Shown here: positions 1-37,358 of the stretch, one piece after another
Numbering within the stretch: the first letter of the stretch is position 1
Layout: every line of letters begins with the position of its first letter
Source of the DNA: an uncultured Gammaproteobacteria bacterium
GTDB lineage: Bacteria > Patescibacteriota > Patescibacteriia > Magasanikbacterales > UBA922
Direction: 5' to 3'
Assembly: GCA_964412535.1 (NCBI GenBank)
Contig: CAYPPF010000006.1
Location: forward strand, 1 to 37,358
Length of the DNA: 37,358 bases
Translations under genes and position numbers: made by a program
Notes under the pieces: generated by a model
The model's input: only the letters and a program-made list of their open reading frames with translations
Told to the model about the DNA's origin: nothing
The model's database searches: none

Positions 1-459
1 CCATCCTTTACAGTCCTCTTCATGGATCTTTCCATGATGAAACATGGTGTAATTAGGGCAAATTAACTTGTAGTCATGCAAGGTCATTACTACTGGTATC
101 CCCTTCTTCTTTGCCACTGGTAAGATGGAAGGAGATATGTGATGGTAAATATTATGAAGGTGAAGCATGTCAATCTTTTCTTCCCTTAACAATTCCTTCA
201 TTCTCTTTCTAGCCTCAACAGAATACATCATTCTAAATACTGAGCTAATCTTCTTTCTCAGCCCAACCTTTCCAGGATCCTGTAGCTCCAATTCAGACAC
301 AAAAAACTTGTCATACTTGCTAGAAAGATTATTCTTATGACGCATCGCAAAAGGAATTACCCTGTTTCCATCCTTTTCCAGCAACTCTGACAAATACAAA
401 GCATAATTTGATGCTCCATCTCTCCACCAATAGAACTTATGTGCTTGAATAATATTCAT
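1..459 (-). CDS. Glycosyltransferase family 4, N-terminal part (3' end runs off the window)
   Basis: ATG at 459-457 overlaps the TGA of the upstream gene (ATGA). My translation is MNIIQAHKFYWWRDGASNYALYLSELLEKDGNRVIPF...MLHLHNIYHHISPSILPVAKKKGIPVVMTLHDYKLICPNY, which looks like a GT4 N-domain. It is absent from the ORF track because it is truncated. Confidence 0.7.
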   Translation of the reverse strand, partial: MNIIQAHKFYWWRDGASNYALYLSELLEKDGNRVIPFAMRHKNNLSSKYDKFFVSELELQDPGKVGLRKKISSVFRMMYSVEARKRMKELLREEKIDMLHLHNIYHHISPSILPVAKKKGIPVVMTLHDYKLICPNYTMFHHGKIHEEDCKGW

Positions 460-1520
460 ACTAATTTTTTATACAAATCACTATATTGTTTAATCATCTT
501 CTCTCTAGAGAAGCCTTTTTCTACAAAATCACGAGCCTTCTCCCCTAAAGTATAGTATTCTTCTTTATTTTCAAAAACATCTTTTATTTGCTTCCTTAAC
601 AAATCAACATCACCCACATCAAAGAGTAGTCCATTCTCTTTATGCTTCACTATCTCTAACAACCCACCCACATTAGAGGTAATAACTAGGCGACCAGCAG
701 CCATAGCTTCCAAAGCTACTATACCTAGCCCTTCCCAAAGGGATGGCATTAGAACAACCTCATTATTCTGCAAAACACCCACCACATCATTAGTTGGAGG
801 ACTAAAATCAACTCTATTACCAATATCTAACTCTTTAACCAGCTTTTTCAACTTTCCTTCTCTTTCCCCCTCACCCACTATATATAAATGCCAATTATAT
901 TCTTTCAATCCTGACAAAGCCCTAATAGCAATTTCATGCCCCTTTTGCTCTACTAACCGTCCTAGCATTAACAAATTTACACCCTCATTATCCTGTATTG
1001 GAGAAACAGAAGCAAAACCATGAATGTCTACTCCAAAATATGTGACAAGTACATCTTTCTTGATCCCATACGCCTTTCCCATATATTCTTTTACCTCTTT
1101 AGAACAAGCAGTATATGCATCTGTCTTGTCTTTCAATACCCTTTTCACAAGATGCTTTACAAACCCCTCGTCTTTGTTCACATTATGTTCTGTGGTCACC
1201 ACTGGCAAACCTAATTTTTTAGCTGCTAGTCTTCCCCATACATCTGCCCCAAAAAGATGAGTGTGTACAATGTCTGGCTCCATCTCCGCCAACACTTCTT
1301 TCAATCTACCAACCAATCCCAAGTCAATCTTTCCTTTCTTCTCCACCACCTTGATATCTGCATCCAAAGATTCTAATTCTTTAGCTAAGGGCTGATCATC
1401 AAAAAACAAAACAATTGAATATTTAAAATTCTCGTGATCTCCTCCTTTAATCAAATCAACCACAAATCTTTCTGCTCCACCAAATCGCAAGGTGGGAATT
1501 ATATGGACTATTTTTTTCAT
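456..1520 (-). CDS. Glycosyltransferase, GT4/group 1 family
   Basis: 354-aa ORF. N-terminus MKKIVHIIPTLRFGGAERFVVDL and C-terminal EGLGIVALEAMAAGRLVITSNVGG (the E-x7-E type GT-B motif). Start and stop overlap the neighbouring genes, consistent with an operon. Confidence 0.85.
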   Translation of the reverse strand: MKKIVHIIPTLRFGGAERFVVDLIKGGDHENFKYSIVLFFDDQPLAKELESLDADIKVVEKKGKIDLGLVGRLKEVLAEMEPDIVHTHLFGADVWGRLAAKKLGLPVVTTEHNVNKDEGFVKHLVKRVLKDKTDAYTACSKEVKEYMGKAYGIKKDVLVTYFGVDIHGFASVSPIQDNEGVNLLMLGRLVEQKGHEIAIRALSGLKEYNWHLYIVGEGEREGKLKKLVKELDIGNRVDFSPPTNDVVGVLQNNEVVLMPSLWEGLGIVALEAMAAGRLVITSNVGGLLEIVKHKENGLLFDVGDVDLLRKQIKDVFENKEEYYTLGEKARDFVEKGFSREKMIKQYSDLYKKLV

Positions 1521-2944
1521 ATATCTTTTTGAATAAACTTAGTACTAGCCAAAGCTATACCCAAGGGCATCCACATTACACCATGAAAATATGAGGTATT
1601 GAAAAGCTGGAACACGACTGCCCCTAACGCAGTCAATAGCATCATTTGATAAAATAGTTTAGTGTCTCCTTCAGACCTCTTCTGTGCACTGTATAGGTGA
1701 GAAAAAATCACAATCAAGAAAACAATAAACAAGAGTGATCCAACTAATCCTTCTTCCAAAACAAGCTTTTGCAATAATCCATGGGCGTCTAGTGGTTCAC
1801 CATACTCCAACACATGCACAAAAGTGTCTCCTAGAACGCGTACATACATTCCTGGACCGTACCCCCACAAAGGAGAACGCCCCACATAGTATGCCACAGT
1901 CTTTGTAGTCTCTAGCCTAGACTGAGTAGAACTAGCAACAGTAGAAGATCCTAGAAAACTCACCATATATCCAAAAACCACTAAACTAACTACAGTAATA
2001 GATGTCAGCCATATCACCCTTCCTTTCATAAACTCCGCTATCTTCTTCCTGCCCAACAAAACCAATCCCACAACCAATTGTGCTGCAAGAGCAACCCAAG
2101 CTGCTCTTGAAAGAGTCAGTAGTGCAGAAGCAAACAAGATAACTGTTATCCAACAATATAACCGACTCATGTCTCCCTTCTTCTTAGAAACTAAGAAGAA
2201 ATACAAAGCAATTGGTATTATAGGAATAAGGGCTTCGGCTAATAGGTTGTGATTATATCCCAGGGGAGCAAATCCTCTAATACCATATGGTACCACTCTC
2301 CACCAAATCCCCTGCTCCACCACTAATAAAGATGAGAGACCAAAAAACGCTATAGCACCACCAACCCACAACCATACACGAAGTGCTTTCAACAAAATTT
2401 CTTTTTTGAAAGTAACTAAATAAGGAAAAAACAAATATGCTAAAAATACAAATACCATTGGACGCAATAGATACTTCAAGCTAGCGCCAAAATAATGTTG
2501 TTCATACACTCCTGACAAAGAAACAAAAGAAGAAATGATAAACAAGGAATATAGTAAAACAACCCACATCAATCCTTTCAGGTCTTTCTTTTCCACCCTC
2601 ACTATCCTGAATACCCATGCTAAAAACAAGCTAATCAAAATCACCACTGCAAACAAATCAACCAAAGGTGCGTTTATGTATGGTAAAACAGGATACTCTT
2701 TAGCCCAACTATATAAAGAAAAATTAATTTCCCATCCCAGGAAAAAAGACAGTCCAGCCAACACATACAAGCCCCAATCCAGATGCAACGCAAACACTAT
2801 TACCAATACAGCTAGAAAAGAAAGAAGTAAAAACCAAGGGACAAATATGTATGACAACACAAGTACTGTCCCAAATAACAAAATCCACCAAATAGAAAAG
2901 ATTGGTAAGCCAAAAAATACCTTTGTATCTCTAGTATTTTGCAT
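1517..2944 (-). CDS. O-antigen ligase/polymerase-like (Wzy_C-type) polytopic membrane protein
   Basis: 475-aa ORF with many hydrophobic segments and a large loop, typical of the O-antigen ligase family. It overlaps the downstream GT4 gene by 4 nt. Confidence 0.65.
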   Translation of the reverse strand: MQNTRDTKVFFGLPIFSIWWILLFGTVLVLSYIFVPWFLLLSFLAVLVIVFALHLDWGLYVLAGLSFFLGWEINFSLYSWAKEYPVLPYINAPLVDLFAVVILISLFLAWVFRIVRVEKKDLKGLMWVVLLYSLFIISSFVSLSGVYEQHYFGASLKYLLRPMVFVFLAYLFFPYLVTFKKEILLKALRVWLWVGGAIAFFGLSSLLVVEQGIWWRVVPYGIRGFAPLGYNHNLLAEALIPIIPIALYFFLVSKKKGDMSRLYCWITVILFASALLTLSRAAWVALAAQLVVGLVLLGRKKIAEFMKGRVIWLTSITVVSLVVFGYMVSFLGSSTVASSTQSRLETTKTVAYYVGRSPLWGYGPGMYVRVLGDTFVHVLEYGEPLDAHGLLQKLVLEEGLVGSLLFIVFLIVIFSHLYSAQKRSEGDTKLFYQMMLLTALGAVVFQLFNTSYFHGVMWMPLGIALASTKFIQKDI

Positions 2945-2959
2945 ATAATTTACTTATAT

Positions 2960-2987
2960 ATTATACCAAAAAACACCTTTTTTTCAA
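2960..2987 (-). promoter_or_regulatory. Sigma70-type promoter TTGAAA-16-TGgTATAAT for the ligase/GT operon
   Basis: Minus-sense agcTTGAAAaaaaggtgttttttggTATAATatataagtaaattatATG. The -10 ends about 15 nt before the ATG at 2944, so the leader is very short and has no SD. Confidence 0.5.
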
Positions 2988-3004
2988 GCTTTTGGCCTAA
3001 CACA

Positions 3005-3030
3005 AAAGCAGTTCTCTAGAGAACTGCTTT
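3005..3030. terminator. Perfect palindromic hairpin, terminator downstream of the sigma gene
   Basis: aaagcagttctctagagaactgcttt is a perfect palindrome. In minus sense it is followed by TTTTGTGTT. It lies between the sigma stop (3069) and the next promoter. Confidence 0.6.
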
Positions 3031-3068
3031 CGAGGACGCTCAAACCAGTGGCTTGAGCAAAGGAACAA

Positions 3069-4289
3069 CTAAACCTCACTTTCCAAAAGATCAGACACTA
3101 TCCTTGACCTCTGGGAAGGTGAAAGATGAATCATGCCAACCCGCAACTGCCTTACCAGCAACTTCTGCTGTACAGTCAATGACGGCTTGGCTGGTTTGGC
3201 CTGTAGCAAGGAAACTACTACCGGTTCCTCTACAACTGGAGTGATGGGTACTGGCTCCACCAGCCTGAGGACAGGCTGCTCCACAGGAGCAACAGGCGGA
3301 TTAAGCTTAACTTCAGGCGAAGATTGAACCACCTCAGGCTCTTCATCCTCTTCCAAAAACTCGGTAGAGTATGTATAACCTCCAGCAGACCAATCAATTA
3401 CCTCGCCTTCTGCCTTTTCCAAACTACCCAAGGCAAGATGCAATGTTTGCAAGGCTCTTTTTTCCAACTGGCGCACCCTCTCCTTGCTGATACCGAGCAT
3501 TTTGCCCAACTCCCGCAATGTGAGGTTCTTTGTAGGATTAAGATGACGCAAAGAAACTATCCTTGCCTCTCTCTCCTCGAGCAAATCAAGAGCGTTGGCA
3601 AGATTGAATTCGCGAATCCAAGCCTGTTCATGATCCATGAACTCGGTTTCCACCAGACTTGCACCATCAGTAGAGGTACTGAATACTTCATACAACATCT
3701 GAGAGCTCTCATCACCATGCTTCACAGGCGCATCCAAGGAAAAGTCTCTCCCGTTGATCCGCCTTTGCATTTCCCCAACATCTTCTTCAGTGCCGCCCAC
3801 ATAATCTGCGACCTTTTGCCTGTACTCTGCCTCGTTCTCCACACCCTGCATTATCTTAGCTCTTTTCTTTGAGCTTTGTAGGTTATTGAAGATCCTCCTT
3901 TGTAGCTGCGTAGTTCCGATCTTCACCAAGCTCCAGTTCTTCAGGATGTACTCCTGAATAAATGCCCGGATCCACCAGACAGCATAGGAAATGAGACGAA
4001 AGCCTTTGCTAGGGTTGAATGACTTTAATGCCCTCACCAGTCCAGCGTTCCCTTCCTGGATCAAATCAAGAAGTTGGAACCCATAATTACGGTACTCCAG
4101 GGCCACCTTTACAACAAACCGCAGATTTGCCTCAACCAGCTGATCAGCAAGCTTTTGCTCTTTGGTTTCGAAAAACAAACCAGCAATACGTACCTCCTCT
4201 TCTGGAGGCATCAACGGCTTTTTGCTTATCACCTCAAAATACGTGGCTGCACTCCCCCAAAAGAAAGAAGAAGCTTTTTCCCGACTCAT
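3069..4289 (-). CDS. RpoH-like (sigma-32 family) sigma-70 factor with a C-terminal extension of about 100 aa
   Basis: Start chosen at MSREKASS (ATG 4289), preceded by AAAGGAGGGGAAT. Region 2: DLIQEGNAGLVRALKSFNPSKGFRLISYAVWWIRAFIQEYI. RpoH-box-like VKIGTTQLQRRIFNNL. Region 4.2: LTLRELGKMLGISKERVRQLEKRAL. A Pro/Val/Glu-rich tail follows. Confidence 0.85.
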   Translation of the reverse strand: MSREKASSFFWGSAATYFEVISKKPLMPPEEEVRIAGLFFETKEQKLADQLVEANLRFVVKVALEYRNYGFQLLDLIQEGNAGLVRALKSFNPSKGFRLISYAVWWIRAFIQEYILKNWSLVKIGTTQLQRRIFNNLQSSKKRAKIMQGVENEAEYRQKVADYVGGTEEDVGEMQRRINGRDFSLDAPVKHGDESSQMLYEVFSTSTDGASLVETEFMDHEQAWIREFNLANALDLLEEREARIVSLRHLNPTKNLTLRELGKMLGISKERVRQLEKRALQTLHLALGSLEKAEGEVIDWSAGGYTYSTEFLEEDEEPEVVQSSPEVKLNPPVAPVEQPVLRLVEPVPITPVVEEPVVVSLLQAKPAKPSLTVQQKLLVRQLRVGMIHLSPSQRSRIVSDLLESEV

Positions 4290-4332
4290 ATTCCCCTCCT
4301 TTGTGGGTAGTAGTGAAATGTACGTGATGTAT

Positions 4333-4361
4333 ATTAAACCACACACACGCGACAAGGTCAA
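4333..4361 (-). promoter_or_regulatory. Sigma70-type promoter TTGACC-17-TGgTTTAAT upstream of the sigma gene
   Basis: Minus-sense tatTTGACCttgtcgcgtgtgtgtggTTTAATatacat. The -10 ends about 43 nt before the ATG at 4289. Confidence 0.5.
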
Positions 4362-4364
4362 TAT

Positions 4365-4389
4365 ACAAAAAATCCCTCTTAAAGGGATT
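4365..4389 (-). terminator. Rho-independent terminator candidate after the 849-aa lipoprotein gene
   Basis: Minus-sense AATCCCTttaagAGGGATT followed by TTTTTTG. Confidence 0.5.
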
Positions 4390-4551
4390 ACTTGTCCTCT
4401 CCTGCACACCATAAATGATGAGCATGAGAGATTCCCGCAGCATGTTGCCACACCGCGGGAAAGATATCATCTCAGGGTTGCTCCTTGCGCGAAGTCTCGC
4501 ACTCAAAGCTATACTGAAACGAAATTCATGATTGACAGGAAGGAATCCTGA

Positions 4552-7101
4552 CTAGCAGCCGTTGACTGCGTCCTCGGGACATGGGTCAGCGCCGTCTTCG
4601 ACCTTGTCACCGTCGGTATCGGTACCTGGTGCGAACCACCAGTTGATACCGCTCATGCCGTTGTCCTTGTCGCCCACGGAAACGGCTTGGAAGGTGTTGA
4701 CACCATCGAAGTATGAATATGAGACGGTTCCGACCGTCCCACAGCCATCAGGGGGCTCGAAACATGAAGCCATATACACACCCGAAGGCTCGGCTTCGAT
4801 ATTCACCTTGCATTCGGTGATCAGGCCGCTGGCAACGGTACTATAGTTGAATACGACCGGTCCGTCGAACGGAGGGAGAAGTGTGTCCTTAACTCCCCAG
4901 GGCAAGGGCACTACATTCTGCCCCTTGCATTCAACCCAAAGCTTGAGCTCGGTGGTGCCACCTGGTACAGCCGCGGGAACGGTAACGTAGGTCAGATCGA
5001 ACTGCCCGATTTCAGGCGGGAGCACGCAGGTGCCGGTAGCGTCGCAAGCCTCGCCGTCCGCACAATCACCACATGAACCATTGCAACCATCATCGCCACA
5101 GGACTTACCATCGCAATCGGGAACGCAAGGTGCTTCGCATGCACCGTTAACACAGGTTTCACCCTGTGCACAATCTGCGTCGTCCATGCAGTCGGGACAG
5201 TTGTCCTGTCCCAGGCAGTCTGCGTCGTCGCAATCCACATCGCTGTCGCCATCGTTGTCCAGGCCGTCGCTGCACATGGATTCCGGGTTGCAGAAAGGTG
5301 ATCCGGCACAGCCGTCGTCATCGCAATCGGTAAGTCCATCCTGGTCGTTGTCAAGACCATCGCTGCAGTTGTCACCCTCCCCTTCGGGGCTGGGCTCGCA
5401 GACACCGGCGTTACAGGCCTCACCCATCTGGCAGTCGCCACATGAGCCGTTACAGCCATCATCGCCACAGGACTTGCCCACACAGTCGGGGACACACTGG
5501 ATAACGCAGAGGAAATCGATGCAATCGGCACCGGGAAGGCAATTGCCACACAGACCACCGCAACCGTCGTCGCCACACTGTTTGCCGTTGCAATCAGGAA
5601 CGCAGGGGTTACACATGGGGTCGTCGACACAAGAAGCGTCATCGCAGTCAACCTCACCGTTGCCGTTGTTGTCGATGCCGTCCGCGCAGTAGTCCGTGTT
5701 CTGCGGGTCCTTACACCCACTGGCCTCGGAGGTCTTGTCGCCATCCGAGCAAAACCACTCCTGGAACGGACCACACTCGATGAGCAATTCCCAGACGCCG
5801 AAACCGTTGCCTTCATCGAGGCACTCCCAGTATCCCAGGTTATCACTATCCTGAGGCTTGCGACAAGCAGGTCCGATGCTGTTACACCAGTCTGCTTCGC
5901 AGGCGCCGGCCACGCACTTGCCATCAGTACAGTCGGTACCGTCGGCTTCGTCGTCGTATACGCATTGGCCGGTCTGGAAGTCGCACCAGTCAGTGGTGCA
6001 TTCGTTGGCGTCATCACAATCGAGGAGTTGACCGGTACATTGGCCATTGACGCAGGTGTCGCCGTCGGTACAGAGATCCGTGTCATCGCACACCACATTG
6101 TCGAGCGGTGCGTTCTGACAGCCATCGGCCGGCGCACAGGTGTCTTCAGTACACTCGTTGGAGTCATCACAATCAAGTACTCCGTCCGAAGTGCAGGTCC
6201 CATCGGTACAAACATCACCGGTAGTGCAGGCATCTGCGTCGTCACAGACCGTTCCCTCCATCATGGCAGGATCGTTGACACAACCGGCTGCCGGATCGCA
6301 CGAATCCTCGGTACACTGGTTTGCGTCATCGCACTCGACCGGAGGACCCACGCAGTTGCCCTGTCCATCGCACTGGTCATCCATGGTACAGGGGTTGGCG
6401 TCGTCGCAGACCGTTCCTTCGAGAGCCATGCTGTAGATGCACTCTCCTACGGGACTGCACGAATCGGTGGTGCAGGGGTCGCTGTCGTCGCATTCGGCAT
6501 TCTCTTCGCAGGCCTGCGGGGGCACGCACTTGGCCCAATCCGGGTAAATACCGGAAATCTCGCAGGTTGCCTGCTCATCATCACAGGCCATGACCGTCGC
6601 GTACAGCGTGCATTCTCCCGTCTCTTCGGAACAGTCATAGGGGAGACAGGCCCACTTGCTGTCGTAGGGCACACCGTCGAGAGTCGCATCCCCACACCAG
6701 GTGGTATAGGGGGGTCCGCAGTTGCCATCGCCGTTGGAGTCCAGATCCGCTTCCTTCAACTCCACTTCCCCTTCCAGGGCGTGATACGAGGTAACATACC
6801 CCGTCTGATCCGGAAGCGCCACGCAACCGTTTGGGGTACAAACCCCGTCGCACCGGAAAGTGGTGCCGTCCTCTACGCGCTTGGCATACCAAACACTGTC
6901 CTTGGACATGAGGCACTTGTAGTCGCCCTTGTCCAGGACAACACTGCCCTGATCCTTGGCCTTCTGGTGCATTTCGGCCTTCTTGGCCTCGGGCACCTTG
7001 GAGATTTCCACTTCGGACTTTTTGGAGCTCTCCACTGCTCCGCAAGCCACCATAATTACGACCACCAGGGTCGCCACAGTGTACAACATTGCCTTTTTCA
7101 T
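4552..7101 (-). CDS. Very large secreted cysteine-rich repeat lipoprotein (849 aa)
   Basis: Start chosen at MKKAMLYTVATLVVVIMVAC (lipobox MVAC), preceded by GGAGGAacca. Contains many CDDxNxCTxDxC repeats, three CVPDCxGKxCGDDGCxGxCGxC units, CxDGxDNDxDGxxDCDDxxC units and a C-terminal TDTDGDKVEDGADPCP (thrombospondin type 3-like) motif. GC-rich codons. Confidence 0.8.
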   Translation of the reverse strand: MKKAMLYTVATLVVVIMVACGAVESSKKSEVEISKVPEAKKAEMHQKAKDQGSVVLDKGDYKCLMSKDSVWYAKRVEDGTTFRCDGVCTPNGCVALPDQTGYVTSYHALEGEVELKEADLDSNGDGNCGPPYTTWCGDATLDGVPYDSKWACLPYDCSEETGECTLYATVMACDDEQATCEISGIYPDWAKCVPPQACEENAECDDSDPCTTDSCSPVGECIYSMALEGTVCDDANPCTMDDQCDGQGNCVGPPVECDDANQCTEDSCDPAAGCVNDPAMMEGTVCDDADACTTGDVCTDGTCTSDGVLDCDDSNECTEDTCAPADGCQNAPLDNVVCDDTDLCTDGDTCVNGQCTGQLLDCDDANECTTDWCDFQTGQCVYDDEADGTDCTDGKCVAGACEADWCNSIGPACRKPQDSDNLGYWECLDEGNGFGVWELLIECGPFQEWFCSDGDKTSEASGCKDPQNTDYCADGIDNNGNGEVDCDDASCVDDPMCNPCVPDCNGKQCGDDGCGGLCGNCLPGADCIDFLCVIQCVPDCVGKSCGDDGCNGSCGDCQMGEACNAGVCEPSPEGEGDNCSDGLDNDQDGLTDCDDDGCAGSPFCNPESMCSDGLDNDGDSDVDCDDADCLGQDNCPDCMDDADCAQGETCVNGACEAPCVPDCDGKSCGDDGCNGSCGDCADGEACDATGTCVLPPEIGQFDLTYVTVPAAVPGGTTELKLWVECKGQNVVPLPWGVKDTLLPPFDGPVVFNYSTVASGLITECKVNIEAEPSGVYMASCFEPPDGCGTVGTVSYSYFDGVNTFQAVSVGDKDNGMSGINWWFAPGTDTDGDKVEDGADPCPEDAVNGC

Positions 7102-7266
7102 TGGTTCCTCCATGTTAAAGGCAGATTCAAAAAAGATGTGCTGCTAAACTTCAGCAGCTAGTTTCCTATCAATCAAATGTAACGATCGTGGGAAAAACAG
7201 ATTCCCAAATTGTATTTCTCAAGCGCATTGAGGAATATAATCTAGAAAATTGTACTTGTGTGTCCC

Positions 7267-7304
7267 TACCCGCACCCTGGACACGAAGTCGCAGGGTGCG
7301 GGTA
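7267..7304 (-). terminator. Strong GC-rich hairpin downstream of the 616-aa lipoprotein gene (no clear U-tract)
   Basis: 13-bp stem ACCCGCACCCTG.../...CAGGGTGCGGGT about 50 nt after the stop at 7355. Confidence 0.35.
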
Positions 7305-7354
7305 TAGGACACTGGAAGGAGGAACAGGCCCAGAAGAAAGGACCCTCGGGAAAA

Positions 7355-9205
7355 TCAAGGTTGTTTGCAAACCAGGTTGACACAGACCCACTCGGTGATG
7401 AGTCCGCAGACTTCAGTGACGACCCATACGCCACCCTGACATTCTGCCACAGTTTGCAGAGAAAGATCTCCGAAGGTCTTGCAGGCCTTCTCATCTTCCT
7501 CGCACTCTTGTGGTTCAACCAGAACAGGGGTACACTCTCCGACTACTTGCCCATTCTCCAGAACGGGCAGGCACTCGAAGTTGTCCGGGCAGTTGAACTC
7601 TTGGTTCTCACACTGCTCGGTCTGGACGTTGCAGAAGTCCACAGTGCACGGATCATCGTCTGAGCAGTCCTCAGGGCAGTTTGCCCCGATATCAACACAA
7701 TCTCCGGAAAACGCGTCGCACACCTGTCCCTGGTTGCAAGACAAGTTCGTGAAGACACACATGCCTTGGTCGCACATCTCCACGGTGCAGGGATTACCAT
7801 CTTCGCAGTCGGCCATGCCTTCGCAACCTGCAACAACGCATTGCGCATTCTGGCACATGGTGCCACCGACACAAGGTAAGCCCTGAGCCACGCACTTACC
7901 GCCATCGCAGTAGTCGAACGTGCAGTCGTTCTCGTCGTCACAGTCGACTGCTGTGAGACACCCCTGTGCTTCGCAATTTCCAGTGTTGGCATTGCAGAAA
8001 GTCCCTTCCCCGCAGGGTTTGGGATCGTGTACGCACTGCTCGGTCTGGGGATCGCAATAGTCCTTGGTGCACGGATCGTCGTCTGTGCAATTTTCCGGAC
8101 AGTTAGTGCCCAGCTTGACGCAATCGCCATCCATATCGCACACTTCGCCGTCATCGCATTCCTTGAGTTGGAATACGCACTGTCCTGCATCGCAGAAATC
8201 CTGCGTACACAGAACATTGTCGTCACAGTCCAGTGCGGACTGACAGACCGGTGAAGGCATACATGCTCCATCCTGACAGAACGTTCCGTTCCCGCATGAC
8301 ACGGGCTCGTACACGCACTTGAAAGTCTGTGGGTCACACGAGTCGTCAGTGCAGGGGTTGGAATCGTCGCATCCGTCGGTGCAATCTGTTGGTGCGTTGG
8401 TGCAAAACCAATCAAAGGGTGGAGCAGCGTCCACCACCACACAAAAATCAGTTGTGGTGGGGTCACCATCATCGCAATCCTTGGACTGGAACACGCACTG
8501 ACCAGTGTCAAGATCACACTGTCCAGGCATGCATGGGTTAGGACCCTCGCATGCCGCATGCGACTCGCACTTGAACACACACTCTGGCTCGCCTTCGAGC
8601 GCCATGCACTTGTGATACTTCGGACAAACGAACTTCTCGTGTTCGCAACTACCCGTCTGCACATTGCAGAAGTCCACAGTGCACGGATCGTCGTCTGCGC
8701 AGTTGCCACAATCCGTACTGGATATGTGGTGGCAATTGCCAGTGACTGATTCGCAGGTGTCCACGGTCTCCTCGTCCTCGTCGTCGCAATTGACGTCGAA
8801 GAATGAAAGCATTCCTGTGATCGGATCGCACACCGTAACAATGCACATATCCGAGATAAACGGGTCAGGCGGGCATTCCTTTACCGGAAACTTACATTCG
8901 CCGAGAACGCCCACGCACTCATACCCATCAGGGCACTTGTCTATGGAAACGCATTCGCCGTTCACGCACACCCCGATCTTACACACATCCTTGGTGTCAC
9001 ACTCAGCTGCTGATTTACAGCCTTCTTCTTCGACCGGTTCGGTCACGTCAGGCTTGGGCTCGACTTTCGGGCAATCATTACCCTCACAAACTACGGTTTC
9101 TTCACCCTTGTTCTGGGCGTTGACGTAGTCTGCCGTGCCACATCCGTTAATGAAAACTACGGTCGCAAGGACCAGGATCGAACTGATGCTCGAAAGCTTC
9201 TTCAT
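7355..9205 (-). CDS. Secreted cysteine-rich repeat lipoprotein (616 aa), paralogous in repeat type to 4552..7101
   Basis: Start chosen at MKKLSSISSILVLATVVFINGC (lipobox INGC), preceded by GGGGAGGAGtacc. Repeated DDDPCT(V/K)D(F/Y)C(N/D)xQTxxCxH units alternate with CxxGxxCxxGxC units. Confidence 0.8.
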   Translation of the reverse strand: MKKLSSISSILVLATVVFINGCGTADYVNAQNKGEETVVCEGNDCPKVEPKPDVTEPVEEEGCKSAAECDTKDVCKIGVCVNGECVSIDKCPDGYECVGVLGECKFPVKECPPDPFISDMCIVTVCDPITGMLSFFDVNCDDEDEETVDTCESVTGNCHHISSTDCGNCADDDPCTVDFCNVQTGSCEHEKFVCPKYHKCMALEGEPECVFKCESHAACEGPNPCMPGQCDLDTGQCVFQSKDCDDGDPTTTDFCVVVDAAPPFDWFCTNAPTDCTDGCDDSNPCTDDSCDPQTFKCVYEPVSCGNGTFCQDGACMPSPVCQSALDCDDNVLCTQDFCDAGQCVFQLKECDDGEVCDMDGDCVKLGTNCPENCTDDDPCTKDYCDPQTEQCVHDPKPCGEGTFCNANTGNCEAQGCLTAVDCDDENDCTFDYCDGGKCVAQGLPCVGGTMCQNAQCVVAGCEGMADCEDGNPCTVEMCDQGMCVFTNLSCNQGQVCDAFSGDCVDIGANCPEDCSDDDPCTVDFCNVQTEQCENQEFNCPDNFECLPVLENGQVVGECTPVLVEPQECEEDEKACKTFGDLSLQTVAECQGGVWVVTEVCGLITEWVCVNLVCKQP

Positions 9206-9384
9206 GGTACTCCTCCCCATTGGGTTCATTTCCTCATTTCTCCAAAACCACCTTACTACACTCAACTGCATATAAAAAACAATCAAATGCAGTAAGGCAG
9301 TTATATAGAGAATTCCTTCCGTTGTAATGAGCGGATTAAATGCTTAATCCCTCTTTACTACTAGCAAAGAAAGATAGTTGCACT

Positions 9385-9428
9385 CCCGTCCGCAGCATCA
9401 ATGATAAACACTGAATACTGCGGACAGG
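9385..9428 (-). terminator. Hairpin downstream of the glycine-zipper lipoprotein gene (terminator candidate, weak U-tract)
   Basis: Minus-sense CCTGTCCGCAG-(22 nt)-CTGCGGACGGG. The 11-bp stem includes one G.U pair that forms only on the minus-sense RNA. Confidence 0.35.
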
Positions 9429-9455
9429 AAAAGATATTCTAGGTAGGTTGCTGTC

Positions 9456-10523
9456 CTAGTTGACAGCTTTCTTGATGGCCCAGATGCCGAGTCCGAGAAC
9501 AGCACCGCCGGCACCACCAATCGCAGCACCAACACCGCATCCGGAGGCCTCATAATCGCCATCGCTGTCAATACCACCTGATCTTGCACCCCAGCCTATA
9601 CCACAGCCACCACCAGCTCCAATGCCGGCGCCGATTGCAGTATATGCCAGCCATTCGACCGGGCTCCCGTCTTCCTCCTTGAAATCCGGAGAGAAGGTGG
9701 GGTTGGTATCGACGTACTGATACTGGTATGCGTCGACGTACTCCGCACGGAAAGCGCGTCCGAGCAATTGCTCTTCCGCGGCTTTGCTAGTGGCGTTGTA
9801 GTCGGTTGATGATCCAGCATGGTGCTCCCTACGCTGTTTGCGCGTCTGACGCAAGGCCGCAGACTCTGCAGCATCCGTCTGACGGAGCATAACTCGCTCA
9901 CCAGAGGTGACGCTTTCGTCTTTAGGAGCCATACTTTCCCGGGTAGCCAGTCCGTTGCCAGCACTTGCGATCCAGGATCGCGGCACACAACGAACCGTCG
10001 CAGTGCCCACAATATCTGTACTGGGATCGTGGCACCAGGCACCATCTGCAGCGTCTACTGCCTTAGTGTTGGTGGCTCTCGTTTCATCCAGCTCATCCTG
10101 GCCAGCCCTACGTTTGCCGTGTTCTTTTGCGGTCCCATTGACCATGGGGATTGTCCCCGTCTCGCACTTCTTTGCACCCGTGGCATCTTCACCGTCCTTA
10201 CCTTGCCACACGGGCTTAGGCAAACTTCCATCCTGCACCACGCAGGTGACGAGACATGGTTCTGGACCACAGGTGTTTTTCGGTGCAGTCGCACTGTTGG
10301 CTCTTGCCTGCAGACCAGCACCGACACCCGGGGAATTGGAGCCTGTCTGGCCCTGGGTGTTTGTTGCAGCGGAATTGCTGGCTCCTCCAGAAGATCCGGA
10401 GCTGGAAGTACCTCCACCACCCTGAGCCAAATCTGGATCAGGCAGTGCGGTTTGTGGGCCACCTGTGGCACAACTGGTTAACAGAAAAACTCCGATAATC
10501 AAACCTACGATCTTTGCCTTCAT
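9456..10523 (-). CDS. Lipoprotein with a C-terminal glycine-zipper (SlyB/Pcp 17-kDa-antigen-like) segment
   Basis: Start chosen at MKAKIVGLIIGVFLLTSC (lipobox LTSC), preceded by GGGAGGAGaatgtc. A Gly/Ser-rich linker follows. The C-terminus is AIGAGIGAGGGCGIGWG...GCGVGAAIGGAGGAVLGLGIWAIKK. Confidence 0.7.
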   Translation of the reverse strand: MKAKIVGLIIGVFLLTSCATGGPQTALPDPDLAQGGGGTSSSGSSGGASNSAATNTQGQTGSNSPGVGAGLQARANSATAPKNTCGPEPCLVTCVVQDGSLPKPVWQGKDGEDATGAKKCETGTIPMVNGTAKEHGKRRAGQDELDETRATNTKAVDAADGAWCHDPSTDIVGTATVRCVPRSWIASAGNGLATRESMAPKDESVTSGERVMLRQTDAAESAALRQTRKQRREHHAGSSTDYNATSKAAEEQLLGRAFRAEYVDAYQYQYVDTNPTFSPDFKEEDGSPVEWLAYTAIGAGIGAGGGCGIGWGARSGGIDSDGDYEASGCGVGAAIGGAGGAVLGLGIWAIKKAVN

Positions 10524-10804
10524 GACATTCTCCTCCCTGCCCATTACGGGCGATTCATTGCACATTTAGGAATCAGTTACTGCATAAAACAAAGCAAATA
10601 CCATGCTTTACACAGTAACTGAGTTTATTCTTACAAAATACGGAGGAAAAACTAGAAAAACCTACCTAGTTGTAAAGAACCGAGGCTTAGGTATTCCTAA
10701 GCTTTAATTCATACATTTTCTCCATATTCAACATTGTACTGAAAGGAAATATTAGTCAAAAACCAACAATTTCCCATAGTGTTCAGCATGTTAAATAACG
10801 ATAT

Positions 10805-10833
10805 AATATACCATATTTTGAAGGTTTTGTCAA
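10805..10833 (-). promoter_or_regulatory. Consensus sigma70 promoter TTGACA-17-TGgTATATT, giving a leader of about 275 nt for the 355-aa lipoprotein gene
   Basis: Minus-sense aaacTTGACAaaaccttcaaaatatggTATATTatat. The next start codon with an SD is at 10523. Confidence 0.55.
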
Positions 10834-10898
10834 GTTTAAAAAGGGATAAAAACACAAAATTGGCTAAAATAAGCCAATTTTTACTGTTTTTCTACTAC

Positions 10899-10926
10899 AA
10901 AAGGCCGGTTTCCCGGCCTTTTGTTG
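10899..10926 (-). terminator. Rho-independent terminator of the giant-protein operon
   Basis: Minus-sense AAAAGGCCGGgaaaCCGGCCTTTTGTAG, immediately after the stop at 10931. Confidence 0.7.
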
Positions 10927-10930
10927 AATT

Positions 10931-13900
10931 TTACTCTACTTTAGCAGCTCCCCCAGCATTTGATTGATCTTTTTCTGCTTCTTCTTTCTCTTTCTTGGAA
11001 AAATGCCTGATTGCTGCATCTTGAAAACTCTTTTCTAGATTGATTTGGAGACCTATTTTAAACTCAATATACTGTTTTTCAGGAGAAAGAGTACTTCTAC
11101 CTGATGGCACAAATTGAACACCTAAAATTCCCGCATCAAACTTGTCTAAAGAACTTCTCACTTTTGCCCACCCTTTTTCATCTTTTCTATGCTCTTCTAA
11201 TCCTGACGAAAAATTACGCAATGCACCCACTTGTCTTTCTAACAAATCTTTCCTAGTTTCCTTAAACCATTTTCTAGCCCATTCCAGTTGAGGAGCATTC
11301 ACCTTCTTGCTCTTGGCCGAACCCCTAACTAAGGATTCTAATTCACCAGGAGTAGTTAATAGCTTCTTTCCATGGCGCAAGAATGAAGCATAGTTTTCAG
11401 CCTCTTGTTTATCTGCCTTACTCCACTCTGAGTCATCTATTAAATTTTCTACTCTGTCTATCCCCTCTCCATATCCATCTGACTCTTCTTTTGGCTCTTC
11501 AGGAAGATGATGGTGTTTTACTTTTTCCCACCTATCCTCCAATGACATTGGCGTTTCGTGCGGTTCAATTTCACTAGTATCAATTTCTGGTTGATTAAAT
11601 TCTTGATCATCTACTGATTGTGTTCCACCTTTCTTTTTCTCTTCTTTTTTCTTTCGCTTCTTACGAGGTGACTTAGTTTTCTTTTTCTTTTTTTCTATCT
11701 TCTTTTTCTCTTCTTTCTCTGCCTCTGCTTTGACCTTGGCTTCTGCCTCTGCCTTCATTTTGGCTTTAACTTTCCCAAGCTTTTCTAAATCTTCTATTCC
11801 ACCATCTACTTCCATTCCTGTTCCCTCTATTCCTCCCCTGTCTACAAACAAGTATGGATCCTCATCTTCGCCCACATCTACATCTTCTGGATGATATTCG
11901 TGACCTGTCTTCTGTTTTTCTTTTCCTTCATGATCAAACTTCTTTTCAAAACTAGCTCCCCATATTACAACTGCAGCTATGCCAGCAGCCCAAAGTACTT
12001 TCTTCAATCTACCACCCCATTTCTTTGCTTTTTTAGTACCTAATTTTTTCTTTAACTCTGCCCTAGCCCTATCCAGTTTAACGCCTATCTTTTCTTTTTC
12101 AGGCTCTACTGATTCTGGATAGTGTCCTTCTACCGATGAAGGTGGAGGTCCATCTATTGATTCTAGTTTGACTCTAGTTACGAATTCCTTAAGAGCCTCA
12201 TTAAAATCTGTATTTCTTTCATATACATGTCTTCCATCATTAGCCTGACTGGCAAACTCACCCGTCTCCTTGTTGTATTCGCCATGCATTATATATTCAA
12301 TGGCAGGTGCACCATCAGGAGTATCCGAAGGCATTATCAGTGTATATTTTATTTCAAATTCCTCAGTATCTGGATTACTGACAAAGTTAAGTTCTGGCCC
12401 TTCACAATCTTCTATCCCCACACCAATCTCTTCCCTGTCAAAAGCATGAAAAACCTTTGCTTCACTATCATATGAACCCAATTCTCCTATTCTTTTTGCT
12501 ATTAGTTCTCCTTCCTTCCATTTACCTTCTTGTGGAAGCTCTCCTGAAACCTCCTTGATACCTTTACCGTCTAACACAACACCCTTACCAGTAATATATC
12601 TTACTAGACCGGTTAATTTAGTATCAGAATCCACCATAAAATCTGTAGCCCTTGCCAAAACAATTATGTCATCCCTATACTCCCCTTCCAAGATGCTACC
12701 ATCAGGGAATATCTTTTTACCATTAATAAACTTCCCATCTACAAAGTTACCTTCAAACTCTGTTGCACCAGGAAACTTTTGTTTACCTTGACCATGTAAT
12801 ACCCCCTCTTTCCATTTACCCTCCCTAGTACCATTACTATCTTCCACTTTTCCTTCTGATAACATCCCCTCCACAAATATACCTTCAGCTGTAAAGGGAG
12901 GATTTACAGAATTGTGTTTTCCTTCTCCCTCAAGAACTCCATCTTTCCAAACACCTTCAAAATATGAACCATCTGGAAATTCTAGTTTTCCCTGCCCCTT
13001 ACTTGGTATTTGTTCTCCAGCTCTTTCAACAGCCTTTCCTGTATACGTACCTCCAGCAAAATCTATACCCCCTTGTTCTCTTGCAGTTTCTCTTGCTTTT
13101 TTGTCAGCAGGCTCCTTTACCTCAAGCTTTCTTTCTATTGGGCTTGATTCAGGCGGAGGAGGAGGTCCAACAGGAGGAGAAGTTGGTGGTTCTACTTCAG
13201 TGCCAGGAACAGGAGGGGGCTCGACCACTGTACCTTCAGTAGCGGCACGTGTACTTGCCCTTTCTGTACTTTCAATCTGTATAACTTCTAGACTAATTTT
13301 CCCCTGCAACTCTTTAAGAGGATTTACTACTTCTTCTCTTATTCTAGAAACAATCCATTGCAACCTAGGCACCAAAGTCTTTGCTCTTTTTTTAGAATCT
13401 GAATACCAGGTAATGTAATTTAGGGTTTCCAACATTGCTTCAGTAATCAAGACATCTTTTTCTGAAATAGAAGATACTTGTCTGGCCAAAGTTTCATAAT
13501 CAGGATGACTAGCATCATCTAACTTTTGGACTCCCTTAAACAACTCGTCTTCTCTAGGAAAAACTTCTTTGTTAATTATCTCACTAAAATCACCCAAAGA
13601 AGTCTCGAAGTCTTCTTTCCTTTTTTCTAAATAAGATTTTGCCCCACCATCAGCATTCCATATCAATGTCTTCCACATCTGTTCTATCTTTTCACTTGTA
13701 AGCTCATCTTCTACTTCTACTAAATTAAACCCATCTAATTTTTCATACTCTTCAGGCCCTACAAACTCCTCTAATTCTTTTTCTATTGGATCAGGGTCTG
13801 AAACAGTAGAAGCATCTGGACTGAGTACACCTCCAAAATGTGTAATCTCTGATTCCGTACTTCTAACAATTGTTTCGTAATCGGCAACAATATCTCTTAT

Positions 13901-16900
13901 CCTACCCATACCAACCTTAAATAATCTTGACAAGCCCAGCTTTGCTTTCTTTCTTGAACTAGCAATATTAGGTGTATTATTTAACATGCCCTCTAAAAAA
14001 TCAGTCAAATCCACTTCCTGAGCTTCAATATAGCCTCGGCGTTCTTGAAAAACTCTCGCTCTGTTCGCCCCCGCCTTGTCATTAATTTCCTGGATATTAG
14101 TAGTCAGACGTCCTTTGAGAGGAAGCACTCTTTCACCATGTTTTCTCTTTAGCTCTCCCACAAACTGAGCAAAAATCTTTTTCTTGTCTCGTAAATAAAA
14201 TCTGACTACCGCACTTGATGCCTCTACTAACCTATCCCAAATCTCATTCAATTTCTCAATTGTAAGCTGTGAAAGTAAATCTTCTAAATTTCCATTAGAC
14301 TCTAACTCTTCATACTCAGGCTCAGTGGGTTCTTCTGGTTCAGATTCTTCACCAGATGAATCTAAGGTTGGTGGAATTACTTCAAGAGACTTGTGGTACG
14401 GGTTATACCCTGCTGGTTCACCACCTTCTGCCACTGAAGCAGGAGTTTCCTCTTCAGGAACATCCGGGACAGATTCTTTATCTGACTCAGTGAGCAGTCC
14501 TAACAAGTATAAATTACTTTCAGTCTTTTTATTAACCCACCTGACCATTTCCCATCCCATTATTAATAGATGTTCAAAGCCATCTTTCACCTCTTCTCTT
14601 GAAACAGCTATCTCCTGAATATTATTTAATCTTCCAGTTATATAATCAACTCTTTCTTGTTCTTCATTTATTTCTGCCTCATAATCTTTGTATATTCCAC
14701 CATCTAATTCATTTTTTTTCATATATTCCAACAACTGTTCCCTTGATGTGCTACTTTTTTCTTCTGCATCTCTCATTCCTTCGACAAACTTCTTGAAATA
14801 TTTTTTCAGACCTAATAAATGAAGTTTAGCTGCTATTCCTGATGCCTCCCTTAATCTGCCCCAAATTTCATCCACCTTCTCACCTGTAAGTTGGGCTAAT
14901 AGACCTTTCAACCCTTCACCAGATTTTAACTCCACATACCCTGATTCATCTGGCTCAGGTACCTCCACAGAAGGAGGAATTGTTTCTGCTGGCTCGACCA
15001 CTTCATCTCCAGATAGTACATCTGCTTCATCTTCACCATCATCTGACACTTCCCATTCAGAATCACCGAAACTATCAACAAACTCCTCAGGTGATTCTCC
15101 CAAAGCCAAAGCAGCCTCTGTTGGTAGTACCACCTCGGCAACACCAGCAAGGTCTTCAGTGCGTGCTTTTAGGATTTCCCACTCATCATTCTTATTTTCC
15201 TCTTCCATTACTTCCTTATATATCTCTATAAGTTTATCTGCAAAACCATCTGGCAATTTATCTTCTAAACCAGGTTTTTGTGATAAGGCACCTCTTAGCG
15301 CAGTGGCAGCCCCCTCTAGTGCAAATATATTTATATTTCCATCTTCTAATCTTTCCCAATTGCTCTTAAACCGATCCATGTGTAAACCATATAAATATTC
15401 ATCAGGACCTTCTATGTCTCTTGGCTCTGGTGCAGGTGGTTCATCATCAGGTGACTCTGTCCCCTCTACTAGCTGCCCTCCTGCCATTTTTCCATCACCA
15501 AGATCAATTGCTCTATGACGTGGTGGACCTGTTCTTGGCTTTACATCTAAAGGAATTGTTGGGACTGTTGGATCCTCATCATCAAAATCATCAAAGGTCT
15601 CTTCATCAAACCCAGAAACAGCCTCTTCAAAGATCCTGTCTGCGTCTTCTGTCGGTGTTAAGTCAATATCTGAATCATCTTCTTCATCCCCCAACAACTC
15701 TTCTGCATCTTCCACAGCTTTCCTTAAACGATCCGGGTCACTAGCTTGCTCAGATCTAAGACGACGATATAGTGCAACTAACTCGGGTACTTGATTTTCA
15801 ACTTCGTGCTGGAGGTTGACCTTGTTCAGCTCATCATCAATCTCATCCTGAGTATAGCCCCCTACTAATTTAAATTCTTCTTTGACTAGTTCGATAAACC
15901 TTTCTGTTACCTGTCTTAACAGACCAGACCAACCATCTATATATTCTTCTACTTTGGAAAGTTCTACTACCTCGTCTAGTCCTTTCTCCACCATGTCCCT
16001 TCTCAAAACAGGTACATTCAAAGGTTCATTATTTTCAACAAAAATATCAACCATCTCATACACCCTGTCTAGCATTCTCCTAACTTGTTCTTTTTTATTT
16101 CTTACCACCTCATCTTCCACCTCAACTGGTTCTTCTTCTGGCACTGCTTCCGGTTCTGGATCAGGAGGACTAGACATATCTTCAGCTTGTTGTAATAAAT
16201 CTTCAAATACTTTCTCATCAATACCCCTTTGTACGGCGTATGTGACTAAATCTTGCATTCTAGACTTTACTAAACTAGGATTTCTAAAACCAAACTCTTT
16301 TATAATATCCTCAGCAGCTGTCAAAAAGACAGTCTCACTAAGATCCAAATCTGTATCCACTCTTTCATTAGCATATCTCAAAGCTTCATCAGCTGATTCA
16401 ATATAGCCTATACCTAAATTCTCACTAAAAGCTCTTTGAATGAGTGCTTGCTCAGGCCAATCCATTAATATGCCTTTGCCAGCATAATAATCTTCAATTC
16501 CAGTAACTTTTTCATAATGGAACAAACCCCCTCTAAACAACTTATCTCTTTCTCCCTCTAAGTATTCTTTGCTAATCTCTACATCCAATGAAAGATCATT
16601 TATTATTTGTTCTAATGCAGGCAGATGTGCATCTTTCTCTCCATTCCAAAATCGAGCATTAAGTATAGAATTGCTATGCCTATTTTTGATAAACTCTCCA
16701 ACTTGCTTTCTAGCCTCTGGATGTTCTTGTAATTTTTCAAGTGTTTCCCTTATATCAGCAAATCCTTCTAAAATAGTTTTTTCATCAGTATCACGTAATT
16801 TTCTTGAACCAAATTTCTCTTCTAATTCTTTTAGCATTCCTTTTACTTCTTCACTTAACTCCACTTCCTCTTCTGGAGGAGAGACAACTGGTTCTGACTC

Positions 16901-18157
16901 TTCAGGAAGATCCTCTGGTACACTTTCTTCTTCCCTTTCTCCCTCTAATACAACCTCTCTTTTAAGAATCTTTTCTCCAAGTCTTTGTACTTGCAATCGT
17001 AAGGCTGGTATCTTCTCTTTTTCAATTACTCTCTTTATCTCTTCTAATTCTTCTTGTATTTCCTTTAATCTTTCTGAAGAAGCCTTATCAGTCTCATGCC
17101 TCAACCCTACAACTCTGTTTCCAATTTCTTTCCTTCGTGCCACAGGATCAACTACTGTCATCATCTCTCCCTCTTTCTGTCTAATATCGTTATCTATTTC
17201 TTCTAGCTCTCTTGATAGTAGTATTCTTGAATCTTCACTTAACTCCACTTCCTCTTCTGGAGGAGAGACAACTGGTTCTGACTCTTCAGGAAGATCCTCT
17301 GGTACACTTTCTTCTTCCCTTTCTCCCTCTAATACAACCTCTCTTTTAAGAATCTTTTCTCCAAGTCTTTGTACTTGCAATCGTAAGGCTGGTATCTTCT
17401 CTTTTTCAATTACTCTCTTTATCTCTTCTAATTCTTCTTGTATTTCCTTTAATCTTTCTGAAGAAGCCTTATCAGTCTCATGCCTCAACCCTACAACTCT
17501 GTTTCCAATTTCTTTCCTTCGTGCCACAGGATCAACTACTGTCATCATCTCTCCCTCTTTCTGTCTAATATCGTTATCTATTTCTTCTAGCTCTCTTGAT
17601 AGTAGTATTCTTGAATCTTCACTTAATTCAGCCACTTGAGCAACTAGACCTTCCCATGTTTCTTTCACTGTTTTTAACTTGTCAGCACCAATTGTATCAA
17701 TTTCATTTTTAAGGAGCTCGATCTGTCCTTTTATCTCCCCAATCTCCTTATCTATGGCAGCATCTGGTACTTCTTCTACCCCCTCTTCAACAGGAGCCTC
17801 TTCTGGGGTAGACTCTTTTTTAACCAGCTTTACCACCTCTTTTTCCATCACAACTTCCTCTATCATCCCCCTTATTTCTCTACGCTGAGGACTAGTAAGT
17901 TTTACTATAGCTCCCTTTCCATACAGCATGGACAGTACATCATTAACTACTTCTATGCCAATCTCTTCTCTTACTACTAATTCGCCTGTACTAGGATTTA
18001 CTTTTGGTTCGCCTGTACTAGGATCCTCTGTGTACCACTTCCATTTAAGGTTAGGGTTGTGTTTGTTCTTTTTTAAGAAAGCAGAAAGAATAGGTTTCAG
18101 TTCTTGAAACTTTTCTTCATTCATTATCATTCTGCGTTGTTTCTGTTCCTCTGACAT
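10931..18157 (-). CDS. Giant (2408 aa) acidic, coiled-coil-rich MORN-repeat protein with one predicted TM helix and a Lys-rich tail
   Basis: Uninterrupted ORF. MORN-like YxGxWxxGxxxGxG units are encoded at about 12490-13060 (GKLEFPDGSYFEGVWKDGVLEGEGK, GKWKEGVLHGQGKQKFPG...). The hydrophobic segment VLWAAGIAAVVIWGASF is encoded at about 11947-12006. A KKKIEKKKKKTKSPRKKRKKKEEKKK stretch follows. There is a 1-nt gap to the upstream gene. Confidence 0.85.
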   Translation of the reverse strand: MSEEQKQRRMIMNEEKFQELKPILSAFLKKNKHNPNLKWKWYTEDPSTGEPKVNPSTGELVVREEIGIEVVNDVLSMLYGKGAIVKLTSPQRREIRGMIEEVVMEKEVVKLVKKESTPEEAPVEEGVEEVPDAAIDKEIGEIKGQIELLKNEIDTIGADKLKTVKETWEGLVAQVAELSEDSRILLSRELEEIDNDIRQKEGEMMTVVDPVARRKEIGNRVVGLRHETDKASSERLKEIQEELEEIKRVIEKEKIPALRLQVQRLGEKILKREVVLEGEREEESVPEDLPEESEPVVSPPEEEVELSEDSRILLSRELEEIDNDIRQKEGEMMTVVDPVARRKEIGNRVVGLRHETDKASSERLKEIQEELEEIKRVIEKEKIPALRLQVQRLGEKILKREVVLEGEREEESVPEDLPEESEPVVSPPEEEVELSEEVKGMLKELEEKFGSRKLRDTDEKTILEGFADIRETLEKLQEHPEARKQVGEFIKNRHSNSILNARFWNGEKDAHLPALEQIINDLSLDVEISKEYLEGERDKLFRGGLFHYEKVTGIEDYYAGKGILMDWPEQALIQRAFSENLGIGYIESADEALRYANERVDTDLDLSETVFLTAAEDIIKEFGFRNPSLVKSRMQDLVTYAVQRGIDEKVFEDLLQQAEDMSSPPDPEPEAVPEEEPVEVEDEVVRNKKEQVRRMLDRVYEMVDIFVENNEPLNVPVLRRDMVEKGLDEVVELSKVEEYIDGWSGLLRQVTERFIELVKEEFKLVGGYTQDEIDDELNKVNLQHEVENQVPELVALYRRLRSEQASDPDRLRKAVEDAEELLGDEEDDSDIDLTPTEDADRIFEEAVSGFDEETFDDFDDEDPTVPTIPLDVKPRTGPPRHRAIDLGDGKMAGGQLVEGTESPDDEPPAPEPRDIEGPDEYLYGLHMDRFKSNWERLEDGNINIFALEGAATALRGALSQKPGLEDKLPDGFADKLIEIYKEVMEEENKNDEWEILKARTEDLAGVAEVVLPTEAALALGESPEEFVDSFGDSEWEVSDDGEDEADVLSGDEVVEPAETIPPSVEVPEPDESGYVELKSGEGLKGLLAQLTGEKVDEIWGRLREASGIAAKLHLLGLKKYFKKFVEGMRDAEEKSSTSREQLLEYMKKNELDGGIYKDYEAEINEEQERVDYITGRLNNIQEIAVSREEVKDGFEHLLIMGWEMVRWVNKKTESNLYLLGLLTESDKESVPDVPEEETPASVAEGGEPAGYNPYHKSLEVIPPTLDSSGEESEPEEPTEPEYEELESNGNLEDLLSQLTIEKLNEIWDRLVEASSAVVRFYLRDKKKIFAQFVGELKRKHGERVLPLKGRLTTNIQEINDKAGANRARVFQERRGYIEAQEVDLTDFLEGMLNNTPNIASSRKKAKLGLSRLFKVGMGRIRDIVADYETIVRSTESEITHFGGVLSPDASTVSDPDPIEKELEEFVGPEEYEKLDGFNLVEVEDELTSEKIEQMWKTLIWNADGGAKSYLEKRKEDFETSLGDFSEIINKEVFPREDELFKGVQKLDDASHPDYETLARQVSSISEKDVLITEAMLETLNYITWYSDSKKRAKTLVPRLQWIVSRIREEVVNPLKELQGKISLEVIQIESTERASTRAATEGTVVEPPPVPGTEVEPPTSPPVGPPPPPESSPIERKLEVKEPADKKARETAREQGGIDFAGGTYTGKAVERAGEQIPSKGQGKLEFPDGSYFEGVWKDGVLEGEGKHNSVNPPFTAEGIFVEGMLSEGKVEDSNGTREGKWKEGVLHGQGKQKFPGATEFEGNFVDGKFINGKKIFPDGSILEGEYRDDIIVLARATDFMVDSDTKLTGLVRYITGKGVVLDGKGIKEVSGELPQEGKWKEGELIAKRIGELGSYDSEAKVFHAFDREEIGVGIEDCEGPELNFVSNPDTEEFEIKYTLIMPSDTPDGAPAIEYIMHGEYNKETGEFASQANDGRHVYERNTDFNEALKEFVTRVKLESIDGPPPSSVEGHYPESVEPEKEKIGVKLDRARAELKKKLGTKKAKKWGGRLKKVLWAAGIAAVVIWGASFEKKFDHEGKEKQKTGHEYHPEDVDVGEDEDPYLFVDRGGIEGTGMEVDGGIEDLEKLGKVKAKMKAEAEAKVKAEAEKEEKKKIEKKKKKTKSPRKKRKKKEEKKKGGTQSVDDQEFNQPEIDTSEIEPHETPMSLEDRWEKVKHHHLPEEPKEESDGYGEGIDRVENLIDDSEWSKADKQEAENYASFLRHGKKLLTTPGELESLVRGSAKSKKVNAPQLEWARKWFKETRKDLLERQVGALRNFSSGLEEHRKDEKGWAKVRSSLDKFDAGILGVQFVPSGRSTLSPEKQYIEFKIGLQINLEKSFQDAAIRHFSKKEKEEAEKDQSNAGGAAKVE
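16848..17626. repeat. Perfect tandem direct repeat, 2 x 384 bp plus 11 bp, in frame inside the giant gene
   Basis: Manual comparison shows 16848-17231 and 17232-17615 are identical. They encode an identical 128-aa unit (LSEDSRILLSRELEEIDNDIRQKEG...PVVSPPEEEVE) twice. Confidence 0.95.
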
Positions 18158-18158
18158 A

Positions 18159-18356
18159 TTAATCTTGTATATCCACTATCTTCTGCAGTACACCATGAAT
18201 CTTTTCTTGATCCACTGCACTACGTATTTTAGAGGCCAGTCCCTTCTCCTGCTTCTCAATATCATCCATGCTCTTCAAAAAATCAGCATACGTTTTTTTC
18301 AAACGACTTAACTTTTCTTGCAACTCTGCTAATTCTTTTTTCTTTGACTTAGCCAT
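18159..18356 (-). CDS. Small (65 aa) charged coiled-coil protein
   Basis: ORF lies between two operon genes with 1-nt gaps on both sides. MAKSKKKELAELQEKLSRLKKTYADFLKS shows a heptad-like pattern. Confidence 0.6.
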   Translation of the reverse strand: MAKSKKKELAELQEKLSRLKKTYADFLKSMDDIEKQEKGLASKIRSAVDQEKIHGVLQKIVDIQD

Positions 18357-18357
18357 A

Positions 18358-18663
18358 TTATATAGACAAGGTTGTCTTTATCTTAGTAACTTCTTCCACT
18401 AACATGAATTGAATGTTTGGAACCTTGTACAAGAGAAAATCTTGTAACTCTTTTTGGTCATCACCATCCATTATCTGTCTAAATTCTTTTTCTAAAGTTC
18501 CTTCCAACATATCTAACAAACGCAATATCAAATTAGTGGTAACTAAATCCATTACTTTCCCCAACATATCATCTCTCTGTTCCTCAGGAAATCTATGTAG
18601 TTCCAGGACAGAGATTACTTGTTGTGTTATTTGATTATCTTGAGTCATATTATTAACGCTCAC
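18358..18663 (-). CDS. Small (101 aa) helical protein of unknown function
   Basis: The ORF overlaps the upstream 1190-aa gene by 11 nt and is 1 nt from the next gene, suggesting translational coupling. Confidence 0.6.
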   Translation of the reverse strand: MSVNNMTQDNQITQQVISVLELHRFPEEQRDDMLGKVMDLVTTNLILRLLDMLEGTLEKEFRQIMDGDDQKELQDFLLYKVPNIQFMLVEEVTKIKTTLSI

Positions 18664-21600
18664 CTTTTTTTATTTGCTCTAAACTAAGTTCTCCTTTAAA
18701 AACCTTATCTCCAATCTCTGCAACATATGTTGTGGTTGCTTTATTCAATGCACTATCTATATCAACAAAAGGAAAAACCTTTTTCTCTATTGCATAGAAT
18801 ACGAGACTGGAAAGCTTCGCTGAATAAGACACATCCTCTCCGTCTCCTGTTGCCTTATAAAAAGCATCCTTGAAAACCGCCTCATTAAAAGACAAACTTC
18901 CATCAACTCTTCTTTCTACAAAATTCTCAAATGCCTTCATCCATTCTGTTTCTCCTGTACCTACCAAACGATCAAATGTCGCTTGAGCAGTAACTATATC
19001 TATCTTTTCTAAAGGTTTTCCTTTTTTCTCTGCATATTCTTCTATCCATTCGATGGTTGGTAGTGGTGATCCTGGAGCTGACAGCTCACGTGTACGCATT
19101 CTATCTAATTCTTTATGGGAGTCCTCATTTAATTCAGGTTCTTTGCCTAGCCACTTGGTTATATCCTTATCAAGACCAGTTTTATCCACAATGCCGTCTT
19201 CAGTTGTACGCAAAAACGCTTCGTATACATTTTGGAAAAGAAGTTTTAAGGGTTGTAAATCTTCAGGAGAAATCTCAATTCCCTGTTTTTTTGCCTCGTC
19301 TAACACCACACTCACCTTTAACTTCCACCTAGGAGGAAGAGGATCTGACGCTAAAAATTGTTCTACCTCACTTCGTATATCAGATATATAGTTAGACTTA
19401 TCTTTCTCTTCACCTTTTTCTTCACCACCGGCTTCACTCTTTTCCTCTTCTACATACTTACCTAACAACATAGTTGCCCGCCTATAGTCTGTCATACCAT
19501 GCTTGTATTGATCTGCAGAAGGATCCGTGGTTTGTCCTGCTTCAGCCAAATGATCTCTTGCTTGAATCAAAAGCTCTGGCTTTAGTTCCAAGTTGATACT
19601 TCTTCCAGCTGACAAATTAACTTTCACTAATTTAGCTGCAATAACTTGATTGTTTTCTAACAAGTGATCAATTATCTGCTGAAGAGTTTCTTCAAGCTCT
19701 TTGCTACTCTCAGTACCATATGCTCTTAACAGTTCTGCTTGCAATTCATCTATCCTTGGCTTCATAGCTGCCTCCTTCTTTCCAAAATCAAAATCTGTAT
19801 CACCAGCAGCAACTTCTTTAAAAGGATCAGGAAGATTGGCAAATATTTCTTTTGCTCTTTCCACTATCCCAGCCTGGTCTTTCTTTTCAAACCTTTCGTC
19901 AAAAGTAGGCTCGGCCACTTCTAGTAGTTCATCATTTCTCCATCTTCCTACATCTAACTCTTCACCATCTTCATCAAACCATGTGCCCTGTCCCCATCTT
20001 CTTGGATGGTCTACATTGTTTTCTAAAAATCTAATATCTCCCTCATAGTAGCTACCGTCTGTATATACGATCTTTCCTTCTTCAGGCAGTACACCACCAA
20101 CGAACTTAGCTTCAACCATCTCTATCTCCGGACTATCAGGATAACTTATCGTTCCAACACCATCTGGCATACCTTCTTTATTTGTATTTCCTTCATACCT
20201 TCCTGACTCAATTACTTCCTTGGGTACCTTAGGTCCTTCTAAATCATCAGCTTCCTTCTCTTTTTTCACCTCAAACTCGGTCTCTCTTACCGAACTATAT
20301 ACCACTCCTTTCTTTTCTTTCTTACTAATTTCTTCTGCCTGTTTTGGAATATACTTACTCATCTGTTCCCACTGTTCATCAGTCAAAACAACTCCTGTCT
20401 CTTCTAATATTTTACCTAAATGAGCGCGTATCTCGTCTGTTCTCACCTGCGGGTGGTCAATGAGGTATGCTTTCACAGTCATCGCTGCAGTCAGCATATT
20501 TGTTACTGCCTCTGGGTCAAACTCTACGTCTTCAGCCATTTCCTCTTGCGCCACTTCTTTTTTGGAGGCTGCCTTAAGTCTTACTTCTGGCTCAGGCTGT
20601 TTAACCACCTGTTTCTCGTACTCTTCCCCTAAAACACCAACTTCTTTTTGTGAATCTTGCTTAATTATTTCAAAAAGCTCATGTAGCCCTTGATATGCAT
20701 CGTGCTGATTATTCTCATCCTTTTTCACAGATACCAAAAGCCTGATTATATTATCTCTCCATCTATTGCGCAACAAATCAAGATGTTCATTAGTCACACT
20801 CTTCTCACTTCTCACATCTTCCAACATTTGTTTGTACTCTCCCACAGCCTGATCAAATAACTTTGGATCAAAATCTCTCTTTTCTCTGGCTGGCTTTTCC
20901 TTTTGCACCTCTTCTTCTGTTTCCTCTTCTGGTACAAACAAATCTCCCATTCCCTCTTCTTCAAGGAATTCTTCTAATGTAGTTTCCTTCTCCTCTGGCC
21001 TTCTCCTCCAATCTCCAGGCTCTCCGATCCTAAAACTCTCCCTAAGTGCAAAAGAATCAGGGAAAACAGGAGAGGCCATTAACTGTTCTCTCACATGATG
21101 ATGGCTAATACCTTTTTTAGTAAGGCGCTGAGGTAGGCGCCATGCTCGTGGTAGATCCTCTGGATTTTCCTCCATTAATTCTAATAATTTTGCCAAAGGC
21201 AAAAATCTGTTCTTAGTCAATTGAATAAAATATTTATTTACCACTATTTCCTTTCCAGCTACATTTCTCCTCTTATCTCCTATTAATTGAAAACCTTTTT
21301 CCAAATTCCTATTAATCCATGTATCCAACTCTTCTCTTGCTTCTGGAGATTCTAACTTTCTTGCCTGTGCCTCTGCCGCGTTATGAGCACTTTTAACTCG
21401 CTGTGGATAGAAAACAAATTTAGGTCGGGCTGTTGGTCTTGTACCAGGCTTCCCTGCCATACCTTTGATAACCTTCTTTGACCAAAGTAAGTTTTCTATT
21501 TGAGTAACATATTTCTCCCCATCTTTCCCTATAATCCTTTTTAAATCCTCCTCACCGAGAACCCTTCTTTCTTCTTTTTCCAACTTTCCCAATAAATCTT

Positions 21601-22225
21601 CATACAAAGCAAAAAGCTCTACAGCACCCAACTTCTTTTCTGGAGTCTTTTCAATCTCTTCTTTTTCAACCTCAGGTTCGTCTTTGGACTCCTTTTCAAC
21701 CGGAGCTTGCTCGGGGGAAGTTTCTTCAGCTACAGGAACTACTTCTTCTGGAACTTCCTCAGGTACAATTTCATCACGCTTTTGTCTGGGCATCTCTAAC
21801 TTACCCCATTCTTGTTGTCCGCTACCAGGCCTGTCATTCCTTTTCTTTTGAGGGCGCTCTTTCTTCTTGCGAACATCTGGAGTATTTTTTTTAGCTTCTT
21901 TCTTGGGTAATTCATCAATCTGCTTTTCAGTCTCAGCAACTCCTGCCAAAGCCTCTCTAAATTGCTTTATAGCATTCCCACGAGCATCTTCAGTACGGAC
22001 AAACTTAAGGGTGCGTGCTTTTACCTGCGCTTCTTGAAGTAATTTGTCTAATTTTGTTTCTACATCTTTAGCCAAAGGCGCTGCCAATTGACTTCTCTTT
22101 CTACGCAGCCTTCTTATTATCCGTTCCAAAAGACTCAAGGCTTCTTTTTGATCCTTTATTTCTGGCACCCTTTCTTCCCCTTCTCCTCTAGGGGGTTGGC
22201 CTTTTGTTCTGTCCTCCTCGCTCAT
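18653..22225 (-). CDS. Large (1190 aa) Glu/Lys-rich MORN-repeat protein
   Basis: Uninterrupted ORF. MORN-like units are encoded at about 19925-20200 (GRYEGNTNKEGMPDGVGTISYPD..., GKIVYTDGSYYEGDIRF, GQGTWFDEDGEELDVGRWRNDEL). It begins MSEE like the 2408-aa protein. Confidence 0.85.
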   Translation of the reverse strand: MSEEDRTKGQPPRGEGEERVPEIKDQKEALSLLERIIRRLRRKRSQLAAPLAKDVETKLDKLLQEAQVKARTLKFVRTEDARGNAIKQFREALAGVAETEKQIDELPKKEAKKNTPDVRKKKERPQKKRNDRPGSGQQEWGKLEMPRQKRDEIVPEEVPEEVVPVAEETSPEQAPVEKESKDEPEVEKEEIEKTPEKKLGAVELFALYEDLLGKLEKEERRVLGEEDLKRIIGKDGEKYVTQIENLLWSKKVIKGMAGKPGTRPTARPKFVFYPQRVKSAHNAAEAQARKLESPEAREELDTWINRNLEKGFQLIGDKRRNVAGKEIVVNKYFIQLTKNRFLPLAKLLELMEENPEDLPRAWRLPQRLTKKGISHHHVREQLMASPVFPDSFALRESFRIGEPGDWRRRPEEKETTLEEFLEEEGMGDLFVPEEETEEEVQKEKPAREKRDFDPKLFDQAVGEYKQMLEDVRSEKSVTNEHLDLLRNRWRDNIIRLLVSVKKDENNQHDAYQGLHELFEIIKQDSQKEVGVLGEEYEKQVVKQPEPEVRLKAASKKEVAQEEMAEDVEFDPEAVTNMLTAAMTVKAYLIDHPQVRTDEIRAHLGKILEETGVVLTDEQWEQMSKYIPKQAEEISKKEKKGVVYSSVRETEFEVKKEKEADDLEGPKVPKEVIESGRYEGNTNKEGMPDGVGTISYPDSPEIEMVEAKFVGGVLPEEGKIVYTDGSYYEGDIRFLENNVDHPRRWGQGTWFDEDGEELDVGRWRNDELLEVAEPTFDERFEKKDQAGIVERAKEIFANLPDPFKEVAAGDTDFDFGKKEAAMKPRIDELQAELLRAYGTESSKELEETLQQIIDHLLENNQVIAAKLVKVNLSAGRSINLELKPELLIQARDHLAEAGQTTDPSADQYKHGMTDYRRATMLLGKYVEEEKSEAGGEEKGEEKDKSNYISDIRSEVEQFLASDPLPPRWKLKVSVVLDEAKKQGIEISPEDLQPLKLLFQNVYEAFLRTTEDGIVDKTGLDKDITKWLGKEPELNEDSHKELDRMRTRELSAPGSPLPTIEWIEEYAEKKGKPLEKIDIVTAQATFDRLVGTGETEWMKAFENFVERRVDGSLSFNEAVFKDAFYKATGDGEDVSYSAKLSSLVFYAIEKKVFPFVDIDSALNKATTTYVAEIGDKVFKGELSLEQIKKGER

Positions 22226-22234
22226 ATTGCTTTG

Positions 22235-22852
22235 TTAAGCGATATTATATTTCCTTGCCACTGAGAATCCCATTAACACAACTCCAATTATGAATCCTAG
22301 TACTGTGTTCACCAATGCGTTTGGCCTTACTGGCCAGTTAGTAACCACTGGATTATTTACCACCTTTATCGTTACATCACCACCAACATATTCCCAGCCT
22401 TTGGCTGCTAGTGTGTCCACTGCTGCCCCGGCTAGCTGTCTAGCTTGATTTTTGCTTGTACTATATGTACTCACATTCAAAACTCCAGTACCATACACAA
22501 CTGAAGTGCTAATAGTCTTTTGCCATGCCTTTCTTTTCTTCCTCTCAGAAATATCCTCAAACTTACTCTTGTCAATGACATATCCTGGCTGACTCATTAC
22601 TTTTTCAAAAAAATCATCAGTACTCATTACTTGAGCAATATTCTCCCCCACTCTCTCTGCTGACTTGACTACCGTATATGGGTCAACTCCATAGCGAGAT
22701 TTAGAGATAATGAGAACCTGGGCATCAGCCCTGTACTCTGCAGGAAGAACCAAAGAGATCAGTAGAGAGACTATGGCCAAGACCAAGCCAGCTGCTAAAA
22801 TGAGCTTAGCTTTTTTCGCCATCGCCTTAATTGGTGATTTGCTTAGGAACAT
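22235..22852 (-). CDS. Wzz/CpsC-type polysaccharide chain-length determinant (PCP) protein
   Basis: 205 aa with N- and C-terminal TM helices flanking a soluble domain. Contains a Wzz-like LVLPAEYRADAQVLI motif. The start could instead be MAKKAKL at 22822. Confidence 0.6.
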   Translation of the reverse strand: MFLSKSPIKAMAKKAKLILAAGLVLAIVSLLISLVLPAEYRADAQVLIISKSRYGVDPYTVVKSAERVGENIAQVMSTDDFFEKVMSQPGYVIDKSKFEDISERKKRKAWQKTISTSVVYGTGVLNVSTYSTSKNQARQLAGAAVDTLAAKGWEYVGGDVTIKVVNNPVVTNWPVRPNALVNTVLGFIIGVVLMGFSVARKYNIA

Positions 22853-22901
22853 AGTAAATATGTTAATTAATATATTATTAAAACACGTTTTAATAATCTA
22901 G

Positions 22902-23987
22902 TCAACCTGAAACAATCTGTTTTTTAACTAAAATATCAACCTCTTCTCCCTGACGCCATACAGTGGCCACAAATTCATCTGGGGAAAGGAAAACCTGTCT
23001 AGCATTAAGGGAATTAGAAATTGGCTGACCATCTATTCCCACCAAAACATCTCCCCACCCTATCGTACTACTACTAGCCCTTGAAGGAGCATCACTAATA
23101 TACCAACCTTGTAAGGGCTGCCACCTATCCTCAAACTTCACTCCACTCACTTGGTATCCTGACCAAGGCAAACCTTGATATGATATCCTCCCTCTTTCCA
23201 ATAGGGAATCCATTTGTTCTTCTATCATCCAACCAGGTATTATCCTGCTGTTTTCATCTGATATTCCTGCTAAACCTCCCTGGCTGTCAAACAAAAGAGA
23301 GCCTTTTTCAGCATCTGGAGAAAGACTGTACAAAAAACGAGGACGCCATACAGGATATGAAACAGCTAGACTAACATTCTCCAAATCATCTGCTACTACA
23401 AACTCCCACTCACTCCCCCTGACTGACCAAAGGCCATACCCACTATCTATCCTGCTCCAATCAACAAAAGAAGCAATACGAAAACCTTGTCCACTTGTCT
23501 TTATATACAACAACCTACTAAAAGGATCATACACTGTCCTCTCCACCTTGCGAATGCTTCCCTGATAGTCAACAGCCTCCCAATTTCTTTCCTCTCCAGG
23601 AACAAAATTAGGATAGAAAGCAACTGCCCATCCATCTGAACTCAAGTATGCTGCTTCTAATACTTCTGACTTTGGCATGTAGAAACTATTGTCTACCTTC
23701 TTGTTCTTGTCATACACAGTGACTGTTCTCTGTTTTGCCTGCTTTATCATCAATGGATCAACTTTTGTCCCTGCACTAACAGAAGAGCTATGACCAACTC
23801 CAAAATATGCTGTCTCATTCACAAAAACGGGAGCTATCCAAGCAACAGTTGACAAAGAGGCTGCCACTCCGCTAATGAAAGCAAGAAAAACTACAAACAA
23901 TACCCAACGAAGACGAGCCATACGCTCATGAGTATCAATACGACAGGCTCTTGGTGGCAAGTGAGGAGGGTCTTTCTTCATATCCAT
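22902..23987 (-). CDS. Membrane-anchored HtrA/trypsin-fold-like protein with a PDZ-like C-terminus and a degenerate active-site motif
   Basis: N-terminal TM (WVLFVVFLAFISGVAASL). AEKGSLLFDSQGGLAGI aligns by eye to the GNSGGPLxDxxGxxIGI motif, but Lys sits at the Ser position. GDVLVGIDGQPI is PDZ-like. Confidence 0.45.
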   Translation of the reverse strand: MDMKKDPPHLPPRACRIDTHERMARLRWVLFVVFLAFISGVAASLSTVAWIAPVFVNETAYFGVGHSSSVSAGTKVDPLMIKQAKQRTVTVYDKNKKVDNSFYMPKSEVLEAAYLSSDGWAVAFYPNFVPGEERNWEAVDYQGSIRKVERTVYDPFSRLLYIKTSGQGFRIASFVDWSRIDSGYGLWSVRGSEWEFVVADDLENVSLAVSYPVWRPRFLYSLSPDAEKGSLLFDSQGGLAGISDENSRIIPGWMIEEQMDSLLERGRISYQGLPWSGYQVSGVKFEDRWQPLQGWYISDAPSRASSSTIGWGDVLVGIDGQPISNSLNARQVFLSPDEFVATVWRQGEEVDILVKKQIVSG

Positions 23988-24742
23988 CTTACAAAAAAGA
24001 ATAATATAATAAAATACAAAATTATGTTAGTAGACAAAAATACTATTTGTTTTTTCCACATTATACCTTGCTTACTCAAGTGAAACCTGATTAACAACTG
24101 GATAATATACCACATCCATGTAACTAACGCTCCCAGTACAAGATATCCCAAAGGTAGTAAATGTATTGCCCAAATTATTTCCCATACTGCTAAAGACAAT
24201 ATTATTGCCCATAGTACAAACTTGTGCAAGGAAAAAGAAAAATACATTTGCCAGATAATTAACGTTACTATTCCTATCAACACACTCGTTAGCAATGCAA
24301 GGGGCCAGAAAGGGATAGTCTCAAAAAAAATATCTAGTGCAAATAAAAAGGTTGCAAGCACGTATGATACAAATACCCATGACATCATTATCATCCTGCG
24401 AAAAGGCTTGGTCTCATGACTAAGCAATCCACGAAACCTGCATACCTGGCTAAAAAGAAAAGCCATTACTATTCCTGCCAATACTATTAGCAGATAGCGG
24501 AGCCCTTCCCATTCTAGCAACATTAGCAGTACAACAAAAGCCAGTCCCACTATTATCGACAACACTAAGTTTACTATCTGCCTCTCCCCTTTCTTGTTCA
24601 GTCGTATTCCTAAAAAAACTATCAACCCAAGCCAGACAACTAAAATCAACAAAACAATCCACCAAATAGGAAAAAAGTTTATTAATAGCAGAGCCACTAA
24701 ACTCATCAAACCAATTAATATGCTGACTACTAATCGTATCAT
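23978..24742 (-). CDS. Polytopic membrane protein of unknown function
   Basis: 254-aa ORF that is almost entirely hydrophobic helices. It overlaps both neighbours (10 nt and 4 nt). Confidence 0.6.
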   Translation of the reverse strand: MIRLVVSILIGLMSLVALLLINFFPIWWIVLLILVVWLGLIVFLGIRLNKKGERQIVNLVLSIIVGLAFVVLLMLLEWEGLRYLLIVLAGIVMAFLFSQVCRFRGLLSHETKPFRRMIMMSWVFVSYVLATFLFALDIFFETIPFWPLALLTSVLIGIVTLIIWQMYFSFSLHKFVLWAIILSLAVWEIIWAIHLLPLGYLVLGALVTWMWYIIQLLIRFHLSKQGIMWKKQIVFLSTNIILYFIILFFFVRWI

Positions 24743-25179
24743 ATTTCTTCCTGTACTTTGTCAATTAGACTATTAATCAAGCCAAGCGCCTCTTCTTTTA
24801 CAACTAAATCATTTCTTTCTTTCAAGGCAAGTATTCCTAGCAGGGTATTTAAATGGTCGTCTAACCTGCTTCCTGGAACACGCATCTCGAAAAAACTTTG
24901 TTCTACTGCCGAAAAAATAGCTTCATCATCAGCCTCTGTTATTTCATCCCTTAGAACAATCAAATCTTTTTCATACTTTGCTGTTACCACCATTATTGCC
25001 GCCTGTTCCTTGTATTCCAAGGCTGTTTTTCCTACTTTGCCCAACACACCACCTTTGGTATCATCAGCTTTTGACAGTAAGAGTACAACCAAAAGCACAG
25101 TGGATATTACTATCCCTAGTGCGATCAATCCGAACATTATCATGGGCCACTCAACTTTTTGCTTTTTTTGCCAAAACAT
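24739..25179 (-). CDS. Single-pass membrane-anchored protein of unknown function
   Basis: 146-aa ORF with TM MIMFGLIALGIVISTVLLVVLLL. The start could instead be the Met at 25143, which would avoid the 29-nt overlap with the upstream gene. Confidence 0.55.
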   Translation of the reverse strand: MFWQKKQKVEWPMIMFGLIALGIVISTVLLVVLLLSKADDTKGGVLGKVGKTALEYKEQAAIMVVTAKYEKDLIVLRDEITEADDEAIFSAVEQSFFEMRVPGSRLDDHLNTLLGILALKERNDLVVKEEALGLINSLIDKVQEEI

Positions 25180-26200
25180 CTTCTAAAAAAACACTTAACG
25201 CAGTTGCGACTGGAATCGCAATCAACGCCCCAAGGACTCCGGCCAGCTTAACACCTGTCAAGATGGCCACAATGATGATGATCGGGTTGAGACCGACTGC
25301 TTTTTGCATCACCTTGGGTACTATTAAATGATTTTCTAATTGTTGAATAATGATATACGCGATCAACACAATCCCTAATTTTATCAAACCACCTTGTGAA
25401 AATGCCAAGAACAAGGCTGGTATTGCTGCTAACACTGGACCCACGTAAGGGATGAACTCAAATAGGGCTGCTAACAAAGCTAGAACAGCTGCATACTTGA
25501 TGTCAAGCAAGAACAGGGCAGTGAATACTAAAACTCCAATAATCAAACTCAAGACTAGCTGCCCCCTCATCCAAGCTCCCAGCTTGTCCCGTATTCTTTT
25601 CATCAACCGGGTGCACCACGGTATATATTCATCTGGAGTGACTGAACGCAAAATCTTTTTCAAAGAATCTTCTTGTACGACCATATAAAAGGCCATCACT
25701 AAAATCAGTACTAAAGAAAACACCCCACCAAAAAAACCAGAAATAGTGGAAAATACTCCAGAAATAGTGCTCTCTACTCCAGCAGAACCTTGGGTACCAC
25801 CCTCTGAAACAGACACTCCATACCCAGACAAAGTATTTTGTACGTTATATACTCCTTCTACCACCTTCTGCCAAATATGATTATCCTGCAAACTTACCCA
25901 AAATTCACCAACATTGTCTACTAATTGAGGAAGATCTTTGGCCACTATTGGGGCTAGTAAGGCTATGGCTAGCGCCAGTAAACCAAACATTAGTATATAT
26001 ATCACTAAAACAGCCAAAGTTCTTGGTATCTTCTTTTTCTGAAACCAGTCAGCAAAAGGGTCGATCAAGGCTGCTAGGATAAGGGCGACGAATAGTAGTA
26101 GTACTATGTCTGAAATAAGGTATAATACATACAAAGCTAGCCCTATTCCCAGTATCTTGAAAATTGTCTTTGAGCTAATATTAATAACTATCTCTTGCAT
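25151..26200 (-). CDS. AI-2E family transporter (PerM/YhhT, UPF0118)
   Basis: 349 aa with a typical topology. The sequence pattern (FVALILAALIDPFADWFQKKKIPRTLAVLVIYIL ... GVLGALIAIPVA) matches this family. Confidence 0.8.
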   Translation of the reverse strand: MQEIVINISSKTIFKILGIGLALYVLYLISDIVLLLFVALILAALIDPFADWFQKKKIPRTLAVLVIYILMFGLLALAIALLAPIVAKDLPQLVDNVGEFWVSLQDNHIWQKVVEGVYNVQNTLSGYGVSVSEGGTQGSAGVESTISGVFSTISGFFGGVFSLVLILVMAFYMVVQEDSLKKILRSVTPDEYIPWCTRLMKRIRDKLGAWMRGQLVLSLIIGVLVFTALFLLDIKYAAVLALLAALFEFIPYVGPVLAAIPALFLAFSQGGLIKLGIVLIAYIIIQQLENHLIVPKVMQKAVGLNPIIIIVAILTGVKLAGVLGALIAIPVATALSVFLEDVLAKKAKS

Positions 26201-26262
26201 AAGAGCTTGAAAAAAAGCTGCTAATATTATACACTATTTATGGCAACAAAGCAAAAAATAAT

Positions 26263-26712
26263 ATGCCTACATACTCAACAAACAAGAAAGTCAAATTTGA
26301 CTATGAAATCCTAGATGAAATCGAGGCTGGCTTAGTATTGACCGGACAAGAGGTAAAATCAATAAGAACAGGTCATATTAGCCTTAAAGGTAGCTTTGTA
26401 ACTATAAAAGGTGATGAAGCTTGGCTTACCAACGTACACATCCCTAAGTACAAATTTGCTGGGAATGTGAAAGATTACGATCCTGAACAAAGCAGAAAGC
26501 TTCTTCTAAAAAAGAAAGAAATAGATTATTTAAGAGGAAAATCCATGGAAAGGGGCTTGACAATTGTCCCTCTTTCAGTGTATACTAGAGGTCGCCATGT
26601 TAAGGTGAAAATAGGGATAGGAAAAGGAAAGAAAAAACATGATAAAAGAGCCTCTATTAAGAAAAGAGAGCTCAAGAGAGAAACAGACAGAATGATAAAA
26701 GAAAACAAGTAA
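26263..26712 (+). CDS. smpB: SsrA-binding protein SmpB
   Basis: NKKVKFDYEILDEIEAGLVLTGQEVKSIRTGHISLKGSFV... with a basic C-terminal tail. It sits directly upstream of the tmRNA. Confidence 0.95.
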   Translation: MPTYSTNKKVKFDYEILDEIEAGLVLTGQEVKSIRTGHISLKGSFVTIKGDEAWLTNVHIPKYKFAGNVKDYDPEQSRKLLLKKKEIDYLRGKSMERGLTIVPLSVYTRGRHVKVKIGIGKGKKKHDKRASIKKRELKRETDRMIKENK

Positions 26713-26715
26713 CAT

Positions 26716-27112
26716 GGGGATGACAGGATTCGATGGACGGATCCGTTATCTATCATATGCATGTCGAGGTTGTACCCTATCCTCGTTAATACTAGGATAC
26801 ATGAGATAAGTGTAAACTTAACCTCAAGAGTGAAGAATGCTTTAGCTAACGCTTTTAGTGTTCCTTCATTCGCATCTGCTGTCGCTTAATTGCGACTGCC
26901 ATCGCTACCATGATACTCAATACTGGATCAGCGGTGTAAATCCATTGAGTGTAGGGCTAGATCACCGCCTTGTAATCTAGTCTGAAATCAAACAAGGCTA
27001 GCTATATACTTTTTTGTCGCTTTCAAGGTATTTAGCAAGAAAACAAAGCGTCTAAGCATGTAGATTATGGAGGTAGCCCGCTCAGACCCGGGTTCAATTC
27101 CCGGCATCTCCA
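26716..27112 (+). ncRNA. ssrA: tmRNA (SsrA)
   Basis: The 5' end GGGGATGACAGGATTCGATGGACGG pairs with the 3' end CATCTCC, followed by discriminator A. T-arm is CCGGG-TTCAATT-CCCGG. A candidate tag ORF at about 26839-26889 (ALANAFSVPSFASAVA*) ends in the usual hydrophobic Ala-rich tail. CCA is not encoded. Confidence 0.9.
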
Positions 27113-27119
27113 CAAAATT

Positions 27120-27668
27120 ATGAGAATATCACGAAAAAGAAGGCCTAAAAAGCCCCTCATACCAAGGTATAACCTAAACGAGCGAATTCAGGCTACTGAA
27201 GTGCGCGTACTTGATAATGAGGGTGGTAATATAGGTGTACTACCAATCAAAGAAGCGTTAGACAAGGCAAAAGAAGAAGAAATGGATCTAGTGGAAATAA
27301 ACCCCACAAGCAACCCTCCAGTATGTAAAATTGTTGATTTTTCCCACTTTAAGTACCAGAAAGAAAAAGAGGCTCGCAAACAGAAAGTAAGAGCTCACGA
27401 AAGCGAAGTAAAAGGTATTAGATTATCAGTCCGTATTGGAGAACATGATATGGAGGTACGAAAGACGCAGGCAGAAAAATTCCTAGGAAGAGGAGACAAG
27501 GTAAAGATGGAAATCATCCTAAGGGGACGAGAGAATACCAAGCCTAGTTTAGCCTTTGATGTACTAACAAAATTCCAGAAAAAACTAGAAGAAAATACTG
27601 ATTTACGAGTAGAGCAAAAGCCTACTAAGCAAGGTAATAAAGTTACAGCAATAGTGGCTAAAAAGTAA
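27120..27668 (+). CDS. infC: Translation initiation factor IF-3
   Basis: YNLNERIQATEVRVLDNEGGNIGVLPIKEALDKAKEEEMDLVEI... is typical of IF-3. The start codon is only 7 nt after the tmRNA 3' end, and an in-frame ATT immediately precedes the ATG. Confidence 0.9.
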   Translation: MRISRKRRPKKPLIPRYNLNERIQATEVRVLDNEGGNIGVLPIKEALDKAKEEEMDLVEINPTSNPPVCKIVDFSHFKYQKEKEARKQKVRAHESEVKGIRLSVRIGEHDMEVRKTQAEKFLGRGDKVKMEIILRGRENTKPSLAFDVLTKFQKKLEENTDLRVEQKPTKQGNKVTAIVAKK

Positions 27669-27682
27669 TCAACAGCCCCCTA

Positions 27683-27711
27683 TTGACGAAAATCGCTTTT
27701 TAGCATATAAT
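27683..27711 (+). promoter_or_regulatory. Consensus sigma70 promoter TTGACG-17-TATAAT upstream of rpmI-rplT
   Basis: tatTTGACGaaaatcgctttttagcaTATAATccc. The -10 ends 24 nt before the rpmI ATG. Confidence 0.6.
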
Positions 27712-27735
27712 CCCACCATCAAAAAACAAGAAAAT

Positions 27736-27942
27736 ATGGCTAAGATAAAAACTCACAAAGCAACTGCAAAGAGATTTAGGATAAAAAGAACAAAAAAAGG
27801 TTTAAAAATCCTGAAAAGAACTGATGGACAGGATCATTTTAATTCACGAGAATCAGGTAAAACAAAGAGGAATAAGCGCTCTGACAAAACTATGTCAAAT
27901 ACTCTAAGAAAGACTATTACCCGCGCTATCCCCCACGCTTAA
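27736..27942 (+). CDS. rpmI: 50S ribosomal protein L35
   Basis: MAKIKTHKATAKRFRIKRTKKGLKILKR...; position in the infC-rpmI-rplT gene order. Confidence 0.95.
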   Translation: MAKIKTHKATAKRFRIKRTKKGLKILKRTDGQDHFNSRESGKTKRNKRSDKTMSNTLRKTITRAIPHA

Positions 27943-27952
27943 TTAACAAAAT

Positions 27953-28297
27953 ATGCCAAGAGTAAAAAGAGGACAAAGCCATTTGAAAAAGAGGCGTAAA
28001 TTGATGAAAAGAGTCAAAGGTTTTGGCGATGGTAGAAAAAAACTAATCAAGATAGCTAAAACCGCTGATACCAGAGCAGGTATGCATTCATACCGTGATC
28101 GCAGGGTGAAAAAAAGAACTACTCGCAGACTATGGCAGGTACAGATAAATGCAGCTGTAAGGGCATTGGGTACTAACTACAGCAAGTTCATTGGTGGTCT
28201 TAAAAAGAAAAATATCTTGGTTGACCGCAAGATTCTCTCTCAAATAGCTCAAAATCATCCAAAGGTATTTAAGAAGATAGTGGAAGCAGCTAAATAA
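27953..28297 (+). CDS. rplT: 50S ribosomal protein L20
   Basis: MPRVKRGQSHLKKRRKLMKRVKGF...YRDRRVKKRTTRRLWQVQINAAVR. Confidence 0.95.
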   Translation: MPRVKRGQSHLKKRRKLMKRVKGFGDGRKKLIKIAKTADTRAGMHSYRDRRVKKRTTRRLWQVQINAAVRALGTNYSKFIGGLKKKNILVDRKILSQIAQNHPKVFKKIVEAAK

Positions 28298-28321
28298 CTT
28301 GGGTATCCACATCTACTACAC

Positions 28322-28350
28322 TTGACAAAGACAATTAGATGTGCTAGAAT
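28322..28350 (+). promoter_or_regulatory. Consensus sigma70 promoter TTGACA-17-TAGAAT with no ORF behind it
   Basis: cTTGACAaagacaattagatgtgcTAGAATtac. The -35 hexamer is perfect and the spacer is 17 nt. Confidence 0.55.
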
Positions 28351-28356
28351 TACAAA

Positions 28357-28456
28357 GCTTTACAAACCAAAGACCTTTATAGTGTTTGGTTGGTGGTCGG
28401 GGTGCCCCCTCCTTCACCCCTATGCCATCGCCGAACACTATAAGGGTCTTTTTTGT
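28357..28456 (+). ncRNA. Candidate small RNA of about 100 nt with a long closing helix, a C-rich apical loop and a U-tract
   Basis: 17-bp closing stem 28370-28386/28434-28450 (one G.U pair), followed by TTTTTT. Inner stems are GGTGGT/ATCGCC and GGGGTG/CACCCC. The 10-nt loop CCCCCTCCTT lies at 28405-28414. It has its own promoter. Confidence 0.35.
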
Positions 28457-28459
28457 TTG

Positions 28460-28468
28460 TGGTATAAT
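28460..28468 (+). promoter_or_regulatory. Extended -10 element TGgTATAAT for the SprT-like gene (near-leaderless)
   Basis: tgtTGGTATAATatctttctATG. The -10 ends 8 nt before the ATG at 28477, and there is no SD. Confidence 0.4.
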
Positions 28469-28476
28469 ATCTTTCT

Positions 28477-28935
28477 ATGCAATCCAACTATGAAAAATCT
28501 AACTCTATTGTCAAAACTGACCTTGAAGCTTCCAATCTTAGCAAGAAGCTAGTTAAAAAGATATTGAAAAGCAAACTAGAGAAACTAAGACAAAAACTAG
28601 CAACAGAACTATTGGACGAACTAGCTGACCTAGCTAAAATAGACATTGCTAATGTAAAAATATCATCAGCAAAACAATATCACAAAAAATATAAAGGAAG
28701 AGTAGTTTCTAAACTATATGGTTACTATCGCCCTAAAAGCAACTACATATATATCAATAACCGAACTGCTGTAAGAGGACAGGCCTTAGCACCCAAGACC
28801 TTCCTAGATACCTTGTTACATGAATGGCTTCACCACTATGACTACAGAAAGCTTAAACTAAGCTCAATCCACACTTCTGGCTTCTATGCCAGGCTCAAAG
28901 ATCTAAAAGAGAAGCTTGGATATTACAATGCTTGA
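28477..28935 (+). CDS. SprT-like protein carrying an HExxH zinc-metallopeptidase-type motif
   Basis: 152 aa. KLYGYYRPKSNYIYINNRT ... TFLDTLLHEWLHHYDY ... IHTSGFYARLKDL matches the SprT-like layout by eye. Confidence 0.55.
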   Translation: MQSNYEKSNSIVKTDLEASNLSKKLVKKILKSKLEKLRQKLATELLDELADLAKIDIANVKISSAKQYHKKYKGRVVSKLYGYYRPKSNYIYINNRTAVRGQALAPKTFLDTLLHEWLHHYDYRKLKLSSIHTSGFYARLKDLKEKLGYYNA

Positions 28936-28960
28936 CAGATACAGTGATTTCCTGTAATAT
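28932..28960 (+). promoter_or_regulatory. Consensus sigma70 promoter TTGACA-17-TAATAT in front of a 38-aa basic ORF
   Basis: cTTGACAgatacagtgatttcctgTAATATatt. It overlaps the stop of the SprT-like gene. Confidence 0.5.
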
Positions 28961-28983
28961 ATTACCACCATTAACCTAATAAT

Positions 28984-29100
28984 ATGGGTAGAAGAAAAAA
29001 GAACAATGCCATTAGAAAAATCCAAAGAGACAAATCTAAGGTATTAAGAGACAAGAAAAAACTAAAAAGAAAACTAGAGGCAGAAAAGAAAGCCAAATAA
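28984..29100 (+). CDS. Candidate 38-aa, highly basic small protein
   Basis: ATG 28984 to TAA 29098-29100 gives MGRRKKNNAIRKIQRDKSKVLRDKKKLKRKLEAEKKAK. It is below the ORF-track cutoff, has a dedicated promoter, and ends exactly where the tRNA promoter begins. Confidence 0.35.
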   Translation: MGRRKKNNAIRKIQRDKSKVLRDKKKLKRKLEAEKKAK

Positions 29101-29129
29101 TTGACCATTAAGTCAAATTTTGGTATACT
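29101..29129 (+). promoter_or_regulatory. Sigma70 promoter TTGACC-17-TGgTATACT for tRNA-Asp
   Basis: TTGACCattaagtcaaattttggTATACTt. The -10 ends 13 nt before the tRNA 5' end. Confidence 0.6.
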
Positions 29130-29142
29130 TTGCCTCGCATAC

Positions 29143-29216
29143 GGACCGGTAGTTCAATTGGTTAGAGCACCGCCCTGTCACGGCGGAAGTTGCGAGTTCG
29201 AGTCTCGTCCGGTCCG
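29143..29216 (+). tRNA. tRNA-Asp (anticodon GTC)
   Basis: Manual cloverleaf: acceptor GGACCGG/CCGGTCC, D-arm GTTC..GAGC, anticodon stem CCGCC/GGCGG with loop CTGTCAC, T-arm GCGAG-TTCGAGT-CTCGT, discriminator G. CCA is not encoded. Confidence 0.95.
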
Positions 29217-29226
29217 CATTCAAAAT

Positions 29227-29252
29227 CTTCGCTTATTCAAGCGGAGTTTTTT
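29227..29252 (+). terminator. Rho-independent terminator after tRNA-Asp
   Basis: CTTCGCTTattcAAGCGGAG followed by TTTTTT. Confidence 0.6.
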
Positions 29253-29290
29253 GATGGACGACAGGACGACTATAACTTTATCCACACATA

Positions 29291-29319
29291 TTGACAAAAA
29301 GTACAGTATCATGTACAAT
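29291..29319 (+). promoter_or_regulatory. Consensus sigma70 promoter TTGACA-17-TACAAT with no credible ORF behind it
   Basis: taTTGACAaaaagtacagtatcatgTACAATaca. Confidence 0.5.
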
Positions 29320-29325
29320 ACACAT

Positions 29326-29400
29326 ATCCTTGAGTTTGCCATAAACTTGAGGGGTAATCAAACCATAGAAATAACCCGCTTTTTGCGGGTTATTTTTTTA
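29326..29400 (+). ncRNA. Candidate small RNA of about 75 nt (5' hairpin plus intrinsic terminator)
   Basis: Lies between the 29291 promoter and the 29369-29400 terminator. The 5' hairpin is CCTTGAGTTTgccatAAACTTGAGG (10 bp with two G.U pairs). Confidence 0.3.
29369..29400. terminator. Bidirectional intrinsic terminator (serves the NYN gene on minus and the candidate sRNA on plus)
   Basis: AAATAACCCGCtttttGCGGGTTATTT is flanked by A-rich sequence on the 5' side and a T-run on the 3' side. Confidence 0.65.
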
Positions 29401-30012
29401 TTGCTTATTTTTCAAATCTCCTCTGTGTATCTCTGGAAAATTCTTTAGATCAAAATAACCATCACCCCCAGTCTTAAGTTCGTGAGATATGCAGCCCTCA
29501 CTAGAAAAAATATAAACTTTTTTAGGTTTTTTAAGAGTTCTTAAAAAATTTATCAAACTTAAAAAATCCGAATCACCTGTTAGAAAGACAGCTATATCAT
29601 AGGTGCTTGCATATCTTACAGCATCTATGGCCATTTCAACATCCATATTTCCTTTTTCAATAATATGAGGTTCTCCAGTGTCCGGATCATAAATAAATTC
29701 TCCTCGTTGATTTCGTAAATATATCCTTTTAAGTGGCTTCTTTTCGATTTGATAACCCAGTCCTTTCTTCAAAAAAGTAAAAAAATTATGCAGACCTCCA
29801 ATGTCATCTTTAGGTCTGGTCCCCTTTTTAGGGTATGCAACATAATAAAATACCTTAAATAATTTGCCATTAAACTTATTAACCAAAAAGGGAGCCAATT
29901 TACTAAAATCAATAGTTTTGCCAATAACCTTGTAAGAACCCCAAAGATTCCCAGCATCTATAAATACGGCAATTCGAGGTTTAATCAATTTTAATATTTT
30001 ACTTTCCTTCAT
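29398..30012 (-). CDS. NYN (LabA/DUF88-like, PIN-fold) domain protein
   Basis: 204 aa. IAVFIDAGNLWGSYK ... DVEMAIDAV ... DIAVFLTGDSDFLSLINFLR is the typical NYN acidic-residue pattern. Confidence 0.8.
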   Translation of the reverse strand: MKESKILKLIKPRIAVFIDAGNLWGSYKVIGKTIDFSKLAPFLVNKFNGKLFKVFYYVAYPKKGTRPKDDIGGLHNFFTFLKKGLGYQIEKKPLKRIYLRNQRGEFIYDPDTGEPHIIEKGNMDVEMAIDAVRYASTYDIAVFLTGDSDFLSLINFLRTLKKPKKVYIFSSEGCISHELKTGGDGYFDLKNFPEIHRGDLKNKQ

Positions 30013-30020
30013 ATTTGATT

Positions 30021-30049
30021 ATCTTAGCAATAAAGACAGAAAGTGACAA
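30021..30049 (-). promoter_or_regulatory. Sigma70-type promoter TTGTCA-17-TAAGAT; the NYN mRNA is probably leaderless
   Basis: Minus-sense cTTGTCActttctgtctttattgcTAAGATaatcaaatATG. Only 8 nt separate the -10 from the ATG. Confidence 0.45.
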
Positions 30050-30120
30050 GACCATTTACATTGTTATCTCTAAAACAAGTTATAATCTCGTCCTCTGCGT
30101 TCCGCAAATTAATAAAAAAC

Positions 30121-30142
30121 AAACCCGGGTTTTCCCGGGTTT
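30121..30142. terminator. Intrinsic terminator downstream of the beta-helix surface protein gene
   Basis: AAACCCGGGttttCCCGGGTTTG is symmetric, with A and T runs on either side. Confidence 0.7.
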
Positions 30143-30164
30143 GTTGATTAATCTTTCAGTCCTG

Positions 30165-33100
30165 TTATGTAGCTAATTCAGTAAGTAATTCACCGTCAGT
30201 ATATTCCTCAGCTTCACCTACTGTTACGATTCTGTCCCATCTGAAGTTAAGGGACTCAAATGTAGGTTCATCTGGAATATATCTCTTTACTTGTAGTTCT
30301 GTGTCTTCTGGATCTGGTTCTAGTCTGTATACCTTAGGGTTGTCTTCATACTTGATTAAGGTATAGTTTGGATGATGATCAGTGTAACTGATCTCTGATC
30401 CTAGAGTGTACTTGTCTAGTAATCCTTCTGCAATGTCTTCGATCCAGTTCCATGCGTAGTTAAGGGTCTCGAATACTACTTCTGAAGTTATCCAATACTT
30501 TTCTGTACCTAGTAATAGGTAGACCTTTGGATCAGTTACTATCTTTACTAGAGCACCGTACTTAGGGTCATATTTAGGGCCCCAAGGCATGAAGCCTAGA
30601 GTGTCGTTAGTAATAGCATCTATTTCTGTTTCTGTTATTACCACTACATCTGACCAACCATCGAAGTAGGTGAAGAACACGTCAGATCGTTTAAAGGCCC
30701 GTTTAGTACAGTCTGAGGTGATGTAGTAGACAGCTGGTGAGCCAAGGTGTTTGTATGCTCCACCTTTGGTCAGATCGCATTCTACTTCTTCTTCTACTAC
30801 TTCTTCTACCACTATCTCCTGGTCAAAGCTTTGACCGGTCAGTGTAATGGTGTCATTGGTGTTTGTAGTACCACCGTCTGTAGACCTGAACTTTACATAT
30901 ACTGTCTTTACTCCGTTGCCTTCGGTCAATGTCCAATCTGATGTGGTTGTGTAATCTACATACGACACGTTGGTGAAATCATTTTCATTAGAAATTGCCA
31001 TTTCAGTAACTCCTGTAGAGTTCATATAAAGTAAAACAGCTTGGCTCGATACTTCTGACAACCCCTGTGCTATTGAAAACTCCAACTCCCCTACTGCGAC
31101 AACTGTCAAGTCTACTACACTCGCGTCGCTACTATCTAATTTAACTAATAAGTCATATTCGCCATCGCTATCTGTATCAACAAGTTCTTCTTCGCCCGGT
31201 GCCAGTGTAACTGTAACTGGATCAGATTCAATAGTAATAGTAACTGTACCGTCCTCTGCAGGGGTCCCTACTGTAATGGTATGAGTGCTACCACCAATAG
31301 AAATTGATTCACTTGTGCCTGGAGGAAGACTGACTTCTGAGGTAGCTAAAGCGTCTGCAGAAGACTCTTGTGTTGTATCTTCGTCTGTGGTGTCTTCCGC
31401 AGGTGTGGCAGGGACAGACGATGATGAGCCACCTGACCCACCGAACACACAAGCGTTTGTTTGTCCAGATACAGTACTTGAATAGCTTGTTTCAGTATTA
31501 TCTCCATTTCTTGCTTTCACACGGAAAGAATAACTACGACTACAATTTAGTCCAGTAAACGTATATGTTGAATCTGATGTCCACCCTGAGTTTACGTCGT
31601 CAGTCATGTTGTCAATATAGTGGGATGTGGAAGAGCTAGACCAAGCTACGGTAATTTGTCCTGAGCCTCCAGTGGTTATAACTGATGATGGAGCGGTAGC
31701 TAGAGTATACTTTGATGTAGCAGTAGTCAAACTTGACTCATTGGAGGTAGTTGCATTATCCTTAGTCTTCACTTGGAAAGTATAAAGAGTATTTACTGAT
31801 AGTGAACTCACAGTCCAATCAGTACTTGCTTGCCAGCCGTCAGTACTAGATGCAACTGTTTCTAAAAAATAGTATGGAGTAGCATGCAGACCAGCATTAT
31901 CATCACTGGCTGCAGAAGTGCTCAGAGCAATAGAGCTGGTTGTTATAGTTCCAAAAGAAATCGCCGCTCCAGTAGGAGCATCGCCATCATACTTGATTGT
32001 ATAAGTATCAAAATTAGTAGAATTTTCATTATCAGCATTTTGTGAGATTATATGCACATACCATGTTCCACTGTCATCAATCGTTTCTGCAGCAACTGAA
32101 AAAGTACCATCCGCATCTTCGGTGCCTGCTGCCACTTGTGCGGCCGTTGGAGAGGCTGTCTGATTAACTAAATAGTGATAGTGTGTGGTTGATGAATCAT
32201 CACTCGTCAAACTCATATCAGGTGTTGTATCATTATACCAAGTCACTTCAGAGGCATGAGAGGTGCTTTGGAGTACAGGATCTATAGCCAAAACATTTTC
32301 ATAAGCACCTATGTCATAGTACGTTAACGTGCCAGCCCCACCATCAGCAACACTTGGTTGATCATATCTCTGCTTTCCCAAATAATCAGTAGTTGGAGTA
32401 CTAGTATTACTAGTTCCCCTGTCTATGCAAGGAGAGCTAGCTTGAAGGGTAAAATTATTAGTAGAAGTACTCATGAAGAGAGGATCTTGAGCAATACCGT
32501 CTAAATTCGCCTCTGACCCATCACCACCTTGAAAATCTGTGGTGTTACTATACATATTATTGTGTGACATGGTCAGCTCACTTGTGTTACCAGCACCTGA
32601 GAACCAAATTGCTTCTTCGTGATCAAAAAGAATCGTGTTATACAGAGTGGTAGTACTCTGAATAAACAGCCCACGATCGTTATTATACAAAACACTATTT
32701 CTAATGGTTGATGTTACACCATCACGAACTGCAATGGCAAACTTGTTTTCAGGTATACTAAAAAGTACTAAATTATCAATAGTTAAAGTTGTCCCGCTTG
32801 CAGTATCAATTGCATGTCCCACTGTGGAGGATATTGTTGTTTCCGTAACTGTGACAGTACTCGCACCATCTATATCTATTGCACTATCACCACATACACC
32901 CAATGAAGTGGAATCAGCCGTTGTTATACTACCCCCATCCACATACACACAATCCCCTGTTTGATTAGTAGAGGTGACATTGCTTAGAGCAATGGTTCCA
33001 GTCGAATCTGTATAAATACCAGTGGTTCCTCCTGTAATGGTGGTATTTGTAATACTACCACTCTGATCATTCTCAAATTGAATATTACTGGCATTTGATG

Positions 33101-33731
33101 TAAAGGTGCTGCTAGTGATCGTAGTAGTGCCTCCTGTCCCATTTGCCGCATACAAAACCCAGACACCATAGCTAGTGTTATTAGAAACTGTAACGTTATC
33201 TAAAGTTATCTGGGCAGTAAAAATATTATTAACACCTGACACATTACCGGAAAAAGTACCTGTATTTACCACTGCTGTCGCACCTCTATGCAAAGACAGT
33301 CCATCATCTCCATTATTACTCCCAATTATTGAATTATATGTAGCGGTTGAAGTGGCAGCCTGTTTAAACCCATCATTATCCGCACCATATGATTCACAAT
33401 CATTTACAATTATACCACTACTTAGTCCAGCCACATCAAAATTATTTTCATTACCATTCCTAAGAACAATATCTTGAACAGTTATATAATTCTTAGTATT
33501 AATCAAAATGATATTATCCCTTTGATTTGCCTCAATATTACCACCTGTTGGATCACCACCAATATTAACATACAAAAGATTGGTATCCCAATCCCATTCA
33601 CTAGCCCCCAAAGTCCCAAAATTCCCGTCATTCTCTGTCAATGCTGTTGTACTATTAAGCACATAGTCTGTTTCTGTTGTAAGGGCGATCTTGTAAATAT
33701 TACCAGCATGCTGCGTCCAACTTCCACTCAA
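30165..33731 (-). CDS. Large surface protein with right-handed parallel beta-helix repeats, FN3-like domains and a C-terminal domain; downstream portion of an interrupted gene
   Basis: 1188-aa ORF. The track start is a TTG, and the frame stays open upstream to 33776. It has beta-helix-type repeats rich in N, G, T and S, FN3-like segments (TLYTFQVKTKDNATTSNES, YSFRVKARNGDNTETSYSS) and no signal peptide of its own. Confidence 0.75.
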   Translation of the reverse strand: MSGSWTQHAGNIYKIALTTETDYVLNSTTALTENDGNFGTLGASEWDWDTNLLYVNIGGDPTGGNIEANQRDNIILINTKNYITVQDIVLRNGNENNFDVAGLSSGIIVNDCESYGADNDGFKQAATSTATYNSIIGSNNGDDGLSLHRGATAVVNTGTFSGNVSGVNNIFTAQITLDNVTVSNNTSYGVWVLYAANGTGGTTTITSSTFTSNASNIQFENDQSGSITNTTITGGTTGIYTDSTGTIALSNVTSTNQTGDCVYVDGGSITTADSTSLGVCGDSAIDIDGASTVTVTETTISSTVGHAIDTASGTTLTIDNLVLFSIPENKFAIAVRDGVTSTIRNSVLYNNDRGLFIQSTTTLYNTILFDHEEAIWFSGAGNTSELTMSHNNMYSNTTDFQGGDGSEANLDGIAQDPLFMSTSTNNFTLQASSPCIDRGTSNTSTPTTDYLGKQRYDQPSVADGGAGTLTYYDIGAYENVLAIDPVLQSTSHASEVTWYNDTTPDMSLTSDDSSTTHYHYLVNQTASPTAAQVAAGTEDADGTFSVAAETIDDSGTWYVHIISQNADNENSTNFDTYTIKYDGDAPTGAAISFGTITTSSIALSTSAASDDNAGLHATPYYFLETVASSTDGWQASTDWTVSSLSVNTLYTFQVKTKDNATTSNESSLTTATSKYTLATAPSSVITTGGSGQITVAWSSSSTSHYIDNMTDDVNSGWTSDSTYTFTGLNCSRSYSFRVKARNGDNTETSYSSTVSGQTNACVFGGSGGSSSSVPATPAEDTTDEDTTQESSADALATSEVSLPPGTSESISIGGSTHTITVGTPAEDGTVTITIESDPVTVTLAPGEEELVDTDSDGEYDLLVKLDSSDASVVDLTVVAVGELEFSIAQGLSEVSSQAVLLYMNSTGVTEMAISNENDFTNVSYVDYTTTSDWTLTEGNGVKTVYVKFRSTDGGTTNTNDTITLTGQSFDQEIVVEEVVEEEVECDLTKGGAYKHLGSPAVYYITSDCTKRAFKRSDVFFTYFDGWSDVVVITETEIDAITNDTLGFMPWGPKYDPKYGALVKIVTDPKVYLLLGTEKYWITSEVVFETLNYAWNWIEDIAEGLLDKYTLGSEISYTDHHPNYTLIKYEDNPKVYRLEPDPEDTELQVKRYIPDEPTFESLNFRWDRIVTVGEAEEYTDGELLTELAT

Positions 33732-33749
33732 GTTGTCAGAACCATAATG

Positions 33750-33968
33750 ACCTCCTCCCCGGGTTCCGGCTAGCGCCTACACCCGGGGTTTCCTTTTCTT
33801 GGCATGAGAACACAACTAACGTTGTGTTCTCATGCAACTAGCTTGCCACAGTATTACATCTGTGGCAAGTATGGCACCATTCCTACCCCGGACTCCAACC
33901 AAAGCACCCCCTTCGGGGTGCATCTATCGTCTGTCGGCTTTGATTTCCGTCCGGGGTTGTCCTGGAAG
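33750..33968 (-). other. GC-rich, highly structured insert of about 220 nt splitting the beta-helix gene (candidate intron, ribozyme-like element or MITE); boundaries +/-20 nt
   Basis: Four strong hairpins: a 15-bp perfect stem at 33802-33835, a 10-bp stem at 33842-33869, a 7-bp stem at 33904-33921 nested inside CCCCGGAC/GTCCGGGG (33886-93/33949-56), and CCCCGGG/CCCGGGG (33757-63/33782-88). Three in-frame TAG codons. The flanking ORFs are in the same frame. Confidence 0.6.
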
Positions 33969-34325
33969 ATGTAAAAACACTGGATTATCTCCAGTGCCAT
34001 AGGAACCAAAAGTAATTTGGTTACTTGCATCTCCTGATGAAGGAACTGTCAAAGTTTCACGCCAAACCTCACCTTTTTGAAAACTGATAGTATCTCCTGG
34101 ACTAAAACTTTCCCCATTCACCTTACTAAGTGTTTTCCAAGCATTACCTTCTGAAAGACCATCACTTCCATCATTTCCATCTGTTGCATCTACATAGTAT
34201 GTGGTTCCTGCGGCTCTTACCTCTTTTGACCCCTGGGTAATCCAAACAATCATGCCTATATAGACAGATACTAATACACAAAACAAAACTGAAATTTTTG
34301 ATTCAAACATCTCTCGACGGAACAT
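33924..34325 (-). CDS. N-terminal portion (signal peptide plus beta-helix cap) of the interrupted surface protein gene
   Basis: MFRREMFESKISVLFCVLVSVYIGMIVW (signal/anchor), then AAGTTYYVDATDGNDGSDGLSEGNAWKTLSKVN...ITFGSYGTGDNPVF, the usual N-terminus of beta-helix proteins. The ORF then reads into the insert and stops at the TAG at 33924-33926. Confidence 0.7.
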   Translation of the reverse strand: MFRREMFESKISVLFCVLVSVYIGMIVWITQGSKEVRAAGTTYYVDATDGNDGSDGLSEGNAWKTLSKVNGESFSPGDTISFQKGEVWRETLTVPSSGDASNQITFGSYGTGDNPVFLHLPGQPRTEIKADRR

Positions 34326-34455
34326 ACCAAACAAACACAGATTATTCCTTGATTTATTTTATTAAAGTATACTACAATTTGACGAAATAGTAAATAGCAC
34401 CATCAAAATGTGCATCTTTAGCCAAATCTTTCTGTTTACTGTCCAATATTAAACA

Positions 34456-34481
34456 AAAACAGCCTTTAAAAAAGCTGTTTT
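34456..34481. terminator. Bidirectional terminator-like hairpin downstream of the GC-rich 924-aa gene
   Basis: AAAACAGCctttaaaaaaGCTGTTTT has U-runs after the stem on both strands. A second GC-rich hairpin lies at 34489-34513. Confidence 0.45.
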
Positions 34482-34557
34482 CGTTTTTGCCCGAATCTCG
34501 ATGAGACTCGGGCATAAAAGGAACAACACTTGATCTGAAATACTAGGTAGGAGACTA

Positions 34558-37358
34558 CTAGTCGTGAGACAGCTCCTCCAGCATCCGTCTGCGCATGGCC
34601 GGAGAGAACCTTCTCAGATCCAGAGCCATCTTCGCCTTGAGGAGCTCCCCTTCAGCAAGCTCCTTTGTCTCTGAAGCTCCTGCCAGGTCAGTAGCGGCCT
34701 GGACAAAACGATCGATCTGTCCCTTGAAAGCTCTGGACAGCTCTTCCATTTTGTTGACTGCCCCTCTCATTTCAGCGAGGAAAGCCAATTCTTCCTGACC
34801 TGCAGCAGAGAACAGATTCTCGATCTTGTCTCCAACTGGGTCCACGGGAGCCTCCACGACTTGGGCAGTCTGTTCAGAGACTTCTTCGAGTAGAAGCGAA
34901 GGTGCTGTCTGAATCTGCTCCTGGGCAACTGCCACGGGTGGAATCTCCACAACCTGGGCATCTTCGTTTGAGACACCCAGCTCTTCTTCAGCAGGAGGAG
35001 TCTCTTCAGAAGCCTCTACACCAATCCCGGTTTCGAGAGCCTCGTCTTCCGACTCCGTAACTCCGGCAGCTTCCTCAGGCTCAGTAGAGTCAGTTTCCTG
35101 TTCTCCTGGCGCTGCCGACTCTTCGAGAGCCTTCACATCTCCAGACTCTTGTCCTTCAGCCGTTGCTTCAGCCTCAGACTCTTCTTCCGGAGGAGTTTCC
35201 TCGGGAGGAGTCTCTGTAGCTCCTTCAACATCTTCAGGAGCCTGTCCGGTAGATTCATCGGCCTCAGATGCTTTCTCTTCAGGTTCTGGCGGAGCAGGTG
35301 ACTCTTCCGGCTTAGGCGGTTCTGCCTTTGCCGGTTCAGGCTCAGTCTCCTTCTCCAGCAGATTCTTGAGAACCGTGTCGGAAAGCATCTCATCACCCGT
35401 GCAAACCGGGAGGAACTCATGAGGATCCCTGTGGAATTTCCACTGCACAGGATCAAACCCGTTGTCCCGATCCATCGCTACACCGCCGACAGCCTTCTTG
35501 CGCATGAAGTTGACGGCAAAGTGGACTGCGCTATACCCGAACAACTCTGGATCCGGATCTTCATCAGGAATCCTCGGTTTTTTCTCGAGATCCACACCAG
35601 GTGCAACCCGATGGTACACTCCACACAAGCGGTGTTTCGAAGGTACTGGGTAGCCCATGTCCATGAGAAGATCATACGGGTCGATGTTCCAGACACGCAT
35701 GTTGTCCTTCTCGCCCATGATGCCATTGGCCACGAGCCTGTCGAGAAGCTCTTGCACTGCTTCCACATCTTCCATGTACTTGGCCACAGGTGTGAACTTG
35801 GGATTCTTGTAGCTGATACTGCGCGCCGCAGTTTCCCTGTTCTTGTGGTAGAGAAGCACTGCGAGCTCCACGTCGAGCATGGAAAGCGCAGGTGGTGGCT
35901 CGGAAACGAGACTGGTTCCATCCTCAGGGTTCACCAGCCATACAAACTCCTTGAGCCCATCACCACCGACCTCACCGGACACCATCCCTTCGCTCTCCAT
36001 TCTCCTGGAGAACTGATAGAGAGTCTCCCTGTTCTTGCAGCCAGCAAGCGGGGCGACTTCCTTGGTAGCGCAGAAGCTTTCGCCTCCCAATGCCTTGTAT
36101 AGCACCGTGGCTCTCTCCTGCAAAGACATTCTCTGGCCTAGCTTTACAGCAGCCGGCTTCTTCTTGGCCGGGGCGGTGGCCTTCTTTTGTTTGACCCCAC
36201 CTCCATTGTGGTCGGAGAAATCCCTGTTGAAAATCACGGCAACGAGGGGAGGTTGTCCTCCATATTCCTTCACACCGAACACGCGAGTGAGAGTACCATG
36301 ATTTTCTTGATTCTTTAGCATGCCGAGCATACTCCCCTTACTGCCCATACCCGCTGCTTCGACAAAGGCATCGTTCACTGGAACCTGAATTCCGACCTCT
36401 GCTGCCATAGCCTTGTAGATCATAGCGGCTCGGTCGTCCCGGCTCATCACTACTCCTGTCCGTCCCATCTCGTCCACCTCTCTGTTGAGTTGTACAACAT
36501 TATCCTCTATATCATCACCCAAATCATCCTGACTTGGTGGAAAATATAATATGGGGTTCTGTGTGCTCGTTTCCTCATGTCCCCATTTATCCCATGCAGA
36601 GTCGGTAAGTTCACTAGGAGCCCCAACTCCCTTAAAGCTTATCTCCCCTCTCTTGGCTCCTAGTATCGTTGGCAAAGTGCTGGGATTATACACTCCACCG
36701 AGAAACCATGTTGCTTGTTCCCTGTCTACGGTGAACTTTCCTCGAGGCTTCTTGCCTGGGAAACTAAGAATGGACAAGTCTGCCATTTCTTCTAGGAAAG
36801 CTCTCCTGATCCCCGGACTAGCCAAAGGAAAGTCACTTTTAGCTGAATAGTCCTTGCCAAAATTGACTTTGTCCTTGTGCATCAACCACCTTACTGCACG
36901 GCGGTATAGCATAGGCGACAAAGATGTCCTTTCAGCCCCTATCTCCTCAAAGACAACGAAATCTGCTGATTCCATTGCTCTGTAGAAGAAGTCTGCCTTT
37001 ACGACAGTGTCAATGCCTGCGTTGTCGGGAATCAGTGTATGATCCTCAAGAGCTTTCCTAACCGCTAACGCCCTTGCCCTAAACACCTGGTACAACGTGT
37101 CATTGGTCTCTCTGCAACAGAATACCGGCGTTATCACCGAAAGGTCCATCATTAGGGAGAAGAATGTCCCTGTCATCCACTCGCCTTTCAGAGGAACATG
37201 AAATGGTTCCACTTTTTGAGTGACTGAATTGTACAGCACGCACCTTTGGTAAGACAACCATTGAAGTGCTGGCCCGTAAACGCTTTCAAACGCACGGAGC
37301 TCCCCCATAGCTCTACCAACTTCCGCAACCACAGGATCCTCATCATCAATCCCCAGAC
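34558..37358 (-). CDS. GC-rich orphan protein of at least 924 aa, with repeated winged-helix-like modules and a long acidic Pro/Glu linker; the 5' end probably lies beyond the window
   Basis: The long ORF ends at the TAG at 34558-34560. The track start (37332) is a GTG, and the frame is still open at the window edge. G/C-ending codons dominate. Three units resemble each other (DRAAMIYKAMAAEVG, ERATVLYKALGGESF, ELAVLLYHKNRETAA). Confidence 0.7.
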   Translation of the reverse strand, partial: LGIDDEDPVVAEVGRAMGELRAFESVYGPALQWLSYQRCVLYNSVTQKVEPFHVPLKGEWMTGTFFSLMMDLSVITPVFCCRETNDTLYQVFRARALAVRKALEDHTLIPDNAGIDTVVKADFFYRAMESADFVVFEEIGAERTSLSPMLYRRAVRWLMHKDKVNFGKDYSAKSDFPLASPGIRRAFLEEMADLSILSFPGKKPRGKFTVDREQATWFLGGVYNPSTLPTILGAKRGEISFKGVGAPSELTDSAWDKWGHEETSTQNPILYFPPSQDDLGDDIEDNVVQLNREVDEMGRTGVVMSRDDRAAMIYKAMAAEVGIQVPVNDAFVEAAGMGSKGSMLGMLKNQENHGTLTRVFGVKEYGGQPPLVAVIFNRDFSDHNGGGVKQKKATAPAKKKPAAVKLGQRMSLQERATVLYKALGGESFCATKEVAPLAGCKNRETLYQFSRRMESEGMVSGEVGGDGLKEFVWLVNPEDGTSLVSEPPPALSMLDVELAVLLYHKNRETAARSISYKNPKFTPVAKYMEDVEAVQELLDRLVANGIMGEKDNMRVWNIDPYDLLMDMGYPVPSKHRLCGVYHRVAPGVDLEKKPRIPDEDPDPELFGYSAVHFAVNFMRKKAVGGVAMDRDNGFDPVQWKFHRDPHEFLPVCTGDEMLSDTVLKNLLEKETEPEPAKAEPPKPEESPAPPEPEEKASEADESTGQAPEDVEGATETPPEETPPEEESEAEATAEGQESGDVKALEESAAPGEQETDSTEPEEAAGVTESEDEALETGIGVEASEETPPAEEELGVSNEDAQVVEIPPVAVAQEQIQTAPSLLLEEVSEQTAQVVEAPVDPVGDKIENLFSAAGQEELAFLAEMRGAVNKMEELSRAFKGQIDRFVQAATDLAGASETKELAEGELLKAKMALDLRRFSPAMRRRMLEELSHD

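Follow-up and report, generated by a model that had tools for sequence, protein, structure and literature searches.

Sigma-32 (RpoH) factors carry, between regions 2.4 and 3.1, an RpoH box with the consensus Q(R/K)(K/R)LFFNLR, and RpoH-like sigma factors exist in Myxococcota. As a general principle, unstructured leaders allow SD-independent initiation of translation and structured mRNAs keep the SD. In Patescibacteria, genomic islands and horizontally transferred genes make up as much as 13% of the length of a genome (PMC12455944, mSystems 2025); the transferred genes include regulators, as in a lysR case, and the donor phyla tabulated in that study include Desulfobacterota and Pseudomonadota, Myxococcales-like bacteria being absent from the table (PMC12455944). 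HGT islands have already been described in this group (PMC12455944), and the locus analysed here would, on the reading we favour, illustrate well how genes are captured horizontally and not be a new kind of system.

A GC-rich block in a Magasanikbacteria contig

The window, that is, the whole stretch of DNA analysed (37,358 nt; contig CAYPPF010000006.1, assembly GCA_964412535.1), has the backbone of a Candidatus Magasanikbacteria (CPR/Patescibacteria) chromosome. Its IF3 is 63-71% identical to Magasanikbacteria proteins, all organism-named matches are Magasanikbacteria except one labelled 'Patescibacteria group bacterium', and synteny of the backbone with two Magasanikbacteria MAG contigs agrees with this placement. 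The block lies at the Wzy / giant-gene position, and its genes are adjacent and in the same orientation. The features considered here are the following.

3069-10523, minus strand: four-gene block, a sigma factor and three putative lipoproteins
3069..4289, minus strand: RpoH/sigma-32-like alternative sigma factor, 406 aa (Pfam, NCBIfam); SD AAAGGAGGGG
4290..4551, minus strand: spacer, 262 nt, GC 0.45
4552..7101, minus strand: Cys849, putative lipoprotein of 849 aa (PF00526); SD GGAGGA
7102..7354, minus strand: spacer, 253 nt, GC 0.45; downstream of Cys616 it holds a GC-rich hairpin
7355..9205, minus strand: Cys616, putative lipoprotein of 616 aa (PF00526); SD GGGGAGGAG
9206..9455, minus strand: spacer, 250 nt, GC 0.40, with the Lipo355 terminator-like hairpin
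9456..10523, minus strand: Lipo355, putative ORFan lipoprotein of 355 aa, signal peptide ..LLTSC; SD GGGAGGAG
10524..10833, minus strand: Lipo355 promoter and leader, GC 0.34, leader of ~280 nt
34558..37356, minus strand: second GC-rich island, ORF of at least 932 aa, running off the contig end

In 500-nt windows, GC was 0.46-0.60 across 3001-10500 and 0.34-0.43 in both flanks. Gene by gene, GC and GC3 were 0.47-0.58 and 0.51-0.66 in the block versus 0.32-0.43 and 0.24-0.39 in the backbone, with no overlap between the GC3 ranges, which confirms that the GC-rich four-gene block reported in a first-pass annotation of this DNA is distinct from its flanks. The jump in GC and GC3 is limited to the four ORFs, the spacers (262, 253, 250 and 407 nt) having a GC of 0.34-0.45. 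The further statement that G/C-ending codons dominate holds for the two Cys-rich genes (Cys849, GC 0.58 and GC3 0.66; Cys616, 0.54 and 0.62) and is only marginally true of the sigma gene (0.47 and 0.51) and the Lipo355 gene (0.57 and 0.53). Codon usage in the block genes is atypical for the host and uneven across the four: that of Cys849 (RSCU) correlates with Myxococcales rpoH genes at r = 0.82 and with the backbone at -0.57, and that of the sigma gene correlates with the backbone at r = +0.44.

So abrupt a change of composition, in a contig that also stops inside a second GC-rich gene, could be the product of assembly or binning, a GC-rich piece of a different organism having been inserted into a CPR contig. 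Two junctions would, however, be needed for this, and contigs of other assemblies repeat each of them base for base. At the left edge, JGI 3300009374 Ga0118720_1069040 covers window positions 2621-4381, and at the right edge, ENA ERZ23499038 scaffold_33856, a contig present in two samples, covers 9324-12137, the interval from 4381 to 9324 lying between the two. Because both edges match these separately assembled contigs at 100% identity, an assembly chimera is effectively excluded. The block genes, moreover, run in the same direction as the genes around them, and the GC of the spacers between them is intermediate; we consider an artefact exceedingly improbable.

SD sites, leaders and promoters

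The SD-ATG contexts at 4289, 7101, 9205 and 10523 were found exactly as quoted earlier. The energy of the duplex with the anti-SD core was -9.3 to -10.5 kcal/mol for the four block genes, the sigma gene reaching -10.5 kcal/mol, versus +3.6 to -4.0 kcal/mol for 15 backbone genes. The contrast drawn in the first-pass annotation between strong SDs in the block and none in the inspected backbone genes is upheld, at 4/4 versus 0/15 genes (Fisher p = 2.6e-4), and in two loci of the syntenic region of related Magasanikbacteria, none of 32 genes has an SD. Start-region folds were at -10.3 kcal/mol in the block versus -6.1 kcal/mol in the backbone (p = 0.03; 4 versus 15 genes), and in other CPR contigs strong-SD genes showed excess GC3 (+0.10; Mann-Whitney p = 3e-4, n = 89).

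The promoters and hairpins previously reported throughout the spacers fared differently. A terminator-like hairpin accompanies each gene; in the spacer at 4290..4551, that of the upstream gene lies at 4389-4371 (AATCCCTTTAAGAGGGATT followed by a T-run), together with a weak promoter-like site, TTGACC-17-TTTAAT. A consensus sigma-70 promoter was found only upstream of Lipo355, at 10833-10805 (TTGACA-17-TATATT with an upstream TG, 11/12 matches in the promoter scan), and before none of the other block genes, and the promoter count of the region, 8 versus 7.0 +/- 3.1 in shuffles, shows no excess; backbone-style promoters in every spacer are therefore unconfirmed.

All three lipoprotein leaders have unusually stable predicted structures. 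That of Cys849 (z = -3.7) carries the 10-nt motif CATTTGATTG at -78, and that of Cys616 (z = -4.9) contains a perfect 24-bp hairpin ~55-110 nt upstream of the ATG, which includes CATTTGATTG at -84; the motif is common to these two spacers only. The Lipo355 leader folds at -95.3 kcal/mol versus -66 +/- 5 kcal/mol in shuffles (z = -5.5). In a 147-nt version (z = -5.6), the SD is sequestered in the predicted fold, where it pairs with an upstream UUUUCCUCC; the leader matched no Rfam family.

An RpoH-like sigma factor with a unique C-terminal tail

The sigma factor carries Sigma70_r2 (PF04542, 8.4e-17) and Sigma70_r4 (PF04545, 3.9e-15) domains and scores 263.2 against NCBIfam NF005143, a sigma-32 subfamily model with a cut-off of 241; its scores against the rpoH_proteo equivalog TIGR02392 (267.8) and NF005693 (221.9) are below the respective cut-offs of 323.1 and 315. 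With 406 aa it exceeds the ~285-300 aa single-core length of the RpoH family: after a core of ~295 aa come a unique linker, acidic and Pro-rich, and a short, basic C-terminal helix, and no homolog matched this ~110-aa tail (~residue 296 to 406). An RpoH-box-like segment (QLQRRIFNNLQ / TTQLQRRIFNNLQSSKKR) is partly conserved, the closest homologs reading QLQRRLFNHLQSSQKR.

The nearest relatives are 51-62% identical to the block sigma, and the best of them are sigma-32 proteins of 291-293 aa, the best non-self matches (55-58%) covering 66-70% of the query. They are encoded on contigs of Myxococcales/Deltaproteobacteria MAGs with a uniform GC of 0.59-0.70, and there is no Patescibacteria name among the best 120 matches. 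In a crude NJ tree, long-branched and lacking support values, the block sigma is sister to the clade holding the Myxococcales-type relatives. No lipoproteins like those of the block were found near the Myxococcales RpoH loci compared.

Three putative lipoproteins

Cys849 (11.4% Cys, 14.7% Asp) comprises four CxxDxxxCTxDxC and three CxPDCxGKxCGDDGCxGxCGxC repeats and a non-repetitive C-terminal domain, and matches PF00526 (Dicty_CTDC) in four stretches at 53.1 bits (threshold 27). Cys616 (14.1% Cys), with six CxxDxxxCTxDxC-type repeats, matches the same family, likewise in four stretches, at 54.8 bits (threshold 27). Both proteins have thousands of repeat-level homologs, for which JGI uses the name 'cysteine-rich repeat protein'. 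The homologs of Cys849 are 30-50% identical across 20-69% of the query, and those with names belong to Deltaproteobacteria, Myxococcales, Pseudomonadota and Binatia, with no Patescibacteria name among the best 120 matches. For the sigma factor as for Cys849, the nearest homologs are thus outside the host lineage, where homologs confined to that lineage had been named as evidence against a foreign origin. Recent duplication of Cys849 as the source of Cys616 was rejected, as database homologs match Cys616 better than Cys849 does.

Lipo355 (Gly 15%, Ala 14%) has a hydrophobic GxxxG-rich C-terminus and no match in Pfam, NCBIfam, PHROG, PADLOC or PDB, nor any relatives in the JGI metagenome and IMG/VR scans; its gene is also called in an independent ENA contig. 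The glycine zipper once ascribed to it corresponds to GxxxG runs visible by eye, with no Pfam match (E < 0.01) and no NCBIfam match, and we do not retain this designation. In all three proteins a signal peptide is followed by Cys (Cys849, ..IMVAC; Cys616, ..FINGC; Lipo355, ..LLTSC). Judged by the pattern [LVI][ASTVI][GAS]C, a pattern check only, Lipo355 has a strict lipobox and Cys849 and Cys616 are each off at one position, so that of the three lipobox signal peptides first described, one is strict. Neither Lgt nor LspA is encoded within the window; L039, an unrelated CPR contig, carries an LspA (Peptidase_A8) gene.

A second GC-rich island and its relatives in other CPR genomes

The first-pass annotation missed a second GC-rich island in the window (GC 0.53, GC3 0.54) and the recurrence of the pattern in other CPR genomes. 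The island consists of an ORF with no in-frame stop up to position 37356, encoding winged-helix domains in tandem array, followed by an acidic linker and a C-terminal coiled coil, and represents a fused version of a two-gene cassette from CPR-type genome contexts, which is split in contigs L033 and L037. Among 1.84 billion proteins, this 932-aa family has only 11 representative homologs, one of them named Patescibacteria; all the genome contexts in which it was seen are CPR-type, and in several CPR genomes its genes are GC-rich and preceded by an SD. An AF2 model of the N-domain (pLDDT 81.5) consists of repeated helix-helix-helix-strand-strand units and had no PDB match at E < 0.06. P0074, an RpoH-like sigma from another CPR contig, has a C-terminal extension that the winged-helix modules match (E = 1e-7). 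The gene for P0074 adjoins ychF, and the YchF of that contig shares 69-74% identity with its counterparts on the cassette-bearing contigs L037 and L039. The syntenic regions of two Magasanikbacteria relatives, loci that extend 10 kb leftwards from IF3 and stop within the giant gene, contained no counterpart of the second island.

Small SD-led GC-rich islands also occur at different sites in other CPR contigs, and the four-gene block is not unique in this respect. Because the 932-aa family was seen in CPR-type contexts only and is GC-rich and SD-led in several of these genomes, GC-richness and an SD alone are no proof of a non-CPR origin.

Origin of the block

The best explanation of the block, whose composition, SD dichotomy, real junctions and homolog distribution are matters of observation, is probably that it consists of horizontally acquired genes in a Candidatus Magasanikbacteria chromosome, partly ameliorated, with SDs kept for structured 5' ends. 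As to the direction and timing of transfer, we infer that the sigma factor and the two Cys-rich lipoproteins came from a GC-rich Myxococcales-like ('Deltaproteobacteria') gene pool, Lipo355 being an ORFan with no assigned source. No close donor was found, with the sigma factor reaching at best 55-62% identity and the Cys-rich proteins matching at repeat level, and the donor lineage is for this reason deduced from the nearest sampled relatives. Of the Myxococcota/Bdellovibrionota-like donors proposed earlier, the Myxococcota/'Deltaproteobacteria' affinity was recovered for the sigma factor and the Cys-rich repeat proteins, and Bdellovibrionota received no support from any tool. Amelioration would be partial, most advanced in the sigma gene and least in Cys849, and such unequal amelioration suggests that the genes were probably not captured in one recent event. 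The earlier idea of a horizontally acquired cell-surface module accordingly needs dividing: the block is real and foreign-looking, but a single module finds no support, given the uneven codon usage, the separate hairpin and spacer of each gene and the lack of such lipoproteins near the Myxococcales RpoH loci. The four genes would now be separate transcription units, each with its own terminator-like hairpin and with AT-richer spacers between them. Their canonical SDs may have been retained because 5' ends that are richer in GC and more structured depend on SD-anti-SD pairing, and the AT-rich native genes would initiate from short, unstructured, SD-less leaders. Functionally, the block may represent an accessory cell-surface set, made up of adhesin-like lipoproteins rich in disulfides, together with an additional sigma factor of stress type.

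Acquisition as cargo of a mobile element, with the block as a remnant of a prophage, ICE, transposon or plasmid, would fit a discrete segment of atypical composition and the comparable small GC-rich islands at different sites in other CPR genomes. We nevertheless consider it highly improbable: integrase, transposase and relaxase domains are absent (Pfam, NCBIfam), no phage family was matched beyond a generic sigma-factor match, a tRNA lies at neither edge (the only one in the window is at 29143), flanking direct or inverted repeats were not found, three of the genes have no IMG/VR relatives and there were no defence-system matches. None of the mobility signatures of a genomic island (integrase, tRNA target, flanking repeats) was found at the block. 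It is also unlikely that the genes are native and vertically inherited, with GC-rich codons and SDs arising from gene-specific selection, such as selection for amino-acid composition, mRNA stability or level of expression. By GC3 and GC4, two measures that do not depend on which amino acids are encoded, the block genes have 0.41-0.66 versus 0.24 in the backbone, no CPR protein is nearer to the block sigma than Myxococcales-type sigma-32, the Cys849 matches include no Patescibacteria name, the block sigma and P0074 lie apart in the NJ tree and the two relatives lack the second island in their syntenic regions. In favour of a native origin stand the 932-aa family, seen in CPR-type contexts only and GC-rich and SD-led in several CPR genomes, the location of P0074 beside a ychF whose product resembles those of the cassette-bearing contigs, and the fact that the GC excess of Cys/Gly/Asp-rich proteins is due in part to the first and second codon positions.

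Compatible with a foreign origin, but in itself rather unlikely, is a functional regulon, in which the RpoH-like sigma would transcribe the three lipoprotein genes and perhaps the 932-aa gene, SD-led translation constituting a separate initiation regime. The genes lie next to one another in the same orientation, neither Cys849 nor Cys616 has a good sigma-70 promoter in its spacer, CATTTGATTG is shared by these two spacers, and the structured leaders of all three lipoprotein genes (z = -3.7 to -5.6), with the predicted pairing of the Lipo355 SD and UUUUCCUCC, would allow translational control; the fusion of an RpoH-like sigma to 932-aa-family winged-helix modules in a related CPR contig would link the two islands of the window functionally. 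However, a search of the four spacers for an RpoH-type -35/-10 pair, with a consensus that may not be that of this clade, gave none, the promoter at Lipo355 is near the sigma-70 consensus, each gene has its own terminator-like hairpin, codon usage is unlike among the genes, comparable lipoproteins are missing from the surroundings of the Myxococcales RpoH loci and the shared 10-mer occurs in two sequences only. A deliberately separate translation regime, or transcription by the adjacent sigma, as first envisaged, is not borne out by these results.

Comparison with known systems

As a set of probably acquired genes, the block resembles the genomic islands described in Patescibacteria in being an atypical segment of a streamlined CPR genome with accessory genes whose relatives are outside the lineage, and differs from them in its apparent Myxococcales-like source and in having no mobility genes (PMC12455944). 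The block is further marked by its all-or-none SD contrast with an SD-less backbone, a feature not mentioned in the passages of that study considered here (PMC12455944). Its sigma factor shares with RpoH (sigma-32) the sigma-2 and sigma-4 domains, a partly conserved RpoH-box-like segment, 55-58% identity to sigma-32 proteins of 291-293 aa and a passing score in the NCBIfam sigma-32 subfamily model, but it is below the proteobacterial equivalog cut-off (268 versus 323 bits), has a ~110-aa tail with no homolog and is encoded in a CPR genome. The cysteine-rich proteins have the same repeat types (CxxDxxxCTxDxC, CxPDCxGKxCGDDGC..) as the PF00526 proteins of Myxococcales/Deltaproteobacteria MAGs; they are, however, shorter (616-849 aa versus 1000-1500 aa in the best matches), have lipoprotein-type N-termini and belong to a CPR genome in which the host's own giant surface proteins are devoid of cysteine. 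Finally, the locus follows the pattern of SD-independent initiation, the native genes having AT-rich, SD-less leaders and the GC-richer genes having SDs and stabler start folds, with the difference that here, judging from sequence, the two modes appear to coincide with native versus acquired genes within one small genome.

Composition and translation-initiation signals of the block

The four minus-strand genes at 3069-10523 stand apart from the rest of the contig in base composition, with GC reaching 0.46-0.60 across 3001-10500 against 0.34-0.43 on either flank (500-nt windows). The step reported by the first-pass annotation from hand counts is sharp and real, both in windows and in the GC and GC3 of the single genes.

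Genes of the block, with per-gene GC and GC3
3069-4289, minus strand: sigma, an RpoH/sigma-32-like sigma factor of 406 aa; GC 0.47, GC3 0.51
4552-7101, minus strand: Cys849, a cysteine-rich putative lipoprotein; GC 0.58, GC3 0.66
7355-9205, minus strand: Cys616, a cysteine-rich putative lipoprotein; GC 0.54, GC3 0.62
9456-10523, minus strand: Lipo355, an ORFan lipoprotein; GC 0.57, GC3 0.53

The backbone, that is, the remaining low-GC genes, has GC of 0.32-0.43 and GC3 of 0.24-0.39, and at four-fold degenerate sites GC amounts to 0.41-0.65 in the block vs 0.24 in the backbone. The excess is limited to the block ORFs, since the spacers (262, 253, 250 and 407 nt) have a GC of only 0.34-0.45. All four contexts of Shine-Dalgarno (SD) site and ATG quoted at first pass occur verbatim in the sequence, and the contrast then drawn between an SD-led block and an SD-less backbone was borne out: strong SDs precede 4/4 block genes and 0/15 backbone genes (Fisher p = 2.6e-4), the predicted core pairing of SD and anti-SD being -9.3 to -10.5 kcal/mol for the former and +3.6 to -4.0 kcal/mol for the latter. 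The block is confirmed as an observation.

Several native genes carry, by eye, a TATAAT-like hexamer 8-18 nt 5' of the ATG (e.g. 2944, 22225, 28477), which suggests leaderless or very short-leader mRNAs for these genes.

The host backbone

The backbone encodes GT4, Wzy, Wzz, an AI-2E transporter, SmpB, tmRNA, IF3, L35, L20 and tRNA-Asp. The IF3 shares 63-71% identity with proteins named Candidatus Magasanikbacteria, and all organism-named IF3 matches come from this lineage except one labelled 'Patescibacteria group bacterium'. The gene order giant protein, Wzz, three small genes, SmpB, IF3, L35 and L20 is common to two Magasanikbacteria MAG contigs, in which strong SDs precede 0/32 genes and median GC3 is 0.29-0.31, so that low GC and a lack of SDs appear to be the usual state of this lineage at the locus, from which the block departs.

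Other features of the backbone lie apart from the block. Within the gene for the 2408-aa giant protein, an exact tandem duplication at 16848-17626 comprises 2.0 copies of 384 nt that are 100% identical. The tmRNA gene (26716-27115, tag peptide ATAIATMILNTGSAV), directly after smpB and away from the island boundaries, and the tRNA-Asp(GTC) gene (29143-29217), at no island boundary, are ordinary features. The gene for a beta-helix surface protein is split into ORFs of 136 aa (33924-34334) and 1188 aa (30165-33731) in the same frame, separated by a structured stretch with three in-frame stops. This stretch of ~190-230 nt (33725-33960, minus strand) is GC-richer and predicted to fold into five hairpins (-112.8 kcal/mol, z = -9.2); it matches no Rfam family and occurs only once in the window. 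A small intron or ribozyme, or else an inserted element, may account for it.

Provenance of the sigma factor and the lipoproteins

The sigma factor carries Sigma70_r2 and r4 domains and, among NCBIfam models, passes that of the sigma-32 subfamily (263 vs 241 bits) and fails the proteobacterial RpoH equivalog (268 vs 323). Setting aside an identical copy in the same population, it is most similar to sigma-32 proteins of 291-293 aa with 55-58% identity, which span only about the first two-thirds of the query; no homolog of its last ~110 aa, an acidic/Pro-rich linker followed by a short basic helix, occurs among these database matches. Its closest relatives in GTDB species genomes are 51-62% identical and lie on MAG contigs of uniform GC (0.59-0.70) labelled 'uncultured Myxococcales', 'Deltaproteobacteria' or 'Pseudomonadota'; in a neighbour-joining tree, the sigma factor is the long-branched sister to a 64-member clade holding those relatives. 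Synteny with putative donors was rejected, the Myxococcales RpoH loci having no related lipoproteins within 10 kb, and so was a defence system, given only generic sigma-region similarity to MzaA.

Cys849 and Cys616 both pass PF00526 and consist of 11-14% cysteine, as opposed to the native giant proteins (2408 and 1190 aa), which have zero cysteine and 15-16% Glu. Repeat-level homologs of the two number thousands; those with names come from Deltaproteobacteria, Myxococcales, Pseudomonadota and Binatia, with Patescibacteria absent from among them. Database proteins match each of the two better than its partner does, which rules out in-situ duplication and means that they are not recent duplicates. 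Lipo355 has a good lipoprotein signal peptide and returned no homolog or family in the searches made, including a JGI metagenome scan. The Myxococcota-like affinity proposed in the first-pass annotation is upheld by both the GTDB relatives of the sigma factor and the named homologs of the cysteine-rich proteins.

A second island and a rare winged-helix cassette

A second GC-rich gene (GC 0.53) occupies 34558-37356 on the minus strand and is open at the contig end. Its product of at least 932 aa, the 932-aa protein, has no match in Pfam and no significant one in PDB; in it a tandem winged-helix array is joined to an acidic linker and a coiled coil. As modelled by AF2 (pLDDT 81.5, pTM 0.76), the N-domain contains repeated helix-helix-helix-strand-strand units and is read as such a tandem array; there is no global fold match at E < 0.06 in PDB, matches being limited to single winged-helix domains (SarS, HucR, TFIIE, ribosomal proteins). 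Only 11 representatives of this tiny family occur among 1.84 billion proteins, one of them annotated Patescibacteria, and the 932-aa protein corresponds to a rare cassette of two genes in CPR-type contigs, here fused into one.

Further copies of the cassette
contig L033, 8083-11398: split cassette, two adjacent genes (P0370 and P0373)
contig L037, 10001-12015: split cassette, two adjacent genes (P0382 and a 288-aa gene)
contig L036, 10001-12013: cassette copy

The L033 cassette has a GC3 of 0.56-0.76 vs ~0.33-0.5 in its flanks and the SDs AAGGAG and AAAGGGGGG, and the L036 copy is likewise GC-richer and SD-led in a low-GC contig. The cassette adjoins ychF in L037 and in a further contig, L039, whose YchF proteins are 69-74% identical to that of contig L032 (Logan SRR22388050). 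In L032, ychF adjoins the gene for P0074 (635-2623), a 662-aa RpoH-like sigma factor that is 45% identical to the one in the window and is extended C-terminally by a region matching the winged-helix modules in the 932-aa protein (E = 1e-7). This Rosetta-stone-type fusion link suggests that the RpoH-like sigma cooperates with the winged-helix protein. A tail motif common to the sigma factor and the 932-aa family was rejected as non-significant by BLAST and hhalign (E = 0.14); hhalign pairs exactly HLSPSQRSRIVSDLL of the sigma tail with RFSPAMRRRMLEEL of the family, which is a visual lead only.

A Magasanikbacteria MAG contig (GCA_964345045.1) carries its own 1.6-kb island at 3521-5100, with GC of 0.53-0.64 in a backbone of 0.31-0.40. 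It sits between a giant protein gene and DUF5663/Wzz and encodes a 488-aa orphan with a GGAG-type SD and, as for Lipo355, a sigma-70-like promoter ~300 nt upstream. When 89 genes of six CPR loci are pooled, GC3 is higher by 0.10 in genes with a strong SD (p = 3e-4). High GC together with an SD thus generally marks out a minority of genes in these genomes, and the most economical reading is that they were acquired. Part of the gene traffic may run within CPR, as the cassette recurs in CPR-type contigs.

Regulation and origin of the block

The first-pass annotation had described backbone-style promoters in the spacers and had suggested that the block might be transcribed by its own sigma factor. 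A near-consensus sigma-70 promoter was found in the Lipo355 spacer only (TTGACA-17-TATATT at 10833-10805), and the region holds no more promoter-like sites than shuffles do. A sigma-driven, co-regulated module of all four genes, which would be compatible with a foreign origin, is unlikely: no RpoH-type promoter was found in the block spacers, Lipo355 has its sigma-70 promoter, and the sole element common to spacers, CATTTGATTG, is confined to two of them (at -78 in that of Cys849 and -84 in that of Cys616). The Cys616 copy lies in a perfect ~24-bp hairpin 55-110 nt 5' of the ATG (9240-9300, minus strand), and a terminator-like hairpin follows each block gene on the 3' side. The leaders are far more stable than shuffles (z = about -5.5 to -5.6 for Lipo355, -4.9 for Cys616 and -3.7 for Cys849). 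That of Lipo355 (~280 nt; 10524-10800, minus strand) contains a 19-bp hairpin, and its predicted fold pairs the SD with an upstream UUUUCCUCC; such pairing in strongly structured leaders makes translational control possible, and the Lipo355 leader may be a translational switch or an RNA thermometer. Neither this leader nor any other part of the block has an Rfam match to a riboswitch or other known RNA.

The window makes up a whole NCBI contig of 37,358 nt. An assembly chimera is effectively ruled out by separately assembled contigs that reproduce both block edges at 100% identity: JGI 3300009374 Ga0118720_1069040 corresponds to 2621-4381 and crosses from sigma into Wzy, and ENA ERZ23499038 scaffold_33856 corresponds to 9324-12137 and crosses from Lipo355 into the 2408-aa gene. 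For a chimera, two false joins would both have to have arisen again independently. A prophage or other mobile element was rejected as well, there being no integrase, tRNA target, flanking repeats, phage-family (PHROG) matches or IMG/VR relatives. Codon usage is heterogeneous within the block: that of Cys849 correlates with that of Myxococcales rpoH genes (r = 0.82) and negatively with the backbone (r = -0.57); for the sigma gene, r with the backbone is +0.44. Horizontal transfer is, in our judgement, the probable explanation of the block. Of the earlier interpretation, the foreign origin and the Myxococcota-like affinity stand, and the single co-regulated module and the deliberately different translation regime lack support.

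The simplest reading of such a transfer would be more than one acquisition, or a single old one that was then much remodelled, out of a GC-rich Myxococcales-like pool, after which the genes would have ameliorated to differing degrees and come to be flanked by the present AT-richer spacers. The SDs would have been retained since the structured 5' ends of the block genes would need them. An SD is generally required by structured 5' ends and dispensable for AT-rich ones, and a structure-based need in the block genes fits this rule, their start regions having a predicted folding energy of -10.3 kcal/mol vs -6.1 kcal/mol in the backbone (p = 0.03). That four near-perfect SDs persist despite drifted synonymous sites argues that selection maintains them.

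Implications and relation to known islands

To our knowledge, neither the hosts of Magasanikbacteria nor, for most CPR lineages, the host and way of life are known. Captured genes with one particular outside source offer a rare clue, from sequence alone, to the companions of CPR cells, and here the clue is to Myxococcales-like bacteria. The locus is also a natural example of two initiation styles, SD-less native and SD-led acquired, in one small genome, and could be used for asking how streamlined bacteria express foreign genes; the rare tandem winged-helix family, free in some CPR-type contigs and fused to an RpoH-like sigma in one, may be a new transcription accessory. A far-reaching and quite improbable extension would have the two islands jointly encode captured machinery for transcription and for the cell surface that marks the bacterium's partner, in which the sigma factor would work with the winged-helix protein, and the cysteine-rich lipoproteins would have been taken from, and be used to attach to, a Myxococcota-like host. 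If true, this would provide a testable host prediction for Magasanikbacteria, define a new family of sigma-accessory proteins, and set the genes with SD-led structured leaders apart, in a genome otherwise free of SDs, as a class under its own translational control.

A literature search of incomplete coverage returned no description of SD-less Patescibacteria or of a CPR RpoH homolog, which is weak evidence of novelty. Genomic islands and transfer into Patescibacteria are documented, with up to 13% of genome length, and the transfers arise mostly inside the phylum, with some donors from other phyla (PMC12455944). The block is of the same kind as these documented islands and leaves the basic picture unchanged. 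Relative to the islands described there, it differs in its Myxococcales-like affinity, in adding a sigma-32-type sigma factor with a novel tail, and in its clean contrast between SD-led and SD-less genes.

Follow-up and report, generated by a model that had tools for sequence, protein, structure and literature searches.

A three-gene cassette of Patescibacteria that pairs a giant acidic protein with two small helical proteins

In proteobacteria, HubP, FimV and TspA are very large, acidic, repeat-containing polar scaffolds, each held in the cytoplasmic membrane by a single-helix anchor. MORN arrays, such as those of MORN1, the junctophilins and RSPH1, provide membrane or protein docking within cytoskeleton-like assemblies, and type VII LXG toxins are large polymorphic proteins with small helical partners (Lap/DUF3130-type) encoded upstream of them. 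In Mycoplasma, a genome-reduced bacterium, the attachment-organelle proteins HMW1, HMW2, HMW3, P65 and P200 are large, coiled-coil or disordered, carry acidic proline-rich (APR) segments and form an internal scaffold for host attachment (for example, PMC11940719).

We analysed a locus within a 37,358-nucleotide stretch of DNA (the window) from an ultra-small bacterium of groundwater (Patescibacteria, near Magasanikbacteria) that encodes two giant proteins, of 2408 aa (G2408) and 1190 aa (G1190), and two small helical proteins. Judged from sequence, the conserved unit comprises three genes, encoding a DUF5663 protein, a helical protein of ~60–74 aa and a giant, fast-evolving acidic protein, and the window locus appears to be a local, expanded version of it. 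This cassette is real and previously undescribed; a literature search found no publication on it.

Like HubP, FimV and TspA, G2408 is large, acidic and repeat-containing and has one hydrophobic helix, but the window giants lack LysM, the FimV C-terminal domain and any sequence similarity to these proteins, whose anchor lies near the N-terminus. The helix of G2408 lies near the C-terminus, and its gene is accompanied by dedicated small partner genes. Residues 1696–1846 of G2408 align with the MORN docking proteins (apicomplexan/trypanosome MORN1, junctophilins, RSPH1; E 5.7e-10 to 2e-4), with no similarity beyond the repeats. As in junctophilin, a hydrophobic helix closer to the C-terminus accompanies the MORN array; however, junctophilin has its MORN array at the N-terminus and its TM helix at the extreme C-terminus, whereas G2408 has ~1700 unrelated residues before the MORN block and 340 after the helix. 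The resemblance to HMW-type proteins, through eight APR-like linkers in G2408, is compositional only, and the window giants show no EAGR box, other Pfam match or homology. As with LXG toxins, a pair of small, wholly helical proteins is encoded just ahead of a large polymorphic one, but the window has no WXG100, LXG, EssC or immunity gene, the DUF5663 model is unlike EsxB-like hairpins, and the giants are 3–10 times longer and lack a toxin domain. For the DUF5663 family (PF18908) itself, which the window's 96/101-aa protein matches in length and helical build, neither a function nor a structure is known and no gene context has been described. No paper mentioning DUF5663 was found in a literature search, and the arrangement in which it precedes a ~65-aa protein and a giant ORF is, to our knowledge, new.

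Gene layout and transcription signals

All four ORFs were found on the minus strand at the sizes and positions given in an earlier note on this DNA: G1190 (18653..22225; starting MSEEDRTKGQ), the DUF5663-family gene (18358..18648 from ATG, 96 aa; 18358..18663 from GTG, 101 aa), the gene of a basic helical protein of 65 aa (18159..18356; pI 9.2) and G2408 (10931..18157), whose position in the cassette is that of the giant protein. The two 1-nt gaps that had been described are present, each junction reading TAA-T-ATG, while the 11-nt overlap between G1190 and the 101-aa gene holds only if the GTG start is used. The ATG at 18648 is preceded by a Shine-Dalgarno-like AGGTGA motif and is chosen by independent gene calls; it yields 96 aa, the more likely length, and a 4-nt gap to G1190.

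The transcription unit ends at a bidirectional intrinsic-terminator-like hairpin (10897..10924; 12 bp, 7 GC; ...CCGGCCTTTTGT read on both strands), in line with the clean terminator reported downstream of G2408. Beyond it lie a second hairpin (10856-10881) and a strong sigma-70-like promoter (11/12, at 10833-10805) that serves the next gene. Internal promoters and terminators had been described as absent, and matches within the operon were indeed at chance level (40 promoter-like against 33±5 and 16 terminator-like against 11±4). The tight junctions, the chance-level internal terminators and the strong terminator 3′ of the giant support an operon.

Upstream, a co-directional block (22235..26200, minus strand) continues with no gap or overlap above 49 nt. 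It comprises a Wzz-like gene (22235..22852; Pfam), separated from G1190 by the 9-nt gap noted before, a 361-aa TM plus PDZ-like gene (22902..23987), a polytopic 254-aa gene (23978..24742), a 146-aa gene (24739..25179) and an AI-2E gene (25151..26200; Pfam), all on the minus strand. The transcription unit probably extends over the Wzz-like, PDZ-like, polytopic and AI-2E genes. Pfam bore out the AI-2E and Wzz identities proposed for this envelope cluster. The label 'HtrA-like' for the 361-aa protein is not supported: it has an N-terminal TM helix, no protease domain and a C-terminus that is at most weakly PDZ-like (PDB E 0.46).

The cassette and its small proteins in related lineages

The full trio was found in 12 other Patescibacteria loci from several lineages (L006, L011, L013, L016, L026, L084, L087, L088/89, L090/91, L092, L093 and L094), and partial cassettes were found in three (L004/L097, L005 and L008). 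In all 12, the small-gene homologs occur in the same order and are followed directly by a giant acidic ORF, at distances between a 23-nt overlap and 40 nt, which agrees with the proposal that the small proteins are the giant's dedicated partners. It is the trio that is conserved and not the four-gene 1190/101/65/2408 arrangement, the 1190-aa gene of which has no counterpart. The taxonomic range appears to be Patescibacteria of the Magasanikbacteria/Kerfeldbacteria neighbourhood. The window's own genes recur at 99–100% identity on three independent contigs from other samples.

Each locus examined carries one copy, usually directly downstream of a conserved membrane-protein set adjoining smpB, whose members are a polytopic protein of ~255 aa, a TM-plus-PDZ-like one of ~360 aa and, often, one that is Wzz-like. 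Homologs of the window's 254-aa and 361-aa proteins lie upstream of the cassette in L004-L013, L016 and L026, and the Wzz-like gene is likewise syntenic with the cassette in relatives; in L087-L089 the genes at that position (266 and 339-347 aa) were matched by size alone. Three relatives (L007, L012 and L085) lack the cassette at this site, which shows that it is not universally required there.

The window's 96/101-aa protein itself matched Pfam DUF5663 at E 0.12 only, but five of six syntenic homologs matched PF18908 (best E 7.4e-9), and P0025, to which it is 99% identical, carries a precomputed PF18908 assignment. Through these homologs it is a member of DUF5663/PF18908, a Pfam family that is catalogued but uncharacterised. 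An AlphaFold2 model predicted five helices (pLDDT 86) and matched no PDB fold, with EsxB, FliS and other chaperones not significant (best E 2.2, TM <0.3). The 65-aa protein, identical on three ENA groundwater contigs, gave only sub-threshold coiled-coil noise in Pfam and belongs to no Pfam family. Its 13 syntenic homologs align almost without internal gaps; it is a member of a new small family, always encoded directly upstream of a giant.

The giant proteins

G2408 (272 kDa; E 15.9%, K 8.8%, pI 4.7) has a net charge of -201 and a single Cys, and G1190 (136 kDa; E 14.9%, K 10.3%, pI 5.0) has none; computed composition thus upheld the description of both as Glu/Lys-rich proteins starting with MSEE. 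Their architecture, previously said to match no characterised family, again found none in Pfam, PHROGs, NCBIfam, PADLOC, PDB or phage genomes: PDB matches were to MORN proteins only, and PADLOC and NCBIfam gave none. A search of 1.84 billion representative proteins gave no homolog of G2408 outside its MORN block, and neither did a word-indexed search. Of the 2917 representatives that match at E<=1e-3, the 149 matches listed other than a self fragment are all confined to that block.

From its N-terminus, G2408 carries a perfect 384-nt (128-aa) in-frame tandem duplication (aa 177-432; 16848..17626, minus strand; 2.0 copies), which is present as one copy only in the independent metagenome contig L001, either a copy-number polymorphism or an assembly difference. 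Three divergent internal repeats of ~190 aa follow (aa 1061-1655; 13193..14977, minus strand), with 24–49% identity between off-diagonal matches in fragment-vs-self BLASTP; a profile of them was not found in the relatives' giants compared. Each is introduced by an acidic Pro-rich linker, and the protein has eight such linkers in all. The earlier note mentions neither the linkers nor the two kinds of repeat.

The Pro-rich segment described before the MORN block is present at aa 1644-1675 (13133..13228, minus strand), ~20 residues upstream of it. The block itself (aa 1696-1846; 12620..13072, minus strand) contains ~6 repeats and scores 17.9 bits against Pfam MORN, below the cut-off of 22.5, yet matches the solved PDB MORN1 structure 6t4r (E 5.7e-10), phrog_7324 (E 6.6e-12) and radial-spoke RSPH1 and junctophilin structures. 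Despite the Pfam score it is genuine. A Kyte-Doolittle scan located the single hydrophobic helix expected ~340 aa from the C-terminus, the Ala/Gly-rich VLWAAGIAAVVIWGASF (aa 2054-2070; 11948..11998, minus strand), with a Lys/Arg-rich stretch on its N-terminal flank, and the poly-Lys/Arg tract past it was also located (aa 2129-2177; 11627..11773, minus strand). A single helix of ~17–20 residues implies that the highly charged 340 aa after it pass through the membrane, unless the helix does not span it. A model of the 753 C-terminal residues was unusable (pLDDT 39.6).

G1190, which sits between the Wzz-like gene and the three-gene cassette, is a lineage-specific extra gene, and nothing related to it turned up in the relatives and databases searched: its sole database match was a fragment of itself (P0001), GTDB species representatives held no relative, and Pfam, NCBIfam, PADLOC and PDB gave no match. 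Of the claim that each giant has one MORN block, the part on G2408 stands, while the G1190 block (aa 676-789; 19859..20200, minus strand) is degenerate and only weakly MORN-like. It was undetected by Pfam or PDB searches, but aa 716-789 match phrog_7324 (E 9.4e-6) and the block resembles that of G2408 (BLASTP 37% over 52 aa, E 0.001). A C-terminal segment (aa 1061-1150; 18776..19045, minus strand) weakly resembles G2408 aa 554-646 (26% over 93 aa, E 0.001 in a single BLASTP comparison), and because of this similarity the two giants may be distant paralogs.

Across loci, the cassette giants are acidic proteins of 1170–2400 aa without a signal peptide, and all have hydrophilic, charged N-termini. 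Most relatives' giants have Gly/Ala-rich hydrophobic segments; a ~500-aa core with three glycine-zipper segments is shared by L097 (the closest relative, with a giant of 2288 aa), L011, L016, L026, L087, L088, L093 and L094, and L013 keeps one of the three. A hydrophobic anchor, as one helix in G2408 and as glycine-zipper segments in most relatives, is thus recurrent. G2408 does not match the ~500-aa core, and its place in the cassette is given by position and partner genes, homology to the other giants not being demonstrable. It appears to have diverged beyond recognition, keeping one hydrophobic helix and gaining the MORN block and internal repeats. A MORN scan found none in the partial giants of L004, L006, L008 and L011 or the complete one of L013, nor is any recorded for the other complete giants called, which suggests that MORN is specific to the window organism's giants and not a cassette feature; the L008 giant has a Metallophos module. 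Such extreme divergence and module swapping (MORN in the window, Metallophos in L008) would also be expected of arms-race effectors or surface proteins.

A candidate scaffold and its alternatives

From this architecture, and because the small proteins and giant recur together in related lineages, we propose, with a probability of roughly 0.4, that the locus encodes a cytoplasmic scaffold that is tethered to the membrane and has two partner proteins dedicated to it. Most of the giant would be cytoplasmic and held at the inner membrane face by its hydrophobic segment(s), with the MORN block making an additional membrane or protein contact in the window organism. Helical modules and acidic Pro-rich linkers could then form an extended scaffold beneath the envelope. 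The TAA-T-ATG junctions suggest translational coupling of the small proteins with the giant, of which they may be assembly or stabilising subunits, and the upstream membrane proteins may link the scaffold to the envelope. Sequence features consistent with a cytoplasmic location are the charged N-termini, the absence of LPXTG from G2408 and G1190 (one chance-level LPxTG occurs in the L008 giant, at aa 1911) and the Cys counts of one and zero in these two proteins.

Patescibacteria are largely episymbionts, and the giant could instead be an effector or host-interaction protein that is exported and evolves fast, with the small helical proteins as chaperones or targeting adaptors. Such a role would resemble that of the LXG toxins' small helical partners, or of chaperones that shield the transmembrane parts of effectors inserting into membranes. 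Membrane-inserting toxins commonly contain glycine zippers, and the glycine-zipper segments of the relatives' giants would insert into the membrane of the episymbiont's host cell. The pairing of conserved small partners with a hyper-divergent giant of swapped modules, and the patchy occurrence at the syntenic site, also fit. We nevertheless regard an effector as unlikely: the cassette proteins and nearer neighbours have no Pfam WXG100, LXG or FtsK/EssC-type ATPase, the remaining window ORFs (at a stricter threshold) have no secretion-system ATPase or recognised toxin domain, and the giant is followed directly by the terminator and not by a candidate immunity gene. The fixed, housekeeping-type position by smpB in single copy, and a DUF5663 model unlike chaperone folds, argue in the same direction. 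A reading of the giants as surface fibrils or adhesins outside the cell, exported non-classically and organised by the Wzz-like and PDZ-like membrane proteins, is quite improbable. The locus does lie beside envelope genes (Wzz-like, Wzy_C, GT4, AI-2E), with which it probably shares a transcript, large surface-type proteins are encoded nearby (a beta-helix/fn3 protein of 1188 aa and Cys-rich repeat proteins), and a repetitive modular architecture is typical of adhesins. Yet the secreted Cys-rich neighbours show clear hydrophobic N-termini, whereas G2408 and G1190 have no signal peptide, lipobox or sorting motif and the relatives' N-termini are hydrophilic and signal-less; extreme charge and poly-Lys tracts also make unassisted translocation unlikely.

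A tethered cytoplasmic scaffold remains our preferred reading. That the locus is a structural module of a phage or mobile element (tape measure, tail-fibre-like), an assembly artefact or a non-functional ORF is close to refuted. Although phrog_7324 matches both giants, this MORN-family PHROG was the only one matched and the match is restricted to the MORN block, and tblastn against 50,697 phage genomes found nothing. The window's DUF5663 gene has no relative in IMG/VR, where a relative's protein, P0018, has only two 27-residue partial matches, and the neighbourhood has no integrase or other phage genes. The copy number of the perfect 384-nt repeat varies between assemblies, but the same genes recur on the three independent contigs, the uninterrupted 7.2-kb and 3.6-kb frames at 39% GC are far beyond chance, and synteny is maintained across lineages.

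Organization and conservation of the operon

The window is a stretch of bacterial chromosome in which smpB lies beside the tmRNA gene, followed by infC, rpmI, rplT and tRNA-Asp. A scan with SmpB, using one genome per GTDB species, places the organism in Patescibacteria by homology; its nearest relatives were MAGs labelled Magasanikbacteria or Magasanikiibacteriota (66–68% identity) and a mislabelled MAG (74%). The same genes were found on three short ENA groundwater contigs (99–100% identity); groundwater samples with the locus are ENA ERZ23498963, ERZ23498905 and ERZ23499057.

The four minus-strand ORFs of the operon were exactly as an earlier note, made by reading the sequence alone, had given them, encoding proteins of 1190 aa (18653–22225), 101 aa, 65 aa and 2408 aa (10931–18157). 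The two 1-nt gaps that it described are present, both junctions reading TAA-T-ATG. Its 11-nt overlap proved to be an artefact of choosing the first GTG: the more likely start lies further downstream, at an ATG at 18648 that is preceded by an AGGTGA motif and at which independent gene calls begin, giving a 96-aa protein and a 4-nt gap. The terminator it had placed after the operon corresponds to a strong hairpin at 10897–10924, followed by a second hairpin and then by an 11/12 consensus promoter serving the next gene, and the absence of internal promoters and terminators held up, matches of either type occurring within the operon only at chance level. As also claimed, the 1190-aa gene begins 9 nt after a Wzz-like gene. 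Because every gene from there back to that of the AI-2E transporter points the same way and the gaps are short, the transcription unit probably comprises nine genes, from AI-2E through the 2408-aa gene. One upstream neighbor lost its label: the 361-aa product called HtrA-like is a membrane protein with a PDZ-like tail at best.

To assess the conservation of this arrangement, every window protein was compared by tblastn with 80 SmpB-anchored loci. The 146-aa, 254-aa, 361-aa and Wzz-like genes are syntenic beside smpB in the closest relatives, and downstream of them a recurring order was found: a protein of ~100–110 aa, a protein of ~57–74 aa and a giant acidic ORF. The four-gene arrangement of the window was only partly recovered. 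The trio of a DUF5663 protein, a ~65-aa protein and a giant recurs (12 loci besides the window), but the 1190-aa gene does not, and no equivalent of it was detected in the protein database search, the GTDB species representatives or the SmpB-anchored loci. When the genomic context of seven DUF5663 proteins was inspected, a sample that took in a Kerfeldbacteria MAG as well as one locus with quite different surroundings, a giant ORF followed in every case (7/7; 799+ to 2288 aa), and none of these giants had a Pfam match on record. A 60–70-aa gene lay between the two in 6/7 (at locus L087, an uncalled ORF read from the gap).

Three loci carried partial cassettes: L008 was without the DUF5663 gene, L005 was without the ~65-aa gene, and at L004/L097 the place of the ~65-aa gene was taken by an 87-aa ORF together with a protein of 422 aa (488 aa if counted from the first in-frame start). 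The cassette was absent from the syntenic site in three further relatives (L007, L012 and L085), where the genes right after the Wzz-like gene encode the Cys/Asp-rich repeat proteins, found in the window on the downstream side of the cassette. Of the only three loci yielded by a metagenome scan anchored on the Wzz-like protein, one has the cassette.

Beside smpB in many Patescibacteria stands a conserved membrane-protein pair (window 22902–24742, with homologs at loci L004–L026), whether or not the Wzz-like gene is there too. One member is a polytopic protein of ~255 aa and the other, of ~360 aa, combines a single TM helix with a conserved PHLPP motif at its N-terminus and a weakly PDZ-like tail; no Pfam family was found for either. 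At loci L087–L089 genes known by size alone match the pair in this position. A 122-aa ORF between the DUF5663 gene and a 69-aa gene at another locus (L011:4444–4812, minus strand) looks by eye like a DUF559/Vsr-type endonuclease.

The small proteins and the giants

Membership in DUF5663 was judged by a match over the ~84 positions of the PF18908 model. The window protein scored below threshold when compared directly (E 0.12; 13.4 bits vs 23.7; positions 25–82 of 84), five of six syntenic homologs matched (best 7.4e-9), and the profile of these homologs scored the window protein at 1.7e-35, the window protein itself being in that alignment. P0025, a 99%-identical copy, carries PF18908.7. By homology, the 96/101-aa protein belongs to DUF5663 and is simply the most divergent of this set. 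Searching a database with the family profile brought up 29 proteins, the 99%-identical copy among them, and 27 already carried a precomputed DUF5663 assignment. A 29-sequence alignment gave a confident predicted five-helix model (pLDDT 86) that had no significant structural neighbor in the PDB (best E 2.2). The ~65-aa proteins, for which Pfam has no model, also form a family; thirteen align with internal gaps almost absent. Profiles from the two small-protein alignments picked out the relatives' small proteins among 5,901 ORFs without a single false match, identifying them by sequence as homologs of those in the window.

Several features described earlier for the giants of the window were recovered: their composition and MSEE starts and, in the 2408-aa protein, the proline-rich tract, the poly-Lys tract and the single hydrophobic helix, which is Ala/Gly-rich and has a Lys/Arg cluster before it. 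The 2408-aa protein additionally contains three divergent ~190-aa repeats (aa 1061–1655) and eight acidic, proline-rich linkers that separate its modules. A motif scan found no signal peptide, Walker A, LPXTG or HExxH motif in either giant, and cysteines are nearly lacking (one in the 2408-aa protein, none in the 1190-aa protein). The 2408-aa gene carries a perfect 384-nt in-frame tandem duplication (16848–17626), of which L001, an ENA contig from an independent assembly, has one copy only, which makes the true length of the product either 2408 or 2280 aa. This difference reflects either real copy-number variation or assembly collapse or expansion, and one of the assemblies may be wrong over the unit. 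A single-sequence AlphaFold2 model of the last 753 residues (aa 1656–2408) was too poor for a fold search (mean pLDDT 39.6) and its secondary structure does no more than agree with β-hairpins at the MORN repeats and helices around the hydrophobic segment. The two giants share their MSEE start and two faint similarities, one in the MORN block and one between aa 1061–1150 of the 1190-aa protein and aa 554–646 of the 2408-aa protein, and may be distant paralogs.

Among the relatives, the giants of five loci (L016, L026, L087, L088 and L094) are homologous (26–59% identity) and have in common a ~500-aa core of three glycine-zipper hydrophobic segments with helical spacers between them. A profile of this core from the five loci matched the 2288-aa giant of the closest relative (L097; 1.2e-12) and those of L093 (3e-10) and L011 (3.1e-8), with a partial match to one segment in L013 (domain E 2.7e-5). 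It did not match either giant of the window (full-sequence E ≥ 1.6, all domain scores negative), and hhalign of the window giant against the core gave a probability of 0.2%. BLASTP, several profile HMMs and hhalign found nothing between the window giants and those of the relatives, and a profile of the three internal repeats of the 2408-aa protein likewise matched no relative. In position, the 2408-aa gene comes straight after the DUF5663 and ~65-aa genes, and its product is acidic, signal-less and has at least one Gly/Ala-rich hydrophobic segment. Because the core is unmatched and no relative appeared outside the MORN block for the last 1200 residues, the 2408-aa protein is a positional equivalent only, its sequence diverged or replaced beyond recognition.

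A profile of the relatives' giants returned coiled-coil noise only from the PDB. One giant, at the cassette position in a Magasanikbacteria MAG (L008:3–6548, minus strand), contains a Metallophos (calcineurin-like phosphoesterase) domain at aa 265–479 (E 7e-18), so that enzymatic modules, and not binding modules alone, are exchanged among the giants. In one sub-lineage, the gene immediately after that of the giant encodes an FHA-domain protein (L087:15593–16675, L088:15427–17385 and L089:8358–10316), which hints at phospho-threonine-dependent regulation or binding.

MORN repeats and comparison with known systems

MORN repeats were accepted as tandem ~23-residue YxGxWxxGxxxGxG units that either pass Pfam's gathering threshold or show significant similarity to solved arrays. 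The block reported in the 2408-aa protein (aa 1696–1846) scored 17.9 bits against Pfam MORN (PF02493), under the 22.5 cut-off, and aligned in two stretches with the solved MORN1 structure (PDB 6t4r; E 5.7e-10). An exhaustive HMMER search returned 209 representatives at E ≤ 1e-10, and among the matches listed the alignment was to the MORN block only. Together with those to the solved RSPH1 and junctophilin structures, these similarities clearly identify the block as MORN repeats. For the block reported in the 1190-aa protein the resemblance to MORN is no more than weak (phrog_7324, E 9.4e-6; BLASTP to the other block, E 0.001), and there was no Pfam or PDB match. Junctophilin combines an N-terminal array of eight MORN repeats with a long helix and a TM tail anchor at the extreme C-terminus, whereas in the window protein the repeats lie far into the 2408-residue chain and the helix is 340 aa from the C-terminus. 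The junctophilin-1 match fell inside the repeats only (E 2.2e-4), and a junctophilin-like tether was set aside on architecture.

Word-indexed protein searches found only a self fragment for the 1190-aa protein and nothing for the 2408-aa protein; their low-complexity composition had probably saturated the list of candidates. The exhaustive HMMER search (1.84 billion representatives) yielded, among the matches listed, no relative but a self fragment for the last 1200 aa of the 2408-aa protein outside the MORN block. A contig scan of the GTDB species representatives found no relative of the 1190-aa protein, and an NCBIfam scan found nothing beyond MORN. Homology touches two catalogued entities only: DUF5663, an uncharacterised family, and MORN repeats, which make up a single module in one protein. 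In the library searched we found no paper on DUF5663/PF18908 or this gene arrangement, and nothing of relevance on giant proteins of Patescibacteria or MORN repeats in CPR.

Several known systems were compared with the locus. Type VII substrates were discarded: no WXG100, LXG or EssC/FtsK-type ATPase Pfam match was seen among the window proteins scanned, and the DUF5663 model did not resemble EsxB (E 2.2, TM 0.24). An SMC/Rad50-type ATPase, which would have an N-terminal Walker A and a C-terminal signature/Walker B on either side of a long coiled coil, was rejected as well, since the giants lack Walker A and no SMC or AAA Pfam match was found. PADLOC detected no defence system among the four cassette-region proteins and two upstream membrane proteins, and an LPXTG- or Sec-dependent surface protein is at odds with the lack of LPXTG in the window giants and of a signal-like N-terminus in any giant. 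HubP/FimV polar hubs have an N-terminal LysM, a TM helix, acidic repeats and a FimV C-terminal motif; the window giants gave no LysM or FimV Pfam match, and the likeness is limited to an acidic, repeat-rich, membrane-anchored character. The acidic, proline-rich cytoskeletal proteins of the Mycoplasma attachment organelle offer an analogy, and LXG-toxin cassettes a likeness in gene order. Because the defining features of all three analogues are missing here, we rated the locus as fitting no known kind of system.

Possible functions of the trio and other features of the window

The trio is conserved and tightly packed, apparently translationally coupled, and in many genomes goes with two conserved membrane proteins; its giant lacks export signals and carries hydrophobic Gly/Ala-rich segments. 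We favor a reading, at a probability of roughly 0.4, in which the giant would be a cytoplasmic, membrane-tethered scaffold, the small proteins would serve as its assembly subunits, and the MORN array would provide a second docking surface in the window organism. The function could prove a mundane structural one. A more tentative proposal, which we regard as doubtful, is that the trio forms a so far unrecognised membrane-associated apparatus specific to one CPR branch, cytoskeleton-like or for host contact, in ultra-small episymbionts. The giant would diversify fast around conserved small subunits and membrane neighbors, orthologs losing detectable similarity between related genera and freely gaining modules (MORN here, a phosphoesterase elsewhere).

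The main rival casts the giant as an effector exported toward the host, the two small proteins being its chaperones. Its extreme divergence, swapped modules and the glycine zippers would suit such a protein, but no secretion, toxin or immunity component was found among the window proteins scanned and the position is fixed and housekeeping-like, so we consider it improbable; if correct, it would mean a new delivery logic in a group with no such system known. Less probable again is a surface fibril, which the absence of export signals argues against. A phage origin or an artefact is essentially excluded. The earlier note had named phage tail-fibre and tape-measure proteins as examples of known systems whose clear matches would count against its idea, and neither a phage structural match nor a phage gene setting emerged: the PHROGs match was to a MORN family of unknown function only, tblastn against 50,697 phage records gave nothing, IMG/VR held no relative of the window DUF5663 protein and only two 27-residue partial matches to a relative's protein, and the neighbors are smpB, tmRNA, infC, rpmI, rplT and envelope genes. 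The remaining probability falls to something else.

Patescibacteria (CPR) account for a large part of the diversity of bacteria, have tiny genomes (~1 Mb) and live attached to other cells, and most of their lineage-specific genes are unexplained. One giant takes up 0.5–1% of such a genome. Because of this cost, the two kept partners and the fixed position across lineages, the evidence points to an important structural role for the trio at the envelope. Within a major uncultured radiation, the cassette is a real and conserved arrangement that had not been described. Through it DUF5663 gains a first functional context, two new families are defined, one of small proteins and one of giants, and the search for CPR membrane organisation or host contact has a concrete target.

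The window holds further features. A GC-rich island at 3000–10500 (0.48–0.59 vs about 0.39 elsewhere) encodes two Cys/Asp-rich repeat proteins with hydrophobic N-termini that both match Pfam Dicty_CTDC (853 aa, 11% Cys and 15% Asp; 643 aa, 13.5% Cys), a Gly/Ala-rich, lipoprotein-like 369-aa protein and a 460-aa sigma-70 factor. On the minus strand lie a 924-aa GC-rich protein without a family match (34558–37332) and a 1188-aa Thr/Ser-rich protein with β-helix and fn3 domains (30165–33731). A 152-aa basic protein (28477–28935) with a HEWLHH (HExxH-like) motif and no Pfam match may be a small SprT-like metalloprotease. The tmRNA gene (26716–27115), immediately after smpB, is predicted by ARAGORN to encode the unusual tag peptide ATAIATMILNTGSAV.

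Follow-up and report, generated by a model that had tools for sequence, protein, structure and literature searches.

An in-frame insert in a surface-protein gene

What is the short, GC-rich segment that divides the gene for a beta-helix surface protein in the window (the whole 37,358-nt stretch of DNA analyzed here), and could the gene still be read across it? On the minus strand, an N-terminal ORF (34334..33924) in which a right-handed beta helix begins after a hydrophobic N-terminus is followed in the same frame by a downstream ORF (33731..30165) that matches the Pfam families Beta_helix (7e-15) and fn3 (8e-7). The initial annotation, which had recognized these ORFs as two parts of one gene, proposed that the sequence between them could be a compact self-splicing or otherwise excised RNA element, a translational bypass cassette, or a structured MITE that had made the gene a pseudogene. 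Much of the underlying description is borne out: the coordinates of the ORFs are exact, CAT codons are present at 33971-69 and 33749-47 at a distance of 222 nt, TAG codons lie in frame between the gene halves at 33926-24, 33818-16 and 33779-77, and the GC content of the insert is 0.54 as compared to 0.39-0.41 for the gene. The limits originally proposed for the insert, 33971..33750, require correction, the true element occupying 33970..33746. We estimate at roughly 0.93 the probability that this element is an IS200-type insertion sequence (IS200/IS605 family) in a non-autonomous form that has lost its core, similar to the palindrome-associated transposable elements (PATEs; PMC3119063), and that it interrupts the surface-protein gene. 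It is an ordinary gene-disrupting insertion, and neither an intron nor a ribosome-hopping signal. The features of the locus are collected in Table 1.

Exact removal of the element, by which 33971 is joined to 33745 (TTAC to the flank that follows CATT), produced a single ORF of 1,314 codons. The joined product was collinear across the joint with its closest homolog, P0002, at 55% identity and with a single one-residue gap. An exact look-up of the 133-aa N-terminal ORF in public assemblies recovered five more contigs (L001-L005) with the same junction, and the downstream genes in two of the five matched Pfam Y1_Tnp. No record was returned for the 1188-aa downstream ORF or for two 56-aa ORFs that lie in the element.

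Table 1. Features of the interrupted gene and of the element, as interpreted in the text.
Feature	Coordinates	Strand	Description
N-terminal fragment of beta-helix surface-protein gene	34334..33924	-	Hydrophobic N-terminus; reads into the element and ends at the first TAG
Terminator-like coding-sequence hairpin	33973..33996	-	CACTGG-agataat-CCAGTG then TTTTT; just upstream of the insertion point
Target/left cleavage tetranucleotide TTAC	33971..33974	-	Stays in the flank, outside the element
tnpA-less IS200-type element	33746..33970	-	225 nt; nt 1-148 from the left end joined to the final 86 nt of the right end
Hairpin A, left-end long-range stem CCCCGGAC/GTCCGGGG	33886..33956	-	A mid stem (with a U.G pair) and an inner hairpin are nested in it
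Inner hairpin of A, GCACCCCGAAGGGGGTGC then TTTGGTT	33904..33921	-	Terminator-like on the gene-sense strand (terminator scan)
Hairpin B, 10 bp, loop ATGTAATA	33842..33869	-	Immediately precedes the tnpA start codon in full copies
Hairpin C, 15 bp, loop GTTA	33802..33835	-	Pairs the region of the tnpA start codon with sequence immediately 3' of the tnpA stop
Hairpin D, right-end subterminal palindrome CCCCGGGT...ACCCGGGG	33757..33788	-	Preceded by GGAAA
Right-end tail AGGAGGTCATT	33746..33756	-	Ends at the right cleavage site
Rest of gene	30165..33745	-	Right-handed beta helix, fn3, long C-terminal region; frame still open
Predicted empty-site junction after exact removal			CCAGTGTTTTTAC joined to ATGGTTCTGAC
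Protein across the restored joint			...GDNPVFLHGSDNLSGSW...; from exact removal
Predicted RE-LE circle-junction sequence of the element			GGAGGAGGTCATT joined to ATCTTCCAGG

Full-length copies and the origin of the mini element

Sequences sharing both ends with the element in the window were found at other loci, on related metagenome contigs (L008-L013 and L064). These are exact or near-exact full copies of an autonomous IS of 659 nt, which consists of a structured left end, a tnpA gene for a 149-aa Y1/HUH transposase, and a right end. The IS is located between a DUF1622 gene and a Vut_1 gene in L008 and L012, between a gene for a hypothetical protein and an HU gene in L010 and L011, and after an apparent tRNA-gene 3' end and a terminator-like hairpin in L064. 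The 149-aa protein, encoded by L004 as well as by L008-L013, matched Pfam Y1_Tnp with E=1.3e-28 and the structure of IS608 TnpA (2a6m) with E=7.8e-13; the HUH motif (HVH) was aligned in this comparison, and the catalytic Tyr was in register (RRYIEWQ vs KQYIENQ). A scan of one genome per species identified approximately 50 relatives of the transposase, most of them in MAGs labelled as CPR/Patescibacteria (Magasanikbacteria, Paceibacterota, Saccharibacteria and others). The host of the PATE-like element is probably a CPR/Patescibacteria bacterium; the full copies and the window co-occur only at the level of the sampling series (SUTE22-1). The source samples are the SUTE22-1 and SCRA20-1 series together with JGI 3300008625, 3300009374 and 3300009375. 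A separate observation concerns the sites occupied by relatives of the IS: 25 of 36 distinct left flanks place the relative directly behind an intrinsic-terminator-like hairpin and T-run, as compared to 3% of control positions.

The element in the window is identical to the full copy at L008:818-1476 apart from the missing core, one SNP and the 4-nt loop of hairpin C. Its nt 1-148 correspond to the full IS with the SNP (at 33884) as the one difference, and its last 86 nt differ from the full IS only in the loop of hairpin C, which is GTTA here and TAAC in the full copies. Since these two parts share a 9-nt overlap (GAGAACACA), we infer that the core was lost by repeat-mediated deletion. The deletion amounts to 434 nt, comprising essentially all of tnpA, and it lies between 9-nt direct repeats of GAGAACACA, one at the start and one at the end of tnpA. 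What is left of the gene is five codons and a stop (ATG AGA ACA CAA CGT TAG, 33833-33816), and at 225 nt the element has no room for a transposase gene. Both its private SNP and its flipped loop were also present in L001, which comes from a different sample; the mini form is therefore real and not the product of assembly collapse. There was no second copy of the element within the window, and the mini element may have moved as such or may have lost tnpA in place.

PATEs were first described from Haloquadratum walsbyi as transposase-less derivatives of IS200/IS605-type elements, and their origin by repeat-mediated core deletion of IS605-type elements is documented (PMC3119063). The element described here resembles them in that it lacks terminal inverted repeats and a target duplication, has palindromes near both termini, and is too short for a transposase. 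It differs from the Haloquadratum PATEs in that its host is bacterial (probably CPR/Patescibacteria) and its parent is of the IS200 type, with tnpA only. It also differs from a PATE family in that only a single mini copy is documented here.

A potential concern with an element of this kind is that the ends of an IS could have been placed within an intact gene by a repeat-induced mis-join or collapse during assembly. Contigs that carry this IS are often chimeric or broken inside it, and several of those recovered here are of this type: L013 is scaffolded across an N-gap, the contig end truncates the element in L002, L003 and L005, and L004 joins the left flank of the gene to the body and right flank of another copy. 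L004 has the order insert's left 148 nt, 149-aa ORF, insert's right part, and was considered as a candidate for a full IS inside the surface-protein gene; it was rejected as chimeric, its right flank and SNP state being derived from another copy. The right junction with the gene was seen in the window only, the other assemblies breaking or switching flanks. Against an artefact, five independent assemblies agree on the left junction, L001 reproduces the mini element in full with its private SNP and flipped loop included, a 9-nt repeat is too short to cause collapse in a de Bruijn graph, and both flanks continue one homolog-supported protein. We therefore regard an assembly artefact as very improbable.

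Ends and target of the element

The boundaries of the element are defined by comparison of copies at different loci, with the left end fixed by four different flanks and the right end by five. All four independent left flanks end in TTTAC immediately before the element (gtgTTTTTAC, cggTTTTTTAC, ttgTTTTTAC and gtgCTTTAC). The right end, ...GGAGGAGGTCATT, precedes five different right flanks, which places the right boundary after CATT (...GGTCATT). The reading frame of the gene is kept only if the left cut is made after TTAC or 3 or 6 nt upstream of it; cuts displaced by 1 or 2 nt lose the frame. A cut after TTTTT, with the element starting AC, was also considered and is ruled out by the frame and by the CTTTAC in the L064 flank. 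An in-frame length such as 225 nt has a prior of one in three.

A classical MITE with terminal inverted repeats (for example, IS630/Tc1-like) and a TA or TTA target duplication would be another way to account for a gene insert that is short, structured and non-coding, and both junctions have TTA nearby. The termini of the element do not have the corresponding structure. When the first 30 nt were compared in register to the reverse complement of the last 30, 10 of 30 positions were identical, which is no terminal inverted repeat, and the best local match between the termini was the 6-nt CCCCGG. No target-site duplication was present in the three complete copies (window, L008 and L010), in which 0-1 nt are common to both junctions. 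A TTA or TA duplication as the basis of the boundaries was rejected, for it gives an insertion of 227 nt that breaks the frame and is found in none of the other copies. The ends instead belong to an IS with a gene for a Y1 transposase, and the likelihood of a MITE of the inverted-repeat type is vanishingly small. The suggestion of a structured MITE was thus essentially right as to a mini transposable element that disrupts the gene, and wrong as to its class, the element being a core-deleted IS. The same holds for the pattern by which a plain MITE was to be recognized: near-identical copies in intergenic DNA were found, and they lacked terminal inverted repeats and target-site duplications.

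The arrangement of the ends is that of the IS200/IS605 family of single-strand 'peel and paste' transposons, whose elements insert 3' of a tetranucleotide that is left in the flank, excise exactly, and carry subterminal hairpins (PMC3201880). In IS608 of Helicobacter pylori, the left hairpin is located 19 nt and the right hairpin 10 nt from the respective cut (PMC3201880). The core-deleted IS200-type element has likewise inserted 3' of TTAC without duplication, its cuts being located 14 nt 5' of the foot of the left hairpin and 11 nt 3' of the foot of the right hairpin, and its parent has a TnpA homologous to that of IS608 with the HUH motif and Tyr conserved. The full IS differs from IS608 in having tnpA only, where IS608 also has tnpB. 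The guide sequences may constitute a further difference. IS608 follows a rule in which AAAG corresponds to TTAC and GAAT to TCAA (PMC5934647), and the candidate guides here, ACAA for the left end and GAAA for the right, do not fit TTAC and CATT by this pattern, with no convincing mapping between them; guide/cleavage pairing in three related ISs with defined ends showed no clear covariation. The active (top) strand of the element is the G-rich strand that carries all the large ORFs. As judged from the G-richness and the ORF strand, this is the orientation expected if the active strand is on the lagging-strand template.

The family also differs from IS608 in its strong preference for sites behind terminator hairpins. 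Immediately upstream of the insertion point, the coding sequence of the surface-protein gene contains a hairpin followed by a T-run that resembles such a terminator (Table 1). Sites that combine a hairpin with TTTAC are found twice in the whole 37-kb window, the insertion site included, among 265 TTAC sites. By its sequence, the insertion site would be a coding-sequence mimic of the intrinsic terminators behind which the IS family normally lands.

Conserved secondary structure of the ends

The four strong hairpins that had first drawn attention to the insert are real and far beyond chance, with fold z-scores of -8.1 for the sense RNA, -8.5 for the antisense RNA, and -9.5 for the sense strand folded as DNA. 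The U.G pair that had been reported for the sense strand is located in the AAUCAAAGC/GCUUUGGUU helix. Hairpin A is the counterpart of the left subterminal palindrome of IS608, and compensatory changes preserve its stem in 12 family members; taken together, hairpin B and the outer stem of A show such changes at 14 of 20 pairs among 12 sequences. The stem of hairpin B is conserved with compensatory changes and its loop sequence is not conserved. At the right end, hairpin D shows compensatory changes at 6 of 10 pairs among 18 family members, with the flanking GGAAA invariant, and the tail (GGGG)AGGAGGTCATT is present in 16 of the 18. The left and right subterminal stems have a common foot, AAACCCCG/CGGGG, and covary across the family.

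Hairpin C holds the deletion joint, the 9-nt repeat GAGAACACA being located at 33831-33823, and the mini element has a tetraloop at the position where full copies have tnpA. A stem that pairs the start and stop regions of tnpA in this way is found again, in differing sequence, at most of 44 loci. It is also this start/stop stem that supplies the repeats through which tnpA was lost.

On the basis of their conservation across the IS family, the helices can be explained as putative transposase-binding and tnpA-regulatory structures. After deletion of the core, the left end (hairpins A and B), the tnpA-closing stem (hairpin C) and the right end (hairpin D and the tail AGGAGGTCATT) remain, and these account for the four hairpins of the insert.

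A similar organization is known from IS200 of Salmonella and other Enterobacteriaceae, an element of 707 bp with tnpA only, in which a left-end terminator blocks impinging transcription and a stem-loop is also found in the tnpA leader (PMC4513863). The full IS described here is of the same size class (659 nt), with a single Y1 gene and a left end in which a terminator-like hairpin is accompanied by another stem-loop directly before tnpA. The two differ in that the end sequences are unrelated and in that the stem in our family pairs the start-codon region with sequence after the stop. No art200-like match was obtained when a full IS copy was compared to Rfam at E<=1.

RNA-level removal and ribosome bypass

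We also considered whether the insert could be removed from the RNA, so that the gene stays functional, by a compact self-splicing element or some other RNA-excised element (related to group I or group II introns, a small ribozyme, or an IStron-like chimera). The strong structure of the insert and a length that is a multiple of three are compatible with such an element. Rfam 15 was run at the gathering score over the window, at E<=10 over 33500-34300, and at E<=1 over a full IS copy. The first run returned a tmRNA and tRNA only, with no intron or ribozyme, and the two permissive runs returned only sub-threshold noise on the hairpins; the covariance check that had been proposed for group I and group II introns and ribozymes thus gave no relevant match, even at E<=10. 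In addition, the fold is equally strong on both strands, the same sequence is found between genes, behind terminators, a setting with no role for splicing, and the helices are accounted for as conserved IS structures. IStrons provide a precedent for the combination of an IS with an intron: they are IS200/IS605-type elements fused to group I introns (PMC4227781). In an IStron, the group I ribozyme splices the element from the mRNA. Our element is like IStrons in being an IS200/IS605-related element inside a protein-coding gene. It is unlike them in that it has no Intron_gpI match, is far too small, and has a left end made up of 137 nt of IS-type hairpins. The proposal of a compact excised RNA element is not upheld by these data, and we consider it extremely improbable.

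The two 8-nt complementarities between the insert and the upstream coding sequence are located exactly where the initial annotation had placed them; the meaning given to them, by analogy with exon-binding sequences, did not hold. The GTGCCATA/TATGGCAC complementarity is at chance level, as 16% of random 60-nt windows of the sequence hold an 8-mer complementary to the element, and no complement of at least 7 nt to the element was found in the flanks of copies L008 and L010. The AGATGTAA/TTACATCT complementarity is intrinsic to the IS: because it straddles the left junction, four of its nt coming from the target TTAC and four from the start of the element, it is found in every copy whatever the flank. 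It has no equivalent in two related ISs with ends defined from multiple copies, and is probably fortuitous. A lineage-specific role may nevertheless be conceived for it, because IS608 can be engineered to have a longer pairing of its left-end sequence with the target (PMC5934647).

A second way in which the gene could be read is a programmed translational bypass, with take-off from the CAT at 33971-69 and landing at the CAT at 33749-47, aided by the Shine-Dalgarno-like GGAGGAGG. The matched codons 222 nt apart, the Shine-Dalgarno-like sequence before the second CAT, and the common frame of the two gene halves are consistent with this mechanism. The matched codons and the Shine-Dalgarno-like sequence can be traced to the ends of the transposon. 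The repeated CAT is formed on the left by the TTAC target and the element's first AT, and on the right by the conserved tail ...TCATT. The motif GGAGGAGG is present as had been reported, and in place of a recoding signal it is part of the right-end tail, which hardly varies within the IS family whatever is downstream. The hairpins, the GGAGG tail and the repeated CAT at both junctions are also present where the IS lies between genes.

Comparison to phage T4 gene 60 leads to the same conclusion. Bypass in gene 60 crosses a gap of about 50 nt, and a stop codon directly follows the take-off codon. The locus examined here is like gene 60 in having identical codons at the edges of the gap and a Shine-Dalgarno-like sequence before the landing site. 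It is unlike gene 60 in that the gap, at 222 nt, is several times longer, in that the take-off CAT is followed by CTT CCA GGA and the first stop is found 15 codons later, and in that its features recur in intergenic copies. The bypass cassette is therefore abandoned as an explanation, its likelihood being close to negligible.

Consequences for the surface-protein gene

The first in-frame TAG is reached 15 codons into the element, and translation of the surface protein would halt at this position. The terminator-like hairpin of the left end probably halts transcription as well, so that the gene has most likely been inactivated by the insertion.

Inactivation could be reversible. Because excision of IS200/IS605 elements is exact, TnpA provided in trans by a full copy could excise all 225 nt and so bring back the 1,314-codon ORF, as judged by analogy with the family. 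By extension, exact excision by TnpA and re-insertion at the terminator-mimicking hairpin could act as an on/off switch at the DNA level, a possibility that we consider unlikely though not trivial. Neither an empty-site allele nor a circle junction was recovered. A search of metagenome contigs for the empty-site allele, using a gapped pattern, gave no match; a scan of these contigs with a 24-mer from the left end missed the element itself, so that the collection probably lacks the organism and the result is not evidence of absence. Two scans of viral contigs also gave no match, which again is not evidence of absence.

It is also conceivable, though highly improbable, that the interrupted gene is still expressed, the remnant being cut out of the mRNA, or the ribosome bypassing it or re-initiating past it. 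The in-frame length, the matched CAT codons and the Shine-Dalgarno-like right-end tail are possible aids to such expression. At this locus the tail creates the sequence GGAGGAGGTCATT followed by ATG, which opens an ORF of 5 codons whose TGA overlaps the in-frame TTG at 33731. If the gene were expressed despite the insert, an IS200-type end would represent a new kind of 'harmless insertion' device acting at the RNA level.

As a core-deleted IS200-type copy, the insert represents a routine transposon insertion, for which the appropriate annotation is a mobile-element remnant and an interrupted surface-protein gene; it is not a candidate for an intron or for recoding. The locus also provides a caution, in that the ends of IS200/IS605 elements resemble structured RNA and can sit in frame within a gene. 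For the mobile DNA of the CPR/Patescibacteria, two side points emerge from the analysis, these being the terminator-directed insertion of an IS200 lineage and the covarying stem that joins the start and stop of its transposase gene.

Insertion-site preference of the IS200-type family

The sequences into which these elements insert point to a preferred type of target. An intrinsic-terminator-like hairpin with a T-run was found directly before IS200-type relatives in 25 of the 36 distinct left flanks, these coming from CPR/Patescibacteria MAGs (loci L008-L064), versus 3% of control positions. The insertion site within the surface-protein gene (33973-33996, minus strand) is a terminator mimic located within coding sequence. 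Besides this site, the window contains only one further hairpin followed by TTTAC, near 10884 on the plus strand. In a limited literature search we found no description of a terminator-site preference for IS200-type elements.

The left junction TTAC|ATCT (33967-33974) has an exact complement in the loop of hairpin B (AGATGTAA, 33854-33861). This complementarity is present in every copy of the window-type IS and is missing from two related ISs; it may be fortuitous.

A stem joining the start and stop regions of tnpA

In most members of the IS family, the sequence that immediately follows the tnpA stop codon is the complement of the start-codon region of the gene, which comprises CATGAG and another 5-10 nt. 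The sequence of this stem varies from IS to IS, with compensatory changes. Such a stem could serve to hide the tnpA start codon in the mRNA, or it could join the two IS ends in single-stranded DNA. The repeats behind the tnpA deletion in the window copy came from this stem.

Locations of the tnpA start/stop stem and of RNA genes
Feature	Location	Positions	Strand	Details
Start/stop stem of tnpA	L008 (full-length IS)	960-975 with 1405-1420		
Start/stop stem of tnpA	L014-L047 (IS family loci)	equivalent positions		
Start/stop stem of tnpA	window (mini element)	33802-33835		
tmRNA	window	26716-27115	+	143 bits; tag peptide ATAIATMILNTGSAV
tRNA-Asp(GTC)	window	29143-29217	+	

The tmRNA and tRNA-Asp(GTC) were the only RNA genes found in the window, and both lie on the strand opposite to every large ORF. 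A 2408-aa ORF (10931-18157) contains a perfect 300-nt direct repeat (16848-17147 and 17232-17531) with a spacing of 384 nt. The region from approximately 4500 to 9300 has a GC content of 0.52-0.59, compared to 0.35-0.43 elsewhere in the window, and its large minus-strand ORFs are made of diverged repeats of approximately 90-100 nt.

Other arrangements of the mini element and of a related IS

Two head-to-tail copies of a related IS are found in contig L031 (1387-2615), the junction reading ...GCGTCACT, then CT, then ATTAGAGG...; this pair is a tandem insertion beside a resident right end. In L001 (1539-2296), the right flank of the mini element differs from that in the window and continues into a second IS200-like tnpA, unrelated and present as a 69-aa fragment (Y1_Tnp). 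Either the join is chimeric and runs through the right end that is shared, or a second copy lies beside another IS.

The surface-protein gene and its closest homolog

P0002 (164 aa; contig L006, 156-650), the nearest homolog of the surface protein's N-terminal part, is followed after 12 nt by a 658-aa Beta_helix ORF (663-2639). Together these form another split beta-helix gene, without an IS between its parts, and this split could be due to a frameshift, a stop codon or a sequencing error. The right-end tail of the IS joins the gene at 33725-33756 of the window (minus strand) as GGAGGAGGTCATT|ATG GTT CTG ACA ACT TGA, which gives an ORF of 5 codons that has a strong SD-like sequence; the ATG immediately following the tail is absent from the other IS copies. 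The TGA of this short ORF overlaps, as TTGA, the in-frame TTG at 33731, which belongs to the 1188-aa downstream ORF. It is conceivable that putative re-initiation would give rise to a protein truncated at its N-terminus.
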